In this document: piece by piece, positions 1 to 64,000 of the stretch
Position numbering within the stretch: the stretch's first letter is position 1
Layout of the letters: each line of letters opens with the position of its first letter
Assembly (NCBI RefSeq): GCF_003991155.1
Contig: NZ_CP031293.1
Direction: 5' to 3' (one strand)
Length of the DNA: 64,000 bases
Origin: Escherichia coli
Lineage (GTDB): Bacteria; Pseudomonadota; Gammaproteobacteria; Enterobacterales; Enterobacteriaceae
Notes under the pieces: model-generated
The model's database searches: none
Seen by the model: the letters and a program-made list of their open reading frames with translations, nothing else
Told to the model about the DNA's origin: nothing
Program-made: the position numbers and the translations under genes

Positions 1-323
1 ATGCTGCTGTTGCCTTGTTAAAAGCTTTACCACGCTTTAAGGGTATAAATTTTGTATTCCCTGCCACCCGAAAGGGACAACTCTCGGATACGGCTTTGCT
101 GGCAGTCCTAAAGCGAATGGGATACACCGATTTAACACAGCATGGGTTTAGATCGACATTCCGTGATTGGGCTGGTGAAACGACCAACTATCCGCGTGAG
201 GTAATTGAACATGCGTTAGCTCACCAGTTGGCAGATAAGGCAGAGGCTGCGTATCAACGTGGGACATTATGGCCTAAGCGGGTGGCGTTGATGGATGAAT
301 GGACGGGGTTTTGTGTTTCTTAG
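1..323 (+). CDS. Tyrosine recombinase (phage-type integrase), C-terminal fragment; 5' end lies upstream of the window
   Basis: ORF 15..323 is open to the window edge; translation carries catalytic-domain motifs (HGFRSTF, REVIEHALAH) typical of lambda/P4-type integrases. Confidence 0.7.
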   Translation, partial: AAVALLKALPRFKGINFVFPATRKGQLSDTALLAVLKRMGYTDLTQHGFRSTFRDWAGETTNYPREVIEHALAHQLADKAEAAYQRGTLWPKRVALMDEWTGFCVS

Positions 324-386
324 AAGTTCTAATTAGCTACAAATAGTCCCCGCCCTTTATGAACTGACACCATAAATTCTTAATGA

Positions 387-914
387 TTGTATAAGATTTA
401 TCAATTTAGAGTAATATACGACAGAAACGTTTCACATGAATATGCTGTTTTTAAGGAGAAAAATGAAACGAGTAAACTGGACTGGTTCAATAACGTAGAA
501 AATCGCCCACATCCTTGGGAAGGTATGGGGCTGACATGGTTGACAACAGCACTAAATGTCCCTGATGTAAAAGCAGCTATTAATTTTTACACTGAAGTAA
601 TGAAGATGGTGGTAATTTCTGAACTTGAGGGTGATGGTGGTGATGTATTATTTGCTCGTATCCGTTACCGTGGCACAAACTTCACCATAAATAAGGAAGG
701 ATGGGATTCCGACCTGAAAAGCCCAAATACTTCGGGAGCTATGCCTCCCTTTATTTTTTATATGTATGTAGATGATATGATCACTCTGGTAAATGAAATG
801 GTTGAAGCTGGCTCGACTGTTCTAAATGAACCTGCTGAAATGTTCTGGGGTGATTTAAAAGCCCGTGTGAAAGACCCATTTGGTTTTATCTGGGATATAG
901 CACAGAAACTGTAA
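387..914 (+). CDS. VOC/glyoxalase-like family protein (start uncertain: TTG at 387 or ATG at 525)
   Basis: C-terminal WGDLKARVKDPFGFIWDI resembles glyoxalase/bleomycin-resistance fold proteins; no good RBS at either start; a strong AGGAGA-ATG at 463 is out of frame. Confidence 0.4.
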   Translation: MYKIYQFRVIYDRNVSHEYAVFKEKNETSKLDWFNNVENRPHPWEGMGLTWLTTALNVPDVKAAINFYTEVMKMVVISELEGDGGDVLFARIRYRGTNFTINKEGWDSDLKSPNTSGAMPPFIFYMYVDDMITLVNEMVEAGSTVLNEPAEMFWGDLKARVKDPFGFIWDIAQKL

Positions 915-972
915 AGAAATCGTCAGATCATCGTTCAACTCCTCTTTTCGGTTAAAGTAGGCTGTTGAAATC

Positions 973-1016
973 AAAATGCACAACACATTTAATTCTTACT
1001 ATGTCGTGCATTTTTG
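973..1016 (+). terminator. Possible intrinsic terminator between convergent genes
   Basis: Imperfect hairpin aaaatgcacaac ... gtcgtgcatttt followed by T-run at 1011-1015; loop is long. Confidence 0.3.
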
Positions 1017-1056
1017 ATTCAAATAATTAATACAAAATCAATTCTGTATACTACTT

Positions 1057-2520
1057 TTATTTACATGCATATAACCTTCTGAAATTACTATAACAGTGCT
1101 CGTTCTTACTACCACTACAACGTTGTTCATCATATTCAGCGATTAAAGTTCCAGATATATAACCAAACTGAGGGCTATACGTTGACCCCGGACAGGCACA
1201 TGTCCCTGTATCACTATTCGGTATTACACACTTATATCCAGATACTTGATCGGTTATTGTTATAAAAATACCTTTCAGGCCATCACCACTTGCTGTCTGC
1301 CATTTACCACTGACACACGATAACACTCGGCCTGTACTGTCTCGCCCCACCAGACCATTAGGCGTACATTTCGCATTTAACGTTGCCTGACCATTTAAAT
1401 GGAGATATTCACCTGCTTTGATCCTGCCAGTTGATTCAATTGTTCCATTGGATTTTATCGTTCCGGCGGTAAGATTACCTGACGCATAAATATTACCCGC
1501 ATTGTTCATGTAAGCTTTAACTGTTTTACCGGTTCCTACACCAACAGTCCCTGACGCATACAAGTCATAGGTGCGAACACCGCCAGCCCAGCCAGCTGGC
1601 AGATCGTTTGGATTAAGTCCGTTCGTGGCAATACGACTACCAAATCTCGCCAGACCTGTTGTTGAAAGCGTATTCAGATAAGTATCGGATTTTACCTTCA
1701 GGTTGTTGTTGATATTTACAGGACCATTAAGGGTAGATGTTCCACCCACAGTCAGATCTGATGCAACAGACGCATTACCCGTGGTTTTCAGTGCTCCGGT
1801 TGTTGTTGTCCCTGATGCCGTCATATCTTTGATGTTTTTGATGCTCTTACCACCAAGATTCAGATCACCCGTCATCGGCAACGTTCCATCACGGCGCAGA
1901 TAAACAGAATACATTGAAGAGTTATACCCCACGCGGTAAGCCAGCAATCCACCACCCGTAATATTGCTGTAGCTGTTAGAGTTCTCACTCCACTGACCAC
2001 CATAGCCGGAAGCTATCTTGGTGTTTCTGCTCATCCCACCATCAACACCTGCCGCCTGAACCGCTTTACCTAACAGGTCATAACGAATACGACCACCTTC
2101 TTCCCACGGGCTGGCGGTTGTTATAAGGCCGTTAATGACATAATCAGGCGCTGTTCCTGAACGCTTTAACACAATCTTATAGGATGCTTTTTGCGCGTTA
2201 GTTCCTGTATAGCCTACAGGCAACAGACCTTCATTAATTAACGTCTGGTAAGTGATTTCACAACCAGCAGCCGAACATGTTCTTGGCCCCGGATCGCTAC
2301 TTTGATTGTTGGATGATGACAGTGTGGAAATCTTGTCATATCGAATACTGATATAGCGGTTAACCGCTTCACCAAGCTGTTTAATCTGTGTTCCAACATT
2401 ATCTGCTAATACCGCTTCCTGATTGTTTCGCATATCCTGAAACTTCATAAAAGCGATAAGCGTTCCAATACCTAAAACAATACTGACTTCCAGTAAGGTA
2501 AATCCTTTATTCTTTATCAT
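1057..2520 (-). CDS. pilV: Type IVb minor pilin / tip adhesin, PilV-like
   Basis: N-terminus [17 protein letters not shown] matches the type IV prepilin processing/hydrophobic motif (G|FTLLE); large Gly/Thr/Ser-rich body as in R64-type PilV; GGAGA RBS before ATG at 2520; directly downstream of pilS. Confidence 0.65.
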
Positions 2521-2572
2521 AATTATCTCCCTGTTTTGGCAATAAGAAAGAAAAGGGCTTACGCCCTCTTCA

Positions 2573-3130
2573 TTAAATAGACGTGAAAACTAATGTATTA
2601 CTTGTGGCATTCGTACATGCTGCTGCCGTAGCTGCCACATCGAGTGTTCCTCCTGCGGCTTTAACAACCTTGGTTCCAACCGTGGTAATGTAGAAATTAC
2701 CTGCTGCCGCTGTCGCAATCTTCACACATTCCGCTGCTGGCACATTATCGTATGTGATAGTGAAAGAAGAGCCAGCCGCTGATGATGGTCCTGTAGCTGT
2801 AGCAGCCAGCGTCACATTACCTTTAAAGGCATTAATGGGTTTAGCTGCCGTTCCTGACCCACTTAACATATTGTCAGGGAAGATTTTTGCCTGAACAGCC
2901 ACAGTATTTGTCAGGCCAGTAAAGCTTGATGCCGACGTGTATAATGCTTTAACACCTGCCTGTATGGTGGCAATGTTATTGGATTCTGCCTGCGCTCTTT
3001 GTGAAGCCTGAACCTTGGGATAAACGATAAAAGCCGCTACCACTAATGCAGCAATGATGCCCAAAACAAGTAATAGTTCGAGTAGTGAGAAACCTTTCTT
3101 GCTTTTTCTTTTGTTATTTAATAAAACCAT
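2573..3130 (-). CDS. pilS: Type IVb major prepilin, PilS-like
   Basis: Long basic leader [13 protein letters not shown] followed by [16 protein letters not shown], characteristic of type IVb prepilins; GGAGA RBS 6 nt before ATG. Confidence 0.65.
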
Positions 3131-3525
3131 TATTATCTCCTTTTTTGTTTTAATGATAACTCCTGTTATAACGCTTCTCTCATATCTGGCAATAGAAAGA
3201 GCAAGATATATTTAACTCTATCTGACAGACGGATGAATTAAAAAAGGCAAAGATTTCTCTTTGCCTTCCGGGAGATTTAAAAACAACATTTGTTATCACT
3301 ACTACTGTCATTACTACTTCCTCATGGGATATTTATCATATCTGATAAAAAAGTAATAATGACGTTCACTACATAAAGATAAAAATTAACAGATTACTGG
3401 TCAAACAGAACGCATGATTGAAAAGGAAAAAATATTAATAAAGGATGATCCTGTGTTCTGTTCTTTTATATAGATAACAGATAATAATTAGATATCAATA
3501 CCTGAAGCAAAATAAATTTAGTTTT

Positions 3526-3831
3526 TTATTTTTGTCTTCCATCCATTTGCGCCAGAAACTTCCTGCCTGCTTTTATATACGTTATTTTTTCAATATCATT
3601 CAGGTCAGGAACTGAAAGCAAAATCCCCATAACGAGTTCTTTATCCACCTGTTCGATATCGCAATGCATAGCTTTAGCTACTTCCGCGCCAAGTATAATC
3701 TTTAGCCTTGTTTCAATTTTCTTTCGTTCTGATTTCTCCAGAGACTTAAGACGATTAAGTTCAAGCTGAGCAAAAGCAACCTTTTGCTTTAATGTTTTTT
3801 CTGTTCTTGATCTTTTACTTTCATCACTCAT
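3526..3831 (-). CDS. Hypothetical small coiled-coil protein; weak resemblance to TraD-like relaxosome accessory proteins
   Basis: ORF; start overlaps the stop of the upstream gene by 4 nt (ATGA-type coupling); motif RKKIETRLKIILGAEVAKA recalled as similar to Ti-plasmid TraD, from memory only. Confidence 0.35.
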   Translation of the reverse strand: MSDESKRSRTEKTLKQKVAFAQLELNRLKSLEKSERKKIETRLKIILGAEVAKAMHCDIEQVDKELVMGILLSVPDLNDIEKITYIKAGRKFLAQMDGRQK

Positions 3832-4193
3832 ACAACATCATCCTTACCCAAAAAATAGGCAAATACTTCATCCACGCCTTTCATGGCGAGAACATCACTG
3901 AACAGCAAAATAGACGTCGCCAGATTTCCCGCTTCATCTGATGGTATAGACCTAAAGAACTCCATCACTTCATCTTCCTCATGGTATCGTGTCATCGCAT
4001 CAACTTTTATTTGCCATTCACCAATAGCAAAAAGCGCTGCTTCAAAGCAGGACTGAAATCGTTCTATATCAGGGCCAAAATGATACGTTATTCCGTCTTT
4101 ATATTTCGCAATGAAAATTTCAGTAATTTTTTCATTACTGCTCTGAAGAATATGAGTATCAATAGTAAAAACATAGGCCAGTTGTGCATTCAT
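3828..4193 (-). CDS. Hypothetical protein, first gene of a two-gene overlapping operon
   Basis: Clean 121-aa ORF with AT-rich upstream region; no recognisable motif. Confidence 0.4.
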   Translation of the reverse strand: MNAQLAYVFTIDTHILQSSNEKITEIFIAKYKDGITYHFGPDIERFQSCFEAALFAIGEWQIKVDAMTRYHEEDEVMEFFRSIPSDEAGNLATSILLFSDVLAMKGVDEVFAYFLGKDDVV

Positions 4194-4497
4194 TTTTTAT
4201 CTCCTTTGGTTATCGAATATTATATTTAACTATCACCAAAGAGAAATGACGTCAAATTAATAAAGTATTAGATATTACAATAGGATGTTAATCCTAAATC
4301 TACAACCGAAAATATCCCTTGTAATTATCCTTAATTTAAAATATTAAGTCATATGCACAATAATTAGTGATTCACCTAATCCAAAATCATCAGTAATTAA
4401 GTTATCAAATGATACACATTATTCTAAAACTTCTTTTATCTATATCCTCCAACGTTTACAATGCATGATAGGCAACGATTAATCATAAGAGGTAATT

Positions 4498-5376
4498 ATG
4501 AATATTTTTAGTCTCATCACTGATCCTGATAATGCAGTTTATTTGACTTTAGATAAATTTTATAAAAAAACGCATAGACATTATCCCTATATTCAAAAGG
4601 TTAATGGAGAAACTAAAGCATACGCTTTATGCCCAAGATGTCACAATCCGGTCCTTTTGGTTAATAGAATAAATAATCAGACGGAATCAAAAACTTTATA
4701 TGCTAAGCATGTTAAACATGATGTAATGGGTATCGCATCATATTCTCAACAAGGTTATGATGATTGCTCACTTGCAAACCCAACAAATCTTGATGCAAAA
4801 ATCAAAAGAGATATTAATAATAAATCAAATAATGAAATAAAAGATGCTGTTAAAAATTATTTCGATCTACTTATATACTCAATTGAATCACATATAGGCA
4901 TCAATTTTTCTGATTCCGTTTTAGCTCAAATGCTTGAGGATTTCAACGCTTGTGATGGACACCAGTATAGAGCGATTAACTTATATAATTTACCGTTATC
5001 ATTTGTCTACATCGCAAATGCTCAGGATCTTTACGGTTGTAGAGTAAACGGAAAAATCAAAGAAAATATAGATAAAAACTCAGAATCATTTATAACATCC
5101 GGTACAGAACTTTATGATAAGAGCCTGTATTATGTTAATAGAAAGAAAGGCAGTCCTTATAATAAAATCCTGTTTTATTTCTCTAATCATACCATTTCGA
5201 CAGAAAATGATGATGAATCGGTAATGTTATATATTGTAGAAAAAAAACAGGATCAGACTATAGATTCAGCAAAAATACTCTATAAAGAAAAAATATATTT
5301 TGATGGCACATATTTTTTTAATACTATGAAAAAAAGAGCACGGCTAAACGATTTAGCAAAATCAATTATTCAATAG
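4498..5376 (+). CDS. Hypothetical protein with Cys/His motif (CPRCHNPV ... HVKHD), possible zinc-ribbon or HNH-like
   Basis: 292-aa ORF, very AT-rich, Lys/Asn-rich; divergent from the 3526-4193 operon. Confidence 0.45.
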   Translation: MNIFSLITDPDNAVYLTLDKFYKKTHRHYPYIQKVNGETKAYALCPRCHNPVLLVNRINNQTESKTLYAKHVKHDVMGIASYSQQGYDDCSLANPTNLDAKIKRDINNKSNNEIKDAVKNYFDLLIYSIESHIGINFSDSVLAQMLEDFNACDGHQYRAINLYNLPLSFVYIANAQDLYGCRVNGKIKENIDKNSESFITSGTELYDKSLYYVNRKKGSPYNKILFYFSNHTISTENDDESVMLYIVEKKQDQTIDSAKILYKEKIYFDGTYFFNTMKKRARLNDLAKSIIQ

Positions 5377-5379
5377 TAT

Positions 5380-5688
5380 TTATTCTGGAATGCTAATTAT
5401 TTTTGATAACGGCTGGTTTAATACCAGCTTTATCAAGTCGATAGATATTGATGATGTATCAAATTGTTCCAACTCATACTCTGCAAAAGGTAAATCGCCG
5501 ACCACTTTTATATTCCCCATTATCTTTCCCAGAATATCACAAAATTCTTGATCTGTTTTTGGTTTTTCAATCAATCCTAAATCCAGTAACTTTTGATATT
5601 CAAATAATGCTCTAAGTGTTGCATTTTCCCAAAAAGTAAATTCCTGAAAATATGTTCCGTCTTCATATCTAGATTTTCTAAACTCCAT
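5380..5688 (-). CDS. Hypothetical protein
   Basis: 102-aa ORF convergent with 4498-5376; no recognisable motif. Confidence 0.35.
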   Translation of the reverse strand: MEFRKSRYEDGTYFQEFTFWENATLRALFEYQKLLDLGLIEKPKTDQEFCDILGKIMGNIKVVGDLPFAEYELEQFDTSSISIDLIKLVLNQPLSKIISIPE

Positions 5689-5989
5689 TATATCTCCTTA
5701 TGTTAATTATTATACATGGAGTAATACAATTATTCTCATCAGTCAAATCATAAAATTATAATAAATTCCATGAGTGGGTAAAGCTCAGTAGAAAAATAAA
5801 ATAGTGCAACGCATGTGATAGTATTTACTAACCAAAAACATCTGACACTCTCCGCGTTACTTATTTTTGCGCATTCGTGATTTTATTTTCACCTATCAAT
5901 TTTTAACTCTATTTTTCAATCTCAACCTGTGAATTGTGCAACACATAACACTCTCTGTTTTATTGGTTTTTTTCATCAAATTTAGCTAT

Positions 5990-6036
5990 CCCGCCTTACG
6001 GCGGGAATAATTAATACCTCTTTTGCCCTTACGGGC
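5990..6036 (+). other. Candidate oriT: two GC-stem hairpins sharing a TTAC loop
   Basis: cccgcc-ttac-ggcggg (5990-6005) and gccc-ttac-gggc (6025-6036), about 300 bp upstream of the relaxase gene; relaxase genes usually sit next to their oriT. Confidence 0.3.
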
Positions 6037-6337
6037 CTTTTCTTTACTCTTTTTGTCCTGTGGATGTGAAACCTACACCTTTAATCCAGTTTGCGCCGCT
6101 TATTCCGGCGTATTATTTTACAACAATACATATATTTCGTATTAATTGATAAGAGGGGCATTTTACATTGGCTTATTTTCTTAAAGACAATGCCCACCTA
6201 TACACTGCGTAGCAGTGTGTGGGGTCTACCGACGGTTGCCTGCCGCAGGCTAAAAGCAAAACCAAGGTCAACGTCAACCCCGAAGTTTTTCTGACGAAAA
6301 ACTAACAGCAGCATTTATATTTGAGGTTATATTTTTA

Positions 6338-7819
6338 ATGGCGATTTTTCATCTGGATTTTAAAATTGTGAAACGAAGCGAAGGCATGACTTCTGTTGCG
6401 AAAGCTGCCTACCATGCCCGTACACGTATTACGGATGATCGCATTGGAGAAACATTTGATTTCAGCCACAGAACAGATCTTCATGGTCATATTATATTGG
6501 CACCTGTTTCCGCACCCTCTCATATTGTTGAAAGCTCCTCAACACTCTGGAATGAAGTTGAAAGAGTGGAACGCCAGAACAATGGTCAAACAGCCCGTTA
6601 TTTTGATGTCGCTATCCCCGTAGAACTCAGTAATGATGACAAGAAAAAATTGGTTGCTGAATACTGCCAGAAGAACTTTGTTGATAAGGGAATGATTGCC
6701 GATATCGCATTTCATGATTTAGACGGTAAAAATCCCCATGCTCACGTTATGTTAACCCTGAAAACTGTTGGTCCCGAAGGCTTCGGTAAAAAAGACAGAA
6801 GCTGGAATGATAAGAAGATAATGATCCAATGGCGTGAGTCATGGGCCACGATGTCAAACAGCTACCTTGAAGCTATTGGAAGTGAAGAACGTATCGATCA
6901 CCGTTCTCTCAGGACGCAATGTGCTGATGCCCTTACCCAAGCAGAAGAAGCATTCAGCGCTGAAGAGAAAGCATTCTGGCTTGCCAAGGCAACAGAAACA
7001 AACCGCCCGGCAATGCAGCGTGTTCATCGTGCTAAATGGAATAACACCGAGTCTCAGGAACAGCGAGCTGCTGAACAAGCTCAACGCGATCATCAAATTG
7101 AGGAAGCAAAGAAGGTCTACACTACATTCAGTGAGCTACCACTGGAAATCGTGGTTGATGTTCGCTCTTACTCTGTTTACCAGCTTCCTGAACCGGAAGA
7201 GATCGTTCTCCCTGACTTCCCAGCTACAACTAAACAGCAACCTGTTTCAGCGACACCAGCCATAAGCAGAAGACCAGCAGCAAAATCTTACCGTGATCCC
7301 AGTAAGGTCAGTAAAGTAAATGTTTCAGGGAAGAAATCCCCTGTTCTGGTTGCGCCTGAACCAACTGCATCCACTAAATTGAAAACCCCATCTCTTCAAA
7401 AAACCAGAGCGATGAACCGCGCTCCTGTGAGGAGTAGGAAACAGACCAAGCCCCGCCAGAATGGTTTGTTTAAACGTTTCACGCTACTGATAGTAGGATA
7501 TATAAGAGAGAAATTTATCTGGGCCAAAAGGAAAGCAGATACCACTGATGCTGACCATGACAAGCGTATCGCAGAGAACTATATCTATGATGAAGTGCTG
7601 GGTGTCAATGTTCCACGTTCGGAGTTTGAAAAACGTACCAAATTTAACAATGGTGACTATAAATTAACACCTGATGAAATCAAGCGTTTCCCAAGCCGTC
7701 CTAATCAGGAACAGCCGGAAGTTAATAGAAGCATAGATCTCACACCTTCAATGCCACCAGAACACATGAGGCAAGGAAGCGCGCCAAAACTGAGTCCACC
7801 GAGCCATAAGAGACATTAA
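6338..7819 (+). CDS. mobA: MobA/MobL-family (MOBQ-type) conjugative relaxase
   Basis: N-terminus MAIFHLDFKIVKRSEG...AAYHARTRI parallels RSF1010 MobA (MAIYHL...), with the histidine triad region HAHVMLT and IDHRSLRTQ; C-terminal half is low-complexity. Confidence 0.8.
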   Translation: MAIFHLDFKIVKRSEGMTSVAKAAYHARTRITDDRIGETFDFSHRTDLHGHIILAPVSAPSHIVESSSTLWNEVERVERQNNGQTARYFDVAIPVELSNDDKKKLVAEYCQKNFVDKGMIADIAFHDLDGKNPHAHVMLTLKTVGPEGFGKKDRSWNDKKIMIQWRESWATMSNSYLEAIGSEERIDHRSLRTQCADALTQAEEAFSAEEKAFWLAKATETNRPAMQRVHRAKWNNTESQEQRAAEQAQRDHQIEEAKKVYTTFSELPLEIVVDVRSYSVYQLPEPEEIVLPDFPATTKQQPVSATPAISRRPAAKSYRDPSKVSKVNVSGKKSPVLVAPEPTASTKLKTPSLQKTRAMNRAPVRSRKQTKPRQNGLFKRFTLLIVGYIREKFIWAKRKADTTDADHDKRIAENYIYDEVLGVNVPRSEFEKRTKFNNGDYKLTPDEIKRFPSRPNQEQPEVNRSIDLTPSMPPEHMRQGSAPKLSPPSHKRH

Positions 7820-7897
7820 ATATAGAACATACTTTTTAATGATCTTAGTATCGTATATATTAAATACTCGGCGCATCATGTAGTTAGGGAGTTCATC

Positions 7898-8380
7898 TTG
7901 CCAACCATTAACGAAATAAAAGTAGAAGCAGTTAAATTTCGTAGATTAATTGAAAGTTGTGATAAAAAGAATACCAGCCTTGTTATAGACTGTTTTCCTG
8001 TTATGAGCTGTAAGCTTACCTCAATGCTTCTTTCTTACCATTTTCTGACACTATGGCCTGAATGTGAGCTAAAAGGAGTTAGCGCAGCTACCGGGAAAAA
8101 TAGTCAAATAACCCATTACTGGCTTGAGATAGATAATATTGTAGTTGATATAACAGGGGATCAATATAACATTATCAATGATAAGGAACTAAACAATAAA
8201 ATTATAAAAAACAGGCCATATCCTGCCATCCATGTCGTATATAAAGAAAGTAGTTATCTTTATAACTTATTCAAAATTCGAGATAAAGAACCTATTATAC
8301 ATGGATTTCCAACATTTAGTGAAGATTTTATTGAAGAAATGGAACTTGGATATAATCAACTATTCAACAGAAAAGAATGA
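7898..8380 (+). CDS. Hypothetical cytoplasmic protein (TTG start), first gene of a two-gene cassette
   Basis: 160-aa ORF; GGGAG RBS 6 nt before TTG; 59 bp before next gene. Confidence 0.4.
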   Translation: MPTINEIKVEAVKFRRLIESCDKKNTSLVIDCFPVMSCKLTSMLLSYHFLTLWPECELKGVSAATGKNSQITHYWLEIDNIVVDITGDQYNIINDKELNNKIIKNRPYPAIHVVYKESSYLYNLFKIRDKEPIIHGFPTFSEDFIEEMELGYNQLFNRKE

Positions 8381-8438
8381 AATAATAGTTAAAATATTAT
8401 ACCTTACTGGTATGAATCATTATACTTAGGAGTTAATC

Positions 8439-9011
8439 ATGACAATGGAAATACTTACAGCAATTCTTGTTATCATTACAGGAATTTATGCATTTTTGAC
8501 ATACAAGATGTCGAGAATAAGCGAACGAACAGCTCAGATAATGAATGAGCAAACCGAGGCAATGTCTCGTCCTTATATAATAATCCAGCCAATGGTAAGA
8601 CCTCACTCGCAATTCCTATACCTGAAAATTTATAATAGCGGTAAGACACCAGCCTTGAATGTAAAATTAGAATTAGATAAGGATTTTTATCAGTTCGATG
8701 AACCAACTAAAAACCTAAAAGAAACAAGTGTTTTTACATCAACTATTGATAGCTTAGCGCCCAATCAAGAGTTATTCTTCGCCCTTGGTCAAGGTTGGGT
8801 TATTTTTGGAGAATCCAAAAACCCTTTACCACAACAATTTACAATAACTGCAACGTATAGTTATATGAATAAAGAAGTTGTTGAAAAAAACAATATAGAC
8901 TTAAGCCCTTTCATGCAAAGTGAAGGTGAGAAAAATCCTATTGTTGAAGAGCTTGAAAGAATAAGAAAAACTCAAGAAAAATTGATGAAGGTATCTAACA
9001 AATCGATATAA
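8439..9011 (+). CDS. Hypothetical membrane-anchored protein (single N-terminal TM helix)
   Basis: N-terminus MTMEILTAILVIITGIYAFLTY is hydrophobic; GGAG RBS before ATG. Confidence 0.45.
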   Translation: MTMEILTAILVIITGIYAFLTYKMSRISERTAQIMNEQTEAMSRPYIIIQPMVRPHSQFLYLKIYNSGKTPALNVKLELDKDFYQFDEPTKNLKETSVFTSTIDSLAPNQELFFALGQGWVIFGESKNPLPQQFTITATYSYMNKEVVEKNNIDLSPFMQSEGEKNPIVEELERIRKTQEKLMKVSNKSI

Positions 9012-9048
9012 TAAAATATCATTCACCACATTAAATGAAATACAATTC

Positions 9049-9090
9049 ATGCCCCTTCTGTCACTTTCCACAGCGTAGCAGGGGCATTTT
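9049..9090 (+). terminator. Possible bidirectional terminator between convergent genes
   Basis: atgcccct ... aggggcat stem followed by tttt; loop is long (23 nt). Confidence 0.3.
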
Positions 9091-9104
9091 GATCCAGCAT
9101 CCTT

Positions 9105-9635
9105 TTAGTTAGCTTTCCAACCATTACTGGTCTTAACTAAATTCATGGCACTATCAGCAGGTTCATTCATCCCTTTAACGCTGGCGAAGGCTTTTTTGTC
9201 AATCCAGCCCGGAACGTCAACCAGCTTCCACGTATAAGTCACGCGAACTACTTTCTGATTACCGTTTCCCGGCTCAGTCCATTCCTTAATCTCGTCAACA
9301 GCACGACGACCAACACAGGCACCGTCTGTTGTGCTCCAGACTTTGGCTTTTTTGCCTTCCTCTGTTATCCCTAATACATTCGAATCATAACCCTGCTCAA
9401 AAACCATCAGGCCCTGCTCAATAAAACCATCGAGGATCACTGAATTCGTCCCTGTGCCAGTCGAATCAAGTCGTGGCTTGGCAAGACAGATGGGGAAGCT
9501 GGTGTTATTGTTATCCAGCGAGAAGCAGTATTTGTCTTGCCCAATCTTGGCATTAATCGCTTTCTCAAACTCACCTTTCTCACCACATCCCGCCAGTGTC
9601 AGAGTTGCGCCTACAACGAGTAAAATCTTCTTCAT
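9105..9635 (-). CDS. Hypothetical lipoprotein
   Basis: Signal peptide with lipobox MKKILLVVGATLTLAGC when started at ATG 9635. Confidence 0.5.
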   Translation of the reverse strand: MKKILLVVGATLTLAGCGEKGEFEKAINAKIGQDKYCFSLDNNNTSFPICLAKPRLDSTGTGTNSVILDGFIEQGLMVFEQGYDSNVLGITEEGKKAKVWSTTDGACVGRRAVDEIKEWTEPGNGNQKVVRVTYTWKLVDVPGWIDKKAFASVKGMNEPADSAMNLVKTSNGWKAN

Positions 9636-9780
9636 CTGCTTATCCATCCTGATAATCAAAATTGCGTATGTTTTTTGACCTAATCCGGTCAGGGCTAGAG
9701 TTGTTGCGGGATCCGGCTGATATCACATGGCAAAATCACCGCTTAACCAATTGATAGGATTCAATTCTTTTTGAGGCTCG

Positions 9781-9942
9781 TCATATCGTTTAAAACGATC
9801 AAAAACAACCATATGATAGTTTTTAACTATCATAAATTGATATTCGATCGATTATAACAATTAATAACCGATCGATATCGCGATTTCAATCGTTATAATC
9901 TATCAATAACTCATTATCGATCTTTTATATCGATCATTATTT
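9781..9942. repeat. Cluster of ATCGAT-containing motifs and a 9-bp-arm palindrome in a divergent intergenic region
   Basis: atgatagttTTTaactatcat (9822-9842) plus at least 5 ATCGAT/GATCGAT motifs within about 170 bp. Confidence 0.4.
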
Positions 9943-10054
9943 CAAGTTCTGATAGCCTTGCAACGCCGAGACCGACGCCATGAGTTTGGTGCAGTAGGAC
10001 GTATAAAACGAAGCAAAGCTCTGTGAGCGGGTTCAGTCTCTTTAACTCATTTAC

Positions 10055-10543
10055 ATGGAGGAAGTAAGAGTGGAAGCAACAAGTATCGTTTTTTTAGTGG
10101 TGCTCTTCGTCATTATCATGACCGCAGCAGTTATACAGAAGAAAAAGCACTACAACAGCTTTACGGAAGTTCTGGACGGCGACATTATTTCGTATGAATG
10201 CCAGCAGACAGGTATTGTAATTGATACTCAAAAACATACTGTCCGTATTTTCAATAAAGATAAAGACAGCACATATACTTTTGATGAAATCCGGGAAATA
10301 AATTATACGCTTTCAGAGGGTGGTAAGTTTTACGGCAATGGAACATTACGAGGTATGAATAATGCGGCTATTGCTAACTGGAGAGAACAACTTTCAGCGA
10401 ATAAACGGTCTGGCCTAAATATTTTAACCGATGATATTAAAAATCCCATGTGGAAAGTTAATGTTCCCCTGAAAAATAAAAGCACTTCAAATCACGAACT
10501 TTGTGAGCGATGGATGCTGGTATTTAAAAAGTATGTTTTCTGA
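10055..10543 (+). CDS. Hypothetical membrane-anchored protein (start may be GTG at 10070)
   Basis: N-terminal hydrophobic segment SIVFLVVLFVIIMTAAVI; GGAGG 8 nt before in-frame GTG. Confidence 0.4.
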   Translation: MEEVRVEATSIVFLVVLFVIIMTAAVIQKKKHYNSFTEVLDGDIISYECQQTGIVIDTQKHTVRIFNKDKDSTYTFDEIREINYTLSEGGKFYGNGTLRGMNNAAIANWREQLSANKRSGLNILTDDIKNPMWKVNVPLKNKSTSNHELCERWMLVFKKYVF

Positions 10544-10574
10544 GTCTCACCTTTCATCTATTTATGGAACAAAA

Positions 10575-10952
10575 ATGAAAAAATTATTACTTGCTATTTT
10601 TATCATATTACCACTTGGTGGCTGTACGGTTCATGGTAATAAATCCCTAACTGATGAAAATCATCAAACGGTTAAATTAAAAATCGTCAAGGGGAAAACT
10701 ACCCAACAAGAAATTCTTGCTGCCTTTGGAGAGCCTCAGACACGCGCTACGAATGATGGGCAGGAGATGTGGAACTACTCAAGTATGACGGGAGAAAGCC
10801 AACTATCTAACTACATACCGGGCCTTGCTCTATTGACCAATAGCAGCACGGCACACATTAAATCACTGGATATCTGGTTTAAGGGTGATGTTGTGGAACG
10901 TTATGATTTTCGTCAGACTGCAAGTAAGACATCTCGTGGCCTGCTTGATTAA
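10575..10952 (+). CDS. Lipoprotein, possibly BamE/SmpA-OmlA-like
   Basis: MKKLLLAIFIILPLGGC lipobox; mature part has a pattern reminiscent of small OM lipoproteins (VKLKIVKGKTTQQEILAAFGEP). Confidence 0.45.
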   Translation: MKKLLLAIFIILPLGGCTVHGNKSLTDENHQTVKLKIVKGKTTQQEILAAFGEPQTRATNDGQEMWNYSSMTGESQLSNYIPGLALLTNSSTAHIKSLDIWFKGDVVERYDFRQTASKTSRGLLD

Positions 10953-10966
10953 TATGTGTATATATA

Positions 10967-10992
10967 GGCCACAAATAGTTGTGGCCCTTTTC
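10967..10992 (+). terminator. Intrinsic terminator
   Basis: ggccacaa-atag-ttgtggcc perfect 8-bp stem followed by cttttcc. Confidence 0.5.
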
Positions 10993-11001
10993 CGTTATCA
11001 T

Positions 11002-11613
11002 CTATTTTTGTTTATATAAATCGTAGGAACTTAATTTTTTAGATTTCTCATAGGCATTTTCAATGTATAAAGATACATCTGCTAAAAATCGGTCTTCTTC
11101 TATCAATGAAATATAAGAACCAGTCAATTGATCATATGATTTGCACTCAGGGCAACAATATTTATCTTCTGAAGTTAAATTAAACCTATTATTATTAATA
11201 ATGTCATATAGTTCAGTTGTGTCAATAGTTCTTGATGAACATCCATCAGGCTTGATTGAAGAAGATACTAACCAGTCATAGCTATTATTAACCTTCATTA
11301 TCACACCAACAATGCCATTAGTTCGGGAAGTGGTTCCTCCTCTCTTGTATTCTTTCAATGCATATTCAATTTCCCAGTCAATCCATTTACTTTTAATCAT
11401 ATTCGGGGAAATAATAACGATTAAAACAGATGTCCCGAAAATCATATTTTTAAGATTGTTCTTTATATTATCTACTGTTGTATTACTTATATCAGGAGAC
11501 TCCGATGTTTCCCCTTTATAGTAAACAGCATCATCACCTAATGCCTTGACAATTTTGTCTCTTAAATCCTGTGCTTCACTATATTTATATGATATGAATG
11601 TTTCATGAGCCAT
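11002..11613 (-). CDS. thsB: Thoeris ThsB, TIR-domain protein
   Basis: N-terminal ETFISYKYSEAQ and WIDWEIEYAL are typical TIR-domain signatures; 16 bp downstream of thsA on the same strand. Confidence 0.8.
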   Translation of the reverse strand: MAHETFISYKYSEAQDLRDKIVKALGDDAVYYKGETSESPDISNTTVDNIKNNLKNMIFGTSVLIVIISPNMIKSKWIDWEIEYALKEYKRGGTTSRTNGIVGVIMKVNNSYDWLVSSSIKPDGCSSRTIDTTELYDIINNNRFNLTSEDKYCCPECKSYDQLTGSYISLIEEDRFLADVSLYIENAYEKSKKLSSYDLYKQK

Positions 11614-11629
11614 AACTTCACCTAATATA

Positions 11630-13066
11630 TTATTTATTCAGTTTGTTTATGATTTTTATTACAACTTCTATTGTTTTTTTTACCGAAAAATCTTTTTCAG
11701 TAAGCTCAGACAAATCATTATATATCCATTCATTACTTCCATAATATTTCTTAGGATCTTGTGATATTTGTTCAAATATATATTTAGACATATACCCGGT
11801 ATTGGGTAAAGGAATTGGTACAAGGCCATGTTGAACAGCAATCTCAAACTCTCTAAATACTCCCCTAGCATTTACTATATCATTATTTTCCTCTTGTTTA
11901 TTTCCAAAAATAAACAATGCAATACCACCAAGAGGAATCATTCTCTGTCTATACTCCTCCCAAAGTTCTTGAATATCTTTCCCCTTACTGACAGTTTGTG
12001 GAAATGGTCTAACAATGAGCTGTTCTTCTGATAATTTATCTGGCCTACTATAAATTGCATCCAACGCACCATTTATCACAGAACTTCCGACGCCCCATCC
12101 AAATCCATTCACTATCCTATAATTATTCTTTATAATCTCATATGCTAATGTGTGAATAAAATCTAATGCTTTAGGTCTTTCAAGATCCCCATATTTTTCT
12201 GCACTACCAGAAATAAATATCGTTTTCTTTTTAAATGATTGCTCTATCTTAGCTAGAATTTTAGGGATGTCAGAATATTCATCTATTAATAATACTTGTA
12301 TACCAAATCTCTTGAGATCATCGATTCGCAGTTTTTGTTTTCTGATCTTATAATTTACTGTTTCTTCATCATCTAGGGAATTATTAGCCTCATTCTTCAT
12401 AAAGCAATAGTGTGTCCTCTTGTCCCCAGAATGAGTATACAAACGACTCAAAATGTAATCCAGATTTGGGTCGGTAAAACTAAACCCTATGAATAGAAAG
12501 GTTTTTGATATTAAATCTCCGCTAAGTGCGGTGATAAATGAAGCGTGTGTTCTGTAGTATTTTTCATACTGCTCTTTATATAAAATAGCCTTGGATGGGG
12601 ACGAAATATCACCATGCATTTTATATACTATCGCGTCTCGCTTAGGTCGTGTTGTATTTAAATCATCTATGTTTCTTTTTACATCTGCAATTTTGTAAAC
12701 TTTCCGCAGACTATCTTCAATTAAAGTGTCATAGTTTGTTGTCCAAAATGTCTTAATCGGTAAACGAGCAATTATATTATGAACCTCTGATGGCTCGGCT
12801 TGCTCAGAAAACTCTTCGATTATCTTCCTTGTGAGTTTTGTAGCCCCTTTCTTTTCATTAACATGAAATTGAGCAAGCGATATTAGATCGTCTTCTTTAT
12901 TAATGTCTAAACTAAGCTCTTCTGCTATATCGCTAAGTAATTCTTTCCAATCAACATAACCTTGACTTTTAGACATTCCTGCGCCAGAAAAAATAGCAGC
13001 ACAATCATTTTCAAGATCTTTAACAAAATCTTTTATGAAAACTTCAATTTCATTACTAAACGTCAT
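11630..13066 (-). CDS. thsA: Thoeris ThsA, SIR2 (NAD-binding) plus SLOG domain protein
   Basis: From ATG at 13066 (GGAG RBS 9 nt upstream) the protein MTFSNEIEVFIKDF...AAIFSGAGMS...TTNYD...MHGD (SIR2) then IFISGSA...GFGWGVGSSVINGALD (SLOG) closely parallels Bacillus cereus ThsA as I recall it. Confidence 0.85.
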   Translation of the reverse strand: MTFSNEIEVFIKDFVKDLENDCAAIFSGAGMSKSQGYVDWKELLSDIAEELSLDINKEDDLISLAQFHVNEKKGATKLTRKIIEEFSEQAEPSEVHNIIARLPIKTFWTTNYDTLIEDSLRKVYKIADVKRNIDDLNTTRPKRDAIVYKMHGDISSPSKAILYKEQYEKYYRTHASFITALSGDLISKTFLFIGFSFTDPNLDYILSRLYTHSGDKRTHYCFMKNEANNSLDDEETVNYKIRKQKLRIDDLKRFGIQVLLIDEYSDIPKILAKIEQSFKKKTIFISGSAEKYGDLERPKALDFIHTLAYEIIKNNYRIVNGFGWGVGSSVINGALDAIYSRPDKLSEEQLIVRPFPQTVSKGKDIQELWEEYRQRMIPLGGIALFIFGNKQEENNDIVNARGVFREFEIAVQHGLVPIPLPNTGYMSKYIFEQISQDPKKYYGSNEWIYNDLSELTEKDFSVKKTIEVVIKIINKLNK

Positions 13067-13274
13067 TACACTTATCTCCATTTTAACTATTATTCCCAAA
13101 AGTAGAGAATAAACCTTTCAACCGGAGTTCATGAAACAGCATCTAAAAATATTCTGCCGGATACGAGTAAAATCATACTGGATATAAAAACAGTTGTCGA
13201 GAACTAAAACAATTGAAAACATGGCCAGATGGCATAGATAATATTACATACGAAAATTATTAACCAGATAATAT

Positions 13275-14237
13275 TCACGATGGTGATGTTTCATCGGACA
13301 TCCTTACATTATAAAGAAAAACCAGATGCATATTTACATCATTTCTTTTCTTAAAATAGCTATAACGCTGGAGGCTCAGCCATTTTGATGTTGCCAATAC
13401 GTATGGGCAGCCCTCCTTCCTGCTGGCACAACTTCTTAATGGATTGCCACTCCGCTTTTCAGACTCCATGTGAGAAGTGAGCGAATCAAAAGCACCGTCG
13501 GCTACGACGATGGTAGGTTCTTCATCTGTTTCATTGCCGATCGACTCCGTATTTGTGCTTTCAGCACGTTCTTCTTCCAGTTCAGCCAGACTCGCTTTCA
13601 GCTCATCAAGGCTGCTGGCTGCGTCTTTTGGTGCATAGAAGAACAGCCCGCTAATGAAGATGGCTTCCATAACCTCTCTAAAAGAAAACGAGGTATCGCC
13701 ATAAACAAAGCAACTGTGCTTGGAACTCTTCACACCCGATACGTTTTTCTTCAGCAAACCGTCTTTCGGTGAAGTCATTAATGTCTGTTTGCTATAGAGG
13801 ATTACAGGAAGATTTTTAATTTGTTGAACATCGCCGCTGATACTCCAGCGTTCTTTATCTCCTTTGATAAAGCCGGAAGCATCACAGCTACTTTCTATGT
13901 CAAACTCATCAGTCGGGAAGCGCTCGCGATTAAAATAGGTCGAAAAATCCTCCCCTTCTTCCATATCCTGACGCTTGTAAGCGCGATAAACCGAGCTTCG
14001 ACGGTCAATTCCGATCCATTCAATATCCCATGCCGTTGGCCCGGACGGTTTTCTTACCTCATCTATATAAGCACCAACATCTCTGTCCAGATAAGCTGCT
14101 AACAAAGCCTTCCATGGTTCTATTGCCAGAAAGATACTTGCCAGCGTTGTTCCTTCTTCAATCAGAACGGTATGGTGGAAGAACCGGAGAAGAAAGAACG
14201 GATCGGTATTGGCTATGACGTTCTGGATGGATAGCAA
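13275..14237 (-). CDS. Hypothetical protein with acidic central region
   Basis: 320-aa ORF immediately upstream of thsA; no recognisable domain. Confidence 0.35.
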   Translation of the reverse strand: MLSIQNVIANTDPFFLLRFFHHTVLIEEGTTLASIFLAIEPWKALLAAYLDRDVGAYIDEVRKPSGPTAWDIEWIGIDRRSSVYRAYKRQDMEEGEDFSTYFNRERFPTDEFDIESSCDASGFIKGDKERWSISGDVQQIKNLPVILYSKQTLMTSPKDGLLKKNVSGVKSSKHSCFVYGDTSFSFREVMEAIFISGLFFYAPKDAASSLDELKASLAELEEERAESTNTESIGNETDEEPTIVVADGAFDSLTSHMESEKRSGNPLRSCASRKEGCPYVLATSKWLSLQRYSYFKKRNDVNMHLVFLYNVRMSDETSPS

Positions 14238-14369
14238 TGGAACGGCAGCGGTTTCATCGTAATTGGATTGAAACCGTAGTATTGCATCGGAACAAAAATT
14301 AACTTACCTTCCATTGCTCATCCTTCTCCTGTAGTTATCAGACTAAATATTTTACCAGATCATAGGTTA

Positions 14370-14756
14370 TTATCGCATTTTGCTTTTTACTGATTCATAT
14401 TCGTTGGTGTGATCCTTAAAAGTGCTTATTGCTTTGGGCAATGACCTGTTAAATAAACCATTAATCTCCTGTGATGCTTTTCCGTTTCTGACAACCATAA
14501 TATATCCAAGAGTCAGATCTTGTCTTATCATTGGATTCAATGATTCTATACCTATGCTAATCCCCGTATTTTTGTATTTAGCAACCGGATACCCAACTGA
14601 ACTATGGATAACAATATTGCCGCTATCTGCAAGCCTTGATAACATTCTGTCGCTGTATATCGATTTTCTTAAATCCTCTAAAACAGGGATATAGTGTTTA
14701 TCCATTGTTCCTGTTAAAGTTGTAGGTATATAGATCTTTGTTTTTATTTTTAGCAT
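14370..14756 (-). CDS. Hypothetical protein
   Basis: 128-aa ORF, same strand as and upstream of 13275-14237. Confidence 0.35.
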   Translation of the reverse strand: MLKIKTKIYIPTTLTGTMDKHYIPVLEDLRKSIYSDRMLSRLADSGNIVIHSSVGYPVAKYKNTGISIGIESLNPMIRQDLTLGYIMVVRNGKASQEINGLFNRSLPKAISTFKDHTNEYESVKSKMR

Positions 14757-14883
14757 GATATTTTCCTGTTATTGTTTTTATTTAATACCATGCAACTGAT
14801 CGTAATATCAAAGATATTTATTATGTTCAATATAACTTTTAAAACATCTGCGATTTTATAGTTTCTTCACTCATCTGTGTGAG

Positions 14884-15108
14884 TTATGAAACCAAACGAA
14901 TATAAATATTTTTCAACCTGTCTTTATCACAACGACTTACAGACTCTGATAACAGATAATGACTATAATTATTGACACAAATATTGTTGCCGTTTTCAAG
15001 GGTTAATTTCAATCCAAGTTCTGTATCTTCAACTTTGTTTATAATACAGATCATAAATGGTGTTTTGTCATGTGGATGGAAGAGTGTGATCATTTTGATA
15101 TTGTTCAT
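14884..15108 (-). CDS. Hypothetical small protein (doubtful)
   Basis: 74-aa ORF in AT-rich DNA; no RBS assessment possible. Confidence 0.2.
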   Translation of the reverse strand: MNNIKMITLFHPHDKTPFMICIINKVEDTELGLKLTLENGNNICVNNYSHYLLSESVSRCDKDRLKNIYIRLVS

Positions 15109-15436
15109 TGTGTTTGTCCTTTTTTATTTATTACTGGTTAATACTCTATCGCAAGTGTAAAAATCAAATATATTTTCATTTATTAATGATTTTACTTCTT
15201 ATTATTAAACTTCTTTTTGAAAAGATTTTTATCTCTGTGCTTATGCACGGCTACGCCCTAAAACTGACATTTTGTATTTTATTTTACTACTATGAGGTAA
15301 TAAGTGAATGTATTCGATCATAGTCAGATCTATTTTCCTTTTAACTTTTAATTCGGTTCCTATGTTTGAACATAGCATTCCTCCTCTGACATATAGCATT
15401 TGCTCTTAAATGTATAGGAAAACTATATCTTTAGTA

Positions 15437-15474
15437 GCAGCACTTCGTGATTGTTGCCAACAATCACTTTGCTG
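15437..15474. repeat. 38-bp repeat containing a perfect palindrome gtgattgttg-c-caacaatcac (copy 1)
   Basis: Direct reading of the sequence; 10-bp arms. Confidence 0.6.
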
Positions 15475-15576
15475 AACAGGGCTTGTCCCTGTTAATTATG
15501 GATTTATCCAAAAAAAGATCGCGTCGAAGACGCATATAAAGTAAAAGGAAAATTAATTAAGCTCTCACAGTAAATG

Positions 15577-15614
15577 CAGCGGTTCGTGATTGTATGCAAC
15601 AATCACTTCGCTGT
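15577..15614. repeat. 38-bp repeat, copy 2 (gtgattgt-atgca-acaatcac), about 85 percent identical to copy 1
   Basis: Direct reading; 140 bp from copy 1 in an ORF-free stretch. Confidence 0.6.
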
Positions 15615-15835
15615 AATAACATAGTAAGGAAGATAAAGTTCAATAACGTTAGTAGGTGCCATTTATATAAGACACCAATCAACTAAAAAGAAGAACTGTT
15701 TTCTATATTTCATCCTTTTAAACGTCATCCAAAGCTTCGCTATTTGAATAATGAAGAAGAAAAATGCTCTCAAGCCAGTTATAGCTTAAAACAAAGTACG
15801 CACTCTCGGGAGTTAAAGTCCCGAATCCCGGTACT

Positions 15836-15854
15836 TAAGATGATAATCATTATC
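15836..15854. promoter_or_regulatory. Fur-box-like palindrome
   Basis: taagatgataatcattatc matches the 19-bp Fur consensus GATAATGATAATCATTATC at 16/19; core tgataatcattatca is a perfect 7-1-7 palindrome; about 170 bp upstream of gene 16023. Confidence 0.4.
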
Positions 15855-16022
15855 AATAATAAAAAATAATACAGCTCCTATTTTTACTTATTTCAGAACT
15901 TGAAGTTTTTAATAACCAAACTTCAAGTATTATTATTTTTATAAAAACTGCACTTAAAATATTGACTAACTAAAAATAGTACGTTATCTACTTTATATAA
16001 AAAGAATAAAGGGGAAAGTATT

Positions 16023-16568
16023 ATGTTAGATAATAAAATAAAAAAATCAAGAAGAGGTCTACCTCGCCATGTAAAAAACCCATTCCTTAATGATACAAAT
16101 ATACATACAAAAACAGGTATCAGACGTATCACAACAGGAAAAGATCGCTTAGCCGTAGTAAATGAAAATACAGGAGAACAGGTTGGGCATGGTGGTTTCT
16201 TTCAGTCAATGGAAGTAGACAAGACACAGTTCGTGAAGCTTTATGTGGATGGCGTATCAGCTATTGAGGGTTTATCCTCATCCGGTAAGAAAGTATTTAA
16301 GATACTGTATCTTGCTATTAGAGACAATAAAGATACAGATACGATATTAATGTCATTCGATATTGTTGATCAAGAGATTGTAAAAATATCAAGAACGACA
16401 TATTTCAAAGGGATGAAAGAACTTGCTGACAAGAAATTTATTGCTGAGACCATGATACAGAACTATTATTTTATTAATCCAGACTATATGTTTAATGGTG
16501 ATCGTTTAACTTTCATGAAAACTTATTACTTGAAGGGTAAAAAGAAAACAGCGAATAATAAAAATTAA
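16023..16568 (+). CDS. Hypothetical basic protein, possibly DNA-binding
   Basis: 181-aa ORF with AAAGGGGAAAG RBS-like region upstream; weak resemblance to small replication/DNA-binding proteins, not verified. Confidence 0.35.
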   Translation: MLDNKIKKSRRGLPRHVKNPFLNDTNIHTKTGIRRITTGKDRLAVVNENTGEQVGHGGFFQSMEVDKTQFVKLYVDGVSAIEGLSSSGKKVFKILYLAIRDNKDTDTILMSFDIVDQEIVKISRTTYFKGMKELADKKFIAETMIQNYYFINPDYMFNGDRLTFMKTYYLKGKKKTANNKN

Positions 16569-16722
16569 TTACCAACGGGAAAACAGGTTAAAAAATCGCC
16601 GTAATAAACTACGATTACATTAAAGGTATTTTCTTGCCAAGAGAGAAACATCACCAATTTGACACCTGAACCATATCTCGTAATATAAATATATCAACCA
16701 TTTTATTTACGAGGTATTTCTT

Positions 16723-17202
16723 ATGAGAAAAGTAAAAACAGACAACAGTGATTTAATCGAATACGTAAATACAGTTAAAGAACTAAAAAATCACATTCCA
16801 ATAGAAGAATACAGAAATGAATATCGTAAACTGCGTTCCGATGATATTCCATTGGTTAAAGCTCAGAAATTTAAATCTGCCCATACCGAACTTCGCAGAC
16901 TTGAAAAAAAGAGAGAGTCTCTTATTGAATACTTTATTGACGAGTTAAATCCCATCAGCAGTTCAAAAGCTAACACATCAGCGAGATCAACTAGTAATCT
17001 CGATTTATTTAACGAACGCGTGTTATACCGTAAGGCTATTTCAGAAAAGAGTGATGAAGAAATAGTAGCCTTGGTCATAAAACAACGCACAGAAGCCGCT
17101 GTTGAGTTCCAACGTTCAATTGAACATAGTCTTGAGCAACTATCTCGTATCTCGTCAGAGTTCGAACCAGCAAGCCAAAAGCGCAGGAAAATGTCTCTTT
17201 AA
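16723..17202 (+). CDS. Hypothetical protein
   Basis: 159-aa ORF, charged and coiled-coil-like. Confidence 0.35.
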   Translation: MRKVKTDNSDLIEYVNTVKELKNHIPIEEYRNEYRKLRSDDIPLVKAQKFKSAHTELRRLEKKRESLIEYFIDELNPISSSKANTSARSTSNLDLFNERVLYRKAISEKSDEEIVALVIKQRTEAAVEFQRSIEHSLEQLSRISSEFEPASQKRRKMSL

Positions 17203-17359
17203 AACGACTCTATGCTATTCGTGTGAAATGTGATGTATTAGATTGCTTATGCAATAATGTTTACTATATTATTTACTGACTGTTTTTTTTGATTTTTCCA
17301 ACAGCACCGTAAGCATTATTTTTATTAATCGCCTATTTTAAAACACCGGATGACATACT

Positions 17360-17764
17360 ATGAGTGAAGCTCTCAAGGCACTGAACAATATTCGTACACT
17401 TCGCGCACATGCTCGTGAAACAGATCTGACAACTCTGGAAGAGATGCTGGAAAAGCTCTCTGCTGTCGTTGAAGATCGCCGTGAGGAAGAAAATTCAGCC
17501 CGTAAAGAACAAGAAGAACGTCAGGCTAAACTGGAAGCCTTCCGCCAGAAATTGTTAGAAGACGGTATCGATCCTACAGAACTACTCGCTGCTGTTAGTT
17601 CATCCCAGCCTAAAGCCAAATCAACTCGTGCTCCTCGTCCTGCTAAATACAAATATACAGATGAAAACGGTAATGAGCAGACTTGGACGGGTCAGGGCCG
17701 TACTCCTAAAGCAATCGCCGCTGCTATCGAAGCTGGTAAGACACTGGAAGACTTTGCAATCTAA
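17360..17764 (+). CDS. H-NS family nucleoid-associated protein (island-encoded paralogue)
   Basis: [20 protein letters not shown]...[25 protein letters not shown] aligns closely with E. coli H-NS, including the DNA-binding TWTGQGRTP motif. Confidence 0.85.
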
Positions 17765-17827
17765 CCGCTACAGCATATCCGGGCTTCACTGTTCTCAAGA
17801 TAACAGGCCCGGAAAATATTCGATTTT

Positions 17828-18208
17828 TCATCCAAGGCTATCCCAGTCTGGCAGGTTGTTAACGACCTTTCGCCACCAATGATACGCAGCCATAAGAACA
17901 CCAAAACAAATACCTGCGACGACGCTTGAGACAAATGCAGTGCCCGGTTGTATCCCTGTATCCTTCCAAGTAAAAAACCACATACAGATCCCCCATGCCG
18001 GACCAAACCATCCACCCATCAACAAAGTGATTTGCCAGAATGAGGCAAAAGGTAGCGGTGGTATCTTGAGTCCAGCTTTCCATGCGAGGTGTAGCAAAGG
18101 AGGGGCATAATTACTTCGCCACATCTTCTTGCTTTCCATGATGGCAATAGCGTGTTTCTTTTTAGCTTCAAAGCCCATACGGTTCCCTCCAGCTCCACCT
18201 TTACTCAT
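17828..18208 (-). CDS. Hypothetical inner-membrane protein
   Basis: 126-aa ORF with two or more hydrophobic, Trp-rich segments. Confidence 0.4.
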   Translation of the reverse strand: MSKGGAGGNRMGFEAKKKHAIAIMESKKMWRSNYAPPLLHLAWKAGLKIPPLPFASFWQITLLMGGWFGPAWGICMWFFTWKDTGIQPGTAFVSSVVAGICFGVLMAAYHWWRKVVNNLPDWDSLG

Positions 18209-18282
18209 CTATCGATAAAAAGCCACAATAGACAATAATGATTATCAATTCCATGTATGTAAGTCAAAAATAACTCAAATAG

Positions 18283-18525
18283 TCATTCCTTTAGATCTTC
18301 TGGCGAAACCCGGTCACATGCCATTTTCTCAAGCATTCTTTGTAATCTTTTCATTTTCAACTTACGCGCTTTTTTCTCACCAATCTCCTGATAGTATTCT
18401 TCACGACGTTCGTTGACCACGCTCCTGAAATTTTTCAAAAGCTGTTCAAGTGTTTTGATGTCAGTAGTTGCGGCTTCCGCTTGGATTTTTTTATACATAT
18501 ACATCACATGAAATTCATCGATCAT
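18283..18525 (-). CDS. hnsT: Truncated H-NS-like protein (H-NST-like, oligomerisation domain only)
   Basis: 80-aa protein with TLEQLLKNFRSVVNERREE matching the H-NS N-terminal dimerisation region but no DNA-binding domain. Confidence 0.6.
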   Translation of the reverse strand: MIDEFHVMYMYKKIQAEAATTDIKTLEQLLKNFRSVVNERREEYYQEIGEKKARKLKMKRLQRMLEKMACDRVSPEDLKE

Positions 18526-18598
18526 TTTTTAGCTCCTTGAATAGACAAATAATATTTGTTATCAGCCCCAAGAAGGGGCCGATAGACACCAGAACATA

Positions 18599-18895
18599 TC
18601 AACATATTGATTCCGCCAGAACCGTATAATGCATTTTGGCTAATGCCTGCTTAACCCCCTTAAAATCCACCTCAGATAGTTTTTCAGCCGCGTTCTTTTT
18701 CCATGCTTTTTTCAGAAGATGTTTCTCCGCATTTCTCATCGCCAGATCGATTAGCCTACAGACAAACTCATGATCCATTACATGCGTTATAATCATATTA
18801 CTGGTCGTTTTATCCTTTGAGTTAAAAAGCTCCGCGTAGATATGCAAGGACACAACATAAAAGATTTCAGTATTTTTATTTTTAAATGTATTCAT
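18599..18895 (-). CDS. Hypothetical protein
   Basis: ORF 18599..18955; likely start MNTFKNK at 18895. Confidence 0.3.
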   Translation of the reverse strand: MNTFKNKNTEIFYVVSLHIYAELFNSKDKTTSNMIITHVMDHEFVCRLIDLAMRNAEKHLLKKAWKKNAAEKLSEVDFKGVKQALAKMHYTVLAESIC

Positions 18896-18939
18896 TGGCT
18901 TTTCCTTTTGGTTAATATTAAAAATGAAATGCTGTAGCA

Positions 18940-19242
18940 TTAGCGGTATACACACTTATAGACAATCCAAAGCTGACGAAGGTGTTGTTTTACCTTACTG
19001 TGGCTTACTTCTCCATAAATCCGATTCCTTTGGTCTTCTTCTGTGTCATCATAAAAATGATATCTCGTTTTTTTAATGATACTTTCCATAATGTCATTCA
19101 TATTGTATTTATTGTTGAGAAAATAATAAAAATCATCTGGTGCATTCCTCTGCAATTCGTCCATATAGTTCCTAAAATAACATTCGGCTTGTTCAATAAA
19201 CTGTTTTGTCGTAATAAGTTCTATCTTCATATTCTTCTCCAT
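18940..19242 (-). CDS. Hypothetical protein
   Basis: 100-aa ORF. Confidence 0.3.
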   Translation of the reverse strand: MEKNMKIELITTKQFIEQAECYFRNYMDELQRNAPDDFYYFLNNKYNMNDIMESIIKKTRYHFYDDTEEDQRNRIYGEVSHSKVKQHLRQLWIVYKCVYR

Positions 19243-19311
19243 TATTATTTAGGATAATAAAATGCCCTGTGCGAACAGTTATCTGTTCGACACGAGATCT
19301 TGTTTCTGTTT

Positions 19312-19530
19312 TTATGCAGCGTTCTGGCGTGAGTTTCGAATAGTCGTTTCAATCCATTCATCAATCTCACTTTCAACAAAAGCAACACACCTCGGACCTA
19401 TTTTTACTCTGTCAGGAAAGTTTCCTTCCTTAATACGCTCATATAAAGTCGTGCGACTGAATCCCACTCGATTTAAAACATCAGGAACGCGGATAAATCG
19501 TTTTACGCTGGTTTCAATATTTTCTTTCAT
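19312..19530 (-). CDS. alpA: AlpA-family phage regulatory protein (MerR-like HTH)
   Basis: IRVPDVLNRVGFSRTTLYERIKEGNFPDRVKIGPRCVAFVESEIDEWI matches the AlpA pattern; AGAGGA RBS 6 nt before ATG 19530. Confidence 0.7.
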   Translation of the reverse strand: MKENIETSVKRFIRVPDVLNRVGFSRTTLYERIKEGNFPDRVKIGPRCVAFVESEIDEWIETTIRNSRQNAA

Positions 19531-19745
19531 TGTCTGTCCTCTATTATTGTAAGTAATCTCTATGAGATTTCGCTTTTCTCTATGTTGTTTCGACGTGAAC
19601 AATGATAGCGATTTTGCTTATGGTAATTTAGGGACGTTCAAAGAAGTTTTTTTTGAAAAATTCGAAGGGGCACGGATGGAAAGATAACGGTTAACACTGG
19701 ATGAGATCACGTTCGCTCGGAGCGAACGTAACCCTTTTACTTGGC

Positions 19746-20639
19746 TTATTTTTTCTTATTCCTGTCGTCTTCTACATGCTTTTCAACAGGGGAGTCTTTC
19801 AAGTGGTTGTTTTCCATCATGTAATCTTCAAGCGATTTCAGATAGCTCGCATCCGTCAGAAAAGCCATTGCTAACGGGTAGTCCGTTGCCTTTAGCATTC
19901 CTTCATCACGATCGTTGTCGCTGTCCTCGTGAAGCAGCGAAGAAATCAGTGAAAGCGGGATTTTAATGCCGTTATCTTCTCCCCAGAAGATCAGGTCCAT
20001 CATCGGGATAAGACGATATTCAATGATTTTTCTGAATGTGCTTTTGCCGAAACGATACTCTCTTGGCGCTGGAGACTTCATCTTAAGCTGTCTCTTCCAT
20101 TGAGGGATCAGCACTTTCAGATGTTCAATGATTTCTTCAGTTGATGCCTCTTCCAGATGAATATCGACAGTAATGCGTGAAAGATTATTAAGGGATGTTT
20201 CTTTTAGATACTCGGACAGAAATTCGGATTCGCTTAACGCGGAAAGCTCAGGCGTGGCTTCGGTTAATGCCAGCGTTTTCGCATAAAATTGCGCGTGGCT
20301 TCGTGTCGTAGGATTTACCGCGTAGGTTCTGGCAAGCTCATGTCCAAGGGTAGCGGTATCACCACTGAAAAAGATTTCACCGCTGAGGATCTTGTTGCGG
20401 TAATCATCCAGCATTAATCGGTTAAAGGTAGGTATGGTGTTCCGGCTCAACAACATTCTGTAAGCCAAGATACGCCGCTCAACCTCAACATAAAACTGCT
20501 GTAAGGTGAGTTTCTCTATCGCCTCATATCGTTCCACATCAAACCATGCTTCCAGTGCTTTCCTGATTTCACTTCTTTTCATCCATCCTCCAACAATCCA
20601 TTTCCTTTGATATATCTTCACAGGATCCGTTTGGAACAA
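19746..20639 (-). CDS. Hypothetical protein occupying the position next to tRNA-Ser where an integrase would be expected
   Basis: 297-aa ORF, no tyrosine- or serine-recombinase motifs recognisable; same orientation as alpA. Confidence 0.4.
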   Translation of the reverse strand: MFQTDPVKIYQRKWIVGGWMKRSEIRKALEAWFDVERYEAIEKLTLQQFYVEVERRILAYRMLLSRNTIPTFNRLMLDDYRNKILSGEIFFSGDTATLGHELARTYAVNPTTRSHAQFYAKTLALTEATPELSALSESEFLSEYLKETSLNNLSRITVDIHLEEASTEEIIEHLKVLIPQWKRQLKMKSPAPREYRFGKSTFRKIIEYRLIPMMDLIFWGEDNGIKIPLSLISSLLHEDSDNDRDEGMLKATDYPLAMAFLTDASYLKSLEDYMMENNHLKDSPVEKHVEDDRNKKK

Positions 20640-20860
20640 TTGAAGTTCAACTGTTTTGTCATCAGAGACGGGGGAATGGCTAAGTTGTTGTTAAGAGTGT
20701 GAACTCGAGAGCATAAAAGTGGATGCCCGACGCGCGGCAAAATGGTAAAAAACAGCATCAGTAGTAAGAAAAATTGAGCGAGAGAAAGGAATTTTAATGC
20801 AGGGATTTATGCATGACAAAATCAAAAATACTTTGTAAGTGATTGATTTTGTTGAATGAT

Positions 20861-20950
20861 TGGCGGAGAGAGGGGGATTTGAACCCCCGGTAGAGTTGCC
20901 CCTACTCCGGTTTTCGAGACCGGTCCGTTCAGCCGCTCCGGCATCTCTCC
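20861..20950 (-). tRNA. serU: tRNA-Ser (anticodon CGA), serU
   Basis: Reverse complement reads GGAGAGATGCCGGAGCGGCTGAACGGACCGGTCTCGAAAACCGGAGTAGGGGCAACTCTACCGGGGGTTCAAATCCCCCTCTCTCCGCCA, matching the E. coli serU sequence as I recall it. Confidence 0.95.
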
Positions 20951-21043
20951 GTTCAGATGGTTGCCATGATGCCAGGAAATTTGGCATTTTAACAGTCCCT
21001 GTCCGTGCAATTTTGTTCAAGTGACGAGTTTGCGAGCAAAACG

Positions 21044-21841
21044 ATGATTAAGTGGCCCTGGAAAGTACAAGAATCAGCACATCAAACTGCCCTTCCCTGG
21101 CAGGAAGCACTATCGATCCCCCTTTTAACGTGTCTGACGGAACAGGAACAAAGCAAATTAGTCACTCTTGCCGAACGTTTTTTACAGCAAAAGCGGCTTG
21201 TTCCTTTACAGGGCTTTGAACTGGATTCATTAAGAAGCTGCCGGATAGCACTTCTATTTTGCCTACCCGTTCTGGAGTTAGGACTGGAATGGCTGGATGG
21301 TTTTCATGAAGTCTTAATTTATCCTGCGCCATTTGTGGTCGATGATGAATGGGAAGACGATATCGGTCTGGTGCATAACCAACGTATTGTTCAGTCAGGT
21401 CAGAGCTGGCAGCAAGGGCCTATCGTTTTGAACTGGTTGGATATACAAGATTCTTTTGATGCTTCTGGTTTTAACCTGATTATTCATGAAGTCGCTCATA
21501 AGCTGGACACCCGTAACGGCGATCGCGCCAGCGGAGTTCCCTTTATTCCGTTGCGTGAGGTTGCTGGCTGGGAACACGATCTTCATGCTGCAATGAACAA
21601 CATTCAGGAAGAAATCGAATTGGTTGGCGAGAATGCGGCGAGCATCGATGCTTATGCTGCCAGTGATCCTGCTGAATGTTTTGCCGTACTTTCTGAATAT
21701 TTCTTTAGCGCCCCAGAACTTTTTGCTCCTCGTTTCCCTTCATTGTGGCAACGTTTCTGCCAATTTTATCAACAAGATCCTTTGCAGAGACTGCATCACG
21801 CTAATGATACAGACTCGTTTTCGGCGACGAATGTTCATTAA
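21044..21841 (+). CDS. mtfA: MtfA (Mlc titration factor A, zinc-dependent peptidase)
   Basis: MIKWPWK... and HEVAHKLD zinc-binding motif; near-identical over most of its length to E. coli MtfA, with a divergent C-terminal tail. Confidence 0.9.
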
Positions 21842-21941
21842 TTAACAACTTTGCAGATTAATTAACCAATTGAAATGACTTATGAAATTTATTGTTGACA
21901 GACAAGGTACCGCTAAGTAATATGCGCCCCGTTCACACGAT

Positions 21942-22017
21942 TCCTCTGTAGTTCAGTCGGTAGAACGGCGGACTGTTAATCCGTATGTCACTGGTTCGAG
22001 TCCAGTCAGAGGAGCCA
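21942..22017 (+). tRNA. asnT: tRNA-Asn (anticodon GTT), asnT locus
   Basis: TCCTCTGTAGTTCAGTCGGTAGAACGGCGGACTGTTAATCCGTATGTCACTGGTTCGAGTCCAGTCAGAGGAGCCA, matching E. coli tRNA-Asn. Confidence 0.95.
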
Positions 22018-22183
22018 AATTTTAGTCTTGAGACATCTCTATAAGTCTCAGGATAGTTAAAAAACAAGAACTTATCTTTACCCGGTTGTCTCGCAAGAGG
22101 CTGCTGGGTTTCTTGACATCCATAGTTTTTAGGGGCCTAATCAGGGGCCTCACGGTTCGGTGAGCAAACGGAGCCCCCACGCT

Positions 22184-23446
22184 ATGGCATTAACAGACAC
22201 CGCTATTCGCAAGACTAAACCCTCTGACAAACCCTTCAAAATGACGGACAGTTCTGGACTGTACCTGTTGATCAAACCTAACGGCTCAAAACTCTGGTAT
22301 ATGAAGTACCGCATCGACGGCAAAGAGAAGAAACTGGCCTTTGGCCCCTACCCGGAGATCTCCCTGTTGCAGGCTCGCCGCCTGCGCGAAACAGCACGCA
22401 ATAACATTCATGCAGGCGTCGATCCGGCTGCGGTGAAGCAAACCGAGAAACAGAAGAGGAAAAACGGGCAGACGTTCAGCCAGATCGCCATCAACTGGCA
22501 TAGCGAGCATAAACGCTGGTCTGAGCATTACGCGAAAACGGTTATGCGCAGGCTGGAAATGTACGTTTTCCCGGATATCGGGGATCGCCTTATCGAGGAG
22601 ATCGAAACGGAGGATTTGTTATTCACGTTGCGCAAGGTAGAGAGTAAAGGCTTTCTGGAAATCACCGCGCGGCTGAAAAACTACGTCACCGATATCATGC
22701 ACTACGCGATGAAAAAGAAACTGCTCAAAGCGAACCCGGCGCTGTATCTGGACGGTGAGTTTGCCGCGCCAGAAACCAGTCACTACCCGGCCCTGTCGCT
22801 GGATAAGTTGCCTGAGCTTTTATCCCGGACAGAGAATTACTGCGGCAGGCTGCTGACGAAATACGCCCTCAAACTTTCGCTGCTGTTTTTCGTGCGCTCC
22901 AGCGAGCTACGTTTTGCCCGCTGGAGTGAAATCGACTGGCAGCAAAAACTGTGGGTGATCCCGGAAGAACGCGAGCAGATCGAAAACGTGCGCTTCTCTT
23001 ACCGGGGGGCGAAAATGAAAATCCAGCACATTGTGCCGCTGTCGGATCAGGCGATTGCGATACTGAAGCAGATCGAGGCCCTCTCCGGGCATCTGGCCTT
23101 TATTTTTCCCGGCGAATACGACCAGAACAAGTGCATGAGCGACAACACCGTCAACAAGGCGCTGCGCGTGATGGGTTACGACACCAAAAAGGATATCTGC
23201 GGGCATGGCTTCCGGGCAATGGCCTGTAGTGCGCTGAGCGAATCGGGATTATGGAGCAAAGAAGCCATTGAAAAGCAGATGAGCCACCAGGAAAGAAACA
23301 GCGTCCGTGCTGCCTATATTCACAAGGCTGAATATCTGGAGGAACGGATCGAGATGATGCAGTGGTGGTCAGATTATCTTGATGCAAACAGTGACGGGTA
23401 TGTCTCGGCTTACCAGTATGCCCGCCGCCTAAAACAGGCGTCGTAA
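22184..23446 (+). CDS. int: P4-type tyrosine integrase
   Basis: MALTDTAIRKTKPSDKP...LYLLIKPNGSKLW N-terminus and C-terminal HGFRAMA...RAAYIH catalytic motifs; immediately downstream of tRNA-Asn. Confidence 0.9.
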   Translation: MALTDTAIRKTKPSDKPFKMTDSSGLYLLIKPNGSKLWYMKYRIDGKEKKLAFGPYPEISLLQARRLRETARNNIHAGVDPAAVKQTEKQKRKNGQTFSQIAINWHSEHKRWSEHYAKTVMRRLEMYVFPDIGDRLIEEIETEDLLFTLRKVESKGFLEITARLKNYVTDIMHYAMKKKLLKANPALYLDGEFAAPETSHYPALSLDKLPELLSRTENYCGRLLTKYALKLSLLFFVRSSELRFARWSEIDWQQKLWVIPEEREQIENVRFSYRGAKMKIQHIVPLSDQAIAILKQIEALSGHLAFIFPGEYDQNKCMSDNTVNKALRVMGYDTKKDICGHGFRAMACSALSESGLWSKEAIEKQMSHQERNSVRAAYIHKAEYLEERIEMMQWWSDYLDANSDGYVSAYQYARRLKQAS

Positions 23447-23540
23447 GTTAACAAAGCATCAGAGGGGGAAAAGGTATATTCCCCCTTTGTGCGTTTCAAA
23501 TGTCGATGCTGACTGTAGCTTTTAAACTAAATTACTGGAT

Positions 23541-23569
23541 AAAAAGTAGCTTTTAAGCTACTATCTTTT
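23541..23569. promoter_or_regulatory. Palindrome agtagctt-tt-aagctact, with a related copy about 30 bp upstream; candidate operator
   Basis: Perfect 8-bp-arm inverted repeat immediately before the toxin-gene start. Confidence 0.3.
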
Positions 23570-23738
23570 ATGAAAACGATAAAGACCTACATAACTGCCG
23601 ACGGGCGAGATCTGTATGCAGAGTTTTTTAAAGGGTTACGCAACCCCATCGCGAAGGCAACGATCGCTTCCCGGATCAACCGGATGGCTTCGGACAATTT
23701 TGGCGACCATAAGCCCTGCCGGGAAGGTGTCTGGGAAC
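23570..23738 (+). pseudogene. 5' fragment of an addiction-module killer protein (RelE/ParE superfamily), truncated by IS insertion
   Basis: MKTIKTYITADGRDLYAEFFKGL...NFGDHKPCREGVWEL runs directly into the IS terminal repeat at 23739; no continuation on the other side. Confidence 0.45.
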
Positions 23739-23746
23739 TGTAGTGG

Positions 23747-25709
<1,963 letters not shown>

Positions 25710-25988
25710 ATCTCGTTCTCCTTCATAACATTCCAGATTCCAGAGGTACTTCGTGCTGCTATAACGTACCCGACAACCGGAACACCGGGACAGACAATGG
25801 ATGCGGTATTCGGTTATAAAACGGTATATATTTAAATAGTGAACACCATGAGCGTAATATATTTATTTGATGAATGTATTGATGAAAGGAAAATTGCTTT
25901 TTAGCTATTATCGGCGGGTGTATAATTTAGTCCGTTTTTTTCAAATAAATAATCGCAAATAGCATCTGATGCCACTGAGGACGCAGGT

Positions 25989-26780
25989 ATGAATTTCAGA
26001 CCAGCAGTATATTTATGTGCAGCAACATTTTTACTGGCTGGCTGTGCGCCACGCTCCCCCATTGATGCGAAGAAAACGGGCGCATCCGCCAAAGAGAGCA
26101 GCATCAGCAAAAACACAACGGCACAACTGACCGATAAAGATATTTTTGGCAATGAAACCACGCTGGCAGTTTCTGAGGAAGATATTCAGGCAGCACTGGA
26201 AGGCGAAGCGTTCCGCGTGCCGCTGAATTCACCCGTGATTCTGGTTCAATCCGGTAGCCGCGCACCGGAGGCCATGATGCAGCAGGAAATGAGTAAATAT
26301 TATACCGTTGCCACATTCTCCGGTATCCCGGACAGACAAAAACCTGTGACCTGTAACAAAGACAAAAACAAAGATAAAAGCGAGAACCAGGATGTTGCTG
26401 TTGTTGAGAATATGAACTGGATGCAGGCACTGCGTTTTGTGGCTGCAAAAGGACATCAGAAATCGATTATTGTTTACCAGGATACGTTGCAGACAGGAAA
26501 ATATGACTCTGCGCTGAAATCAACAGTGTGGTCAGATTATAAAAATCAAAAACTAACTGACACAATGTCATTACGTTTTTTGGTTCGCTTCACTCTGGTG
26601 GATGTGGCAACTGGCGAGTGGGCTACCTGGTCACCTGTAAATTATGAGTCCAGAGTTATCTTCCCTCAGACTGAAAAAAAGGGTGCAATCACTACCGATG
26701 TGACAGAGCAACAAATCACCCAGCTTAAGCAGAAAACATACGCAGCAATGACCAGGGATCTGGTGAACCGCTATCAGTAA
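25989..26780 (+). CDS. Hypothetical lipoprotein
   Basis: Signal peptide with lipobox [10 protein letters not shown]; GAGGA RBS. Confidence 0.5.
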
Positions 26781-26988
26781 GCAACATCCCCCTTACCTGC
26801 CGCTAATAAATAGTGGCGGCAGGCACTGGCACGAAAAACTCCCTGATGCTGACGATTATTAAACATCTTTCTGGTATTTTCTGTTGCAAACCATCCCATT
26901 CATAGCATATCAGTATCCATCATTTTAAATTTACAGTGATTGTATGCCTCAAAGCTAATCGCTTCCGATGATGGTGCCCGCAATAAAT

Positions 26989-27288
26989 TTAATCGGAATC
27001 GTCTTCTGTATCCTCCTCATATGAATCCCTGACGGTCCCCAGTTTTGTATTGCCATTGGCAGGCGTCCCATCTCCCATCAGAACGTCGATGTCATAGCCA
27101 GGATATTGTTTCTTTATATTGCGTTTGAACTCTGAGACCGTCGAATCATTTTTGGACATTTTCACCCGCTGATATTGTGGCATATCTTTTTTATCACCCC
27201 GGACGTCCTTACCATCGGGTGTTTTGAAGCGAACATCAAATCCCTGTACATCCCAGATTTTCTTTTCAACATTTTTTACTAATGGCAT
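26989..27288 (-). CDS. Hypothetical small protein with acidic C-terminal tail, downstream of hcp
   Basis: 99-aa ORF, no signal peptide; last gene of the T6SS operon direction. Confidence 0.35.
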   Translation of the reverse strand: MPLVKNVEKKIWDVQGFDVRFKTPDGKDVRGDKKDMPQYQRVKMSKNDSTVSEFKRNIKKQYPGYDIDVLMGDGTPANGNTKLGTVRDSYEEDTEDDSD

Positions 27289-27340
27289 TTTTATTCTCTC
27301 TTCAGAAAATTACACTAAATCAAAAAAAGTATCGCTATTC

Positions 27341-27820
27341 TTAATAGAGTCTCTCTTCCCATAAGCTATATGCACTGGTTCCTGCAACACAGTGCTCCTG
27401 AGTAATACTTTCATAGGTGAATGATATGGCCTCTTCTGGTTGTCCCTGGCTATTGTTGACAGTGTGCGGCACAATATGCTTTATGCTGGCAATGCGGGCG
27501 TTAATCAGCTTCACTTTGAAATACAGCTCGTTAATACCAAAACGGTTGGTGCGGTAATACTCAAAATCACAGGTCAGACACTCATTTTCGCTGATAGCCT
27601 TACTCAACAAAGGGGAAGATTTATCCACGGGTTTCTGAATAATGAGCGCTTGATGATTCACGTTTTGTGCACGGGTTAATCCGTGGCTGAGTCCCAGCAC
27701 CATGATCTGATCCATATGCGCAATCTGCGCTTTGTTCCCAATAGATGCCAGTGATGAACAGCCTGCGGAGATCAGCCCCTGGAGATCGCCGTTCAGTGTC
27801 AGGTAAACAGGATTTGCCAT
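27341..27820 (-). CDS. hcp: Hcp-family T6SS tube protein (second copy)
   Basis: MANPVYLTLNGDLQG... with KPVDKSSPLL and ELYFKVKL pattern typical of Hcp; AAGGAG RBS. Confidence 0.7.
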   Translation of the reverse strand: MANPVYLTLNGDLQGLISAGCSSLASIGNKAQIAHMDQIMVLGLSHGLTRAQNVNHQALIIQKPVDKSSPLLSKAISENECLTCDFEYYRTNRFGINELYFKVKLINARIASIKHIVPHTVNNSQGQPEEAISFTYESITQEHCVAGTSAYSLWEERLY

Positions 27821-27841
27821 ATTAAGCTCCTTGGTCCGGGG

Positions 27842-29197
27842 TTATTTCCCGACCCCTTTATCAATAATTGCCGTTTCCGGTAGAGAGTGATTTTTCAGCA
27901 ACAACCAGCGACTTAACACGCCGTCCAGCCGCTCGTTAATCTGTTTTTCCAGTACGTCGGTATTCTGCCCCTGCGCACGGGCGTCCTGGTACTGCGTCAG
28001 CAGCGACTCAACGGGTGTTTCCTGCCCCAGCCCCCGCTCCGCCTGCCAGATAACATTTTTGATGTAGGAAAGGGTTACCCCCTCTTTCTCACGTTTCATC
28101 ACGAGGTCTGCAAAGGCATGTAAGTCCTGGCGGGCCTGTAACCAGCCGCGTAACTGTGGACTACTCTGCGCACGAGTTTTCAGCGTCTCATTCCACTGTG
28201 CGGTGGCCTGCTGCTGTTGCAGACTCTCCGGCCAGCGGCTGTCGGCGGTACGCGCCATCTGTAAGCCCGTATTCAGCGGCTGAACAGGTGAAGCATCAAG
28301 GAGTTGCTGTAGCCTGCGCTCATAGTTTTCCAGCTCAGGCGACACAAGCCAGACTGTCGCAGCGCCCTGCGCGGTATCGCTGACCTGGGTGAGTTGTTGC
28401 TGCATGGGAGAGACCAGCCACCACCAGAGAGCGGCGGCAACAGCCCCGGAGCAGAGAACACCCGCGATAAAACCTTTCACCGCACTGCCCTGCTTTGCCA
28501 CACTGGTCGGTGGCGTACTGTCAGCCAGGCTGCGCACCTCCACCTTCATCTCCGGCAGTTCAGGCAGCGGCGGCATCACCGTTTCGGTTGCTGGCGTAAT
28601 ACCGTTTTCCGGGGCATAAATCAGCGTTCTGACCGTGGTCTGTGCGGTGTGTTCAACGCTGCTTTTCGGCTGCGGCTCAAGTCGTTTACGCGTGTTCTGA
28701 ACAAAATAAAGCAGGTTTTCCACGCGCGGCTGGCGCTTCAGTTCCACCTGCTGGAGCTTGTCACAGATAAGCTGTAGTGCCCGTTCCGTGCGATATAACA
28801 GAGGCAGGTCAGCCTCCACAAAGGATATCTGCTGGCGCAGGATATTCCCGGTGCGGGTGTTGAACCAGTCCAGCATCTCGGTCCGCGCCGGGCCGCCCTG
28901 CGGCCAGAAGTTATCCCACTCGTGAGTGACCATCGCCGCCAGCAATTCCGCCCCTTCGCAGAATCCCGCCAGCCCCTGTGTCCGGGTCCGGGCCAGCGTG
29001 TAGTAGGTGGCGGTATGCAAATCCACCCCGTTGGCCTTAAATATCGCCAGCGCCAGCGACTCCACCAGTTTCCAGTTCAGCTCCGGCTGCGACGGGTGGC
29101 TGGCCTTGTTGATTTCCTCGCGGATGGCGCTGAACTCTGGCAGGCCACGCGGGTCACTGCCGGTAACGATAGTTTGTGTCAGTACGTTATTGCTCAT
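27842..29197 (-). CDS. vasL: T6SS-associated protein VasL-like (ImpA N-terminal domain, TM segment)
   Basis: From ATG 29197: MSNNVLTQTIVTGSDPRGLPEFSAIREEINKASHPSQPELNW is the ImpA_N signature; internal hydrophobic segment; last core-cluster position as in the Vibrio cholerae vas cluster. Confidence 0.6.
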   Translation of the reverse strand: MSNNVLTQTIVTGSDPRGLPEFSAIREEINKASHPSQPELNWKLVESLALAIFKANGVDLHTATYYTLARTRTQGLAGFCEGAELLAAMVTHEWDNFWPQGGPARTEMLDWFNTRTGNILRQQISFVEADLPLLYRTERALQLICDKLQQVELKRQPRVENLLYFVQNTRKRLEPQPKSSVEHTAQTTVRTLIYAPENGITPATETVMPPLPELPEMKVEVRSLADSTPPTSVAKQGSAVKGFIAGVLCSGAVAAALWWWLVSPMQQQLTQVSDTAQGAATVWLVSPELENYERRLQQLLDASPVQPLNTGLQMARTADSRWPESLQQQQATAQWNETLKTRAQSSPQLRGWLQARQDLHAFADLVMKREKEGVTLSYIKNVIWQAERGLGQETPVESLLTQYQDARAQGQNTDVLEKQINERLDGVLSRWLLLKNHSLPETAIIDKGVGK

Positions 29198-29207
29198 CCC
29201 TGTCTCC

Positions 29208-32200
29208 TCAGTACAGCGTGTCCGACAGCCTGAACTGGCTGAAAAGCCCGCCACTGAATGGATTGTCCTCGGTGTCAGCGTGTATCCTGTAGACCATCGC
29301 GCCACCGTCCACGTTAAACCGCACGCTGAATGTCCCTGCCTCAACGCTGGTTAACTGCCCTGCCCCGAACAGGCGGAACTGCGCCCACGGCCCGGTGAAA
29401 CGGATGCTGCGCGGCGCTCCGCCGCTGACACCTATCAGCGTCAGTTTGCTTTCATTGCCTTCCCGCATATTGTTCGGCCACACCAGGTGGGCGGTATAGT
29501 TGCGGCCCTGGCTGTAATCGACTAACTGACCGTCGAGGTTCAGTACACTGCGCCGTTTGTTGCCGGAGAGCGATACCGTTTCCACCGCAAACTGCGTTCC
29601 CAGACCGTTTTGTTTACTGAAGAAGATGTCGCGAATCTTCTGCGCAGTATCCAGTTGCCGGATGATGTCCTCACGGATAATCACCCCGTCATCGCCATCA
29701 CGGCTCAGGTCATTTTCAATAAACAGTTTCAGGTTCTGCTGCCAGAATGTGTCCAGTACGCCATCCGGTTTAAAGAAACGCTCAAACGCATCCAGTGAGG
29801 CATCCTGCGCCGAGCGCGGATTAAACGGATAGTTACCGGCAAGCTGTTCATTGAACGGTTTCACCACGTTGTCACGCCAGTCAATTTCCATATAGTGAAC
29901 GGCCTCCACCATCACCACATGCCAGGCCTGGTCGGCCAGCTTGCCCACCCAGCGGTTAAGTGGCGCGGGCAGGGTTTTCGCCATCTGGCGGGTGGCGAAT
30001 ATCGGGTCGCTACTGTTCTGGTCCAGACGTAGCTGGACGGCTTTCAGCGCCGATTTCCCCGGCACCGGCGCGTTCTGGATCGCCAGCAGATAGCGGTGCA
30101 GTTCCGTTAACTGCTGGTACACCGCCTGCATGGTACTTTCTTTGTCCTTCTGCACCGCGAGCGTACTGTTTTCCGGGGCGAATTCATGCCCGAGGCGCGT
30201 CAGCAGGCGGTAGTCCGGCTCCGCCAGCGCGTCCTCCCGTTCTTTATCAGAGAGTTTTTCAGAGAGTACCGCAGGCTGCGTGTTATCACGCAGGGCAGTC
30301 AGCGCCCGCTGAAGTGGCTGGTCACCACTGATAATCTGCTCCAGCGCACCGGTCAGTTGCGCAATGGATTCATAATCCCGGACGTTCAGGTTATCCATCC
30401 CGGCCCGCCAGGTGGCGGTGTAGTCGCTGAGATACTGTTCAGTCAGCTGGCGCTGGATCTCTGTCTGGTCAGCGTCGCTGTATTTCACGCTGCGGGTGAG
30501 GTTGAGTACCCAGGAATCCATCGCCGTCAGTTCAACCAGTTCATCGCGCTGCTTCACAAAGTAGCTTTGCAGGCCGTAACGGGTGAGAAACTGCGGAACA
30601 ACCAGTTTGTTGTCATCGGCAGACGTGAACACCTGCTCAAAGGTCGGCCCCACCTGGTCACGCAGGTTAAGGTCAGCAGGCAGTACGCCCAGTGCCCGCG
30701 TTTTCAGGCTCTGGTAAACCCGCTGGTAGACAGGCAGTTTGCTCAGTTCTTTCTGTGCTGACACAACGGGCTTGTCATACGGCATCCAGCGGCTGATGGC
30801 GTCACCGTCACCCGCCTGACGCTCTGCGTGCCAGTCCGTGTGCGCCAGCGCGTAGTCAAGATGAGACATCAGTTGCGCCTGGATATCGCGCTGGCCGTGG
30901 AACTTTTCGCTCCAGCGTTTTGCCATATACTGCTTTACGACCTCATTATTACGTCCGCTTTTATCCTCCAGCATTCGCATCACGCGCAGCACAGCGAGTT
31001 TTTCCTCGCTCTCCGGCGGCGCGGCGTTCATCTCTTTGACCAGCCCGTTAAACAGGGCAGGCAAATAACGCTGCTCCAGCAGTTGCAGGTAGGTCTGCTC
31101 CACATACGGCCCGACACGCCGCCCCTGGTATAACCCCATATCCGCCAGGCGGCTGCGGTCGCCCCAGTCGCCATAAGCAAGAGTGGCATCACGTACCGGG
31201 TTCAGCAGCGGCAGTTGCAGGTTGCCATAGTCATCCATCCCCTGCGGGGGCGTGATATCCATAAACGCTTTCGCCTGCTTCAGCACCAGGACGCCGGAGG
31301 CATAGTTGTCATTGTAATAATGGTGCCAGCCGGTGATTAACAGCAGCGCCGCCACGCCGCCCGTTGCGGAAAAGGCGGTCAGGCGGCGGCGACTGCTGGT
31401 CAGCCAGGTCCGGCTCTCCGTTGCCAGGTTAGGCTCTGCCAGTAATGCCTGCGGGAACAGGTTGCGGGTGAAATACGGCGTGGTATCCACCAGCGGCCAG
31501 GCCGTCAGCGGACTGCTGCCCAGCCGGTACTGGCGGGCGGCGGACTGGGTAAAGATGTCATCCATCTGGCCGCGTTGCAGTGACGAGGTGAGATAGACGC
31601 CGCGCAGCATGACGTCCATGTTTTCGCCATCCAGCAATCCATCCAGCAGCGCCACCAGGGATTCCCGGCTTCCCTGCATCTGGCGGGCAAAGCTGAACAG
31701 GGAGCCACGCATATGGCTCTGCGCCAGCATCAGATCCGGCAGCGCCTGGTTCATTCGGTCACACCACGACTGCCAGAAGGCATTAAGTTCGCTTCGCCAG
31801 TCCTCGTTTTCATGGGCACGACGGGTGAACGTGACGCCCAGAATGGTGTCACGATCTTTTTTATCCAGTGACTGAAACAGCGTGGCAAAACCATGCAGCA
31901 GATCCAGCCGGGTCAGCACCACATAGACCGGCAACTGGCAGTGAAGCTGCTGGCGTACATCCTGGAGGCGGCTGCGCAGCGTCTGTAGCAGATACTCACG
32001 GCGGCGCTTGTCGGCGGTCAGCAGGTCAGGTAAATCGAGGGTCAGAATGAGCCCGTTCAGCGGCTGACGGGCGCGCTTCTCTACCAGCCAGCCCAGGGCA
32101 TGTTCCCATAACCGGCGGTGCAAAACATTTGCATCCGGCTGTTCACAGAGCGAGCCATCAATATCGAATATCACCGCCTGTTGCCCGACATGCGGGATGA

Positions 32201-32729
32201 GATACAGGCGCGGCTCCGCCCCACGCACCGCTTCGGGGATATAAATTATGTCAGACGGAAAACCCTCGCGCAGCAGTGTCGTTTTGCCACTGCCCGCCGG
32301 ACCGATAACCATATACCAGGGCAACTGCCACAGGTAGCGGCGGTTGTCGAGATGGCGTTGCAGGCGCAGTAACCAGCGGTCGAGGTAACGCTGCTGGGCG
32401 TTCAGCTCCACGCTGAGCGGATCAACGGCCTCTTCGCGCTGCTGTTTTTGCTGTTTTTCAAGCTGTTGCAGGCGCTTCATTACCCGGACAGTAAGCCACA
32501 CCAGGGCAATAATCCCCCATGCTGCCGTTGCCAGCCAGCGGTTAGCCAGTGGTTTGAGCCACTGTTCTTCATACAGCGTCCACGTCGGGCCTTTCCACCA
32601 GATCCACACCAGCAGGAAAATCCACGCCAGTATCAGCAGCCAGAATGCAGAAACCTTAAACCGGGGCATCGCCGGGCGCAGGGCTGATTTGAGTCCGCTG
32701 AATAGTCGGGGTGTTGGTAATCTGAACAC
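29208..32729 (-). CDS. tssM: T6SS membrane complex protein TssM (IcmF)
   Basis: 1173 aa; N-terminal TM helices, Walker A GPAGSGKTT; GTG start with AGGAG RBS. Confidence 0.9.
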   Translation of the reverse strand: MFRLPTPRLFSGLKSALRPAMPRFKVSAFWLLILAWIFLLVWIWWKGPTWTLYEEQWLKPLANRWLATAAWGIIALVWLTVRVMKRLQQLEKQQKQQREEAVDPLSVELNAQQRYLDRWLLRLQRHLDNRRYLWQLPWYMVIGPAGSGKTTLLREGFPSDIIYIPEAVRGAEPRLYLIPHVGQQAVIFDIDGSLCEQPDANVLHRRLWEHALGWLVEKRARQPLNGLILTLDLPDLLTADKRRREYLLQTLRSRLQDVRQQLHCQLPVYVVLTRLDLLHGFATLFQSLDKKDRDTILGVTFTRRAHENEDWRSELNAFWQSWCDRMNQALPDLMLAQSHMRGSLFSFARQMQGSRESLVALLDGLLDGENMDVMLRGVYLTSSLQRGQMDDIFTQSAARQYRLGSSPLTAWPLVDTTPYFTRNLFPQALLAEPNLATESRTWLTSSRRRLTAFSATGGVAALLLITGWHHYYNDNYASGVLVLKQAKAFMDITPPQGMDDYGNLQLPLLNPVRDATLAYGDWGDRSRLADMGLYQGRRVGPYVEQTYLQLLEQRYLPALFNGLVKEMNAAPPESEEKLAVLRVMRMLEDKSGRNNEVVKQYMAKRWSEKFHGQRDIQAQLMSHLDYALAHTDWHAERQAGDGDAISRWMPYDKPVVSAQKELSKLPVYQRVYQSLKTRALGVLPADLNLRDQVGPTFEQVFTSADDNKLVVPQFLTRYGLQSYFVKQRDELVELTAMDSWVLNLTRSVKYSDADQTEIQRQLTEQYLSDYTATWRAGMDNLNVRDYESIAQLTGALEQIISGDQPLQRALTALRDNTQPAVLSEKLSDKEREDALAEPDYRLLTRLGHEFAPENSTLAVQKDKESTMQAVYQQLTELHRYLLAIQNAPVPGKSALKAVQLRLDQNSSDPIFATRQMAKTLPAPLNRWVGKLADQAWHVVMVEAVHYMEIDWRDNVVKPFNEQLAGNYPFNPRSAQDASLDAFERFFKPDGVLDTFWQQNLKLFIENDLSRDGDDGVIIREDIIRQLDTAQKIRDIFFSKQNGLGTQFAVETVSLSGNKRRSVLNLDGQLVDYSQGRNYTAHLVWPNNMREGNESKLTLIGVSGGAPRSIRFTGPWAQFRLFGAGQLTSVEAGTFSVRFNVDGGAMVYRIHADTEDNPFSGGLFSQFRLSDTLY

Positions 32730-32747
32730 AAAAACTCCTGTTCTCTT

Positions 32748-34175
32748 TTATTGTTCTGCCGTGAATTTTTGTTCAAGCTGTTCAAGTAACGATGGCTCCC
32801 AGTCGGCCACCATCATTTGCAACCCCATCCTGAACAACATCCGGTACTGCTGCTGCGCAAGCTGTACCAGCCCCGCCTCTTCCGTCAACTGGGCGGCAAG
32901 GTACTGGCGGTGAAACTGATCGCGGGGATCGCCTTCGGGTAGCATGTCCAGATACCGCAGCGCCGCCTCCAGCCCCTGCTCAGCAAAACAGGCCCTGGCC
33001 GCCTGCGATTCCTCACCGGCCTGCGCAACCGGTGCCACTTTGCAGTCGGGCGAAGCGGACAGCCATTGTTTCGTCTGCTCACTGATAAACGGTGTGCGGT
33101 CATTAAACAGCAGCCCGGTAAGCTGGGGCAGGCGCTCAAGGAAGCGGGTGACCTCATCGCGGATGGCGTCTGCCACCTGTTTGTAACCCAGGCGCAGTGC
33201 CGTCTGTGCAGAAAGGCAGTGACCGTCCAGCCAGTAAGGAGCCAGCAGTACGCTTTTCTCCACCTGCTGCCACAGCGCCATATCCGCGCTGGCAAGCCGG
33301 GACTGGTAATCCGCCACCATATCGGCAGAAACCGCAGCCAGCGGGGTGCGTCCATCGCTTTCCACCTGGGGTGTACTGGTGATGTTCTGCCACAGCGCAT
33401 GGCGGCGCAGACGGTAGCCCTGCGGTGAGTCCGGCTGGCGTTCACATAAAATGGCCGCCACTTTTAACAGCGTGTCACGCCAGGCTTTGTCGTCGTGACT
33501 GTCAACCGTAACCTGGGGGGCCGGGACGGCAGGCGCCGTACTGGCGTTTTGCGAAGCAGCGGATACGGGAGCAGCAACGGTTTGCGCCAGTGTGCCGGTA
33601 TTTGCCGGAGAGGCCGGTGACACGGGCGCAGTACCATTAAACGCGCGCTGGTACAGGGCAAAAAGATCATCCGTCGCCTGTGCCAGTTCCGGGACGTTAT
33701 GCGACTGCCAGCACTGCGCCAGCTTTGCCAGTTCCCCCAGCAGCGCATCGCGCTGTGCCGTGGCTGCACTTTCCGCAAAAGACGTGACGCCCGCCTCAAA
33801 ACGTTTTATCACCTGACTGGCAAAGCGTTTTTTATGCGCCATATTCTGCGGCGCGGCCACCGCCCAGTAATGCTCCACATACAGCGCCAGCAGGCGCAAG
33901 GCCAGGAGCGGATCACCGGCATGTTGCAGGGTTCTCAGCAGATGCGCCAGCAGGCGAAAATCCTTACTCTCCGAAGCCAGAAGGACCAGCCCCCGGTGCT
34001 GGAGTTCAGGGATATCCAGCTGGCTGTGCGCCAGCGATCCCAGCTTGACAATCCCACCGTCGATATACTCCCAGTCCGGGTTATCGTCCTTCAGCGCTGA
34101 TGCCAGTTTCTCTTCCGGCAGGTTTTCCAGCAGGTGCGATACCCAGACATTCGGATCGCGTAAGTCCATTGCCAT
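32748..34175 (-). CDS. tssA: TssA-family protein (VasJ-like)
   Basis: Position between vasI-like gene and tssM; Ala/Pro-rich linker; GGGAGA RBS before ATG 34175. Confidence 0.6.
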   Translation of the reverse strand: MAMDLRDPNVWVSHLLENLPEEKLASALKDDNPDWEYIDGGIVKLGSLAHSQLDIPELQHRGLVLLASESKDFRLLAHLLRTLQHAGDPLLALRLLALYVEHYWAVAAPQNMAHKKRFASQVIKRFEAGVTSFAESAATAQRDALLGELAKLAQCWQSHNVPELAQATDDLFALYQRAFNGTAPVSPASPANTGTLAQTVAAPVSAASQNASTAPAVPAPQVTVDSHDDKAWRDTLLKVAAILCERQPDSPQGYRLRRHALWQNITSTPQVESDGRTPLAAVSADMVADYQSRLASADMALWQQVEKSVLLAPYWLDGHCLSAQTALRLGYKQVADAIRDEVTRFLERLPQLTGLLFNDRTPFISEQTKQWLSASPDCKVAPVAQAGEESQAARACFAEQGLEAALRYLDMLPEGDPRDQFHRQYLAAQLTEEAGLVQLAQQQYRMLFRMGLQMMVADWEPSLLEQLEQKFTAEQ

Positions 34176-34179
34176 ATTT

Positions 34180-34923
34180 TTATTCTCCCGCCCAGTGGCA
34201 GGCATCGCGCAGGGGTGCAATCGCCCCTGCCAGCCCGTCAATGTTAAAGGTCAGCTTTCCGGCGGCGTTGTCTGCGCCGGTATCCACCGTCAGCGTTTTT
34301 GCGCCAAATAACTGTTTAATTTCATCAATACCGGATAACCCCCGGCTGGACTCCAGCAGGGTGCCGTTCTCGCGTACAAACCAGTGGCTGCGTAATGCCC
34401 GGCTGTCAGCATTCAGGGTAACGGCGATATCATGGACATCCAGAGGGTGCATCAGCGCCACCTGCATCCGGGTAATATTGTCCACGCAACTGAACATCAG
34501 CACCGGGCGCGGCGGAACATGGCCGATAGCCGGGGTGGTTATCACCACCGTCGGGCGTTCCCCCGGCACCTGCGTCACCAGCAGCTCCGTGGTGTTGCCC
34601 TGGCGGCGTTTTTCCTGCTCTGTGGCGCGGGTCCAGGCTTCGCCCACAAAACCAGCTTTGACCAGCGCCCCGTCAAACCCTGACGGGGACAGCGGTTCCA
34701 GCAGGCGGTCATAGCAGTCAAGCCGCTCCAGCGCCGCAGACTCCCGCCGACAGGACTGCATGGCCTGTAACGTGGCTGTCGCATCCGGCGGTGTCGCTGT
34801 GGCGACAGCTACTGCCACACCGGCCATTGACGATGTTTCTGCGGGCGCGGCACTGGCGGGTAAGCCCGCCATCAGGCCCGCGATAAACCATCCTGTCTGC
34901 CGGAAAACGCGCAACCTGCTCAT
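34180..34923 (-). CDS. T6SS-associated secreted protein (VasI-like by position)
   Basis: Signal peptide FIAGLMAGLPASAAPA; start overlaps clpV stop (ATGA). Confidence 0.45.
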   Translation of the reverse strand: MSRLRVFRQTGWFIAGLMAGLPASAAPAETSSMAGVAVAVATATPPDATATLQAMQSCRRESAALERLDCYDRLLEPLSPSGFDGALVKAGFVGEAWTRATEQEKRRQGNTTELLVTQVPGERPTVVITTPAIGHVPPRPVLMFSCVDNITRMQVALMHPLDVHDIAVTLNADSRALRSHWFVRENGTLLESSRGLSGIDEIKQLFGAKTLTVDTGADNAAGKLTFNIDGLAGAIAPLRDACHWAGE

Positions 34924-37658
34924 AAAACCGTTTCATCCTCTGTGACGGACTCGTCGTCCAGAGCATCTTCCACATCTGCTGTGAACGCGCCGTCTGCCGC
35001 CGACAGCCGAATCCGGGCAATCGCCGTGTTGGCTGCCATCTTCTGCAACAGCAGCAGGGAGAGCGGCGGCAGCATGTCGCCGTCAATGACCGATTCGAGC
35101 ATCCTCGCGCCGTTTTCCGCTCGGGTGACGCGGCTCATGATTTCGTCCGTCACTTCCGGTTCAATAATCACTTCTGCGCTAAAGCGGCTGCGCAGCACGT
35201 TATCCAGGCGGGTGAGTTTCCCGGCAATGATGGTGGCGAGTGTCTCTTTCGACAGCGGCAGGTACGGCACCACTTCCATACGCGCCAGCAGGGCAGGTTT
35301 AAAGAAGTCCGCCAGCACCGGATACAGGGCTTCCTGCATGGTTTCCGGGTCATCGGCATGTTCGACAATCACCTGGTAGCCGAGGTTGGAGGTGAGGAAG
35401 AAGACGATATTTTTGCAGTCAATCAGGCGGCCCTCACCGTCGGCCATCTCACCCTTGTCAAATGCCTGGTAGAACAGGTTGAGCACATCCGGGTGCGCTT
35501 TTTCCACTTCGTCGAGAAGTACCACCGAGTACGGTTTCTGGCGGATCGCTTCGGTCAGCACGCCGCCTTCGCCATAGCCGACATAGCCCGGAGGAGAACC
35601 AATCAGCCGCGAAACGGTGTGTTTTTCCTGAAACTCGGACATATTGATGGTGGTGAGGTACTGGCGACCGCCGTAGAGCAGCTCCGCCAGTTGCAGGACG
35701 GTTTCGGTTTTACCCACGCCGCTGGGGCCAGCCAGCAGGAACGCGCCAAGCGGACGTCCCGGACGGCGCAGGTCGGCGCGCGCGGTCAGCAGGTGTTTAT
35801 GCAGGCTGGCAATCGCCAGGTCCTGGCCTTTGATGGTGTCGCCCAGCCATACCGGCAGGTCGGTGATGACTGACATCTCATTCTGCGACAGGCGGTTAAG
35901 CGGCACACCGGTCCATTCGGCAATCACCGCCGCAATCTGTTTTTTATCGACATGCGGGGAAACCAGCAACCGGTCGTTATGCAGGGCGTCCAGTTCGGCA
36001 GTGAGCTGTGCCAGCCGCTGCACCGGGGAAACTGTTTCAGCGGTCTCTTCCGGCTGTACACTGCCAGCTTCATCAGCCGGTGTGGCACCGGTATTATCCT
36101 GCTCTGAATCTGGCGGCGTATCCACTACGACATCTGTGTCCTCTGCCACGCCCAGTAACTTCTGACGCAGCGCGATAATCTCCTGTACCAGCGTCTGTTG
36201 CTGATGCCAGGCGGCCTCCAGTTCATCCAGCGCCGTCAGCGTTTCATCATACTGCACCAGCACTTCGGTCATCCGTGTGGTGTCGGTACGCAGCCCGATG
36301 CGAAGCTCGCGCTCAAGCTGGCGAATTTCCGCCTCCTGCTGGTGGCTCAGGGTGGTCAGCGCCGAGATTTGCTTCGGTGGCGATGACAGGTTGATTGCCA
36401 CACGGGCGCAGGCGGTATCCAGCACATCAATGGCTTTGTCCGGCAACTGACGCCCGGAGAGATAACGCTCACTTAATGTCGCAGCGGCCTGCAAGGCGTC
36501 ATCATCAATCAGCACGCCGTGAGACTGTTCATAGACCGAAGAGAGGCCGCGCAGAATAATGGTGGCTTCGGCGGCACTGGGTTCGCTGACCTTCACCAAC
36601 TGGAAGCGGCGCGACAGGGCGGCATCTTTCTCAAAGTATTTTTTGTATTCGCTCCAGGTTGTGGCGGCGATGGTTTTCAGTTCGCCACGCGCCAGCGCCG
36701 GTTTGAGCAGGTTGGATATATCCAGCCCGCCCTGCTGGTTGCCCGCGCCAATCAGGGTGTGCGCTTCGTCAATAAACAGAATGACCGGCTCCGGGGACGA
36801 TATGACTTCCGCCATCAGCCCCTTGAAGCGTTTTTCAAACTCACCTTTCACCGACGCACCAGCCTGCAATGCGCCCAGGTCAAGGGTCATAATATCGGTG
36901 TTTTTCAGCTTGTCCGGCACCTGGCCTGTCACAATACGCAGCGCCAGCCCTTCAATCAGCGCGCTTTTTCCCACGCCTGCTTCGCCCACCACAACCGGGT
37001 TGTTTTTACGGCGGCGGCAGAGAATGTCGATCATCAGGTCAATTTCATGATCGCGGCACAGCACCGGGTCGAGCCTGCCGTTACGGGCATCTTCGGTCAT
37101 GTTTTTGGCGTAGCGGGCAAGCAGGGTGTCCCCTGTATCCACCACAACACTGACGGCCTTTTCGTCGACCCCCTGCATCGCGGTTTCTGCCGACTCGCGC
37201 GTCCACTGCGCAAAGTCCTGTTGCAGACGATCGCGGTTAATGCCGGTCAGCAGACGTGCGGCCACGCCGGGGACATAACGCAGTGGTGAATGCAGCAGGG
37301 CCAGCAGCAGTACACCGCCACGCAGTTCGCTGTGCTGCATCTCTGCGGAGGCCAGCAGCCCCCCCTCTTTCAGCCACTCGACCAGCATCGGGGAAAATGC
37401 CGGGTAATTGTCTGCTGTGCGCGACGTGGCGTAGTTCTCCACCGTCAGCGCCCGGCGAAGCTCATTCAGGTCGATGTCGGCCCGCTCAGAGATCACCCTT
37501 AAGTCGCTGCGCACTGATGCCAACATCTGCAACAGAACATGCGCCACCGTAATTTCCGATGCCTGCTGACTCATGCACTCCGCTGCCGCCGCTTCCAGCG
37601 CCTGGCGGGAAAACGGATTAAGATGTTTAACCAGTGAGGCCAGATTAATCTGGATCAT
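34920..37658 (-). CDS. clpV: T6SS AAA+ ATPase ClpV (TssH)
   Basis: 912 aa with two AAA+ modules (GEAGVGKS, GPSGVGKTE) and ClpV-type N-domain. Confidence 0.9.
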   Translation of the reverse strand: MIQINLASLVKHLNPFSRQALEAAAAECMSQQASEITVAHVLLQMLASVRSDLRVISERADIDLNELRRALTVENYATSRTADNYPAFSPMLVEWLKEGGLLASAEMQHSELRGGVLLLALLHSPLRYVPGVAARLLTGINRDRLQQDFAQWTRESAETAMQGVDEKAVSVVVDTGDTLLARYAKNMTEDARNGRLDPVLCRDHEIDLMIDILCRRRKNNPVVVGEAGVGKSALIEGLALRIVTGQVPDKLKNTDIMTLDLGALQAGASVKGEFEKRFKGLMAEVISSPEPVILFIDEAHTLIGAGNQQGGLDISNLLKPALARGELKTIAATTWSEYKKYFEKDAALSRRFQLVKVSEPSAAEATIILRGLSSVYEQSHGVLIDDDALQAAATLSERYLSGRQLPDKAIDVLDTACARVAINLSSPPKQISALTTLSHQQEAEIRQLERELRIGLRTDTTRMTEVLVQYDETLTALDELEAAWHQQQTLVQEIIALRQKLLGVAEDTDVVVDTPPDSEQDNTGATPADEAGSVQPEETAETVSPVQRLAQLTAELDALHNDRLLVSPHVDKKQIAAVIAEWTGVPLNRLSQNEMSVITDLPVWLGDTIKGQDLAIASLHKHLLTARADLRRPGRPLGAFLLAGPSGVGKTETVLQLAELLYGGRQYLTTINMSEFQEKHTVSRLIGSPPGYVGYGEGGVLTEAIRQKPYSVVLLDEVEKAHPDVLNLFYQAFDKGEMADGEGRLIDCKNIVFFLTSNLGYQVIVEHADDPETMQEALYPVLADFFKPALLARMEVVPYLPLSKETLATIIAGKLTRLDNVLRSRFSAEVIIEPEVTDEIMSRVTRAENGARMLESVIDGDMLPPLSLLLLQKMAANTAIARIRLSAADGAFTADVEDALDDESVTEDETVL

Positions 37659-37669
37659 ATATTGTGTCC

Positions 37670-38488
37670 TTACCTGGCGAGCAGCCGGTTCAGTTGATGC
37701 AGAATATCCTGCGTCTGACTGTCCAGACGCAGCATGTAGAACAGATAAAACAATGCCAGTACCACCACGCCCCCCATCAGAACATGCTTTATGGTCAGGC
37801 GTTTCATTAACTGATAGCGCCCGCCCTGGGTCTTTTTGTCCTGGTGCAGTAATGGGAAGGGGGCATCGCCACGCAACGTATGCAGGACGTGGTGCAGACG
37901 GCGGTAGATCCGCTCAAACTCCCCCTGATCCTGGACGGCCACTTTGTAGCGCCCGCGAAATCCCAGCGAAAAACAGATAAAGATAAACTCCAGCAGATCC
38001 TGGTAGCGTTTTGGCTCACGGATCAGGCGCTCCAGCAGGATGAAGACCTTCTCCCCCCCCCAGGCTTCATTGTGGAAATGGACCAGCAGCGACTGTTTGA
38101 TCCACTCATTCTTGTTCGACCAGCCGTTACCCAGCGCAGCCTCATCGATAAAAGTGCACAGAACATAGCGAAAAGAGACGATCACGCCAGGCTCATAGCC
38201 CTGCTCCTGGAGTAACTGCTCCACTGCCTGAACGTCGGTCACAACCTGTGCAAAAAGATGTTCCGGCATGGTCTGACTGTTCATCCCGTCCAGGCGCATC
38301 ACCATCCCCAGTAACGGCGTGGCGGCATCGATCATCGGGTTCAGACTGTTACCGCGCAGGGGCAACCGGTACTGGCGGCTGGAAATATCGCCATCGCTGT
38401 CCGGCACCACGGTACTCTGCCTCTCCGGTATATTCCCCATAGCCAGATATTCATTTTCACCGGCTGGCAGGATGAACGGATCGTTCAT
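37670..38488 (-). CDS. tssL: T6SS TssL (DotU family)
   Basis: DotU-like cytoplasmic domain and C-terminal TM helix (VVVLALFYLFYML). Confidence 0.8.
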   Translation of the reverse strand: MNDPFILPAGENEYLAMGNIPERQSTVVPDSDGDISSRQYRLPLRGNSLNPMIDAATPLLGMVMRLDGMNSQTMPEHLFAQVVTDVQAVEQLLQEQGYEPGVIVSFRYVLCTFIDEAALGNGWSNKNEWIKQSLLVHFHNEAWGGEKVFILLERLIREPKRYQDLLEFIFICFSLGFRGRYKVAVQDQGEFERIYRRLHHVLHTLRGDAPFPLLHQDKKTQGGRYQLMKRLTIKHVLMGGVVVLALFYLFYMLRLDSQTQDILHQLNRLLAR

Positions 38489-38492
38489 GGCC

Positions 38493-39836
38493 TTAACCTC
38501 TTATTGCCCACAGTTGTACCCCCAGATCCGGGAAAGTGCCGGAAATATGCAGCGCCAGTGCCCCGGCTTTCATCACGTCCTGCCAGGCAGCTACGCCCTT
38601 GTCGAGTTCGAAGTAAACATAACCGTCGTGATAGGGTAACTGGCGCGGCGCGGCGGTCCGTGGCGTCAGCGGCACGCCCGGCACCTGGACGCTGACCATA
38701 TCGCGGATTTTGTTGGTGGCGGCAATTTTTGACTGCTGGGTAAACTGGTGGATAAGCTGGCTGTGAGGCATTCGCGCACGCACCGCCAGAATAAAGGTGC
38801 CGGACTGCAACAGTGTAGGATCGTTAACGGTGGCGACATAAAACCCATCCGAGAAGACCAGCGGCAGGTTCTGCGCACGCGGCATCAGTACAGTATTGAG
38901 CGCCCGGCGCAGTTCCGGGATCACGGTACTGAATGAGTGGGTCAGATCGCGGTGACTGTACACCTCCACCGGACAGGGAAGACGGCTGTCCTCCGTGAAG
39001 GTCATCAGTTCACCCAGCAGGCGAACAAGATCCAGATAAAAGGTTTCCGGATGCAGGGTATGCAGGTGCGTGCGGTGAGTGAAGTGCATCTGGCTGCGGT
39101 TAAGCATCTGCAACATCATAAACTCGGCCACATCGGCAATGCCACTTTGCTCTGGCGAGCCAATACGCTTTGCCAGTTCGCTGGCGCGGTTGCTGATAAG
39201 CCCCTGCACATCACCGGCAAACCCGCTGAGTACCGGACTGACCCGGATGGCCTGACAGGTGGGAATAAAACTGTCGTCCAGCACCAGCGCGCCATTAGCC
39301 AGCTTGTCACGGATACGGCACAGCGGCAGCGTCACCATTGCGCTGAGATCATCCGCACCGCTGACAATTTTGGGTGCAAGTTGCCCGAGGACAATTTGCT
39401 GAACATCGCCATCATCAGAGTGCAAATCACGGACATCAGCACGGGCCAGGCGGTAACGCTCCGTCCCCTGCCCTGCGCTCTGACGTCCCTCAATTTCACA
39501 GGTAATATCGCTGATGACAGGCAGCGCCAGATAAATGTCATGGCTTCCGGGTTTTGAGAGATCAAGCGGCTGATACGGGACAGGAAGCTGATCCTGCTCC
39601 GGAATGCTGAACACCGTACCATCCGGCATACAGCCTGCTGCGTTGTCGAGCATGAGTTTTCCCTGGGCCAGCAGCTCGGTGTTAATCGACAATGACGTGA
39701 AGCCCCAGGCAAAATCATCCTGTGCGCTGATACGCTGGTTCAGCAAATACTCCTGGTTCCGCTGCTGTTGCTGAAAATGCTGCGGCAGGGCAAACAACCC
39801 TTCCTGCCAGATCACCCTGTTTTTCATGGTCGCCAT
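38493..39836 (-). CDS. tssK: T6SS baseplate protein TssK
   Basis: N-terminus MATMKNRVIWQEGLFALPQHFQ typical of TssK; GAGGAAAA RBS. Confidence 0.8.
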   Translation of the reverse strand: MATMKNRVIWQEGLFALPQHFQQQQRNQEYLLNQRISAQDDFAWGFTSLSINTELLAQGKLMLDNAAGCMPDGTVFSIPEQDQLPVPYQPLDLSKPGSHDIYLALPVISDITCEIEGRQSAGQGTERYRLARADVRDLHSDDGDVQQIVLGQLAPKIVSGADDLSAMVTLPLCRIRDKLANGALVLDDSFIPTCQAIRVSPVLSGFAGDVQGLISNRASELAKRIGSPEQSGIADVAEFMMLQMLNRSQMHFTHRTHLHTLHPETFYLDLVRLLGELMTFTEDSRLPCPVEVYSHRDLTHSFSTVIPELRRALNTVLMPRAQNLPLVFSDGFYVATVNDPTLLQSGTFILAVRARMPHSQLIHQFTQQSKIAATNKIRDMVSVQVPGVPLTPRTAAPRQLPYHDGYVYFELDKGVAAWQDVMKAGALALHISGTFPDLGVQLWAIRG

Positions 39837-39838
39837 TG

Positions 39839-40372
39839 TCAGTTTTCCTCTTTTTTCATTTCGATACTGCTTTGCCTTACATGCACCAGCAAACGGTAGT
39901 GATGGCCTGTACCTTCCACCGCTTCGATTTGTTTCCATTCGGTCGCCTGGTCATCGGAGAAGTAGGCCACGACACCGATAAACTGCGTTTTCTCATCCAG
40001 CTTTACCGGCGGCAGGGTTTTAATGGTGTCCGGCAGCAGGTTAAAGTCCTGGTGGTCGATATAGTTTTTACCCAGCACATCCGGCAGCGGCGTACTGGCG
40101 ATCTGGTCATAGTCGGCTGCCTGCAACTTAGAGTCGTCGCTCATATAAATCAGTTGCACATCAACTGCCGCCGCCTCACCTTCTGCATTAATATTTGTGT
40201 CCGGCTCGGTCAGCAACGTGACCGTCACCTCTGAGGCCTGATCCGCCAGTTTCCCGACCTGAATATCCGGATTCTTGATCACCTGGCCGAGCTTTTTCAC
40301 TGTTTCGCAGCCTGTCAGGGTGAGGCTGAACAGCACCACCATCGTGCAGACGCGAAAGAAGCGCGCGGTCAT
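39839..40372 (-). CDS. tssJ: T6SS outer-membrane lipoprotein TssJ
   Basis: Lipobox LTLTGCE; start overlaps tagH stop. Confidence 0.75.
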   Translation of the reverse strand: MTARFFRVCTMVVLFSLTLTGCETVKKLGQVIKNPDIQVGKLADQASEVTVTLLTEPDTNINAEGEAAAVDVQLIYMSDDSKLQAADYDQIASTPLPDVLGKNYIDHQDFNLLPDTIKTLPPVKLDEKTQFIGVVAYFSDDQATEWKQIEAVEGTGHHYRLLVHVRQSSIEMKKEEN

Positions 40373-41667
40373 GCTTCCGGCTCCCGCTGTTTCTCACGCA
40401 GTACCCGGTCATAGACCTGGGCATAGACTTCGTTAAACAGCATTTCAAATCCCTGCTGGCGATCGGACGCCAGTTCTTCGTAATAATGGCTGTACATCTG
40501 CCAGGCTCCGGCGGCGTCCAGCGGCTGGCGAAGTTCATGGCTGCGGCGGTACTGCACAAAACGGCGCATCAGGCTCTGTGGTGAAAACGCATCCAGCAGC
40601 ACGCGGAGCGACTCCACAATCGCCGCCCGGTTGGCCTCTTCGTGATGGCGGATATTGCGCAGGCTTTCGCTGACGGCGGCAGGGGCCGCCAGATGTACCG
40701 GGCTTTTGCCCTCTGCAAACATCACATCAAGCGCGGTGGCGTAATCCATGTTCAGCCGCAGCGGGTTATCTTCCAGCGGGCGCAAATGTTTATCCGACAG
40801 GCTGTTACGGTGCTGTTGTAGATCGAGTAACCCTTTTATTGCCGCCTGTAGGGTTCGTCCGGCCTCTTCGAGAAAACCATCCGCATCCTGCGAGTTGCGT
40901 ACAGCCAGGGTACTACCCAGCCCACGCAGTAGCGGGGTAACAGCAAGATGGAGTTGGGCGATGTCAGTCGGATTAACGGAATCATCATGCTTCTCCTGCG
41001 GATCGGGATACACCGGAGGCAGATCCATAAACGGTTTGTCGATCACACCATCCCTGACGGGAGCCGAAGAGCGGGTTGGGACGATCCCGGAGAGAGGATC
41101 ACCCGCCACCGTCAAACTTTCTGCCTGAAGCGCCTGCAACGGATCGGCTGAAAAACTGTTGGCCACGGTATCTGCAAGCTGGTGTCGCTGGGGCATACCT
41201 GGATATGCAGGCTGGCCGTCCGTTGTCAGCAATGAGTCCGCCAGACGATCACGGTTAGTGACGATAGTTTCAGGTGCTGCCATCTGTTCGCTGTAAGTGA
41301 TCAGTTTTCCTGTGTGGATAAACACCTTCAGCGCCAGTGCCCCCAGCACGATCTCGTCCCCCTGTCGCAGACGTACCAGCCCGGCATCCAGGGCAACCGG
41401 AGCCAGGTTAATCATCAGTCCTGTACCCAGACTCTTCAGACAAAATGCGCCGTCATGCACCACCACCTGGCAGGCACGACCGGCAACGGAACCGGCCCTG
41501 TCCTGTACCGGCCAGTGGCACTCAGGCAGGTTACCGATATCCCCGCCATCAGCAGTAAAGAGGCATTTTGCGGCACGTCCGCTCTCCAGTTCATTACCGT
41601 TCATCACCTGTAATGTCATTGAGAGCCGGGAGGACTGCGTTTTTTCTTCAGCCATATGCGATTCCAT
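40369..41667 (-). CDS. tagH: T6SS FHA-domain protein TagH
   Basis: N-terminal FHA-like region then Pro-rich linker; start taken at ATG 41667 with AGGGA RBS. Confidence 0.65.
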   Translation of the reverse strand: MESHMAEEKTQSSRLSMTLQVMNGNELESGRAAKCLFTADGGDIGNLPECHWPVQDRAGSVAGRACQVVVHDGAFCLKSLGTGLMINLAPVALDAGLVRLRQGDEIVLGALALKVFIHTGKLITYSEQMAAPETIVTNRDRLADSLLTTDGQPAYPGMPQRHQLADTVANSFSADPLQALQAESLTVAGDPLSGIVPTRSSAPVRDGVIDKPFMDLPPVYPDPQEKHDDSVNPTDIAQLHLAVTPLLRGLGSTLAVRNSQDADGFLEEAGRTLQAAIKGLLDLQQHRNSLSDKHLRPLEDNPLRLNMDYATALDVMFAEGKSPVHLAAPAAVSESLRNIRHHEEANRAAIVESLRVLLDAFSPQSLMRRFVQYRRSHELRQPLDAAGAWQMYSHYYEELASDRQQGFEMLFNEVYAQVYDRVLREKQREPEA

Positions 41668-41671
41668 AAAA

Positions 41672-42715
41672 TTAATCCCTGATGTGAAGGGTGACGGAGG
41701 GCGGCGTTTTGGGCTGACCAATAAACGCCGTGCGTCCGATGCAGGAGCGGGAACGATCACCCAGCAGCATTCCTTTTGCCTGTTCCGGAGCCAGATCCAG
41801 CCGGAGATCCCAGGCAAACTGATCGCGCAACAGAAAGGCAATAAACATGGTCAGCGCCTGGTGGTTTTCGCCTTCCGGTAAAAACGAGAGATAGCACGCC
41901 ATGGAAAGATTACTTAACCGCAGCAGAAATTTTCCGCTGCGATCAGGTACTCTGGCACCCAGCGTAAAATTAACGCCAATGACGGAGCGCCCTGGTACGT
42001 ATCCGGCGGTTTTCTTTTTAGCATTACGCACGCCCAGCCGGTTCTGCTGGTCAGGCGCAATGACCACCTTTCGTAACTGCCAGCTTTCAATACTGACATC
42101 CGGCAGATCAAAGCAGTGGCTGACCAGGTTGCACACCACATCCGGCGAGCGCCCCGGCGTTGCCAGAATTCCGGCATACGCGAGCATTTTGCTGTGGTTG
42201 ATGGCAAGCCTGTCACGCACACTCTGGTTGCCCAGCCCAACCAGCGCATACATTCGCTGTGAAAAGACATCCGTCCCACCGTTGCGAAAACAGATGTAAT
42301 AGCGGTACTTACGCCAGGCATGGTAGGCAAATTGCGTCCAGCGGTGGCTGAACAGATCAAGAAATGCTTTCAGCCCTTCTTCATTCTGTGCGGATTCCCG
42401 CGCCATCCGATCCAGGTAATAACCGGGTAGCGGAGACTGGCCGCCGGAGAAACCGAGAAATTTTGTGGTCAGGGTAAACTGCCCGGAATCCCTGCGCTCA
42501 AGCGTGCTCAGGTCGCTACAGGGAAAGGCAATACTGGCGTCAGATTTAAACAGCGCCACTTCCTTTTCTGGCTCGGTGCGCAGGGACGGATCCTGATTCG
42601 GTGCACCATATCGGCGGTACAGTGATTCCATCAGCACATAAAAATTTATCCCGCGCACATCCGGGAGTATTCCCGTTCCCTCTATATCAGGGCGTGCTGG
42701 CCCGTATGTTGCCAT
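41672..42715 (-). CDS. tssG: T6SS baseplate protein TssG
   Basis: Size and position between tssF and tagH. Confidence 0.7.
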   Translation of the reverse strand: MATYGPARPDIEGTGILPDVRGINFYVLMESLYRRYGAPNQDPSLRTEPEKEVALFKSDASIAFPCSDLSTLERRDSGQFTLTTKFLGFSGGQSPLPGYYLDRMARESAQNEEGLKAFLDLFSHRWTQFAYHAWRKYRYYICFRNGGTDVFSQRMYALVGLGNQSVRDRLAINHSKMLAYAGILATPGRSPDVVCNLVSHCFDLPDVSIESWQLRKVVIAPDQQNRLGVRNAKKKTAGYVPGRSVIGVNFTLGARVPDRSGKFLLRLSNLSMACYLSFLPEGENHQALTMFIAFLLRDQFAWDLRLDLAPEQAKGMLLGDRSRSCIGRTAFIGQPKTPPSVTLHIRD

Positions 42716-44505
42716 TCCCAGGACTCCTGACTTTCCGTGTTAATAATTTTGAGGCAGTGAAATGAGTTGATGCTGGCATAAAGGGCAAAGAAGTATGAGA
42801 GCACCGTCCCCAGGAAATAGATCTCCCCCTCACAGACAAAGGGTGCGGGGTTAATCCACAGCGTGGTGGAGAGACCGCGGACCGGTATGCCTTTAAACAG
42901 GCGATCGACGGGACGGGATTCCATTTTTTCGATGGCATCCAGCTTCTGGGAGGAAAGCCGGGCCTGCTGCGGGTGATGAATGCCTGGTAAATCAAAAGTA
43001 CGCAGTACCTGAACCAGTGCTTCCCTGTCCAGCAGCGAGAGGTAGTTCAGGTTCATGCTTGAAATCAGCGACCAGTGCATATCACCATCCGTCACCGGGT
43101 ATAACGGGCGGGTTGGCCGGGTGACATTGCTGAAGGAAGCCACTGCCGGGTTTTTATTCACGGCTTCACAGATATCACCCACATGCAGTGACGCGGGCAA
43201 CATCCGGTTGGTGCATACCAGCGAGGCCGTGAACACTTCTCCGTCCAGTAGGGCCTGCTCCGGCAGGCTGCCATCAGCATGGACAAAGGCAATGGAATGA
43301 TCCAGTCCCCGGTGAAACAGTGACGTTTTTGTGCGGTGATGCCAGTAAACGACTTCACGCTGACGGCTGTACTCGATCTGGTGCTGAAAACCCTCAAATT
43401 CAGGCCAAAGGCGATACTTTTCCCCTTTGCTGACCGTTGGAAGTTTGCTGGAAACAGATTTTATCTGAAAAATATCATAGAACTCTGGATACTGTTGGCT
43501 GGCCGTTAATGGGTACTGTGGCGCACTGTCATCGGGCCTCACGGGTTCAGAATGATGGACAAACAGGTTCACTGCTGGTGTGCAATATGGACGAAGTGAA
43601 GCCTTACGCAGCTTAACATCCACCGGAAGAGGCAGATTAAAGTGCAGTCGTAGTGTAAAAGCATGGAGCGGGAAGCCTTTCGGCAACGGTGCAGCCTCCC
43701 GCAGATGAAAGAAGAAAAAGCTCTCCGGATAACAGAAATACTCCTGAAGTACACGGTAGCCATTATGTACGTTTTTCGGCCACGGCAGCAGCGCATCCTC
43801 CCGCTCAAATCCCGCAGCCTCAAGCCACAGATCCGGCAGCGCCACACGGTGATCTCCGGCTACCAGTTCCGCATCCATCAGACGCTCACTAAACCACAGA
43901 TAGAGTTGATGGCGGGTATAATCATCCTCATTTCCCAGCCAGAAGGAGAGCTTATTCAGATCCAGTTCACCGGGAGAAACGTTTCCCTCAGTGAAAAAAT
44001 CTATCTCAATGACACCTTCTTTGAGGGTACTGGTATTCCGTACATCCCTTACCATCAGGGGTTGTAGCCAGATATCACGCGCCAGTGTGAAATAGCAGTT
44101 CGGCAGTGCGGCTTTGTTATCATCATCGGTTAACGCCCCCCGAGCATAAGTTCGCATACTGCTGCCTGTCTGCGTTTTTATCAGCTCGTCGCGGTGTACC
44201 TGGACGGATGATTTCAGTTCCTTACGGGGTTGGTATTCAATCACTGCCATTGCCGGAACCGGGCGTAAATAGTTAGGCCACAACATATTAATCAGGCTAT
44301 GCGTAAATTCCGGGAATTCATCCTCCAGCTTTTGTCGCAAACCGCCCGAGAGAAACGCAAACGCCTCCATCAGGCGTTCCACATCAGGATCACCTTCCTT
44401 TTCAGCCAGAAAGCGGGCCAGATAAGGTTTCTCCTGTGACAGCAGCTTGCCAAGCTGACGTAGATAATCAAGCTCTTCTCGATAGTAACGTTCTTCGAAG
44501 GCCAT
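42682..44505 (-). CDS. tssF: T6SS baseplate protein TssF
   Basis: MAFEERYYREELDYLRQLG N-terminus typical of TssF; GGAG RBS. Confidence 0.8.
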   Translation of the reverse strand: MAFEERYYREELDYLRQLGKLLSQEKPYLARFLAEKEGDPDVERLMEAFAFLSGGLRQKLEDEFPEFTHSLINMLWPNYLRPVPAMAVIEYQPRKELKSSVQVHRDELIKTQTGSSMRTYARGALTDDDNKAALPNCYFTLARDIWLQPLMVRDVRNTSTLKEGVIEIDFFTEGNVSPGELDLNKLSFWLGNEDDYTRHQLYLWFSERLMDAELVAGDHRVALPDLWLEAAGFEREDALLPWPKNVHNGYRVLQEYFCYPESFFFFHLREAAPLPKGFPLHAFTLRLHFNLPLPVDVKLRKASLRPYCTPAVNLFVHHSEPVRPDDSAPQYPLTASQQYPEFYDIFQIKSVSSKLPTVSKGEKYRLWPEFEGFQHQIEYSRQREVVYWHHRTKTSLFHRGLDHSIAFVHADGSLPEQALLDGEVFTASLVCTNRMLPASLHVGDICEAVNKNPAVASFSNVTRPTRPLYPVTDGDMHWSLISSMNLNYLSLLDREALVQVLRTFDLPGIHHPQQARLSSQKLDAIEKMESRPVDRLFKGIPVRGLSTTLWINPAPFVCEGEIYFLGTVLSYFFALYASINSFHCLKIINTESQESWEWQHTGQHALI

Positions 44506-44509
44506 CAGA

Positions 44510-44932
44510 TTACTCCACACACCAATGCTGGTGGTTATCCAGCAAAATATCAAATTCCAGAACATCCTGTCGGTCACTGAAATCTATGTACGCTACAATA
44601 TGAAAACCTAGCTCCAGTGGCGCGTGCATTTCCTCTTCGGCAGCACTAACCACCACATCAGAAATGCGGGGTTCGTAACGCAGAATGCTATTTTTAATAG
44701 CCAGAATCATCCAGTCCCGGATGTTCATGGAGTCAGGGGAGCCATCATTAAAATCTACAATCCCAAGCTCCGGAGAACCGTGGCAACTACCAGAACGGGT
44801 GTTGAGTATATTGCGCAGGTTATTGCGAACAGAATGCAACAACGCCACCTTTGGACGTTGACGCGAAGAGGGATTTACCGCCTCACCAATACGCTCAAAC
44901 AAACTTCCTCCCGACTCCCGTTCCGTTACCAT
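44510..44932 (-). CDS. tssE: T6SS baseplate protein TssE (gp25-like)
   Basis: SLFERI motif near N-terminus; about 140 aa. Confidence 0.75.
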   Translation of the reverse strand: MVTERESGGSLFERIGEAVNPSSRQRPKVALLHSVRNNLRNILNTRSGSCHGSPELGIVDFNDGSPDSMNIRDWMILAIKNSILRYEPRISDVVVSAAEEEMHAPLELGFHIVAYIDFSDRQDVLEFDILLDNHQHWCVE

Positions 44933-44934
44933 GC

Positions 44935-46419
44935 TCACTCCTTGTCCAGACGTCCGACCAGGGATAATTCAAATGAAGCCCCCATGTATTTGAAGTGCGG
45001 ACGTACTGCGATATTGACCTGATACCAGCCCGGTTCACCTTCAACATCAGCAACTTCAATTTTTGCCTGGCGTAATGGCTTGCGGCTGCGAACTTCTGAA
45101 GGCGGGTTTTCCTGGTCAGCCACATACTGACGAATCCAGGTGTTTAACTCGCGTTCAAGATCTCCACGCTCTTTCCATGAACCCAACTGTTCACGCTGAA
45201 GCACTTTAATGTAATGCGCCAGCCTGTTGATAATGAACAGATAAGGAAGCTGAGTGCCCAGTTTGTAGTTAGTCTCGGCTTCTTTTCCTTCCGGCGTATT
45301 GGGGAATACTTTCGGCTTCTGTACTGAATTGGCGGAGAAAAATGCTGCATTGTCAGAGCCTTTACGCATAGTCAGAGTGATGAAACCCTGCTCTGCCAGC
45401 TCATACTCCCGTCTGTCGGTAATGAGAATTTCCGTCGGGACTTTAGCCTGAAGCTGGCCCATAGCCTCATATAAATGCACGGGCAAATCTTTTACAGCAC
45501 CACCACTTTGTGGACCGACAATATTCGGGCACCAGCGCGTTGACATGAAACTCTCAGCCATGTTTGCTGCCAGCAGAAACGCGGTGTTACCCCACAAATA
45601 GTGTTCGTGGTTTTTGCTGACATTTTCATGATAATTAAAGCTTTTCACCGGATTCTCATCAGGCGCATAAGGGTGACGCAACAGGAAACGCGGTGCTGTC
45701 AGACCGAGATTTCGGGAGTCTTCTGACTCACGCAGTGAACGCCATTTGGTGTAAGCCGGGCCTTCGAAAATGGCGGCAACATCCTTGATACCAGGAAGTT
45801 CGGTAAACGAATCCAGGCCAAAGAAATCAGGGGAAACGGAAGACAGGAACGGGCAGTGAGCCATCGCGCTGACTGCGCTGATATATTTCAGCAGCTTCAT
45901 ATCGGCGGCGGTATTATCGAAAGCGTAATTACCAATAACAGCGGCAACTGGCTCCCCACCAAACTGGCCGAAACCACTGGAATAAACATGCCGGTAGTAT
46001 CCTGACTGGGTAATTTCCGGAGCAAATTCAAAATCATCCAGCAGTTCTTCTTTGGTAGCATGCATCAGATGAATTTTGATGTTTTCGCGCGGATCGGCAT
46101 GGTCAACCAGCAGTTTCAGTGAACGCAGGAACGATTCCAGCTCCTGAAACTCCGGGGCATGGAGAATCAAATCCATTTGACGCCCCATGCGCTCATCGAT
46201 GTCAGCAATCATGCCATTGACGGCAAGAATATCGACGGACTCCGCCTCTTCATCACTTTGTAACAGCGCAGTGATAAAAGCAGTCACGCCCTGACGGGCA
46301 ATATCGTAGCTTTCTGATTCCGGTTTAAAACGAGTCTGCGCCATGATTTCATCCAGCAGGGTGGGCGCGGAGACCGGTGCAGCGGAAGCAGATACTTCCG
46401 GTAAGGTAGTTTCTGACAT
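44935..46419 (-). CDS. tssC: T6SS sheath large subunit TssC
   Basis: About 495 aa, conserved sheath protein pattern; start at ATG 46419. Confidence 0.9.
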   Translation of the reverse strand: MSETTLPEVSASAAPVSAPTLLDEIMAQTRFKPESESYDIARQGVTAFITALLQSDEEAESVDILAVNGMIADIDERMGRQMDLILHAPEFQELESFLRSLKLLVDHADPRENIKIHLMHATKEELLDDFEFAPEITQSGYYRHVYSSGFGQFGGEPVAAVIGNYAFDNTAADMKLLKYISAVSAMAHCPFLSSVSPDFFGLDSFTELPGIKDVAAIFEGPAYTKWRSLRESEDSRNLGLTAPRFLLRHPYAPDENPVKSFNYHENVSKNHEHYLWGNTAFLLAANMAESFMSTRWCPNIVGPQSGGAVKDLPVHLYEAMGQLQAKVPTEILITDRREYELAEQGFITLTMRKGSDNAAFFSANSVQKPKVFPNTPEGKEAETNYKLGTQLPYLFIINRLAHYIKVLQREQLGSWKERGDLERELNTWIRQYVADQENPPSEVRSRKPLRQAKIEVADVEGEPGWYQVNIAVRPHFKYMGASFELSLVGRLDKE

Positions 46420-46438
46420 ACTGAAGTCCTTGTACAAG

Positions 46439-46945
46439 TTATTTCCGGCCTGCGAGGCCCAGCTCTGCAATCAGTTGCTCACGGCTCTTTTCGTCATCAA
46501 GCAATGCCTGAAGTTGTGCACGGAACGCAGGGATATTGCCCATTGGCCCCCGAAGCGCCACCAATGCTTCGCGTAGTTCCAGCATTTTGCGCATCTCCGG
46601 CACCTGGGAGGCAATGTTGTCCGGAGAAAGATCGGCCAGCGAGCTGATTTTCAGATTTACGCTCATGCGCGTATCAGGCGTTTCGCTGAGAGCAGACGGA
46701 ACGGTGAAATCACGACCAATCCCTGCCTGATCCAGCACTGCGTTAAAGTTGTTGCGGTTGATGGCAACGGGCTGGCGCTCATCCAGTGGCGTGTTATCTG
46801 CATCACCTGTCAAATTGCCAGTAACCAACAGATTTAGCGGTAATTCCACTTCTGCTGTCTGATTCCCCGTTTTTGGCTTAAATTTAATATTTACTCTTTC
46901 TTTTGGGGCAATACTGCCACCACCGTCATTTCTTCTGCTGCTCAT
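46439..46945 (-). CDS. tssB: T6SS sheath small subunit TssB
   Basis: MSSRRNDGGGSIAPKERVNIKFK... typical TssB; start ATG 46945. Confidence 0.85.
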   Translation of the reverse strand: MSSRRNDGGGSIAPKERVNIKFKPKTGNQTAEVELPLNLLVTGNLTGDADNTPLDERQPVAINRNNFNAVLDQAGIGRDFTVPSALSETPDTRMSVNLKISSLADLSPDNIASQVPEMRKMLELREALVALRGPMGNIPAFRAQLQALLDDEKSREQLIAELGLAGRK

Positions 46946-47230
46946 AAGAATAATCCATAAGGTTATCATCCAGGCCATGAGCGCAGCATGTTCTGCATTT
47001 AAAAAATACAGCAAATACCAGCCCAATGGCAGTAAAAAAATAAAATTCTACACATTCATAGCGTCACATTCTACGCGCAGAAAAGCATTTGAAAAGAAAA
47101 TTTTCAAGGGGTATCCTTCCACGAAACAATAGGAACAACAAAAGACAAAGAAGCCTGAAACCATGCATGCCAAGCACGCAATGCCCAATAGTGAATTATG
47201 TAACTCATTGATTTTAGATCTTTGATCAAG

Positions 47231-47312
47231 AAACATAAGGATTTCTTATGACTTACAGAATATATATAAATTCCGTGATTATAATTTGAAATAAAATAAG
47301 GATATCCTTATT
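47231..47312. promoter_or_regulatory. Two related palindromes in the tssB-hcp divergent promoter region
   Basis: cataaggatttcttatg (about 47234-47250) and perfect 18-bp palindrome aataaggatatccttatt (47295-47312). Confidence 0.35.
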
Positions 47313-47627
47313 TTTATCAAAGTGACAATTAAGAACAACAGAATATAATATATATTCATGATAAAGCCATGCCTTTTATAGATGGTGATTGAAAAACATT
47401 TACCAACCACTAGCGATCATCCACTCGTTGATTAAAGTTTAACTAAACAGAAAGTTTAAAATTTGTAAAAACAATTATTACGACAAGCGTTAATTCGCAT
47501 TGTCTGTAAATCAAGCACAGAGAAATGGTGTGGTTCTAGGCATGGACCGTATCGTTATCTGCCTGCCAGGGATTAATGGCAGGTCATCAGCAAGTTGTTG
47601 TTAAGAACATTCACAAGGAGTTTACAA

Positions 47628-48146
47628 ATGCCAACACCGTGTTATATCTCAATTACTGGTCAGACCCAGGGAAACATCACCGCAGGTGCATTTACTGCTG
47701 ATTCCGTCGGCAATATCTACGTGCAGGGCCATGAAGATGAAATGCTGGTGCAGGAATTCCTGCATAACGTCACCGTCCCGACGGACCCACAATCTGGCCA
47801 GCCAGCCGGACAGCGCGCTCACAAGCCATTTATCTTCACTGTGGCGCTGAACAAAGCAGTCCCCCTGCTGTACAACGCGCTGGCCTCCGGTGAAATGCTG
47901 CCTACCACTGAACTGCACTGGTGGCGTACCTCTGTGGAAGGCAAACAGGAACATTACTTCACTACCCGCCTGACAGACTCGACAATTGTTGATATGAAGT
48001 TGCATATGCCGCACTGCCAGGACCCGGCAAAACGCGAGTTCACCCAGTTACTCGAAGTTTCGCTGGCCTACCGCAAAATCGAGTGGGAACACGTTAAGTC
48101 AGGCACTTCTGGCGCTGACGACTGGCGTGCACCGCTGGAAGCATAA
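47628..48146 (+). CDS. hcp: Hcp T6SS tube protein
   Basis: MPTPCYISITGQTQGNITAGAF... typical Hcp1; AAGGAG RBS 7 nt before ATG. Confidence 0.9.
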   Translation: MPTPCYISITGQTQGNITAGAFTADSVGNIYVQGHEDEMLVQEFLHNVTVPTDPQSGQPAGQRAHKPFIFTVALNKAVPLLYNALASGEMLPTTELHWWRTSVEGKQEHYFTTRLTDSTIVDMKLHMPHCQDPAKREFTQLLEVSLAYRKIEWEHVKSGTSGADDWRAPLEA

Positions 48147-48156
48147 GTTAAGACAA

Positions 48157-48190
48157 CAGCATCCGACCGTCTGGCCGGGTGCTGTTTTTG
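48157..48190 (+). terminator. Intrinsic terminator after hcp
   Basis: 9-bp stem cagcatccg / cgggtgctg (one G-U wobble), 10-nt loop, then ttttt. Confidence 0.5.
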
Positions 48191-48359
48191 TATTACACCG
48201 CAGGAAAAAAGGTTGTCAGTAAGGGGTTACGTTTTTACGGGAGATGGCGGATGCCGGATACTTCGGCGGTAGCGTGCCTGAAATCCAGCGTAACACTGTA
48301 CTGTCACAGCAACTGAACTGTGGAGTGTGTGTTTTCCTGTAAGCATCAGGGAGGTCTAA

Positions 48360-50348
48360 ATGTCATTAAAAGGATTGCGTTTTACGCTGAAAGTGGACGG
48401 CCAAAATGCGGACACCTTCGCCGTGGTAAATTTCTGGCTGATGCAGAATTTCTCGTTTCCATTTGTTATGGATGTAGATGTCGCCAGCAAGGAGTTTGGT
48501 ATTCAAGCAAATAGCTTGCTGGAAAAAAAAGCCACGCTGATCATCTGGCAGGGCCCCAAGGCGCTGCGTTATGTATCGGGTGTAATTGCCAGTTTCGGAA
48601 TGAAAGAAAACAATAACTGGCAGATGCAGTACCGCCTTCGTATCCAGCCACCTCTGTGGCGTAGCGGCCTACGCCAGAATTTCCGTATTTTTCAACAGCA
48701 AGATATTGCAACTATTTCAGCCACCTTACTGGATGAGAATGGTGTAACAGACTGGGAGCCATCCTTAAACAGTGAGCACCCTACTCGCGAGTTCTGCGTA
48801 CAGTATGGCGAAACGGACCTGGCATTTCTGTCACGGCTATGGGCAGAAGAAGGCATTTATTTTTATGATAAGTTAGCCCCGAACGGCCCGGATCAGAAAC
48901 TGACATTATGTGATGATGCAGCAGGTTTGTCGCCAATAGGAACCATTACCTTCAACCCAAATACCCGAACTGAAGCCGACAAGGAGTGCATCAATGCGTT
49001 TCATTACGAAGCTAATGTTCGTCCTTCATCAATACTGAGCAAAGACTACACCTTTAAAACCCCCGGCTGGGAAGGCAAATATATCCGACAGGGCGAGAAT
49101 CTGAACAACCAGTTTGAACAGTATGAAATCTATGACTACCCAGGACGTTTCAAGGATGAACAGCACGGGCAGGATTTTACCCGTTATCAGATGGATGGGT
49201 TGCGTAATGATGCGGAATTAGGCAGCGGTAGCAGCAATTCGCCGAGGCTATGGCCAGGAACCCGTTTCAAACTGGAGAACCATCCACAGAAAACCCTGAA
49301 CCGGGAATGGCAAGTGATCGGTAGCACACTAACGGGCGAACAGCCGCAGGCATTACATGGTAGCCAGGGTTACGGAACCTCGATGCATAACCAGTTTACT
49401 GTTATCCCGGCAGACCGTACCTGGCGTCCACAGCCAATGATGAAGCCAAAGGTAGATGGTCCACAAAGTGCCATTGTCACCGGTCCGGCTGGCGAGGAAA
49501 TTTTCTGCGATGAACATGGCCGGGTACGGGTGAAGTTTCACTGGGACAGAACCAAAACCAAAGATGAGAATAACTCCTGTTGGGTACGAGTGTCACAAGC
49601 CTGGGCTGGAGCCGGATTCGGCAACCTTGCCATTCCGCGTATAGACCAGGAAGTGATTGTCGATTTTCTTAACGGCGATCCCGACCAGCCCATCATCATG
49701 GGACGTACTTATCACCAGGATAACCGCTCTCCCGGTGGTCTGCCTGGCACCAAAACGCAGATGACTATCCGTTCAAAAACCTACAAAGGTGAGGGTTTTA
49801 ACGAACTACGTTTTGAGGATGCGACCAGTAACGAACAGCTTTATATGCACGCCCAGAAGGACATGGTGACAGAGGTACTGCATGACCGGACGACAACAGT
49901 GGATCACGACCATACCGAAACAGTGAAGAATAACCAGACGGTCACAGTAGTTGTTGGTCAGACGGTCAATGTGGGCAGTAAAAAAGAAGGCGGACACGAC
50001 CAGAAAGTGACGGTTGCCCACGACCAGACAGTCACGGTTCAGAACAACCAGACGCTGAATGTCACAGAAAAGCGTGAAAAAAATGTGGGTGGAGACCAGA
50101 AGGTCACTATCACTGGCGGCGATGATGAAACTGTCATGAAGTCGCAAAAGGTAACAGTAAAAGAAAACTATACGCTTGATGTCACCAAAGAAACGAAGAT
50201 TATTTCCGGCGAGTCGATTGAGCTTATCTGTGGCTCCTGCTCCCTGAAAATGGAAAAAGGTGGCAAGGTAACAATCTCCGGCTCAGAGTTTGATTTTACT
50301 GCTGGTGGCCTTGTGCATATCAACGGTAAAGACGTATTTATCAACTGA
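48360..50348 (+). CDS. vgrG: T6SS spike protein VgrG (TssI)
   Basis: 662 aa; gp27/gp5-like pattern and C-terminal beta-helix repeats (VTV..NQTV); AGGGAGG RBS. Confidence 0.9.
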   Translation: MSLKGLRFTLKVDGQNADTFAVVNFWLMQNFSFPFVMDVDVASKEFGIQANSLLEKKATLIIWQGPKALRYVSGVIASFGMKENNNWQMQYRLRIQPPLWRSGLRQNFRIFQQQDIATISATLLDENGVTDWEPSLNSEHPTREFCVQYGETDLAFLSRLWAEEGIYFYDKLAPNGPDQKLTLCDDAAGLSPIGTITFNPNTRTEADKECINAFHYEANVRPSSILSKDYTFKTPGWEGKYIRQGENLNNQFEQYEIYDYPGRFKDEQHGQDFTRYQMDGLRNDAELGSGSSNSPRLWPGTRFKLENHPQKTLNREWQVIGSTLTGEQPQALHGSQGYGTSMHNQFTVIPADRTWRPQPMMKPKVDGPQSAIVTGPAGEEIFCDEHGRVRVKFHWDRTKTKDENNSCWVRVSQAWAGAGFGNLAIPRIDQEVIVDFLNGDPDQPIIMGRTYHQDNRSPGGLPGTKTQMTIRSKTYKGEGFNELRFEDATSNEQLYMHAQKDMVTEVLHDRTTTVDHDHTETVKNNQTVTVVVGQTVNVGSKKEGGHDQKVTVAHDQTVTVQNNQTLNVTEKREKNVGGDQKVTITGGDDETVMKSQKVTVKENYTLDVTKETKIISGESIELICGSCSLKMEKGGKVTISGSEFDFTAGGLVHINGKDVFIN

Positions 50349-50358
50349 GGCGTGAAAA

Positions 50359-51540
50359 ATGGAATTTCGTAATCTTACGCCGTTTTCAGTAATGCAATAT
50401 GCAATGGACGACAAACACAACGAGCGTCATTGTGTGGTCGCCATGAAAACCGGCTTCCGGCTGAAGCAGGACGAGAATGGTCAGTGGCAGGCACAACTGA
50501 TGGAAAACCCGCCATTGCCGCTCTGTGTGGAGGATGAGTATGCCGGGGAGATGAACACCTCTCCGGTACTGCGTGAAAGTGACCTTGCTCCTCTGAAACC
50601 CGCCTGTGACATCATCATCAACGGAACAGCTTATACGCCGGGAGGCGCTGCCGTGCCAGAAATGACGGCAGGCGTTCTTATGCTCTCATCGACAGGTGAG
50701 GTGCTGACAGACAAAAAACTGCGGATAACAGGCCAGCGTTTCTACAGGTACCAGCCGTTAATCCGCCAGTGGTATGAAACTGAACCGGAACCCTTCACCT
50801 CCCTGCCGCTTGACTACCGTTACGCTTTCGGCGGCGAATGCCGCGTGGAGGCAGGCAGCGAATATGCCAGCCGCGTCCCCGAAGAATATCGCCTGACCGA
50901 AGACCAGCGTCGGGAACACCCAAACCAGGAGAATCCACCACTGGCGCATATGGCCTGTCCGGTCAATCCACTCGGATTAGGCTATATGCAGCAGTGGTAT
51001 CTGCGGGCCTGTCAGGTTCAGCAGGTTGAAGCGCCCCGCATCATCGCCGTGGACAGCCCATTCACACTCAAACAGTTCACAGACTGTCTCGAAGGGAAAG
51101 CAGACTGGTTTGCCCCCGAATTTCAGCCAGCCGGTTTTGGCTGTATCGGGCGCGCCTGGCTGCCACGGTTATCTCTTGCTGGCACCTATGACCAGGAGTG
51201 GCTGGAAACACAACACCCCGACCTGCCGGATGATTTTGATTTTAACTACTGGAACTGCGCCCCGGATGACCAGCGCATCCCTTTTCCTCTGCCAGGACTG
51301 GGATTTGTACTGACGGGTTTTCGCCCGGAGGGCGATATCCGGTTCACCCTGCCCGCACATGAAGGACGCCTTCTGTTGCGCGCCATGAGCGGGCATCGAA
51401 TGCCATTACCCATGTTGCTGGATACGGTGGAAATCAATACTGACACCCTGACCGTGGCGCTGACCTGGCGCTTTCTGCTGCCCAACAGCACACCACCGGT
51501 GCGGGTACTGGAAGCCCGCTACAGAACAAGGAGCGCCTAA
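50359..51540 (+). CDS. DUF2169-family T6SS adaptor protein
   Basis: Position between vgrG and PAAR-Rhs; size and sequence pattern as in DUF2169 adaptors. Confidence 0.7.
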   Translation: MEFRNLTPFSVMQYAMDDKHNERHCVVAMKTGFRLKQDENGQWQAQLMENPPLPLCVEDEYAGEMNTSPVLRESDLAPLKPACDIIINGTAYTPGGAAVPEMTAGVLMLSSTGEVLTDKKLRITGQRFYRYQPLIRQWYETEPEPFTSLPLDYRYAFGGECRVEAGSEYASRVPEEYRLTEDQRREHPNQENPPLAHMACPVNPLGLGYMQQWYLRACQVQQVEAPRIIAVDSPFTLKQFTDCLEGKADWFAPEFQPAGFGCIGRAWLPRLSLAGTYDQEWLETQHPDLPDDFDFNYWNCAPDDQRIPFPLPGLGFVLTGFRPEGDIRFTLPAHEGRLLLRAMSGHRMPLPMLLDTVEINTDTLTVALTWRFLLPNSTPPVRVLEARYRTRSA

Positions 51541-51542
51541 GG

Positions 51543-54500
51543 ATGGCCGACAACTTTACAGCCCGTAAGCACGGACAATGGAAAGTCATCAGCACCAAAC
51601 CGGATGTCTGTAAAACACCACGCGGAGATTCCACACCGCCTGTCCCCTACCCTGTCACAGCCAATATGGCTGAAGCAGTGATGGTGGTGCAGTCGGTGAA
51701 GCTGAACGGCTGCCCGGCAGTGGTCCTAAACCAGAGCACCATCCCTCAGACAAAGGGCGATGCCGCAGGTGCGGCAAAAGGTGTCAGCAGCGGTACAGTG
51801 GGTGATGTCTGCGAGCCGCTGGACCACAGCGAGACAGTATTTTTTGGCGGCAAGCCGATACTGCGTCACCACGATGAGTTCTGGATGAACAGCCGTAACA
51901 CCATCGGCCTAATCGTGGGCCAGCCGCCACCGGCAGGCGTGCCTGCGGAAGAAGCGGACCCGCCGGATGAACCGGAGACGGAAGAAGAGGAAGAAAAGAG
52001 CAGCTGGCTGGACTGGGTGCAGACAGGACTGGATATTGCCGGGTTTGCACCGGGCTTTGGTTTTTTTGCCGATATGCTGAATGCGGGTATCAGCCTGGCG
52101 CGTGGTAATTATGCTGACGCGTTTATGTCTGTGGCGGCCTCACTTCCGGGGATAGGTGATGCGGCAGCGGCTGGCAGGATGGCAGTTAAAGGACGAAAAG
52201 CAGCAAAGGCGGCTAAAGAAGCCGCCGAACGAGCCGCAAAGAAAAAGCTGGAGAAGGAGGCGGCAATGCGCTCCCGTGCGCTGAGAAAAGCCCAGAAGAA
52301 AGCGGCAGCTAAAAAGAAAGGGGGTATCGTTAAGGGGAAAGCGAAAAATAACAAAGGCAAAGGTAAGGGTGCGGAAAGCAGTGATTGTACCAAACCCGGC
52401 GAACCCGTGGACGCCGGAACCGGCGACTTTCTCCAGCACTTCAGCGTTCTTTCCCTTCCCGGCTCACTTCCTCTCACGCTTTCCCGGTTTTACCGTTCTC
52501 AGGCACAACATGGCGGCATCTTTGGTCCCAAATGGACCGATGAATGGTCCGTATCCCTGAAGGTACACACTGACGGCAACCTGCACTTCACTGACGGTGA
52601 AGGGGTGGAACTGTACTACCCCATTCCGCAGGACGGCATTTTTGAGGGTGCAGCGAACTCCCGCCAGGCACACTACCGGCTGACGGGCGACATGAGCGGA
52701 GAACTGTCGTTGTCCGACCGCCGCACACAGCAGACACAGATTTTTTCTCAGGCAGGCACAGGTACTTATTTGCTGTCTGCCCTTCATGACAATTACGGCA
52801 ACCGGATTGATTTTATCCGCACGGACGGCCTGCTGACAGAAATCCGCCACAGCGACGGCTACACGCTCGCGCTTGCCTGGCTACAGCAGCAACTAATGAG
52901 CATTGACCTGGCAACACCGCGGCGTCAGCGCCTTGTCACCTGTCAGTACGATGATAATGGTTATCTGGCAGAGTGCGATACTTTCCAGTTTTCTCATCTG
53001 TGGCATGAATACACGACTGAAGGGTTTATGACCCGCTGGCGGGATACGGATAAAACCTGCGTGGATATCCGTTACGACCCGCAGGGGCGCGCCATCAGCA
53101 CCCTGTCAACCGAAGGCTATTACGACGACCGTTTTATCTATAACGATGAAGAGCACTGTACCACCTACGTGGATGCAGAAGGCGGCGAAACCCGTTACTG
53201 GTATAACGAAGACGGCCTGGTCACCCACAGCACCGACCCGCTGGGCCGTGAAGAGATTACAGTATGGGAAAACACGCAACTTCAGTCGCGCACCGACGCG
53301 CTGGGGCGTAAAACAGCGTATGAATATAACGATGAGGGCGATATCTGGCATGTTGCCCTGCCGGGCGGCTACAGCCTCTATTACGACTACAACGACGCCG
53401 GGCAGTTAACCCGCCTGACCCTGCCGGGCGACCAGGTATGGCTGTGGGACTACGACGATAAGGGCAGCATGGTCTGCCTGACCGACCCGCAGGGCCGGAA
53501 ACAGCAGTTCAGCTACAGCCAACAGGGTGATTTACTGGCGCGGATTATGCCGGGCGGAGCCACCTGGCGCTGGAGCCATGACGCCCTGCACCAGGTGCGC
53601 GAGACCACTGCGCCGGACGGCGGCGTCACGCAGACTGAACAGGATATGCTGGGCCGCCTGCTGAGTGTGAAAGACCCGCTGGGCTTCACCACGCAGTTCC
53701 GCCACAGCAAAACCCACGCTGGGCCGCTGGGCAGCGTGGAAGAAATTAACCGCCCGGATGGCGTGCGGGAACTGATGCGCCAGAACAGTGAAAAGCTGCC
53801 GGAGAGCTTCACCGATGGCGAAGGCAAAACCACCCGCTACGAATATGGTGCATTTGACCTGTTAACGGCAGTTATCCGCCCGGATGGTGAACGGCTGGAG
53901 TGCCGCTACGACAAGCTGACCCGCCTGACCGAAATCACCAACGCGGAAGGTGAGCACTACCGTCTGGAATATGATAAAGCCGGGCAGCTTATCGCGGAAA
54001 CCGACTTCACCGGGCGCACACTGACCTACAGCTACGATGCGGCAGGCCGCTGTACCCGCACCACCTTCCCGGACGGCACTCACCTGAACCGCCGCTACAA
54101 CGTGACCGACCAGGTAACGGACGAGGAAGTCACCCAGGGCGACAGCAACCGTACCCTGAGCGCCACCACCTTCCTCTATGACACGCTGTGCCGCCTGGTG
54201 GAGGCGAAAAACGATGATGCCATCGTTACGTATGAATATGACAGTGCCAGCAGGGTTGTGGCCGAGACAATCAACGGCAGGCGTACAGAATACAGTTACG
54301 ACAATAATCTCGACACAGTTTCACAGCGCACCACCGCAGGCATCACAGAGCACTTCACCCGCAACCTGATGGGCTATCTGACCACCTGGCAGATAGCCGA
54401 CCATGCCCCGCTGACATTTGAACATGACCTGCGCGGCATGGAAACGTCCCGACGCAGCGAGGCCGGGTTTTACCAGACGCTGGCTTACACCCGCACAGGA

Positions 54501-55961
54501 ATGCCAACGAAGCAGAATGCCGGGGACCACCGGGCCGGCTCGGATGAGCGGAATAAAAGCCTGAAGCGCCAGTGGCTGTATGACAAAGCGTATAATCTGA
54601 CCGCAATCGCCGACTCGCTGCGCGGCTCCATGTTCAACACCATCACGGCGAACGACCAGATAAGCCACGCCACCTGGACGGGTGATTCCAGTCAGTTTCC
54701 GCTGTGTGAGGAACTGTTCACTTACGACAAAAACCTGAACATCACCCGCCGCCAGACCCGGGTGAATGACATACTGGAAAGCGAAACGCACCAGCAGAAC
54801 CGGCATGGACGGGTGATATCAAGTGAGCATGAAGGCTGGCGGCACTCAACGCACCGCATCAATCCGCAGACAGGAAAACCGGAAGAAGGGAAATTTGTCC
54901 GGGTGGTGAACGCCCATAACGTCACCTGGAAATACGATGTTAACGGCAGGCTGATACAGAAGCTGGTCGATAAAGGCGGTTACCGACCGCTGGAATGGCG
55001 CTACAGATGGGACGCGCGCAGCCAGCTAACCGGGCTGGAAACCCCGGATGGTGAACGCTGGGAATACAAATACGACCCCTTCGGCAGGCGCATCAGCAAG
55101 CGCTGCACCAACCGCGACAAACCCGGTATGGATTTTCACTGGAATGGCGACCAGTTGACGGAGGAAATTCCGGTCGGCGCTGACAGTAGTCCTGATACTG
55201 AAAACAGCATCCGCTGGATATATGAGCCGGGAAGTTTTACACCGATTGCGCGTTATGAGAAGGGGCAACTGCATTATGCAGTGACGAACACGGTTGGCCG
55301 CGTACAGGAACTGCTGACAGAAAACGGCCTGATAGTCTGGAAAGGCAAGCAGCAGCTATGGGGCCGTGAGGAAGGCAGAAATAAGAAAGATGCGCCCACA
55401 TGCCGGTTACGTTTTCCGGGGCAGTACGAGGATGTGGAATCAGGGTTGTACTATAACCGGTTCCGGTACTATGATTGCGAGACAGGACAATATCTGTGTG
55501 CTGATCCGTCAGGATTGGACGGAGGGATTAATCCATATGGGTATGTGCATAATCCATTAGGGTGGGCAGACCCTTTTGGGCTAGCCAAAAAGAACGCTCA
55601 GAATACAGTTTTCAGATATCTGAGTGCAGACGATCGTATTCGATATGAGAATGGTCAAAGTTTATTACCTAAAGGTGAGTTTGGTTCAATAGTTGAACAT
55701 GTTGATGGAAAAAATACAGGACATATTTCTGCATCGCTTACCAAGTGTGCAGCTAAAATATTTGATTCGGGCAATGGGTATATAGAAATTGATGTTCAAA
55801 AAATTATCGACAGTGGTATATCATTTATTGATCACAAGAATGTTATGCAAGCGGTTCGTCGTAGCGGCTCTTTAACTAACAGGAGAGATGCCGAAAGAGC
55901 ACTAGAAGTTCTCTTCAAAGGTGAAATTCCCTTTGATGCAATTATTCGTCATGTTATATAA
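51543..55961 (+). CDS. rhs: PAAR-like (DUF4150) Rhs-repeat polymorphic toxin with variable C-terminal toxin domain
   Basis: N-terminal PAAR-like region; many YD/Rhs repeats; demarcating motif PYGYVHNPLGWADPFGL at about 55540-55583 followed by an unrelated AT-rich 125-aa C-terminus. Confidence 0.9.
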   Translation: MADNFTARKHGQWKVISTKPDVCKTPRGDSTPPVPYPVTANMAEAVMVVQSVKLNGCPAVVLNQSTIPQTKGDAAGAAKGVSSGTVGDVCEPLDHSETVFFGGKPILRHHDEFWMNSRNTIGLIVGQPPPAGVPAEEADPPDEPETEEEEEKSSWLDWVQTGLDIAGFAPGFGFFADMLNAGISLARGNYADAFMSVAASLPGIGDAAAAGRMAVKGRKAAKAAKEAAERAAKKKLEKEAAMRSRALRKAQKKAAAKKKGGIVKGKAKNNKGKGKGAESSDCTKPGEPVDAGTGDFLQHFSVLSLPGSLPLTLSRFYRSQAQHGGIFGPKWTDEWSVSLKVHTDGNLHFTDGEGVELYYPIPQDGIFEGAANSRQAHYRLTGDMSGELSLSDRRTQQTQIFSQAGTGTYLLSALHDNYGNRIDFIRTDGLLTEIRHSDGYTLALAWLQQQLMSIDLATPRRQRLVTCQYDDNGYLAECDTFQFSHLWHEYTTEGFMTRWRDTDKTCVDIRYDPQGRAISTLSTEGYYDDRFIYNDEEHCTTYVDAEGGETRYWYNEDGLVTHSTDPLGREEITVWENTQLQSRTDALGRKTAYEYNDEGDIWHVALPGGYSLYYDYNDAGQLTRLTLPGDQVWLWDYDDKGSMVCLTDPQGRKQQFSYSQQGDLLARIMPGGATWRWSHDALHQVRETTAPDGGVTQTEQDMLGRLLSVKDPLGFTTQFRHSKTHAGPLGSVEEINRPDGVRELMRQNSEKLPESFTDGEGKTTRYEYGAFDLLTAVIRPDGERLECRYDKLTRLTEITNAEGEHYRLEYDKAGQLIAETDFTGRTLTYSYDAAGRCTRTTFPDGTHLNRRYNVTDQVTDEEVTQGDSNRTLSATTFLYDTLCRLVEAKNDDAIVTYEYDSASRVVAETINGRRTEYSYDNNLDTVSQRTTAGITEHFTRNLMGYLTTWQIADHAPLTFEHDLRGMETSRRSEAGFYQTLAYTRTGMPTKQNAGDHRAGSDERNKSLKRQWLYDKAYNLTAIADSLRGSMFNTITANDQISHATWTGDSSQFPLCEELFTYDKNLNITRRQTRVNDILESETHQQNRHGRVISSEHEGWRHSTHRINPQTGKPEEGKFVRVVNAHNVTWKYDVNGRLIQKLVDKGGYRPLEWRYRWDARSQLTGLETPDGERWEYKYDPFGRRISKRCTNRDKPGMDFHWNGDQLTEEIPVGADSSPDTENSIRWIYEPGSFTPIARYEKGQLHYAVTNTVGRVQELLTENGLIVWKGKQQLWGREEGRNKKDAPTCRLRFPGQYEDVESGLYYNRFRYYDCETGQYLCADPSGLDGGINPYGYVHNPLGWADPFGLAKKNAQNTVFRYLSADDRIRYENGQSLLPKGEFGSIVEHVDGKNTGHISASLTKCAAKIFDSGNGYIEIDVQKIIDSGISFIDHKNVMQAVRRSGSLTNRRDAERALEVLFKGEIPFDAIIRHVI

Positions 55962-55980
55962 AATAGGAAGGAGTGGAATA

Positions 55981-56274
55981 ATGCCTGCACTATCTGAGTA
56001 CTCGAATGTACACAACACTGTTTTTAATATTTTGATTTGTAAAGGATATCGATTGTGGCATGAAAAAAAACAAGAAAGATATTATGCCGAAAAAGATGGT
56101 TGGGATTTTGTAGCCAATAGCCCGTGTGCTCTCTTGGGGCTCATTGCTATTTATGAATATAAAAAACCCGATCATTATTATGAGTACTGGTGGAAAGATG
56201 AAGGATTACATTTAGAAAAAAACATTAGTGAAATCGCTCCTGAATATAACTCAATCATTTTAAAAAATAATTAG
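55981..56274 (+). CDS. Putative Rhs immunity protein
   Basis: Small AT-rich ORF immediately after the toxin domain, GGAAGGAG RBS before ATG 55981. Confidence 0.5.
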   Translation: MPALSEYSNVHNTVFNILICKGYRLWHEKKQERYYAEKDGWDFVANSPCALLGLIAIYEYKKPDHYYEYWWKDEGLHLEKNISEIAPEYNSIILKNN

Positions 56275-56299
56275 TTGTATACTACTATGATGATGACTC

Positions 56300-56810
56300 G
56301 GTAATAATAACAAACGAAACCCTCAACGGCAGACGGACGGAATATGGCCACGACGCAGAACAGGATTATGTCACCCGGCGCACCACCGCAGGCATTACGG
56401 AACGTTTCACCCGCGGGTTGATGGGTGAGCTGACATCGTGGCAGATAGCCGACCATGCGCCGCTGGCATTTGAATATGACCTGCGCGGCCAGGAAACATC
56501 CAGACAAAGCGAGGCCGGATTTTACCAGACGCAGGGCTACACGCAGACAGGAATGCTGACAACGCAGCGTTCGGGAAGCCAGGCAGAGCCGGAGGCGAAG
56601 AATAAAGACCTGCAACGCCAGTGGCTGTACGACCATGCGTATAACCTGACGATGATATCGGACACGCTGCGCGGGACGATGGTCAACAGCGTGACAGCGA
56701 ACGACCAGATAAGCCATGCCACCTGGACGGGCAGCAGTAATATGCCGATGAGTGAGGAACGCTTCCTCTACGACAAAAACCTGAATATCACCGCCGCCAG
56801 ACCTGGGTGA
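56300..56810 (+). pseudogene. Orphan Rhs core fragment, frameshifted relative to the downstream CT ORF
   Basis: Near-duplicate of main rhs about 54270-54770; a 1-nt difference near 56795 (ccc to cc) breaks the frame. Confidence 0.6.
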
Positions 56811-58030
56811 ACGAGGTACTGGAGAGCGAGACACATCAGCAGCAACAGCATGGCCGGGTGGCGTCGCGTGGACACAAAGAATGGCGACACTCAACGCACC
56901 GGATTAACCCGGACACTGGCAAGCCGGAGGAAGGGAAATTTGTCCGGGTGGTCAACGCGCACGGTATCACCTGGAAGTACGATATTAACGGTCGTCTGGT
57001 GGAGAAGCTGGTCGATAAAGGTGGCTATCGCCCTCTCCAGTGGCGTTACAAATGGGATTCACGCAGCCAGTTGACCGGGCTGGAAACACCGGATGGTGAA
57101 CGCTGGGAGTATAAATACGACCCGTTCGGCAGGCGCATCAGCAAACGCTGTACCAGCCACGATAAACCCGGTATGGATTTTCACTGGAACGGCGACCAGT
57201 TGACGGAGGAAATTCCGGTTGGTGTGGATGGCAAACCGGAAGACGAAAACGCCATCCGCTGGATATACGAGCCGGGAGATTTCACGCCGTTTGCGCGTTA
57301 TGAGAAGGGGCAACTGAATTATGCGGTGACGGACACGGTTGGACGAGTACAGGAACTGCTGACCGAAGACGGCCTGATTGTCTGGAAAGGCAAGCAGCAG
57401 CTATGGGGACGTGAGGAAGGCATCAATAAGGGCGATGCACCCACCTGTCGGTTACGTTTTCCGGGGCAGTATGAGGACACAGAATCGGGACTGTACTATA
57501 ACCGGTTCCGGTACTATGATTGCGGGACGGGGCAGTATATCTCTTCAGATCCGATTGGGCTGAGAGGGGGAATAAAACCATATGGCTATGTTCATAGTCC
57601 ATTAAATTATATTGACCCATTAGGTTTAGCTAACGCTAAAGTTATAGATAATGTTTTGCATATTGTGGATAAATTTGGAGTAAATGGGGCTGCTCCTGAT
57701 ACTGCAGCATCCAGAGAATTGGCTGAGTTTGTAAAAAGATGGAACGAGCAGATAGTGGCGAATGGTGGTTCAATGGCCAGACGTTCTGTTTGTAAAGAAG
57801 TCAGAAAAGCAGCAAGTGAAGCCGCCGCTGCTGAGAGAAAACTTAACCCAAGTTTATATGCTAATGGTGAAGTGGCGGGGCATATTCCAGATGTTGGATG
57901 GGGTGGAAAAATTGATGGTCCGTTTATGCCGTTAAGTCCAAAAGTAAATTCTTATATTGGTGGGTTAACTCAAGCAGTGCCTGTTGGTACAACTTATACA
58001 TCGGTAAGAATAGTGGACATTATACTATGA
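56807..58030 (+). CDS. Orphan Rhs C-terminal region with alternative toxin domain
   Basis: Rhs core ending in PYGYVHSPLNYIDPLGL followed by a distinct 139-aa C-terminus; GTG start, no own promoter evident. Confidence 0.6.
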   Translation: MNEVLESETHQQQQHGRVASRGHKEWRHSTHRINPDTGKPEEGKFVRVVNAHGITWKYDINGRLVEKLVDKGGYRPLQWRYKWDSRSQLTGLETPDGERWEYKYDPFGRRISKRCTSHDKPGMDFHWNGDQLTEEIPVGVDGKPEDENAIRWIYEPGDFTPFARYEKGQLNYAVTDTVGRVQELLTEDGLIVWKGKQQLWGREEGINKGDAPTCRLRFPGQYEDTESGLYYNRFRYYDCGTGQYISSDPIGLRGGIKPYGYVHSPLNYIDPLGLANAKVIDNVLHIVDKFGVNGAAPDTAASRELAEFVKRWNEQIVANGGSMARRSVCKEVRKAASEAAAAERKLNPSLYANGEVAGHIPDVGWGGKIDGPFMPLSPKVNSYIGGLTQAVPVGTTYTSVRIVDIIL

Positions 58031-58554
58031 AAAAATTAAAAGAATTGATTAACGATATTTTGGTTGATTTAAAAATAAATATAACGGAATTACCTGTCAC
58101 TTTACACAGCCATGATAAAGTACCCACGCTAAAAAAAGATTACTATAGAAATCTTAGCCCTATGCTAAAGGTTAGATTTGGTATGTTCTCTAGTTGGAAG
58201 AATGCAACACATGGGGATTGGCTTTCAATAGAAGAGATGATGGAAATTTGGCGTGATGATTTGGTAATAAATGACCGATTGTGGCGAATTAAGGAGAATC
58301 AGATAGCTGCTCGTAATAATTGGGACAATGATGCTTCTTCGCTTTTCAAAAATAATAGATTATCACTTTTTGCTGGAAGTGAGTCTACCTATGAACGAAT
58401 ATATCTGCTTTGGTTAGATAGTGAAATTGAACCTGAGATATGGGTATATGACTGCAATGGTGAATCGAGATATAAAAATCTAGAGTCTTATTTAAATGCA
58501 TATATAAATGACGATGTTAGTGCTAGTAATGAGTCATGGAGAGCCAAATACTGA
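58027..58554 (+). CDS. Putative immunity protein for orphan toxin 1
   Basis: AT-rich ORF overlapping the toxin stop (ATGA). Confidence 0.5.
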   Translation: MKKLKELINDILVDLKINITELPVTLHSHDKVPTLKKDYYRNLSPMLKVRFGMFSSWKNATHGDWLSIEEMMEIWRDDLVINDRLWRIKENQIAARNNWDNDASSLFKNNRLSLFAGSESTYERIYLLWLDSEIEPEIWVYDCNGESRYKNLESYLNAYINDDVSASNESWRAKY

Positions 58555-58777
58555 CGCAGCGACAGTCACCCAGTTAGAGTGAGAGCATGAAAAATATGTT
58601 TTTATACAATATTTTATCGCTATATTTTTGTCATCTGTTTTTGCGCGAAAATCACTCGACAATTTGCATGATATAACCAATTACTCATTAAATTTACCTG
58701 CAGCCTAGTAGGGCTGTCTGACCACCTGGCAGATAGCGGACCATGCCCCGCTGACATTTGAGCATGACCTGCGCGGC

Positions 58778-60310
58778 ATGGAAACCTCCCGACGCAGCGG
58801 GGCCGGATTTTACCAGACGCTGGCTTACACGCGCACAGGGATGCCAGCGAAGCAGAATGCCGGGGACCACCAGGCCGGGCCGCATGAGCGAAATAAAAGC
58901 CTGGAGCGGGAATGGCTTTACGACAAAGCGTATAACCTGACCGCAATCGCCGACTCGCTGCGCGGCTCCATGTTCAACACCATCACGGCAAACGACCAGA
59001 TAAGCCACGCCACCTGGACGGGTGATTCCAGCCAGTTTCCGCTGTGCGAGGAGCTGTTCACTTACGATAAAAACCTGAACATCACCCGCCGCCAGACCCG
59101 TGTGAATAACGTCCTGGAAAGCGAAACGCACCAGCAACAGCAGCATGGCCGGGTGATATCCAGTGAGCATGAAGGCTGGCGGCACTCAACGCACCGCATC
59201 AATCCGCAGACAGGAAAACCGGAAGAAGGGAAATTTGTCCGGGTGGTGAATGCCCATAACATCACCTGGAAATACGATGTTAACGGCAGGCTGGTACAGA
59301 AGCTGGTCGATAAAGGTGGCTACCGCCCTCTCGAATGGCGCTACAGATGGGATGCAAGAAGCCAGCTAACCGGACTGGAAACCCCGGATGGCGAACGCTG
59401 GGAATATAAATACGACCCGTTTGGCAGGCGCATCAGCAAACGCTGCACCAACCGCGACAAACCCGGCATGGATTTTCACTGGAACGGCGACCAGCTAACG
59501 GAGGAAATTCCGGTTGGCGTTAACGGTAAACCGGAAGACGAAAACGCCATCCGCTGGATATACGAGCCGGGAGATTTCACGCCGTTTGCGCGTTATGAGA
59601 AGGGGCAACTGAATTATGCGGTGACGGACACGGTTGGACGAGTACAGGAACTGCTGACCGAAGACGGCCTGATTGTCTGGAAAGGCAAGCAGCAGCTATG
59701 GGGACGTGAGGAAGGCATCAATAAGGGCGATGCACCCACCTGTCGGTTACGTTTTCCGGGGCAGTATGAGGACACAGAATCGGGACTGTACTATAACCGG
59801 TTCCGGTACTATGATTGCGAGACGGGGCAGTATATCTCTTCAGATCCCATAGGATTACTTGGGGGGATAAATCCTTATGGATATGTTCGTAACTCGCTGG
59901 AATTGATTGACCCTTGGGGGCTAGACAGTAAACGCGCTCGACTCCTCAAACAAAAAGGATTCCAAGAACATCATATTATCAGCGATAAAAACAGCTTAAC
60001 CAAAAACCATCCATTGTTGAAGGCCGCGGCATACGACCTACAGAAAATGAAAAACAAGATTTTCTTACCTACAAAATGTGAACTTCATGCAACTCGATCC
60101 ATTCATAAAGGGAGGCATCAAAAAAAGGTAAGTGAAAACCTGGCAAATGAAATGGACAAAGTGTTAGAACACGGGAGAAAACATGGGTGGACGCAAAAAC
60201 AATACAGTGACGCACTTGACGAAATAGTTGCTAAAGAAAGAGCCCTCTTGAAATCTGGCCATAGAGCTTTAAATAAAAACAGACGTGCATGGTCTGTTTT
60301 ACTAACTTAA
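58778..60310 (+). CDS. Orphan Rhs C-terminal region 2 with HNH-superfamily-like nuclease toxin domain
   Basis: Homology to main rhs begins about 58712; ends in PYGYVRNSLELIDPWGL then a C-terminus containing FQEHHIISDK ... HATRSIHKGRH. Confidence 0.6.
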   Translation: METSRRSGAGFYQTLAYTRTGMPAKQNAGDHQAGPHERNKSLEREWLYDKAYNLTAIADSLRGSMFNTITANDQISHATWTGDSSQFPLCEELFTYDKNLNITRRQTRVNNVLESETHQQQQHGRVISSEHEGWRHSTHRINPQTGKPEEGKFVRVVNAHNITWKYDVNGRLVQKLVDKGGYRPLEWRYRWDARSQLTGLETPDGERWEYKYDPFGRRISKRCTNRDKPGMDFHWNGDQLTEEIPVGVNGKPEDENAIRWIYEPGDFTPFARYEKGQLNYAVTDTVGRVQELLTEDGLIVWKGKQQLWGREEGINKGDAPTCRLRFPGQYEDTESGLYYNRFRYYDCETGQYISSDPIGLLGGINPYGYVRNSLELIDPWGLDSKRARLLKQKGFQEHHIISDKNSLTKNHPLLKAAAYDLQKMKNKIFLPTKCELHATRSIHKGRHQKKVSENLANEMDKVLEHGRKHGWTQKQYSDALDEIVAKERALLKSGHRALNKNRRAWSVLLT

Positions 60311-60322
60311 CAGAGAAAATAT

Positions 60323-60880
60323 ATGTATAGATGGACAATCCCAGAACAATATGCCAATAAGTATATTGGAGAATATCAATATGAATCTTTTGATTACTTA
60401 CTTTTTTCTCATAGCACACCAATTGAAAGAGTTGAGAATATCAATCCAGTCATTATCTACGCGATGCCCGATGAAATGATAAATAAATATGATTGCTTGC
60501 CAAATAGTTCATTGATCCCCGTAGTTAATGAACGACTAAAGGACTTCCTGGAAACACATGCCAAAGGTAATGTTGAGTTTCATAAAATAGACCTTCACAC
60601 GAACAATGGACTCAAAGATGGTTTTTATCTTTTGAATACACTCACAAAACTACCGTTAATTGATATGCAGCACTCTCATTGCCAGTATATTCCCGGAACA
60701 ACAGCGATCATGGGGTTTGAACAGGTTTTTTTTATTGAAGAGCCTCCGGAAGATTTTTGCATTGCACGATGCGCAGAATATTCATCTTATCTTATGTTAT
60801 CTGATTCATTAGTAAAAAAAATGAAAAAAGAAAAATTTAAAGGAATTTCATATTCGAAAGTTCCTGTTCACCGAGGTTAA
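60323..60880 (+). CDS. Putative immunity protein for orphan toxin 2
   Basis: 185-aa AT-rich ORF 13 bp after the toxin stop. Confidence 0.5.
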   Translation: MYRWTIPEQYANKYIGEYQYESFDYLLFSHSTPIERVENINPVIIYAMPDEMINKYDCLPNSSLIPVVNERLKDFLETHAKGNVEFHKIDLHTNNGLKDGFYLLNTLTKLPLIDMQHSHCQYIPGTTAIMGFEQVFFIEEPPEDFCIARCAEYSSYLMLSDSLVKKMKKEKFKGISYSKVPVHRG

Positions 60881-60964
60881 AATAATTGGACATATAACAA
60901 ATATATTAAATCGGTAGCATCTCCAGGGAAGGATCATCGTATTCGTATGCCGTAGGCACGCCGT

Positions 60965-61357
60965 AATCTGGTATAACGAAGACGGCCTGCTCACCCGCAG
61001 CACCGACCCGCTCGGTCGGGAAGAGATTACGGTATGGGAGAACACGCAACTCCAGTCACGCACCGATGCACTGGGGCGTAAAACAGCGTATGAATACAAC
61101 GATGAGGGCGATATCTGGCACGTCGCCCTGCCGGGTGGTTACAGTCTGTACTATGACTACAACGACGCCGGACAGTTAACCCGCCTGACCCTGCCGGGCG
61201 ACCAGGTATGGCAGTGGGATTACGACGATAAGGGCAGCATGGTCTGCCTGACCGACCCGCAGGGCCGGAAACAGCAGTTCAGCTACTGCGCACAGGGGGA
61301 TTTACTGGCGCGGATTATGCCGGGCGGAGCCACCTGGCGCTGGAGCCATGACGCCCC
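60965..61357 (+). repeat. Rhs core remnant (duplicate of main rhs about 53196-53590)
   Basis: About 390 bp nearly identical to the internal rhs segment, no start codon. Confidence 0.7.
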
Positions 61358-61507
61358 AGGGAACAGGGAAAGATCACGTAACGCTGCTTTTTTGTACTAA
61401 ATAATTCGCATTTTATGTTTAAAAATTGAGATATTCCTCATTACCTAAAGCTTTTTTTTATTGCTTATACATGATCAAATACTCCTTACATAATTAAGGA
61501 GAACAAA

Positions 61508-62644
61508 ATGGAACTTAAAAAATTGATGGAACATATTTCTATTATCCCCGATTACAGACAAGCCTGGAAAGTGGAACATAAATTATCGGATATTCTACTG
61601 TTGACTATTTGTGCCGTTATTTCGGGTGCAGAAGGCTGGGAAGATATAGAGGATTTTGGGGAAACACATCTCGATTTTTTGAAGCAATATGGTGATTTTG
61701 ATAATGGTATTCCTGTTCACGATACCATTGCCAGAGTTGTATCCTGTATCAGTCCTGCAAAATTTCACGAGTGCTTTATTAACTGGATGCGTGACTGCCA
61801 TTCTTCAGATGATAAAGACGTCATTGCAATTGATGGAAAAACACTCCGGCATTCTTATGACAAGAGTCGCCGCAAGGGTGCGATTCATGTCATTAGTGCG
61901 TTCTCAACAATGCACAGTCTGGTCATCGGACAGATCAGGACGGATGAGAAATCCAATGAAATTACAGCTATCCCTGAACTTCTTAACATGCTGGATATTA
62001 AAGGAAAAATCATCACAACTGATGCGATGGGTTGCCAGAAAGATATTGCAGAGAAGATACAAAAACAGGGCGGTGATTATTTATTCGCTGTAAAAGGAAA
62101 TCAGGGGCTGCTTAATAAAGCCTTTGAGGAAAAATTTCCACTGAAAGAATTAAATAATCCAGAGCATGACAGTTACGCCATTAGTGAAAAGAGTCACGGC
62201 AGAGAAGAAATCCGTCTTCATATTGTTTGCGATGTCCCTGATGAACTTATTGATTTCACGTTTGAATGGAAAGGACTGAAGAAATTATGCGTGGCAGTCT
62301 CCTTTCGGTCAATAATAGCAGAACAAAAGAAAGAGCCAGAAATGACGGTCAGATATTATATCAGTTCTGCTGATTTAACCGCAGAGAAGTTCGCCACAGC
62401 AATCCGAAACCACTGGCACGTGGAGAATAAGCTGCACTGGCGTCTGGACGTGGTAATGAATGAAGACGACTGCAAAATAAGAAGAGGAAACGCAGCAGAA
62501 TTATTTTCAGGGATACGGCACATTGCTATTAATATTTTGACGAATGATAAGGTATTCAAGGCAGGGTTAAGACGTAAGATGCGAAAAGCAGCCATGGACA
62601 GAAACTATCTCGCGTCAGTCCTTGCGGGGAGCGGGCTTTCGTAA
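61508..62644 (+). CDS. ISAs1-family transposase (H-repeat-associated protein)
   Basis: [18 protein letters not shown]...[20 protein letters not shown] matches H-rpt/ISAs1 transposases found beside rhs loci. Confidence 0.85.
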
Positions 62645-62645
62645 T

Positions 62646-62762
62646 CTTGCCCTGGGGTTTTGGGCTAACGAAATGGAAAATTTAACATAAATTTAATTCA
62701 TGCTCTTGCCCTGATTTCGGGCTGACATAATAGTGAAGATTTTAACACAAATTTAATTCATG
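62646..62762. repeat. Two imperfect tandem direct repeats of about 57 bp
   Basis: cttgccctg...ttaaca(t/c)aaatttaattcatg occurs twice back to back after the transposase stop. Confidence 0.5.
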
Positions 62763-62813
62763 TCCTCATCCCAGTATAGACTTTAATTTTATTTTTTTGA
62801 TAAGGTACTACAT

Positions 62814-63647
62814 ATGGCTTTCGTTTCTGCGTTAGTTAATTTGCGTTATGATTTAAACAAATATATTGTAGAGTTACGACGCATTTCAAATCTTGCCGCG
62901 ACATTTCTTATGGAAGATGATTTTATTAAGAATTTCTATCTTAATGAAGTTGAAATAAGCATAAATAATTATAATTTTAGATTCAATAACGAGCGAAACC
63001 CATTCAAGCAAAGGGAAATAGTTTTTGAACTTAAAGAAGAAGTTGAGTTGGAAAAAAAAGAATATGATATATTAAGAATGAAAGATCATGTTACTTATAT
63101 GGTAACTGATATGTTTGAAGAACAAGGCGTGTTAAAATATGTAAAAATATTTGGAGGGGTTGCTACAGGAGGAATAGAACTTTTCACTGCCTATGGGTAT
63201 TATCAATTGGGTAAAACATTACACCTTAGAAGATTACGTGGGATAGCAATTGTTTTTGCTTCTTATGGCGTTGATAATATATGGGAGTCAGTCTCTCCTT
63301 TGATTTTTGAAGAAGCGAATGCAGGGCCTCTTAGACGTGTTATTCGGGGAATTGCTGGTGAGTTTGGAATAAGTGAAGATGATTCTGATTTAGGGTATAG
63401 TTTTGTTGAATTTTCATTGTCCTTATATAATACTTTTAATGCAAGAAAATTGTTTCCGAATGAAAATAGGTTAGTTATAGGTGTGGGAAGAAAAAGGCCA
63501 GGGACTGGTAGGCTTTTTAATAATGTAAGCTGGGATTATGCATCTAAATGGTCAAAAATGAATACAAATATGAAGATTTGGAATTTAGGGTATAGCGCTT
63601 ATAAAGCCAAACTGGAATTTTATGATGAGAAATATAAATTTAAATAA
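62814..63647 (+). CDS. Hypothetical protein
   Basis: 277-aa AT-rich ORF. Confidence 0.35.
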   Translation: MAFVSALVNLRYDLNKYIVELRRISNLAATFLMEDDFIKNFYLNEVEISINNYNFRFNNERNPFKQREIVFELKEEVELEKKEYDILRMKDHVTYMVTDMFEEQGVLKYVKIFGGVATGGIELFTAYGYYQLGKTLHLRRLRGIAIVFASYGVDNIWESVSPLIFEEANAGPLRRVIRGIAGEFGISEDDSDLGYSFVEFSLSLYNTFNARKLFPNENRLVIGVGRKRPGTGRLFNNVSWDYASKWSKMNTNMKIWNLGYSAYKAKLEFYDEKYKFK

Positions 63648-63723
63648 TATTTCACATTACGTACTTTTAAAAAAGTATAATTATTAGCCGGTTAATTCAA
63701 TTATATAACACAGCCTCATTGCG

Positions 63724-63966
63724 CTAAAATAAAATTCGTATACCAAGTTTTATCAGCTTTAACTGAGTGATGATCTTTACATTATTGTTTTTTGCATCTG
63801 AGCATAAAATCATGACACTAAATATTGAAAACACAGCAGACATAAAGAAAAAAGCGGCCCCTCTTTCCAAGAGGATTCCGAGAATGAAAGCAAAAAATGC
63901 CACTGCCGGAAACCATAGCGACAAAGCGTCTTTTGCAGAGTCATATATCACATCTATTAGTGTCAA
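63724..63966 (-). CDS. Hypothetical small membrane protein (doubtful)
   Basis: 80-aa ORF with two hydrophobic segments. Confidence 0.2.
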   Translation of the reverse strand: MTLIDVIYDSAKDALSLWFPAVAFFAFILGILLERGAAFFFMSAVFSIFSVMILCSDAKNNNVKIITQLKLIKLGIRILF

Positions 63967-64000
63967 ATCTTTAGTTAAATTTGGATGAAGAGTTTTTTAA

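Follow-up and report, generated by a model that had tools for sequence, protein, structure and literature searches.

A probable DNA-processing module with a predicted minus-strand origin of transfer in a serU-inserted island of Escherichia coli

Introduction

How might a chromosomal island that encodes a relaxase and no conjugation apparatus move between cells, and where would its relaxase cut? The question is raised by a 64,000-nucleotide stretch of E. coli DNA (from contig NZ_CP031293.1; hereafter, the window). A preliminary description of it, made from the letters alone, had proposed an integrative mobilizable element (IME) that exploits a helper conjugative system, with a MOBQ relaxase and two GC hairpins with TTAC loops as the candidate origin of transfer (oriT). 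In our view the region is likely to serve an EARL-type (ROD21-like) integrative mobilizable island at serU as its DNA-processing module, with an oriT that would be nicked on the minus strand, at a different hairpin.

Results and discussion

The island, its insertion site and its distribution

The window comes from an E. coli chromosome and matches RefSeq E. coli chromosomes at 100%. Its relaxase gene lies within an island of 21.9 kb that has inserted at the 3' end of the tRNA-Ser(CGA) gene serU (20861..20950, minus strand). The 3'-terminal 14 bp of this gene (20861-20874, TGGCGGAGAGAGGG) are the att core, and a second copy is found 21,936 bp leftward, beyond the window; this 14-bp direct repeat marks the limits of the island, and the insertion is precise when set against the empty serU site of K-12. 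At its left edge the window holds the C-terminal part of a tyrosine integrase gene (1..323, plus strand; ORF 15-323). The preliminary description took this for an integrase fragment, but it is the window edge that cuts the gene, which starts 898 bp further left and is not decayed: in a near-identical RefSeq record (L001) it is annotated as a complete gene of 406 aa (13404-14624). The tRNA-proximal end carries, by annotation, an excision module on the minus strand (19312..20582), composed of a putative recombination directionality factor (RDF) of the HTH/AlpA type (19312-19530) and a DUF6387 gene (19746-20582). An RDF with a conserved DUF6387 gene is a hallmark of the family (PMC10763509). A Klebsiella island has the same AlpA-type RDF and DUF6387 pair and the same end layout, while in a Yersinia island AlpA is present and the DUF6387 gene is not annotated. 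As cargo, the serU island carries here a type I Thoeris system.

Of 5426 complete E. coli genomes, 787 (~15%) contained the region, always on the chromosome. Among PLSDB plasmids it occurred only in three large records carrying an island of the same family, one of these being a piece of chromosome listed as a plasmid. Besides, the family occupies differing integration sites (serU, ssrA) in many genera, which implies repeated horizontal transfer.

An intact MOBQ relaxase under purifying selection

The relaxase gene, mobQ (6338..7819, plus strand), is an intact ORF for a 493-aa protein of the MOBQ (MobA/MobL) type. Pfam MobA_MobL (PF03389) matched residues 19-208 with an E-value of 2.5e-53, and NCBIfam MobQ (NF041496) gave 248 bits, above its curated threshold of 200 bits. 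The best structural-sequence match of the relaxase domain was the NES relaxase 4HT4 (E 7e-24). RSF1010 MobA (2NS6) also aligned, with an E-value of 1e-8, in agreement with the kinship to MobA proposed in the preliminary description. The TraA_Ti profile matched the N-terminal relaxase domain with an E-value of 1e-50, a score below its full-length cut-off.

Inactivating changes in the catalytic tyrosine or histidines, named in the preliminary description as counter-evidence, were not seen. Tyr25 (codon 6410-6412) is intact and aligns with Y25 of MobA and the corresponding position of NES; His126, His134 and His136 (FHDLDGKNPHAH; codons 6713-6715, 6737-6739 and 6743-6745) align with the MobA/NES triad and form the motif III histidine triad HxDx(n)NPHxH. 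These catalytic residues were invariant in two comparisons, with 5 and with 21 homologues, and the motifs AAYH(A/N)R and NPHAH were kept across the 21 sequences compared. The catalytic domain covers approximately residues 1-230, and no domain is recognised in the C-terminal half of the protein. Against 18 island homologues, dN/dS values ranged from 0.06 to 0.20, with dS above 1 in most comparisons. mobQ is an intact HUH relaxase under purifying selection.

Accessory and pilin genes

Leftward of mobQ, on the minus strand, there is a putative relaxosome accessory operon (3526..4193) that encodes a 121-aa protein (3828-4193), with no family match in profile searches, and a 101-aa homologue of the Ti-type TraD (3526-3831; Pfam TraD PF06412, E 1.3e-10). 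The annotation 'TraD' could suggest a coupling protein; we rejected this, since the product is the small Ti-type accessory protein of PF06412. The same gene pair is present in small plasmids, divergent to mobQ, and in this island two extra ORFs (4498-5688) lie between the traD operon and mobQ.

Two orphan type IV pilin genes follow further left, also on the minus strand, one for a PilS/BfpA-like major pilin (2573-3130) and one for a PilV-like adhesin (1057-2520), which resembles IncI PilV over ~70 residues only, with ~48-55% identity. No pilus assembly genes accompany them. The complete island annotation contains no type IV secretion system (T4SS), mating-pair formation genes or coupling protein, and the largest ORFs of the island encode 493, 489 and 487 aa. 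On this point (pilS and pilV present, coupling and mating-pore genes missing) the whole island bears out what had been seen in the window.

A predicted oriT hairpin with a minus-strand nick core

The predicted oriT is an extended hairpin at 6193..6223, 100-150 bp upstream of mobQ, read on the minus strand, on which the nick core follows. It is made of an outer stem (CCCAC pairing with GTGGG), a 4-nt internal loop, an inner 7-bp stem (ACACTGC pairing with GCAGTGT) and a 3-nt loop, and its identification relies on covariation and on alignment with the oriT inverted repeats (IRs) of pLW1043 and RSF1010. In this alignment the minus strand of the island, IR plus ATAGGTGGG/CATT (the slash marks the nick), corresponds to ATAAGTGCG/CCCT in pSK41/pLW1043 and to TAAGTGCG/CCCT in RSF1010, and the columns TA..G.G/C..T are invariant. 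By homology, the predicted nick region spans 6189..6201 on the minus strand (5'-ATAGGTGGG/CATT-3'), with the nick core at 6189-6197 and the nick predicted between 6193 and 6192, GTGGG/CATT. In pLW1043, in an IncQ1 plasmid and in the minus-strand reading of the island, the strand that runs from the IR to the nick points away from the relaxase gene. These alignments make the extended hairpin and nick core homologues of the pSK41/pLW1043 and RSF1010 oriTs in sequence, in spacing and in polarity.

The nick core has diverged. A MOBQ nick consensus is quoted in the literature as NWACCNNTAAGTGCGCCCTYNN (PMC3832669). With the RSF1010 consensus TAAGTGCGCCCT and up to 3 mismatches allowed, we obtained no match in 5689-6340 and fewer than expected by chance elsewhere in the window; the island core (TAGGTGGGCATT) differs from this consensus at 4 of 12 positions. 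The island sequence, IR plus A-TAGGTGGG/CATT, thus has 8/12 matches to the MOBQ nick core, and its small-plasmid relatives (A-TAAGTGGG/CATT) have 9/12. Given the empty consensus search, we take the island core as a divergent version of the MOBQ core.

Conservation and pairing point to the same element. Nearly all of the island homologues examined have the block CAATGCCCAC..IR..GTGTGGGG in front of mobQ, and so do small MOBQ plasmids. The hairpin itself is kept in 38+ islands and in small MOBQ plasmids, and AATGCCC was invariant in 23/23 distinct sequences, some of them from plasmids whose relaxases are only 40% identical. Conservation of the oriT elements was 0.90-0.98, versus 0.40 in the neighbouring unconserved flank. 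In the covariation test, 95% of cells were paired, compared with 24-60% in slid controls; 8 of the 14 pairs had changed on both sides in a compensatory manner, and none of 500 shuffles was as good.

Further conserved elements lie between this hairpin and mobQ. On its mobQ side there is a mini-hairpin, GTC-TACC-GAC (6224-6233), that covaries (GTC/GAC, CCC/GGG, CTC/GAG), followed by a palindrome, GCCTGC-C-GCAGGC (6238-6250); conservation among islands over 6224..6250 was 0.98. Closer to the mobQ start, the inverted repeat AGTTTTTC-TGAC-GAAAAACT (6284..6303; conservation 0.97) is shared also with distant small MOBQ plasmids.

The same hairpin could in principle be served by a plus-strand nick directly 3' of it (GTGGG/GTCT, between 6223 and 6224), in which case mobQ would enter the recipient first. 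Small plasmids and a few islands have GTGGG/CCCT at this place, with 8/9 matches to GTGCG/CCCT, and the covarying mini-hairpin that follows is reminiscent of the CCC-TTAC-GGG after the pSK41 nick. However, the bases 3' of the plus-strand site vary (GTCT, CCCT, TCTC), whereas AATGCCC across the hairpin does not; the hallmark TAAG with its 8-9-nt spacer is found on the minus strand only; and the polarity would oppose both RSF1010 and pLW1043. We dropped this site on account of the polarity of pLW1043 and IncQ1 and of the TAAGTG on the minus strand, and regard it as unlikely.

In the literature searched, we found no report of an oriT for the EARL/ROD21-like family. PLSDB yielded no helper plasmid with the same oriT at blastn sensitivity, and an Rfam scan of 1-22100 (E <= 1) gave no match in the region, where we also found no direct repeats suggestive of an oriV (iterons, DnaA boxes). 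A 15-nt exact repeat of the nick core beside attL (L001 13258-13272) was treated as a chance match: it is missing from a sibling serU island and from other islands, and ~0.25 such repeats are expected by chance.

Mobilisation module or relic

A promoter-like site for mobQ (TTTACA-18-GACAAT, 6162..6191, plus strand), recognised by consensus match only, overlaps the predicted nick core, and the TTTACATTG block at this site is conserved. The covarying hairpins lie downstream of it, in the predicted 5' UTR of mobQ, so that mRNA structure could account for some of the covariation. This fits a rival explanation in which the island is domesticated and effectively immobile, its relaxase module is left over or put to some other use, and the conserved structures upstream act in transcription or in the mRNA instead of as an oriT. 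In its favour, deletion of the ROD21 relaxase gene, SEN1980, left the very low transfer frequency (~1e-8) unchanged (PMC3976249), and a link between ROD21 excision and altered gene expression has been described (PMC6035254). Against it stand the purifying selection on the catalytic domain across genera, with synonymous sites saturated, the homology of the hairpin and nick core to experimentally defined oriTs, the retention of the same module by mobilizable plasmids of 3.5-4 kb, and the repeated horizontal transfer implied by the different integration sites and genera. We give this explanation a small chance.

The ROD21 deletion nevertheless means that a role of the relaxase in mobilisation is still hypothetical for the EARL family; transfer of ROD21 did require the plasmid pSLT (PMC3976249). 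The proposal of an IME that uses a helper is sustained by the relaxase, the integrase, the att repeats and the lack of a T4SS, and weakened by the unchanged transfer of the ROD21 mutant. A mobilizable island that needs a helper is a reasonable reading, and one already in print for the EARL/ROD21-like family (PMC6035254, PMC10763509).

The TTAC hairpins and the leader region

The two GC hairpins of the preliminary description are present, 300-348 bp upstream of the mobQ ATG. Hairpin 1 (CCCGCC-TTAC-GGCGGG, 5990..6005; conservation 0.91) has a loop that reads GTAA on the minus strand; hairpin 2 (GCCC-TTAC-GGGC, 6026..6037) is GTCC-TTC-GGAC in the other island clade. Folded as single-stranded DNA, 5980-6045 is more stable than shuffled sequences (z -4.1 for the plus strand and -3.7 for the minus strand), and related islands across many Enterobacterales genera have kept both hairpins. 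Hairpin 2 also contains GCCCTTACGGG, 11 nt identical to pSK41/pLW1043 that include the post-nick CCCTTACGGG.

Stability, conservation and this match speak for the TTAC hairpins as the relaxase recognition and nick site, but we find that role very improbable, as they are missing from small plasmids with the same TraD gene and 6189-6233 element and with relaxases 40-56% identical, no TAAGTG-type nick motif adjoins them, hairpin 1 has no compensatory change and substitutions on one arm break its pairing, and the pSK41 match lies opposite the strand predicted to be transferred, does not extend to the second island clade (GTCCTTCGGAC) and was put down to chance. Covariation in hairpin 2 is restricted to one pair, C:G to T:A, in 14 sequences of one clade. 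With an oriT homologue at 6193-6223 that has its predicted nick on the minus strand, the TTAC hairpins are unlikely to be nick-site hairpins, and the preliminary proposal of an oriT at this place is not supported.

What else could they be? Terminators were rejected, as there is no conserved T-tract on either strand across clades. Among the GC hairpins, only the third (TGCGCCG-CTTATTC-CGGCGTA, 6092..6112; conservation 0.57) is terminator-like, with a T-rich tail on the plus strand, and it is confined to one island clade. We also discarded a small ORF in the leader, since its frame is not kept between the window and L004, and patterns of G-T wobble in the hairpins gave no strand preference. Two more blocks of the leader stand out from the unconserved flank (0.40): ACTCTCCGCGTTACTTATTTT at 5846-5866 (0.91) and AACCTGTGAATTGTGCAACA at 5924-5943 (0.83), the latter including a leftward promoter-like site (TTCACA 5933 to TAGAGT 5906).

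Under the predicted polarity, the TTAC hairpins fall within the first ~200 nt of the transferred strand. Our conjecture is that they form an accessory element, specific to the islands, within the oriT-proximal leading region, with possible roles in complementary-strand priming, accessory-protein binding or regulator binding. A bolder version, which we find rather doubtful, is that the cluster 5990-6112 is a single-strand establishment signal and that, in parallel, pilS/pilV re-tip the type IVb pilus of the helper in favour of the island. By analogy with the minus-strand origins of phages and rolling-circle (RCR) plasmids, such a signal could be a priming site for host primase or RNA polymerase. 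If true, it would let the incoming single-stranded island turn duplex before integration, and small MOBQ plasmids that have this relaxase could do without such a site.

A proposed route of transfer

Returning to the minus-strand nick that we favour, the integrase and RDF would excise the island as a circle. With the help of the 121-aa protein and its neighbour, the Ti-type TraD homologue, MobQ would bind the hairpin at 6193-6223 and use Tyr25 to nick the minus strand at GTGGG/CATT. MobQ would then pilot the nicked strand through the coupling protein and T4SS of a helper element. The conserved non-coding leader with its three GC hairpins (two of them TTAC) would enter the recipient first and mobQ last; once hairpin and nick core have re-formed, the relaxase would reclose the strand there, and the circle, once turned duplex, would integrate at serU.

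Among the relatives of this island are ROD21 from Salmonella and, from the epidemic K. pneumoniae ST258, ICEKp258.2; EARL islands carry virulence-associated and defence genes (Thoeris in this case). A predicted oriT and nick site, common to small MOBQ plasmids, make the mobilisation hypothesis directly testable and would permit a search for the helper.

Comparison with known systems

SGI1, MGIs and PIMEs share with this island an integrase, mobilisation functions of their own and the need for a helper conjugative element, and several of them carry defence cargo and replication genes. SGI1 relies on MpsA and an IncC helper, which is not the case here. PIMEs are defined by IncP-type traJ/traI, trbJ and trbL (10.64898/2026.01.12.698999), and as criteria we used integrase, alpA, replicase, trbJ and trbL together with an IncP-like oriT. 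PIME membership was rejected: the island has no trbJ, trbL or traJ, and its oriT is of the MOBQ type.

The DNA-processing system of Ti plasmids (TraA, TraC, TraD) resembles that of the island in the N-terminal relaxase domain and in the TraD (PF06412) accessory, and the accessory operon divergent to the relaxase gene is a Ti-like trait of the related small plasmids. Unlike the Ti system, the island lacks the TraA helicase domain, a recognisable TraC, the TraG coupling protein and the Trb system.

With RSF1010/R1162 (IncQ1) the island has in common a MOBQ HUH relaxase with Tyr25 and the histidine triad, an inverted repeat, 8-nt spacer and nick, accessory gene(s) on the nick-distal side and a relaxase gene that is transferred last (a prediction in the case of the island). 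RSF1010 MobA is much more distant (E 1e-8) and comes with a C-terminal primase and MobB/MobC, whereas the island mobQ has no primase domain and its accessories are the Ti-type TraD and the 121-aa protein.

The oriT of pSK41/pGO1/pLW1043 is like that of the island in having a 7-bp inverted repeat, a 3-nt loop, A-TAAGTG(C/G)G and the nick, and in both the bases next to the nick pair with bases 5' of the repeat to form a short outer stem. After the nick, the pSK41 type continues with CCCT and the island with CATT, the C-terminal domain of NES differs, and the pSK41-type plasmids are Gram-positive and conjugative, with a T4SS of their own that the island does not have.

Finally, the gene set of the island matches the published hallmarks of the EARL (ROD21-like) islands, already proposed as mobilizable elements without a T4SS, whose members include ROD21 (Salmonella Enteritidis), ICEKp258.2 (K. 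pneumoniae ST258) and an E. coli serU island (PMC6035254, PMC10763509). ROD21 is the only relative that has been studied experimentally. This family and our island are alike in their ends, one with a P4-type integrase and the opposite one with an AlpA-type RDF and a conserved gene of ~840 bp. Both also encode a MOBQ relaxase of the MobA/MobL type and a TraD homologue, a pilus protein and a type IV pilin, and H-NS as well as truncated H-NS paralogues; both are low in G+C, carry defence cargo and lack a T4SS. Excision, another trait of the family, is a prediction for our island, which is flanked by the 14-bp repeats. Its site is likewise the 3' end of a tRNA gene, tRNA-Ser here in place of tRNA-Asn, the commoner EARL site.

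An intact relaxase gene of the MOBQ family

The relaxase gene mobQ (6338-7819, plus strand) encodes a protein of 493 aa, and we show it to be an intact relaxase under selection. Residues 19-208 match the Pfam MobA_MobL domain (E 2.5e-53), and at 248 bits the full protein clears the curated cut-off of 200 for the NCBIfam MobQ equivalog. The best alignment to a solved structure was with NES, the relaxase of pLW1043/pSK41 (4HT4, E 7e-24), followed by a weaker one with MobA of RSF1010 (2NS6, E 1e-8). In these structure alignments, Tyr25 and the histidine motif FHDLDGKNPHAH line up with the catalytic residues of NES and MobA alike, with no inactivating change in the Tyr or His triad, in agreement with the MOBQ assignment of the preliminary description. 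The catalytic motifs are kept across 20 homologues from other genera, and dN/dS values for the relaxase domain in such homologues range from 0.06 to 0.20, with synonymous sites largely saturated.

The closest true plasmids in the plasmid collection belong to the MOBQ type, measure 3.5-4.1 kb and come from Citrobacter, Enterobacter, Klebsiella and E. coli; their relaxases are 40-56% identical to MobQ over the relaxase domain. Several of them carry a small operon, with hypothetical gene(s) and TraD, divergent to mobQ; in two more distant ones traD alone is annotated on that side. Three large ‘plasmid’ matches are EARL-type (ROD21-like) islands; one of these records, though deposited as a plasmid, is a fragment of a chromosome. 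Using one genome per species, we found 38 further Enterobacterales islands, with relaxase-domain identities of 72-95%.

A precisely inserted island at serU

The segment is 100% identical in many RefSeq E. coli chromosomes and is present in about 800 of 5426 complete E. coli genomes, with no plasmid occurrence in that collection. Over positions 1-27900 the window runs colinear with NZ_CP041996 (3 mismatches), where the relaxase sits within a 21.9 kb low-GC island located between zinT and the tRNA-Ser gene serU. Both island ends carry the 14-bp direct repeat TGGCGGAGAGAGGG, one copy being the 3' end of serU (20861-20874), and comparison with K-12 (zinT-yodB-serU) shows that the insertion is precise and duplicated those 14 bp. 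The ‘integrase fragment’ of the preliminary description is an artefact of the window edge, because the window starts inside a complete integrase gene.

From the integrase, the island encodes a VOC protein, a PilV-like adhesin, a PilS-like pilin, a Ti-type TraD homologue of 101 aa (Pfam PF06412, E 1.3e-10), a 121-aa unknown protein (orf121), two uncharacterised ORFs, MobQ, several more uncharacterised proteins, ThsB and ThsA of a type I Thoeris system, RepL, DUF4756, full-length and truncated H-NS paralogues, an HTH/AlpA-type regulator and DUF6387. The PilV-like protein resembles IncI PilV over only ~70 residues. None of the island ORFs reaches the size of a VirB4 or a coupling protein or is annotated so, and T4SS genes are absent from the island.

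Among the cargo, the anti-phage pair comprises ThsB (TIR, 11002-11613, minus strand, PADLOC E 3e-84) and ThsA (SIR2-SLOG, 11630-13099, minus strand, PADLOC E 9e-203); beside it lies a 320-aa ORF (13275-14237, minus strand), which the annotation of a near-identical RefSeq record gives as a pseudogene with a frameshift. The annotated H-NS paralogues are a full-length, Hfp-like one of 134 aa (17360-17764) and a truncated, H-NST-like one of 80 aa (18283-18525), of a kind described for serU and IE3 islands (PMC6035254). Two extra ORFs of 292 aa (plus strand) and 102 aa (minus strand), with ~30% G+C, separate the traD operon from the mobQ leader (4498-5688); we call them inserted by comparison with the small plasmids and the island of K. 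pneumoniae plasmid pINF177.2, and they had no match in NCBIfam or PHROGs. Between its traD operon and mobQ, a Yersinia pseudotuberculosis island has a long CTCTGG hexanucleotide microsatellite (L005 13140-13262). Upstream of repL there are two copies (15437-15474 and 15576-15613) of a 38-nt inverted-repeat motif (GCAGC..GTGATTG-N7-CAATCAC..GCTG), and other islands have a similar repeat in the intergenic region of traD and mobQ, at its far end (e.g. about 14272-14312 in pINF177.2, L004), which suggests that replication and mobilisation genes may share a common operator.

Beyond serU and mtfA (21942-64000) lie a tRNA-Asn gene, a second tyrosine integrase gene (22160-23446), a RelE fragment, an IS3 element and a high-GC cluster (27842-55961), which has annotated Hcp and VasL and whose ORF sizes are those usual for a type VI secretion system with VgrG and Rhs. 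This region is a separate island with no relation to conjugation.

A predicted oriT and nick site

A single block upstream of mobQ, CAATGCCCAC(C/T)TATACACT-stem-loop-GTGTGGGG, is common to the islands and to every one of the small plasmids. In the window this block folds into an extended hairpin (6193-6223), in which an inner stem ACACTGC/GCAGTGT with the loop GTA is joined through the internal loop CTAT to an outer stem CCCAC/GTGGG. We tested this hairpin for covariation jointly with the 3-bp mini-hairpin that follows it, in 23 distinct aligned sequences. Paired cells amounted to 95%, vs 24-60% with partners slid, both-sided changes were found in 8 of the 14 pairs, and these values were reached by none of 500 shuffles. 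By sequence comparison, we show here a candidate oriT that covaries and is homologous to known ones. The window minus strand reads ACACTGC-TAC-GCAGTGT-ATAGGTGGG-CATT, the small plasmids ACACTCG-GAA-CGAGTGT-ATAAGTGGG-CATT, pSK41/pLW1043 GCGAACG-GAA-CGTTCGC-ATAAGTGCG-CCCT (confirmed at 100% identity beside nes) and RSF1010 ...GAGAAACCGG-TAAGTGCG-CCCT, and TA..G.G|C..T is invariant in their joint alignment.

In RSF1010 and pSK41, the nick is known to separate G from C in GTGCG|CCCT. Given this homology, we predict a minus-strand nick between 6193 and 6192. Both PMC3832669 and PMC10333310 give the MOBQ nick consensus. A plus-strand nick just 3' of the 6193-6223 hairpin was dropped because of the minus-strand oriT match, the invariance of AATGCCC (the complement of GGGCATT) down to plasmids of 40% relaxase identity, and the polarity of the reference plasmids. 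In both the pLW1043 and RSF1010 types, the strand running from inverted repeat to nick has the relaxase gene behind it (and, in RSF1010, the accessory gene mobC ahead of it), and only the minus-strand reading reproduces this at mobQ; plus-strand bases past the hairpin are variable among the 23 sequences.

The 15-nt nick core GACAATGCCCACCTA (6186-6200) has an exact copy left of the window, at 13258-13272 of the near-identical locus L001, 20 bp inside the left att repeat. This copy was not found in a sibling serU island or in other islands, and ~0.25 exact 15-nt repeats are expected by chance.

The TTAC hairpins within the leader

The two GC hairpins with TTAC loops described previously (5990-6005 and 6026-6037) are present, and their folding is far more stable than that of shuffled sequence (z about -4). 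The ~520 bp upstream of mobQ are kept among islands far above the adjoining flank: conservation is 0.91 for hairpin 1, 0.75 for hairpin 2, 0.91 and 0.83 for blocks 5846-5866 and 5924-5943, and 0.90-0.98 for the oriT elements, against 0.40 in the unconserved flank (5700-5800). The TTAC hairpins are therefore under constraint. Their proposed identity as oriT or nick site is probably wrong, since they were not found in the small MOBQ plasmids, compensatory changes are absent from hairpin 1 (its substitutions lie on one arm, disrupting pairing) and just one pair covaries in hairpin 2, separating two clades. Only one clade has a third GC hairpin (6092-6112), and conserved terminators were ruled out for all three, none having a conserved T-tract. 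Given the predicted polarity, the leading end of the strand being transferred would include the hairpins at 80-200 nt, with loops reading GTAA or GAA; promoter-like sites, one leftward and one rightward, flank them. As conjectures, we would rank binding of an accessory protein or regulator within an extended oriT first, a single-strand priming or establishment signal second, and an operator third.

Comparison with known, probably mobilizable islands

Under the mechanism we propose, MobQ would nick at GTGGG|CATT, the minus strand would be transferred with mobQ entering last, TraD and orf121 would play accessory roles, and coupling protein and T4SS would be borrowed from a helper. TIGR037xx-type integrating conjugative elements are possible helpers. 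In pINF177.2 (IncFIB/HI1B), the EARL-type island adjoins genes of such an element (L004 1-8815).

The general reading as a helper-dependent mobilizable island was right, yet it is already published for the EARL family (PMC6035254, PMC10763509). The E. coli serU island carries the signature of this known family: P4-type integrase, RDF and a conserved ~840-bp gene, MobA/MobL MOBQ relaxase with TraD homologue, type IV pilin and pilus protein, and H-NS and H-NST paralogues (PMC6035254, PMC10763509). The H-NS paralogue Hfp is traced to the serU island of UPEC (PMC6035254). EARL authors regard these islands as not self-transmissible and as probably moved by a conjugative element resident in the same cell (PMC6035254; for ICEKp258.2 of K. 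pneumoniae, PMC10763509). Excision is known for Salmonella Enteritidis ROD21 and for ICEKp258.2. ROD21 transfers at ~1e-8 and needs plasmid pSLT, with a frequency unchanged on deletion of its relaxase gene SEN1980 (PMC3976249). The PIME family, described recently, belongs to a different, IncP-type lineage. We found no report of an oriT for the EARL family in the literature searched; what is new and useful here is that a specific oriT and nick site are predicted for these islands and their small-plasmid relatives.

Follow-up and report, generated by a model that had tools for sequence, protein, structure and literature searches.

The window analysed here is a 64,000-nucleotide stretch of an Escherichia coli chromosome (NZ_CP031293.1), in which an island of about 22 kb, annotated between zinT and a tRNA-Ser gene, holds an array of short repeated motifs. 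The island carries genes for an integrase, PilV and a pilin, a TraD-like protein, a MobQ relaxase, lipoproteins, a RepL-like protein and two members of the H-NS family, and its annotated DNA-binding proteins include AlpA/HTH proteins together with the RepL-like winged-helix protein. Judging from this gene set, the island is a ROD21-like (EARL) mobilizable genomic island, the Enterobacteriaceae-associated ROD21-like islands being both excisable and mobilizable (PMC6035254, PMC10655114). The array sits in a 434-bp gap between a leftward lipoprotein gene and a rightward gene with a RefSeq start at 10070, whose product was assigned to DUF4755 (Pfam, E=3.9e-14). Since the two genes point away from each other, the region is divergent, as had been stated in an initial annotation that put its size at about 400 bp. 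The relaxase gene mobQ lies 2 kb from the array and repL (16023–16568) 6 kb from it. Searches with PADLOC, Pfam and NCBIfam yielded no function for the DUF4755 protein or the lipoproteins, and an Rfam scan of positions 9000–16600 (E<=1) returned no match, thus giving no support for a known RNA element. The genes next to the array are the following.

9105–9635, minus strand: leftward lipoprotein gene, which the array might also control; almost all homologues have a leftward lipoprotein operon on their left side
10070–10952, plus strand: DUF4755 membrane protein gene (10070–10543) and small lipoprotein gene (10575–10952), a probable regulated operon (annotation, Pfam)

The initial annotation had drawn attention to at least five ATCGAT or GATCGAT motifs within about 170 bp of this gap, together with a palindrome with 9-bp arms, and had judged such a cluster unlikely to arise by chance. 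Direct reading of the sequence confirmed a local excess of both ATCGAT and GATC, the number of exact ATCGAT copies being four rather than five (9847, 9871, 9916 and 9929). Two are preceded by G, giving GATCGAT from 9846 and 9870, and the other two extend to ATCGATC. GATC itself occurs five times (9797, 9846, 9870, 9919 and 9932), and the region, with a G+C content of 25%, contains CGAT eight times and ATCG seven times. The judgement on chance was borne out when the 162 bp at 9781–9942 were shuffled with their dinucleotides preserved (ATCGAT, P=0.036; GATC, P=0.008). Over the 64-kb window as a whole ATCGAT is not enriched (19 found vs 17 expected), and against a background of 0.3 per kb the array is the only place with more than two copies per 162 bp. 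A second GATC cluster, at 41001–41142, was considered and found to be ordinary, lying in DNA of 57% GC without OxyR-like sites.

The palindrome, ATGATAGTT-TTT-AACTATCAT, was found at 9813–9833, and a repeat search showed a 22-nt unit repeated at 9785, 9816, 9847, 9889 and 9920 (spacing 31/31/42/31), every copy of which opens with a 15-bp dyad of the form ATMG-N7-CKAT. With one further dyad at 9754, six phased 15-bp dyads are present at spacings of 31/31/31/42/31, which correspond to whole helical turns and place the half-sites about three turns apart on one face of the helix. When compared with the consensus for the half-site of an OxyR dimer, ATAGnTnnnAnCTAT, as quoted in PMC2909390 and PMC4856963, the six dyads (U0 to U5) match at 7, 8, 10, 8, 9 and 7 of the ten specified positions. 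The ATCGAT motifs are thus arms of imperfect dyads, and the palindrome, which had been taken for a separate feature, is the one perfect OxyR-type half-site; motifs and palindrome are parts of a single array. Within it, strong sites that lack GATC (U2, U4 and, more weakly, U0) alternate with the imperfect, GATC-bearing U1, U3 and U5, and one further GATC lies between U3 and U4. The components of the array and a candidate promoter element beside it are listed below, the half-sites having been located by a consensus scan and by comparison with homologues.

9745–9937, unstranded: conserved non-coding block holding the whole array, defined by a near indel-free alignment of 11 homologues from 9 genera
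9754–9768, unstranded: U0, weak OxyR-type half-site ATAGGATTCAATTCT, 7/10, 31 bp left of U1; scores 6–8/10 at the same offset in 15 homologues, a conservation that is partly by construction, as U0 overlaps the anchor used to collect some of them
9785–9799, unstranded: U1, half-site ATCGTTTAAAACGAT, 8/10, its right arm overlapped by GATC 'a' (9797–9800)
9816–9830, unstranded: U2, perfect half-site ATAGTTTTTAACTAT, 10/10, without GATC, the core of the palindrome
9847–9861, unstranded: U3, half-site ATCGATTATAACAAT, 8/10, its left arm overlapped by GATC 'b' (9846–9849)
9870–9873, unstranded: GATC 'c', between U3 and U4, in the context CCGATCGATATC; at a fixed offset in 15/15 homologues
9889–9903, unstranded: U4, strong half-site ATCGTTATAATCTAT, 9/10, without GATC; 8–10/10 in homologues
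9919–9935, unstranded: U5, weakest half-site ATCTTTTATATCGAT (9920–9934, 7/10), flanked by GATC 'd' (9919) and 'e' (9932), 13 bp apart
9950–9958, plus strand: candidate extended −10 element TGaTAGCCT of a rightward promoter, 15 nt after U5; picked by eye, weak

The arrangement is unusual for DNA of this composition. Finding at least four half-sites at 8/10 or better within about 105 bp had a probability of 3e-4 in local shuffles, and the five phased sites reach a summed score of 42/50 against a maximum of 33 among 20,000 shuffles, for a comb of spacings that was picked after seeing the data. Two of the four sites in the 64-kb window that score at least 9/10 belong to the array, U2 being the only one at 10/10, and a rule asking for a strong site with a GATC-bearing site 31–32 bp away singles out this array alone in the window.

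Related islands, in which the initial annotation had suggested looking for the same array, revealed very strong conservation. A BLAST search matched the intergenic core, though not its flanks, in records from Yersinia, Klebsiella, Salmonella and Morganella, and a pattern scan of species-representative genomes added eight more species with the array. Outside the block 9745–9937, the flanks on either side are lineage-specific among the 11 homologues from nine genera. Among 5426 complete E. coli genomes, 684 carry the array, in every case on the chromosome and at 73–100% identity; the model strains CFT073, Nissle 1917, EPEC E2348/69 and EAEC 042 are among the carriers. All six half-sites are in place in 15 distinct sequences from nine genera, at spacings of 31 / 31–32 / 31 / 42–44 / 31, and the five GATC are kept at fixed offsets in 14 of the 15, a single GATC having been lost in one Yersinia sequence. 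U2 scores 8–10/10 in all homologues while its internal n positions vary, and the same holds more generally: across the 15 sequences, entropy is 0.13 bit at the ten consensus positions vs 1.04 bit at the five unspecified n positions of each dyad (Mann-Whitney p=1e-11, a test that overstates independence because the sequences are related and some were collected via an anchor overlapping U0 and the left arm of U1), with the spacers between dyads intermediate at 0.73 bit. The same column may read TCGATCT, TAGATCG or TTGATCT among homologues, so that GATC is kept where ATCGAT is lost, which identifies GATC, and not ATCGAT, as the selected element. The imperfect half-sites never improve to consensus in any of the 15 homologues. 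As improvement of either OBSB or OBSD, the imperfect half-sites of the Salmonella opvAB switch, locks that switch ON (PMC4856963), the retained imperfection can be read as a requirement of a bistable switch.

The closest characterised relative of the array is indeed the control region of opvAB (STM2209-STM2208), an OxyR/Dam phase-variation switch of Salmonella enterica (Cota et al., PMC3350482, PMC4856963). One of the BLAST matches (E=3e-8) falls in the opvAB regulatory region of Salmonella Infantis, the record used as the opvAB sequence for comparison; the identity of the locus was confirmed by its setB neighbourhood and by a 34-aa OpvA starting 24 nt after the predicted transcription start. 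Local alignment of the array with this region gave 75% identity over 117 columns (z=19), with every GATC and half-site colinear. GATC 'a', and with it U1, corresponds to GATC1; U2 to OBSA (ATAGTTTTTATCTAT); U3 with GATC 'b' to OBSB with GATC2; GATC 'c' to GATC3, which likewise lies outside the half-sites (PMC4856963); U4 to OBSC (ATAGTTTATATCTAT); and U5 to OBSD with GATC4. The opvAB half-sites are centred at −148, −116, −75 and −43, giving spacings of 32/41/32 (PMC4856963), and score 10, 8, 10 and 7, as compared with 10, 8, 9 and 7 at 31/42/31 for U2 to U5. Both systems thus alternate perfect or strong GATC-free sites (OBSA/OBSC, U2/U4) with imperfect GATC-bearing ones (OBSB/OBSD, U3/U5), and both have extra GATC beyond these, GATC1 and GATC3 in opvAB lying outside half-sites and having 'a' and 'c' as their counterparts. 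For opvAB, OxyR binding has been demonstrated experimentally, including by footprinting, and the ON and OFF lineages carry opposite GATC methylation patterns (PMC4856963). The array differs from opvAB by two additional half-sites at the left, the weak U0 and the GATC-bearing U1, and by the second GATC that U5 carries. Its setting differs too: divergent genes flank it, and the mobilizable island that bears it occurs in many genera, whereas opvAB is, according to its descriptions, restricted to Salmonella enterica. Nor are the genes downstream related, being those for DUF4755 and a lipoprotein in one case and for OpvA and the Wzz-like OpvB in the other, and the promoter adjoining U5 is not conserved with that of opvAB.

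Similarity extends to other members of the group. The switch of the gtr operon of phage P22 and Salmonella (Broadbent et al., PMC2909390) has three half-sites 32 bp apart (32/32), of which the middle one is perfect and the outer two bear GATC, a layout repeated by U1-U2-U3. Both fit the signature CGATC-N15/16-ATAGnTnnnAnCTAT-N15/16-GATCG, U2 resembles gtr half-site B (ATAGATAAAAACTAT), and the two sequences align at 77% over 44 columns (z=6.5), a lower overall similarity. Half-sites A and C of gtr, like U5 of the array, each hold two GATC separated by 13 bp; the three half-sites of gtr thus bear four GATC in two pairs, in contrast to six half-sites, five GATC and a pair in U5 only. The U5 region is 86% identical over 36 columns to the OxyR site of agn43 (flu; z=10), the agn43 stretch TTATCGATC(G/T)TTTATATCGATC being nearly identical to U5 and its flanks, with GATC-II and GATC-III of agn43 spaced 13 bp apart like the GATC pair in U5; U5 of the Klebsiella type shares, in addition, the next GATCGATAAG of agn43. 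In agn43 of E. coli, OxyR is a repressor and Dam gives the ON state, acting through one OxyR site and three GATC downstream of the transcription start with repression only, whereas the array has several alternative pairs of half-sites upstream of, or overlapping, the putative promoter. A slightly relaxed signature, CGATC-N14-16-ATAGnTnnnAnCTAT-N14-17-GATCG, fits all of these relatives, and a scan of IMG/VR with the signature returned 20 contigs, all resembling OxyR/Dam cassettes: P22-type gtr, ten EARL-type arrays, a cassette upstream of a fimbrial operon and two others.

Dam and OxyR are encoded by E. coli and other Enterobacterales. The array combines at least two half-sites, a spacing of about 32 bp, GATC within or abutting half-sites and relatedness to a characterised member, which are among the features by which an OxyR/Dam switch is recognised. 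Together, these sequence comparisons suggest that the array, borne on a ROD21-like (EARL) island, is probably an epigenetic on/off switch operated by Dam and OxyR, akin to agn43, gtr and opvAB. OxyR binding, differential methylation and bistability at the array, as well as the identity and direction of its promoter, are inferred by analogy with the characterised systems. By homology with opvAB and gtr, OxyR and Dam would compete for the array after replication: a site occupied by OxyR would keep the GATC it overlaps unmethylated, while methylation, where Dam wins, would shut OxyR out of that half-site. The strong GATC-free U2 and U4 would anchor OxyR, and the weak GATC-bearing U1, U3 and U5 would be bound only if unmethylated and, once bound, would remain so. 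Two mutually exclusive, heritable patterns of occupancy and methylation may result, OxyR occupying either just the strong sites or the U1-U2 pair in the first, and the canonical U2-U3 and U4-U5 pairs beside the promoter in the second. As such patterns would be self-perpetuating, a clonal population is proposed to split into ON and OFF cells.

On balance, the target appears to be a promoter located just past U5 and directed rightward into the DUF4755-lipoprotein operon, and the leftward lipoprotein gene may be co-regulated. The orientation of the relatives points to the right, since opvAB, gtr, agn43, the cassette on a Morganella plasmid and the phage-borne cassettes all align with the plus strand of the window, their genes lying to the right. 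In CFT073, Nissle, E2348/69, Samsonia and L031 the array is followed by the DUF4755-lipoprotein pair; L031 has the 3' end of mobQ, and no divergent gene, to the left of its array, and DUF4755 is still on the right. In E. coli 042 and AST81, a plus-strand operon ending in an H-NS paralogue starts 70 bp past the array. The Yersinia and Klebsiella-type islands have no rightward ORF for 0.2–1.1 kb past the array, which weakens the case for the right side as the ancestral target, and the leftward lipoprotein operon is an almost constant neighbour. The distance of 18 nt from the half-site to the start of the hexamer TAGCCT, in the candidate −10 element, equals that in gtr of P22. TGaTAGCCT is missing from the list produced by the promoter scan, in which no candidate abuts U5 in the window, and neither promoter nor terminator predictions exceeded what shuffles yield, in the window or in four homologous loci. 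Candidates abutting U5 are present in E. coli 042 (TTTACA-16-TATGTT) and Samsonia (TTGAGA-16-TATCCT), in scans likewise not above shuffles. The promoter scans returned no convincing leftward promoter next to U0/U1. An E. coli-specific candidate, TCGATA-16-TATAAT at 9872–9899, was rejected as the promoter of the family, as it lies in the variable U4 spacer and is not conserved. The tcpC 'P1' promoter fragment of CFT073 (PMC8147327) corresponds to the traD-mobQ intergenic region and not to the array.

The phased dyads could instead be operators of another LysR-type or island-encoded DNA-binding protein, with GATC serving SeqA or being incidental, an explanation that we regard as unlikely. The T-N11-A type of dyad is common to many LysR regulators, and GATC methylation prevents another LysR factor, HdfR, from binding (PMC6735912). 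The RepL-like winged-helix and AlpA/HTH proteins of the island provide candidates of its own, and PMC10655114 describes the RepL homologue of ROD21 not as a replication protein but as a wHTH regulator. However, conservation falls exactly on the ten positions of the OxyR half-site, with its ATAG/CTAT arms, the homologous control region of opvAB is the one bound and footprinted with OxyR, and related cassettes occur at opvAB, at phage gtr and on a Morganella plasmid, all of them loci without the proteins of the island. An operator array controlling the divergent flanking genes was among the three readings of the initial annotation, and it holds in kind, although ATCGAT is a by-product and the conserved elements are GATC, the Dam site, and the ATMG-N7-CKAT dyads.

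The other two readings, iterons and a parS-like site, found no support. It is very improbable that the array serves the excised island in replication, as the iterons or origin of a RepL replicon with GATC for SeqA sequestration as at oriC or P1 oriR. The AT-rich DNA, the repeated units and the five GATC would suit an origin, and in Yersinia and Klebsiella-type islands the array lies 1.1–1.4 kb upstream of repL with no large same-strand gene between them. The units are nevertheless dyads and not direct repeats, repL is distant in the window, and relatives have separate direct repeats immediately upstream of repL. Moreover, the array is kept next to DUF4755 in islands with differing right-hand content, ROD21 has been reported to be single-copy with a RepL homologue dispensable for maintenance (PMC10655114), and the homologous sequences at opvAB and gtr are proven to be regulatory, not replicative.

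A centromere-like (parS) site or an accessory oriT site of the MobQ relaxosome is about as improbable. Centromeres and relaxosome accessory sites typically contain short palindromes in arrays, the mobilizable island encodes MobQ and a TraD-like protein, and the array of L031 directly follows mobQ; yet no partition genes of the ParA/ParB, ParM/ParR or a similar type are annotated on the 22-kb island or in its Yersinia and Klebsiella relatives, and the same cassette occurs at phage and chromosomal loci without a relaxase. The oriT of a MOBQ relaxase normally adjoins the relaxase gene and has an inverted repeat ahead of a conserved nick sequence; a better candidate is located just upstream of mobQ (about 5990–6110), where G+C-rich hairpins are followed by GTTTGCGCCGC, a sequence that resembles the MOBQ nick region.

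Equally remote is the idea that the region is an AT-rich nucleation and silencing site for H-NS, or a pap-like Lrp/Dam switch. The low G+C content, the TCGAT-containing motifs, which resemble the high-affinity H-NS motif TCGATAAATT, and the H-NS paralogues of the island speak for the former, and CGATCTTTTAT in the array resembles the pap GATC box. H-NS sites are degenerate, however, and would not give indel-free, base-specific conservation with variable n positions across nine genera. A pap-type switch is recognised by two GATC 102 bp apart (PMC2909390), in contrast to distances of 13, 24, 49, 49, 62, 73, 73, 86, 122 and 135 bp in the array, and genes for PapI and PapB are absent from the annotation of the island. 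H-NS may bind this region in addition to OxyR.

To our knowledge, only a few Dam/OxyR switches have been worked out, namely those of agn43, gtr, opvAB and phage Mu mom. The reading of the array as an OxyR/Dam switch would add a far more widely distributed one, present in about one in eight complete E. coli genomes and in at least eight other enterobacterial genera. The array has more sites than any described relative of this type, and it is island-borne and widespread. Its presence on a mobilizable E. coli island is apparently previously undescribed: within an incomplete coverage of the literature, neither the array nor relatives of the opvAB control region outside Salmonella are mentioned in the EARL/ROD21 papers, in a 2026 review of prokaryotic epigenetic regulation or in a 2026 study of opvAB promoter diversity, and methylome papers on ST131, Photorhabdus and Klebsiella and on the SMALR method contain no data on the array locus. 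The PIME mobilizable elements (bioRxiv 10.64898/2026.01.12.698999), for which oriV and oriT have been mapped, are not applicable here, belonging to a different family with IncP-type genes.

A more speculative extension, to which we attach only a small probability, would make the array a six-half-site, possibly bidirectional switch in the backbone of the island family that governs more than a single surface operon, giving heritable ON/OFF control to genes at the edge of a cargo-insertion hotspot, such as the operon ending in an H-NS paralogue in 042-type islands. As newly transferred DNA is unmethylated or hemimethylated, the array might then act as an OxyR-read 'arrival sensor' in a new host, OxyR might link it to the peroxide-stimulated excision reported for ROD21, and an EARL-type cassette might be the evolutionary source of opvAB, a horizontally acquired switch.

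The switch as proposed predicts that only a fraction of the cells in a clone would produce the DUF4755 protein and the small lipoproteins. Partial-population expression is the usual mark of surface or envelope traits under phage or immune pressure. For ROD21-like islands, gene expression has been reported to be heterogeneous and linked to excision, and the array would offer a concrete explanation that can be tested. The regulatory region of opvAB gains relatives and a possible origin. The signature shared by the array and gtr could be used to find further switches of this kind.

One further GATC cluster is found in the window, at 41001-41142, where six GATC sites occur; outside the array of OxyR-type half-sites and GATC sites, this is the sole window site with at least five GATC per 162 bp. 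It looks ordinary, because it has a GC content of 57%, is probably coding and contains no OxyR-like half-sites.

The initial annotation had listed iterons and operators among the possible functions of the array. As an iteron or operator for RepL, repeats adjoining the repL start are better candidates than this array. These repeats, and a set of hairpins in the same upstream region, are as follows:

Yersinia island (L002) 9120-9230: direct repeats ttcttc(a/g)(t/c)gattg... directly upstream of the repL start
Klebsiella island (L003) 9410-9500: direct repeats gtttc(c/t)t.t.cggaaac... directly upstream of the repL start
Window 15895-15935: inverted acttgaagt pair, in the position equivalent to the repL-proximal repeats of Yersinia and Klebsiella
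Window 15225-15620, L003 8870-9290 and L002 8640-8930: conserved hairpin set upstream of repL, non-coding

The hairpin set is common to the E. coli, Klebsiella and Yersinia islands and includes two copies of the hairpin gcagc(a/g)cttcgtgattgt...acaatcac...gctg as well as a further hairpin, cagggcttgtccctg, with the conserved motif tgcacggctacgcc lying in the same non-coding stretch. A scan of this stretch against Rfam returned no match. The hairpins could mark an origin or a single-strand initiation site, or could belong to a non-coding RNA.

Three other loci bear on the mobility and gene content of the islands:

Window 5990-6110: G+C-rich segment just upstream of mobQ, with two short hairpins followed by gtttgcgccgc
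Window 11002-13066, - strand: type I Thoeris defence pair ThsB and ThsA (PADLOC)
L001 5418-7491, about window 1057-3130: PilV tip adhesin and type IV major pilin genes (annotation)

The segment upstream of mobQ, whose two hairpins are cccgccttacggcggg and gcccttacgggc, could plausibly serve the MobQ relaxase as its oriT and nick region; its CFT073 counterpart is the fragment published as the tcpC promoter 'P1' (PMC8147327). The Thoeris pair, comprising ThsB (TIR; PADLOC E=2.6e-85) and ThsA (SIR2/STALD; E=8e-203), separates the array from repL as cargo and is encoded on the other strand from the operon that the switch would putatively drive. The cargo at this position differs among related islands, and the array-repL interval is therefore an insertion hotspot. 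PilV and the major pilin are the only thin-pilus components annotated on the island; with them, the island may re-equip the pilus made by an IncI-type helper plasmid; the EARL papers list the PilV/pilin genes without giving a function (PMC6035254).

The islands of E. coli 042 and AST81 are more divergent, with neither repL nor cargo between the array and an operon that follows it after 70 bp:

L017 (E. coli 042) 3766-5735, and L020 (AST81), + strand: operon in which three hypothetical genes are followed by an H-NS paralogue

The switch in these islands might control the island's xenogeneic-silencer homologue.

Related putative OxyR/Dam cassettes also occur outside the island:

L016 5995-6075: three-half-site cassette on Morganella morganii plasmid p1 (NZ_CP135145)

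The half-sites of the Morganella cassette are one of the GATC-N9-GATC type, a perfect ATAGTTTTTACCTAT and one bearing a GATC, and the cassette shows 82% identity to U1-U3 of the window array. Downstream of it are genes for an HTH protein, a hypothetical protein and a very large invasin-domain protein, making this a candidate phase-variable adhesin locus. Among the IMG/VR viral contigs, L026 carries a cassette with multiple sites, and small secreted proteins are encoded downstream of it. On five others (L025, L027, L033, L038 and L040), the OxyR/Dam signature precedes fimbrial major-subunit and chaperone genes by about 300 bp, with a P4-like integrase adjoining the fimbrial cassette, which suggests that this fimbrial operon is under OxyR/Dam, not Lrp/Dam, control.

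Follow-up and report, generated by a model that had tools for sequence, protein, structure and literature searches.

Two adjacent genes at positions 10,055 to 10,952 of a window of Escherichia coli DNA (the whole stretch analyzed, 64,000 nt) form an operon in the backbone of a ROD21-like (EARL) integrative mobilizable island. The best explanation we can offer for them, held tentatively, is that they constitute a phase-variable envelope module whose function, as we infer it, is probably exclusion-like. Upstream of the pair lies an array of OxyR-type half-sites and Dam methylation sites, which is a new observation. Both genes are real and under strong purifying selection, as indicated by their low dN/dS against diverged homologs (0.04-0.2) and by a gene order that is kept in all nine (9/9) distinct diverged island loci with a full-length DUF4755 gene. 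The first-pass annotation had described an N-terminally anchored protein of 157-162 aa followed by a small lipoprotein, and the two exist as described; the second gene does follow closely upon the first, although the gap measures 31 nt and not the 32 bp given.

The two genes and their products

The first gene, a SEN1983 homolog, occupies 10070-10543 on the plus strand and encodes a DUF4755 protein of 157 aa from a GTG start. An alternative ATG at 10055 would yield 162 aa; GTG 10070 is the likelier start, since a Shine-Dalgarno sequence (GGAGGA, 10057-10062) lies 8 nt before it and RefSeq uses it. The protein has a single hydrophobic helix at its N-terminus (residues 4-22, nt 10079-10135), residues 44-158 match the family HMM of Pfam DUF4755 (PF15947; E 5.6e-14), and its ortholog is named DUF4755 domain-containing protein in RefSeq. 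The AF2 models made for the two products reach moderate confidence (pLDDT 62 and 72). For the DUF4755 protein they predict a PH-like fold, a seven-stranded sandwich with a helix at the C-terminus as its cap. In proteins of the bPH_2 family (YdbS/YdbT type), a PH-like domain in the cytoplasm follows one or two transmembrane helices at the N-terminus. The architecture of the DUF4755 protein is like that of these membrane-anchored proteins, although it has no Pfam bPH match and carries a family-specific helical insertion at residues 93-113. The protein is predicted to be a PH-like domain that is tethered to the inner membrane and faces the cytoplasm. A disulfide-bonded periplasmic domain was considered and rejected, since the two cysteines, although invariant among close relatives, are not conserved across the family as a whole. 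The neighbors found in a fold search of AFDB50 were uncharacterized DUF4755 proteins only, and a literature search returned no paper mentioning DUF4755 or c2402.

The second gene runs from ATG 10575 to TAA 10952 on the plus strand and encodes a 125-aa lipoprotein of the SEN1984 family. Its signal peptide, MKKLLLAIFIILPLGG (residues 1-16), leads into an LGGC lipobox with the lipidated Cys17 (nt 10623-10625); lipobox and Cys17 are invariant in the family alignments, and the Thr at +2, as read from the sequence, points to sorting to the outer membrane. The phage protein family phrog_3135 matches over the full length (residues 1-121; E 2.2e-33), in agreement with the RefSeq name. The model has the alpha-beta fold of SmpA_OmlA proteins, and the protein shares with the BamE/SmpA_OmlA/BLIP-fold group the signature G-x-T-x(2)-(E/Q)-(V/I)-x(3)-(F/L)-G-x-P ... 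W-x-Y. BamE, OsmE, TpgA, and the T6SS immunity protein BtiO are likewise small, lipidated or secreted, and built from a helix and a four-stranded sheet. On these predictions, the second product is an outer-membrane lipoprotein of the BamE/BLIP fold, other than the housekeeping BamE. Signal peptide, topology, and structure prediction thus bear out an earlier suggestion that the pair is associated with the envelope, in the form of an inner-membrane anchor and an outer-membrane lipoprotein.

A core envelope-biogenesis protein in a conserved core-genome context, which the first-pass annotation had named as the finding that would speak against its own reading, was not seen. A bamE gene with a clear PF04355 match adjoins smpB elsewhere (loci L003-L005; 1209-1550 in L003), and the pair lies in an accessory island of 37% G+C. 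It is still conceivable, if very unlikely, that the lipoprotein is a BamE paralog modulating the BAM complex or Rcs signaling and so altering outer-membrane protein assembly, with the DUF4755 protein as an unrelated passenger. Fold similarity and a weak BamE profile match are in line with such a role (hhalign gives a probability of 47% against E. coli BamE, and a Phyre2 match to BamE has been reported in PMC10655114), as is the very high conservation across genera, which would be compatible with a conserved partner, for instance BamA or BamD. Yet the match to Pfam BamE (PF04355) is below threshold (E 0.037, 14.3 bits), the closest structural matches are BLIP-like proteins and TpgA and not BamE, a housekeeping bamE is present elsewhere, and the fold is a general protein-binding module. 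Unlike the BamE group, moreover, the lipoprotein has an extra conserved C-terminal motif (K/R-x-G-L/W) and a non-core locus, and its family is mobile, being found on phages, plasmids, and islands. Between diverged islands, lipoprotein identity is 73-79% where that of the relaxase is only 41-61%, which suggests a conserved host target.

Other searches added little. NCBIfam contained no match above cut-off for either protein, only a sub-threshold match of the signal peptide to TrsH/TraH; PDB sequence searches with three profiles gave nothing significant, nothing was found in Rfam, and a literature search on "BamE-like" proteins and phage yielded nothing useful.

The island and the neighboring Thoeris genes

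The pair corresponds to SEN1983/SEN1984 of ROD21 (PMC3198454) and thereby to the backbone of the EARL islands (PMC6035254), in the family of the CFT073 serU island. Here, the island extends from before the start of the window (<1) to ~20950 and is inserted at the serU tRNA-Ser gene (tRNA-Ser 20861-20950). It has the tRNA-Asn or tRNA-Ser site and the backbone genes by which EARL islands are defined (PMC6035254), namely a tyrosine integrase, an AlpA-type RDF, a MobQ relaxase, TraD, PilV/pilin, and H-NS homologs, as taken from the annotation of an identical locus and from comparison with CFT073; as in the rest of the family, the pair is retained while the flanking cargo varies. The ROD21 and CFT073 (TcpC) islands likewise share integrase, PilV/pilin, TraD, MobQ, RepL, H-NS, AlpA, and DUF6387 (PMC3198454, PMC6035254, PMC10655114) and carry orthologs of the pair in the order SEN1982 lipoprotein, array, DUF4755, lipoprotein. 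The SEN1982-like gene of the window (9105-9638, minus strand; lipobox LAGC) is divergent from the pair and adjoins the array conservedly in EARL islands; it is absent from a second, smaller island type at ssrA, which keeps mobA-DUF4755-lipoprotein. The pair is also kept in islands of Yersinia, Brenneria, Samsonia, and Affinibrenneria, and a scan of species-representative genomes returned only four loci. A plasmid origin was rejected, as all near-identical matches are chromosomal.

Both genes are intact here. In S. Enteritidis P125109, by contrast, SEN1983 has become a pseudogene (PMC3198454), and one CFT073 assembly has a frameshift in the lipoprotein gene. In strain YD786 both genes are degraded, and what appeared to be the pair at two places is one decayed island split by IS3, not two co-resident copies. 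These three cases indicate that the pair is dispensable for island maintenance.

The strong terminator reported at the end of the pair is indeed present, as a hairpin at 10967-10986 composed of GGCCACAA-ATAG-TTGTGGCC followed by CTTTTCC (dG -13 kcal/mol, and -14.5 on the other strand). It is a bidirectional intrinsic terminator common to the lipoprotein gene and thsB, for thsB (11002-11613) lies on the opposite strand and is convergent with the pair, with 49 nt between the two stop codons. In transcriptional terms, the earlier description of the pair as lying downstream of thsB is thus incorrect. Homology to CFT073-type islands stops at ~10953 (the alignment ends at query position 913-915 of 921), placing the hairpin at or beyond the junction of backbone and cargo.

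This physical adjacency (49 nt and a common terminator) is the one argument for regarding the pair as an accessory component of the type I Thoeris system beside it, a reading that can be considered effectively refuted. The pair is convergent to the Thoeris genes instead of co-oriented with ThsA/ThsB, and the co-occurrence analysis that had been recommended as a check reveals no functional tie: of 5426 complete E. coli genomes, 392 carry the pair but only 48 this ThsAB. The slot after the pair holds unrelated cargo in other islands, a helix-hairpin-helix protein in CFT073, a SAM methyltransferase in ROD21 (PMC3198454), and other genes again in Yersinia. Neither protein matches a PADLOC defense model. 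It is almost certain that the pair is island backbone, independent of Thoeris, and that Thoeris is swappable cargo.

A Dam/OxyR-type array upstream of the pair

At 9785-9934, upstream of the DUF4755 gene, lies an array of five 15-nt OxyR-type half-sites (R1 at 9785, R2 at 9816, R3 at 9847, R4 at 9889, and R5 at 9920) of the form AT(A/C)G-N7-C(T/G)AT. Against the OxyR half-site consensus ATAGnTnnnAnCTAT, R1 to R5 match at 8, 10, 8, 9, and 7 of 10 positions. Of the 11 half-site matches that the 64-kb window contains, 5 fall within these 150 nt, among them each of the three exact matches. Five GATC (Dam) sites (9797, 9846, 9870, 9919, and 9932) accompany them, with GATCs at the ends of R1, R3, and R5. 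The half-site spacing (31/31/42-43/31, which puts R2-R4 and R3-R5 73-74 nt apart) and the five GATC sites (spacing 49/24-25/49/13) do not vary among nine islands, although their coding sequences share only ~65-70% identity.

The loci agn43, gtr, and opvAB all control cell-surface traits, and gtr and opvAB affect phage susceptibility. All three are named as OxyR/Dam switches in PMC4856963, where the half-sites of opvAB are placed at -148, -116, -75, and -43 (spacing 32/41/32), scoring 10, 8, 10, and 7, with four GATC sites and with perfect half-sites alternating with imperfect, GATC-bearing ones. The array described here has the same features: at least three half-sites, a one-face spacing of ~31/42/31 that puts alternate sites 73 nt apart, imperfect half-sites overlapped by conserved GATCs in alternation with near-perfect sites free of GATC, and a last site that abuts the putative promoter. 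As with opvAB, gtr, and agn43, the products under its control would be envelope proteins. It differs from opvAB in having five half-sites and five GATCs instead of four and four, and the PH-like inner-membrane protein and BamE-fold lipoprotein are unrelated to OpvAB, Gtr, and Ag43.

The putative promoter (9940-9965, plus strand) lies just 3' of R5, with an extended -10 element, TGaTAGCCT, at 9950-9958; its equivalent in other genera is TTGAGT-16 nt-TGgTATGCT, and an 11-nt indel alters the distance between promoter and R5 from one genus to another. This position was read from the alignment and is unscored by the consensus promoter scan, which flagged TCGATA-16-TATAAT at 9872-9899, inside the array. 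It is rather probable, on this pattern of motifs, that a Dam/LysR-type switch operates at the array, though the regulator need not be OxyR, since the half-site motif ATC-N9-GAT is also a generic LysR-type box. Two other identities were considered for the array. An oriT is unlikely, as no RSF1010/Ti-type nick core (TGCGCCCT) lies close by and oriT-like inverted repeats are found upstream of mobQ instead; RepL iterons are unlikely as well, as in the ssrA island the array is present although none of the called genes has a RepL Pfam match. The first-pass annotation had held that function was not inferable from sequence, which proves too pessimistic: topology, folds, family distribution, and the Dam/OxyR-type array can all be read from it.

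Possible exclusion and its alternatives

Following the opvAB precedent, we propose that expression of the pair would be bistable, with Dam methylation competing against OxyR or another LysR-type regulator to set its state. In the OFF state, the regulator would occupy the near-perfect, GATC-free R2 and R4, and in the ON state the GATC-bearing R3 and R5 beside the promoter, in each case as in opvAB. In ON cells, the lipoprotein might bind, from the periplasmic side of the outer membrane, a conserved protein of the envelope and thereby alter access for incoming phage or conjugative DNA, in the manner of superinfection or surface exclusion. The membrane-tethered PH-like protein could act on the cytoplasmic side of the inner membrane, possibly on relaxase-DNA traffic, a role suggested by the repeated occurrence of DUF4755 genes beside relaxase genes. 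Exclusion of phage or DNA entry is a possible but doubtful output. Against the proposal as a whole, the two products are predicted to reside in different compartments and may be functionally independent.

Small outer-membrane lipoproteins that exclude phages or plasmids or block receptors, such as Cor, T5 Llp, and F TraT, are expressed from resident elements, and TraS is an inner-membrane exclusion protein. Like Cor, Llp, and TraT, the lipoprotein is a small outer-membrane lipoprotein on phages, plasmids, and islands, with some relatives in moron slots after cI or among tail genes, and its pairing with an inner-membrane protein matches TraS and TraT. The phrog_3135/SEN1984 lipoproteins are found on ~150 viral contigs, as self-contained "moron" cassettes in temperate phages, and also on conjugative plasmids; a cI-type repressor gene directly precedes the relative in 37 of 80 viral loci, a slot that holds rexAB and bstA in other phages and is a hotspot for lysogen-expressed defense genes (PMC8585504). 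An exclusion-type role is therefore plausible for the lipoprotein, and to this extent the earlier idea of a defense, exclusion, or immunity module stands; its defense part found no PADLOC match. In PADLOC, NCBIfam, and PDB sequence searches, neither protein is linked by homology to a characterized exclusion, receptor-blocking, or defense protein. Unlike Cor, Llp, and TraT, the lipoprotein has no such sequence similarity past the signal peptide (Llp, E 0.19-0.67, PDB), and it is too conserved for island-specific exclusion groups. The phage and plasmid relatives occur without DUF4755, and custom HMMs found no hidden DUF4755 gene beside them; nor was DUF4755 found in phages by tblastn.

DUF4755 genes lie directly after relaxase genes or within ~2.2 kb of them in four independent architectures, one of which involves a different relaxase family (PF03432), and one relative adjoins ArdC. 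The pair might accordingly be a mobilization accessory module, with DUF4755 as a membrane adaptor that brings the MobQ relaxosome or incoming relaxase-DNA to a helper T4SS channel, and the lipoprotein assisting the outer-membrane mating junction. MobB of R1162/RSF1010, a small membrane-associated protein, would be an analog. The predicted cytoplasmic, membrane-tethered domain would suit such an adaptor, and EARL islands move with the aid of a helper plasmid (PMC6035254, PMC3976249). We nevertheless consider this unlikely: two distant DUF4755 genes lie among core genes with no relaxase close by, the lipoprotein family thrives in non-conjugating phages, neither protein is similar to a known relaxosome protein (NCBIfam, PDB), and a phase-variation switch is untypical of transfer accessory genes. 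DUF4755 also occurs elsewhere without the lipoprotein, and custom HMMs detected no hidden lipoprotein beside the distant DUF4755 genes.

The pair could also, together with the SEN1982 lipoprotein, be a phase-variable surface or immune-evasion determinant that acts in host interaction or virulence. The virulence cargo of this island family comprises TcpC in CFT073 and the SEN1975 TIR protein TcpS in ROD21, adhesins, among them Ag43 (named in PMC4856963), are likewise under the control of Dam/OxyR switches, and SEN1982 transposon mutants are reported, in passages of PMC6968874 and PMC10655114 that cite Silva 2012, to be attenuated in mice. This reading is improbable in view of an equal conservation in plant-associated Brenneria, Dickeya, Pectobacterium, Samsonia, and Affinibrenneria, the presence of the pair in the small ssrA island, which lacks virulence cargo, and the SEN1983 pseudogene in the virulent reference strain of S. 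Enteritidis (PMC3198454).

The favored explanation, a phase-variable and probably exclusion-like envelope module, can be extended to an as yet unrecognized, epigenetically bet-hedged exclusion system on the backbone of a widespread family of mobilizable pathogenicity islands, to which ROD21 and the TcpC island of CFT073 belong. In a fraction of the cells, a Dam/OxyR switch of the opvAB type would raise a barrier of two layers: in the outer membrane, a BamE-mimicking lipoprotein would mask a conserved envelope protein through which phages or mating partners gain entry, and at the inner membrane, the tethered cytoplasmic PH-domain protein would intercept incoming phage DNA or relaxase-DNA. In this full form, the scheme has a low probability.

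No intact member of the island family, which carries TIR effectors (TcpC, ROD21 SEN1975) and, here, Thoeris, lacks the pair. Its setting is a caution that a gene beside a defense system can be the backbone, and the defense system the cargo. Should the array prove to work as a Dam/OxyR switch, the very few such switches on record (agn43, gtr, and opvAB) would gain a further member, the first on a mobilizable island backbone. If the proposal holds, it would also provide a testable phenotype for two families of "unknown function", DUF4755 and the phrog_3135/SEN1984 lipoproteins.

Gene organization and island setting

The first-pass annotation had described an anchored protein followed by a small lipoprotein and a strong terminator, and our ORF calls, both on the same strand, agree. 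ORF A (+) extends from ATG 10055 or GTG 10070 to TGA 10543 (162 or 157 aa); GTG 10070 is more probably the start, as it is the RefSeq choice and has a Shine-Dalgarno sequence (GGAGGA) 8 nt before it. A single hydrophobic helix lies at the N-terminus of its product, for which the Pfam match is DUF4755 (E 5.6e-14). ORF B (+, ATG 10575 to TAA 10952, 125 aa) does follow closely, but after 31 nt rather than the 32 first given, and begins with a lipoprotein signal peptide (MKKLLLAIFIILPLGG/CT) with Thr at +2. A GC-rich hairpin at 10967-10986 (dG -13 kcal/mol, -14.5 on the opposite strand) separates the lipoprotein stop codon from that of thsB (11002). Since thsB is convergent, the pair does not, in terms of transcription, follow it as had been proposed.

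The pair lies on a ~22-kb chromosomal island of 37% G+C, compared to 52% in the flanking core, in a region of E. coli that is collinear with strain WW2 at ~100% identity. The island is bounded by zinT on one side and a tRNA-Ser(CGA) gene (20861-20950) on the other, and encodes a tyrosine integrase, PilV, a type IV pilin, TraD, RepL, an AlpA-type regulator, DUF6387, two H-NS homologues, and a MobQ relaxase (6338-7819). The same serU island is present in CFT073, there with TcpC. It belongs to the ROD21-like ‘EARL’ family, whose islands are excisable and mobilized by a helper (PMC6035254, PMC3976249). In ROD21, the DUF4755 homologue SEN1983 was annotated as a pseudogene for an ‘exported protein’ and the lipoprotein homologue SEN1984 as an ‘exported protein’ (PMC3198454); a Phyre2 BamE-like prediction exists for SEN1984, with no function given (PMC10655114).

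Other features of the region deserve mention. GC-rich inverted repeats upstream of mobQ (5980-6300), including atcccgccttacggcgggaat at 5989-6009 and another at ~6024-6040, are a candidate oriT of the island; the oriT of ROD21 was stated as not identified (PMC10655114). A 320-aa ORF at 13275-14237 (-), called a frameshifted pseudogene by RefSeq at the identical locus, is the homologue of a 320-aa CFT073 hypothetical protein, probably the SEN1986 counterpart. A second integrase is found at the neighbouring tRNA-Asn gene (21942-22017), and the sequence from 21942-23446 onwards is the start of another island, annotated in WW2 with IS3, yafT, and a type VI secretion cluster (Hcp/VasL/TssM).

Next to the pair lies a complete type I Thoeris system (11002-13099, -), consisting of ThsB (TIR; PADLOC E 3e-84) and ThsA (SIR2-SLOG; E 9e-203). 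Searching 5426 complete E. coli genomes with a 921-nt query at a coverage of at least 80%, we found the pair in 392, chromosomal in every case; the ThsA/ThsB segment was present in only 48. Thoeris was always located at this junction among the matches inspected. The slot after the lipoprotein gene is occupied by a helix-hairpin-helix protein in CFT073, by other small genes in Yersinia, and by a SAM methyltransferase in ROD21 (PMC3198454). Between island variants, nucleotide homology ends a few bases from the lipoprotein stop codon. Based on the genome counts, the varied slot contents, and this endpoint, the pair belongs to the island backbone; Thoeris is among several cargos found at an adjoining hotspot. 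The adjacency to thsB is incidental, and membership of the pair in the Thoeris system is effectively excluded. A second cargo hotspot, between mobQ and the SEN1982 lipoprotein gene, carries TcpC, a second TIR protein, and a macro-domain protein in CFT073. In the window it holds two uncharacterised ORFs (+), 7898-8380 (160 aa) and 8439-9011 (190 aa), the latter a DUF8453 protein with an N-terminal TM helix. They match phrog_26734 and phrog_9607 weakly, had no match in a PADLOC search, and could be a defence or effector pair.

The two genes are kept as a unit. In every locus examined (tblastn, all fetched loci), the lipoprotein gene lies 31-57 nt after DUF4755, and the pair is retained in islands of E. 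coli, Escherichia sp., Yersinia, Brenneria, Samsonia, and Affinibrenneria. A much smaller island of another type, inserted at ssrA, also has it; the genes there run integrase, small genes, MobA_MobL relaxase, DUF4755, lipoprotein, AlpA, and a 1522-aa cargo. For DUF4755, dN/dS is 0.06-0.2, and for the lipoprotein it is 0.04-0.06; synonymous sites are saturated in the more distant comparisons. Among the backbone proteins compared, the lipoprotein is the most conserved (73-79% identity, versus 41-61% for MobQ, about 50% for SEN1982, and 56-71% for DUF4755), a pattern that points to a conserved host partner rather than to a diversifying role in element-specific recognition. On a 393-kb record, a related copy of the island has a TM-less DUF4755 variant (30% identity) in place of the pair, with no lipoprotein gene after it. 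In the decaying EARL island at tRNA-Asn of E. coli YD786 (17627-25270 of locus L115), mobQ and DUF4755 carry frameshifts and two IS3 copies cut short the homologues of SEN1982 and SEN1984, the pair having been lost together with other transfer backbone genes.

Predicted folds and families of the two proteins

For the DUF4755 protein, AF2 (pLDDT 72; one of five models confident) predicts a TM helix (2-28), a beta-sandwich, a C-terminal helix cap, and a helical insertion (93-113). An exhaustive profile search recovered only 179 clusters at E<=1e-3, with architectures comprising one, two, or no TM helices, tandem domains, and C-terminal zinc-ribbon fusions. Two cysteines are kept in close relatives, not family-wide. 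All membrane-anchored members checked have a K/R-rich flank after the last TM helix and a neutral or acidic N-terminus, with the exception of P0194, whose TM call is ambiguous. This charge pattern and the existence of TM-less and zinc-ribbon forms assign the domain to the cytoplasm, contrary to the old ‘exported protein’ label. A search of phages returned no DUF4755. Distant members occur in a small integrase/RepL/MobA_MobL element beside a TraD-like accessory gene, immediately 3' of a PF03432 relaxase in an AlpA/DUF6387 island, adjoining ArdC, and after MazEF; two are located among core genes (rbfA-infB and after fis). The link to relaxase modules, which bears on a rival reading of the pair as a mobilization accessory, is frequent but not universal.

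AF2 models the lipoprotein core with confidence, at pLDDT 84-91 (helix 44-51; strands 56-60, 63-74, 92-103, and 106-116) behind a disordered N-terminal tether. Its structural matches are a BLIP-like protein (3d4e, score 7.0), TpgA, the partner of a trimeric autotransporter (6.4), the T6SS immunity protein BtiO (5.6), BamE (5.4 and 5.0), and OsmE (5.0), making it a remote relative within a class of protein-binding folds. The BamE-like pattern noted previously survives as a distant fold relation (profile-profile comparison with E. coli BamE, probability 47%, E 2e-4), while the Pfam BamE match is below threshold (E 0.037). Modulation of BAM/Rcs by the lipoprotein is a rival reading on which this resemblance bears. 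ORF B is not the housekeeping BamE, which is encoded elsewhere, adjoining smpB, and the pair is not a core envelope-biogenesis locus.

The lipoprotein family is mobile. It matches phrog_3135 (E 2e-33). Relatives sharing 30-40% identity are carried by seven deposited temperate phages, by phage-plasmids, and by 137 plasmid records, these last mostly Burkholderia and Acetobacteraceae conjugative plasmids; the family is also present in 147 IMG/VR contigs. A cI homologue lies immediately upstream on the same strand in 37/80 viral loci, the remainder being tail-region or antirepressor-adjacent morons. In the lambdoid phages PhiR26_1 and S107, the gene is directly 3' of cI, the rexAB slot in lambda. 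All four representative phage loci inspected have an apparent promoter of their own, and two, S107 (L019) and RAH1 (L021), have an intrinsic terminator just before the cassette. A conserved promoter-like block, AT(A/G)ATGTTAA(G/T)ATG(C/T)TTC, is found ~50 nt before the lipoprotein start codon in three phage loci (L019, L020, L011); block and terminator mark the cassette as autonomous. Defence genes expressed by lysogens are documented to cluster in the cI-N interval (PMC8585504). Mainly because of this phage cI/moron context, we favour an exclusion or lysogenic-conversion type activity for the lipoprotein. Its sole sequence likeness to Cor, Llp, and TraT is the signal peptide.

A conserved opvAB-like array upstream of the pair

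A 15-nt palindromic motif recurs five times (R1-R5) in the 410 nt of intergenic DNA before DUF4755, at 9785, 9816, 9847, 9889, and 9920. The pattern ATMGNTNNNANCKAT has 11 matches in the 64-kb window, where ~6 are expected by chance; five of them, with the three exact ones among these, lie within the 150 nt of R1-R5. R1-R5 score 8, 10, 8, 9, and 7 of the 10 specified positions of ATAGnTnnnAnCTAT, which we take to be the OxyR half-site consensus. GATC sites at 9797, 9846, 9870, 9919, and 9932, a density among the highest in the window, include the ends of R1, R3, and R5; R2 and R4 are GATC-free. Across nine islands with genes down to ~65% identical, including the ssrA island, which lacks SEN1982, the half-site arms are invariant and the inner seven bases vary freely. 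Half-site spacing (31/31/42-43/31) and all five GATC sites (49/24-25/49/13) are likewise invariant.

This conserved geometry is opvAB-like. A ‘10-nt consensus’ of the OxyR half-site is mentioned in the Salmonella opvAB literature, which names agn43, gtr, and opvAB as Dam/OxyR switches (PMC4856963). The opvAB region has four half-sites centred at -148, -116, -75, and -43 (spacing 32/41/32; scores 10, 8, 10, and 7 of 10) and four GATC sites; perfect sites alternate with GATC-bearing imperfect ones, and the last abuts the -35 element (PMC4856963). Alternate opvAB sites are 73 nt apart (PMC4856963), as compared to 73-74 nt for R2-R4 and R3-R5. A promoter after R5 is plausible from the sequence, reading TTGAGT-16 nt-TGgTATGCT in most genera; an 11-nt deletion in the E. 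coli group yields TGaTAGCCT (9950-9958). The phage-type lipoprotein morons have no such boxes at the loci inspected. In locus L030 (6770-6875), a distant DUF4755 gene (two TM helices, 30% identity) that follows a PF03432 relaxase is preceded by CGATCGATCG palindromes recurring at a distance of 62 nt and by five GATC sites within ~70 nt, reminiscent of the array in the E. coli islands.

Since ATC-N9-GAT is also a generic LysR-type box, a different LysR-type protein of the host could be the regulator; none is encoded on the island itself. Xenogeneic silencing may be layered over any Dam/OxyR control, as the whole island is AT-rich and encodes H-NS homologues (full-length, 17360-17764, +; shortened, 18283-18525, -). 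The SEN1982-like lipoprotein gene (9105-9638, -) is divergent from the array, with R1 ~130-150 nt upstream of its start, and might be controlled by the same switch. Its Salmonella orthologue is reportedly needed for systemic colonisation; a virulence or surface-variation role is a further rival for the pair. The gtr/oafB operon is itself Dam/OxyR phase-variable. Deletion of SEN1990 in ROD21 lowered expression of this operon (PMC10655114); ROD21-type islands have a five-half-site, OxyR-like array, and crosstalk between it and gtr/oafB via OxyR occupancy is pure speculation.

A candidate envelope switch

We propose that Dam would compete with OxyR, or another LysR-type protein, and that expression would therefore be bistable: R2 and R4 would be occupied when the operon is OFF, R3 and R5 when it is ON. 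After sorting to the outer membrane, the lipoprotein would bind a conserved envelope protein and so affect how phage or conjugative DNA enters, or some other property of the surface. The DUF4755 protein would work on the cytoplasmic side of the inner membrane, where it may act on relaxase-linked DNA. Because agn43, gtr, and opvAB all govern surface traits, and two of the three affect phage susceptibility, an envelope trade-off function is the most economical reading of the pair.

Established here are a backbone pair kept as a unit, its predicted folds and lipoprotein signal, a mobile lipoprotein family, and the array; exclusion or envelope trade-off is a proposed function. While the genes and island had been annotated and the BamE-like prediction for SEN1984 published, the incidental nature of the Thoeris adjacency, the predicted cytoplasmic, PH-like assignment of DUF4755 with its relaxase gene association, the lipoprotein as a widespread phage and plasmid moron, and the conserved array are new. 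The literature searched contained no mention of Dam/OxyR control of these genes, and we regard the pair as a candidate envelope locus under Dam/OxyR control in an island family already known.

Follow-up and report, generated by a model that had tools for sequence, protein, structure and literature searches.

A predicted type I Thoeris anti-phage system carried as a cassette in the serU mobilizable island of Escherichia coli

Two neighbouring genes on an E. coli chromosome, labelled 'SIR2 family protein' and 'TIR domain-containing protein' by RefSeq, raise the question of whether they form a Thoeris anti-phage defence system and, if so, what kind of element carries it. The stretch that was analysed, here called the window, comprises 64,000 nucleotides. 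In the ORF list, the minus strand between 11002 and 13099 is taken up by two back-to-back reading frames, both of which are intact. RefSeq assigns its two labels to exactly the intervals given for thsA and thsB in Table 1; this annotation was taken from E. coli AR Bank #0349 (NZ_CP041996.1), which is 99.99% identical to the window over 33.3 kb. We conclude that the pair very probably constitutes a functional type I (SIR2-SLOG) Thoeris abortive-infection system, present as a self-contained 2.4-kb cassette in a slot of the serU island, and the two RefSeq labels can safely be replaced by ThsA and ThsB (type I Thoeris).

Table 1. Positions in the window of the predicted Thoeris genes, their flanks, the variable segments of the island and its integration site.
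Feature	Position	Strand	Content and basis
serU integrative mobilizable island	1..20860	.	RefSeq annotation of the 99.99%-identical genome; backbone/cargo map
Variable cargo segment	325-1054		Backbone alignment
Variable cargo segment	3833-5798		Backbone alignment
Variable cargo segment	7652-9104		Backbone alignment
Variable cargo segment holding thsAB	10955-13363		Backbone alignment; upstream boundary 13363/13364
Downstream end of the thsAB cassette	10955..11001	.	Hairpin between the convergent thsB and lipoprotein genes
thsB	11002..11613	-	203 aa; PADLOC, Pfam, PDB, AF2/Foldseek
thsA-thsB spacer	11614..11629	-	16 bp; sequence read directly
thsA	11630..13066	-	478 aa; PADLOC, Pfam, PDB alignment
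Upstream non-coding part of the thsAB cassette	13067..13363	-	thsA Shine-Dalgarno sequence and best sigma-70-like site
Variable cargo segment	14407-14838		Backbone alignment
tRNA-Ser (CGA), serU, integration site	20861..20950	-	ARAGORN

The product of the first gene, ThsA, matches the PADLOC model for ThsA (PDLC00407) from end to end with an E-value of 8.2e-203. Pfam places a SIR2_2 domain at residues 106-232 (3.1e-29) and a STALD (SLOG) domain at residues 266-475 (2.4e-71), the latter covering the whole model. The signatures by which the earlier note had recognized the two domains are all present: AAIFSGAGMS at residue 23, TTNYD at 109 and MHGD at 150 in the SIR2 part, (IF)ISGSA at 285 and GFGWGVGS at 321 in the SLOG part. 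Among solved structures, ThsA matches E. coli ThsA (8WC0; PMC12700824) at 8e-191, B. cereus ThsA (BcThsA, 6LHX) at 7e-136 and S. equi ThsA (7UXT) at 1e-107. No macro domain was matched in ThsA by PADLOC or Pfam, such as would mark the TM-macro ThsA of Thoeris type II.

The alignment to BcThsA allowed the functional residues to be compared one by one. N112 and H152 of BcThsA are needed for NADase activity, and the N112A mutation also abolishes defence (PMC7272460); N111 and H151 of the present ThsA are identical to them. S288, F357, R371 and E403, which line the SLOG ligand pocket of BcThsA (PMC7272460), correspond to identical residues S286, F355, R373 and E406, and R371, K388 and E403, which co-ordinate 3'cADPR (PMC10022894), to identical residues R373, K390 and E406. 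The signal-binding residues of the SLOG/STALD domain also include S286-G287-S288. Every residue shown by experiment to matter in BcThsA is thus kept.

The second product, ThsB, matches the PADLOC ThsB model (PDLC00428) at 2.6e-85 and the Pfam families ThsB_TIR (1e-11), TIR_2 (3.2e-6) and TIR (6e-4), in agreement with the TIR identity that the earlier note had read from its motifs. Profile searches with Pfam and PADLOC had been named there as the check, and the SIR2, SLOG and TIR matches all lie far beyond chance; the reading of the pair as a Thoeris operon made of a SIR2-SLOG ThsA and a single TIR ThsB is borne out by the two PADLOC models. With phmmer the sole relative of ThsB in the PDB at sequence level is 9VYL (3.4e-18), ThsB1 of B. 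dafuensis (BdThsB1), released as 'BdThsB1 with NAD'. With 25 homologues as input, AlphaFold2 gave a model with a pLDDT of 75 (moderate confidence) and a pTM of 0.78, and Foldseek matched this model to 9VYL over its whole length (E 4e-11, TM 0.78), followed by EcThsB (8WCF), MyD88, SARM1 and other TIR domains. ThsB contains the motif W77-I-D-W-E81-I, which we take to be the W-x-x-x-E catalytic-glutamate motif of TIR NADases such as SARM1 and ThsB. E81 is invariant in the 25 homologues (63-90% identity) and, by motif and invariance, is the putative catalytic glutamate. The C-terminal half (about residues 100-172) forms a beta-rich extension in which C125, C154 and C157 are invariant among the same homologues. 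The 203-aa family is large, with 2,332 matches at E ≤ 1e-5, and an identity of 63-90% is maintained across Enterobacterales, Flavobacteriia and Cupriavidus.

The two genes also stay together outside E. coli. Three distant contexts were examined, and in each of them thsB is directly preceded, on its own strand, by a gene of 477-479 aa with SIR2_2 and STALD domains. In Flavobacterium seoulense an extra TIR_2 gene precedes thsA, in Cupriavidus pauculus thsB is followed by an Abi_C gene, and the third context is a Serratia-like island. Since the pairing is kept in each of them, the pair is a conserved functional unit rather than a chance juxtaposition. The features that define type I Thoeris are found together at this locus, namely a SIR2 domain with its Asn and His, the SLOG residues, an adjacent TIR protein ThsB with a putative catalytic glutamate, and a conserved, co-oriented pairing.

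The type I system of B. cereus MSX-D12 (6LHX, 6LHY) has the same full-length SIR2-SLOG ThsA, with pocket and catalytic residues kept, and the same order of thsA then thsB on one strand, but BcThsB (6LHY) belongs to another TIR subfamily: there is no sequence match to our ThsB at E ≤ 0.01, and the fold match is weak (E 0.037, TM 0.39). The closest solved ThsA, 8WC0, comes from the same species and aligns over residues 2-476 with roughly 70% identity as judged by eye, whereas its partner EcThsB (8WCF, 160 aa) is only 17% identical to the present ThsB (TM 0.51). Because ThsA is close to 8WC0 while ThsB is far from 8WCF, the effector has been conserved and the sensor swapped, a small illustration of ThsB modularity. 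The closest solved ThsB is instead the ThsB1/TIR1 protein of B. dafuensis FJAT-25496 (9VYL). The match extends over the C-terminal extension, at 26% identity; the B. dafuensis operon has two ThsBs, whereas there is one here. We assign ThsB to the B. dafuensis ThsB1/TIR1 type and not to the type that is paired with the crystallized E. coli ThsA. In B. dafuensis, TIR1 activates a SIR2-SLOG ThsA and sets the phage range of defence (bioRxiv 10.1101/2021.01.06.425286). The phages recognized through thsAB are probably not the same as those recognized by the other E. coli system.

If the system works like its homologues, phage infection would activate the TIR protein ThsB, which would convert NAD+ to a cyclic ADP-ribose isomer (3'cADPR). 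Binding of 3'cADPR to the SLOG pocket of ThsA would switch on the SIR2 NADase, and the ensuing depletion of NAD+ would kill or arrest the infected cell before phage progeny are released; ThsB would determine which phages are sensed. We infer the identity of the signal as 3'cADPR, the depletion of NAD+, the protection against phage and the expression of thsAB from the characterized systems. A gene pair with a toxic NADase on a mobile element could also serve mainly as an addiction module that stabilizes the island, the NADase being held in check, and indeed ThsA has basal NADase activity and its SLOG mutants are constitutively toxic (PMC10022894). We consider this very unlikely, since ThsB activates ThsA and does not neutralize it, so that the locus lacks an antitoxin-like logic; moreover, sister islands persist without the cassette, and homologous systems protect against phage (PMC7272460; bioRxiv 10.1101/2021.01.06.425286).

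The layout of the operon is compact. As the earlier note had it, thsA and thsB lie on the same strand, 16 bp apart, and the spacer accommodates an AGGTGA Shine-Dalgarno sequence 4 nt before the thsB ATG. For thsA, a TTG codon 33 nt upstream of the ATG at 13066 offers an alternative start, which is less likely because a GGAG Shine-Dalgarno sequence is placed 9 nt ahead of the ATG. The best sigma-70-like site upstream of thsA is TCGACA-17-TATGAT at 13200-13172, a match to the consensus only. As a scan of the region found 15 promoter-like sites with 13.8 expected from shuffled sequence, the promoter call for thsAB is weak. Downstream, an 8-bp, GC-rich hairpin (10967-10986) separates the convergent thsB and lipoprotein genes; its T-tract is found on the plus strand only and is absent from the thsAB coding strand, so that termination of thsAB at this hairpin is uncertain.

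The operon has a GC content of 32.1%, lower than that of the island (37.4%) and of the window (47%), which points to a foreign origin of the cassette. The low value also bears on whether an intact operon is in use. The island contains two genes of the hns family, and a recently acquired AT-rich cassette might be kept silent or inactive in its host by H-NS or by these island paralogues, so that the host would ordinarily gain no protection from phage; in view of the GC content and the two paralogues, the cassette may be repressed under laboratory conditions. The promoter prediction, no better than background, and the backbone gene adjoining the cassette, which is already a pseudogene, would fit such silencing. 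On the other hand, 48 genomes carry both reading frames unbroken and with no functional residue lost, and the conservation of ThsB from Enterobacterales to Flavobacteriia described above indicates that purifying selection on the family is strong across phyla. A high AT content is common among defence genes and does not keep them from being active. An inactive operon is therefore unlikely in our judgement, and H-NS silencing would in any case leave the identity of the system unchanged.

Those 48 genomes were found among 5,426 complete E. coli genomes (about 1%) and carry the operon at an identity of at least 99.6% with both reading frames intact, always on the chromosome and in one copy each. 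Megablast against the plasmid collection and blastn against the phage collection gave no match to the operon. The carrier strains were isolated from humans, cattle, poultry, pigs, dogs and wastewater, and may resist some therapeutic phages. No mention of the protein accessions of the operon was found in the literature searched.

What, then, carries the cassette? The window begins within the integrase gene of the island, and the full element, of about 21.9 kb, lies between zinT and mtfA. Its ends are delimited by a 14-bp direct repeat: the 3'-terminal 14 bp of the tRNA (TGGCGGAGAGAGGG) recur as an exact copy 178 bp upstream of int, beyond the edge of the window (positions 8026 and 29962 of sequence L001). 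Island-free genomes match the window only from 20852/20861 rightwards. This is the case for most genomes, which match from the tRNA rightwards only, while 548 of the 5,426 carry some of the island backbone. According to the RefSeq annotation this backbone encodes a tyrosine integrase, PilV, a type IV pilin, a TraD-like protein, a MobQ relaxase and RepL, together with lipoproteins/DUF4755, the two H-NS paralogues, an HTH protein and DUF6387; the annotation shows no conjugation machinery of the island's own. With an integrase, a tRNA attachment site with its repeat, a relaxase, no full conjugation apparatus and a sporadic distribution among strains, the island is classified on its gene content as an integrative mobilizable element (IME) at tRNA-Ser. 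The earlier description of thsAB as cargo of an AT-rich mobilizable island accordingly holds, from the GC content to the integrase, relaxase and tRNA-Ser site.

The site has been described before under two names. In Hochhauser et al. (2023) it appears as defence hotspot #17 (mtfA-zinT, tRNA-Ser CGA), where the 23.4-kb sister element of ATCC 25922 is classed as an IME carrying Thoeris_II (PMC10121019). Site and element class are thus the same as here. Among the table entries examined, those for this hotspot name Thoeris_II, and the one Thoeris_I entry lies in a prophage at hotspot #18. In older literature the element is the 'serU pathogenicity island' (PMC5521745), a name that the sister island owes to the TIR protein TcpC. 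One of these relatives is that of CFT073, which shares the island backbone and the same tRNA-Ser site, and in which a TM-macro Thoeris system has been described: EcThsA (AAN80859), EcThsB1, which is TcpC (AAN80857, 307 aa), and EcThsB2 (AAN80858) (PMC11204291). The corresponding PADLOC matches were obtained in the sister island L002. The CFT073 system differs from thsAB in its TM-macro effector, in having two ThsBs and in occupying another slot, after mobQ; moreover, the TM-macro ThsA binds ligands of the ADPR/imidazole-ADPR type and not 3'cADPR (PMC11204291). We considered presenting TcpC as a ThsB as a new observation and rejected this, as CFT073 EcThsB1 has already been published (PMC11204291) and a full-length PADLOC model exists.

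The reputation of TcpC invites the suggestion that ThsB, too, is mainly a host-directed virulence factor that interferes with TLR/MyD88 signalling, as claimed for TcpC, and not a phage sensor. Beyond the fame of the sister island as a pathogenicity island (PMC5521745), the present locus lends this little credit. With 203 aa and without a separate N-terminal domain, ThsB belongs to another family than TcpC, and its translation is linked to that of a SIR2-SLOG effector. Environmental Flavobacteriia and Cupriavidus have it as well, in each case beside thsA. The carriers include strains from wastewater, cattle, poultry and pigs as well as from humans, and even TcpC now counts as EcThsB1 of a Thoeris system (PMC11204291). 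We regard a virulence role as the most improbable of the alternatives, with hardly any weight beside a role in phage sensing.

When the window is aligned with the CFT073-type island (L002), backbone and cargo can be told apart, and five variable segments emerge (Table 1). One of these is filled exactly by thsAB, the boundaries of the 2.4-kb cassette coinciding with the operon; the neighbouring backbone gene is the pseudogene referred to above. In other E. coli the same slot holds different genes: a 390-aa ComEA-HhH protein in most of the records listed, a DUF4238 protein in E2348/69, a DUF2971 protein matching the PADLOC candidate PDC-S31 (5e-15), or two hypothetical genes. The DUF4238 protein of E2348/69 gave no match in PADLOC v2.0; DefenseFinder has a system named 'Rst_DUF4238'. 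In 187 genomes, compared with 48 that have thsAB, the slot after mobQ is taken up by tcpC together with another TIR gene and a gene for a macro-domain protein. In the Serratia-like relative of the island, Septu (PtuA 3e-291, PtuB 7e-128) lies directly upstream of thsAB, and DRT5 (2e-236) occupies the mobQ-side slot.

These comparisons also decide how far the genes around thsAB can be called a likely defence island, as the earlier note had proposed. Across the sister islands, where the variable slots hold Thoeris II, Septu, DRT5 and PDC-S31, the proposal is sound, but for this copy it finds little support: PADLOC gave no convincing match to other known defence genes among 20 other island proteins scanned. 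As defence systems accumulate only across sister islands, the label fits the island family and not the neighbouring genes here. A marginal mad1 match (8e-4) on a 72-aa HTH protein was discounted.

In itself thsAB is an ordinary member of an already-known family, called automatically by standard tools at a published hotspot, and beyond annotation its significance is small. The carrier is of mild interest, in that what has long been known in ExPEC as the 'serU pathogenicity island' is a mobilizable element in which the anti-phage cargo of the slots is exchanged. The present copy has Thoeris I; CFT073-type strains have TM-macro Thoeris together with TcpC, and the Serratia-like relative has Septu and DRT5. 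We speculate, with some reserve, that the serU IME could carry defence in modular form, with uncharacterized defence genes in its variable slots, and that an EcThsA-like effector joined to a BdThsB1-like sensor may confer an uncharacterized coliphage range; both are possible rather than likely. The foremost candidates would be two unannotated genes at 7898-8380 and 8439-9011, in the slot where sister islands carry TM-macro Thoeris or DRT5. Neither gave a significant match in Pfam, NCBIfam or PADLOC. Homologues of the 190-aa slot protein have no conserved partner and occur as stand-alone accessory genes near TA modules, transposases and integrases.

The Serratia-like relative of the island (L009/L010) has backbone genes in common with the window island (DUF4755, lipoproteins), and its ThsB is 90% identical to that of the window. 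Septu (PtuA/PtuB) lies immediately upstream of its thsAB and a DRT5 reverse transcriptase occupies the other slot; the serU island family therefore stacks defence systems.

The features discussed here are collected in the table. The slot that in the window carries the 160-aa and 190-aa genes is the place of the CFT073 TM-macro Thoeris or of DRT5 in sister islands. Neither slot protein has a significant match in Pfam, NCBIfam or PADLOC. The 190-aa family comprises 136 homologues (identity at least about 48%), whose range extends from Enterobacterales and Vibrio as far as Rhodocyclaceae and Blastocatellia and which are stand-alone genes with TA modules, transposases and integrases as neighbours. 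The two genes are found as a pair in 70 E. coli genomes.

Features of the serU and asnT islands and of related loci
Feature	Coordinates	Strand	Remark
Unannotated gene, 160 aa	window 7898-8380	+	cargo slot directly after mobQ
Unannotated gene, 190 aa, N-terminal TM helix	window 8439-9011	+	cargo slot directly after mobQ
Backbone gene, 320 aa	window 13275-14314	-	adjoins thsA; pseudogene per RefSeq
Second island	window 21942-64000		at tRNA-Asn
tRNA-Asn (asnT)	window 21942-22017		
tcpC, second TIR gene and macro-domain gene	L002 10354-12891		sister serU island, CFT073 type
Alternative contents of the window 10955-13363 slot	L002 15163-16335, L003 2131-3153, L004 2138-2776, L005 2288-3428		other E. 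coli

TcpC is traditionally viewed as a virulence factor that subverts TLR signalling. With PADLOC, the tcpC trio of the CFT073-type sister island (L002), which also comprises another TIR gene and one for a macro-domain protein, scores as ThsB (3e-210), ThsB2 (7e-91) and Macro-ThsA (4e-128), and it is present in 187 of the 5,426 complete E. coli genomes. The same three genes have already been published as the CFT073 Thoeris system (EcThsB1, EcThsB2 and EcThsA), in a paper from which the name TcpC is absent (PMC11204291).

The thsAB slot also has other occupants. In most of the listed records it holds a 390-aa protein whose C-terminus has a ComEA-type HhH, and in E2348/69 a DUF4238 protein; neither of these matches any of the PADLOC v2.0 models. 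Further occupants are a DUF2971 protein matching the PADLOC candidate PDC-S31 (5e-15) and a pair of small hypothetical genes. Compared with the CFT073-type copy, which is intact, the 320-aa backbone gene adjoining thsA carries a frameshift close to its 3' end; the two copies are 83% identical over the first ~258 residues and diverge thereafter. A family search with the product of this gene gave no match.

The window's ThsB (window 11002-11613) shares a C-terminal β-rich extension (residues about 100-172) with BdThsB1, the closest solved relative (Bacillus dafuensis, PDB 9VYL). Within this extension D123, C125, C154 and C157 are invariant in the family, and we suggest that these residues might bind a metal or serve as a sensor element.

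The asnT island encodes an integrase and has a fragment of relE; its insertion sequences include an IS3 element and ISEc1, and it also contains a DUF4225 gene. Its type VI secretion cluster (58-60% GC) is complete, and there are genes for Hcp/VgrG/PAAR-like and Rhs effectors, accompanied by the immunity gene imm11. In CFT073-type strains, by contrast, the tRNA-Asn site is occupied by the yersiniabactin HPI in place of this T6SS island.
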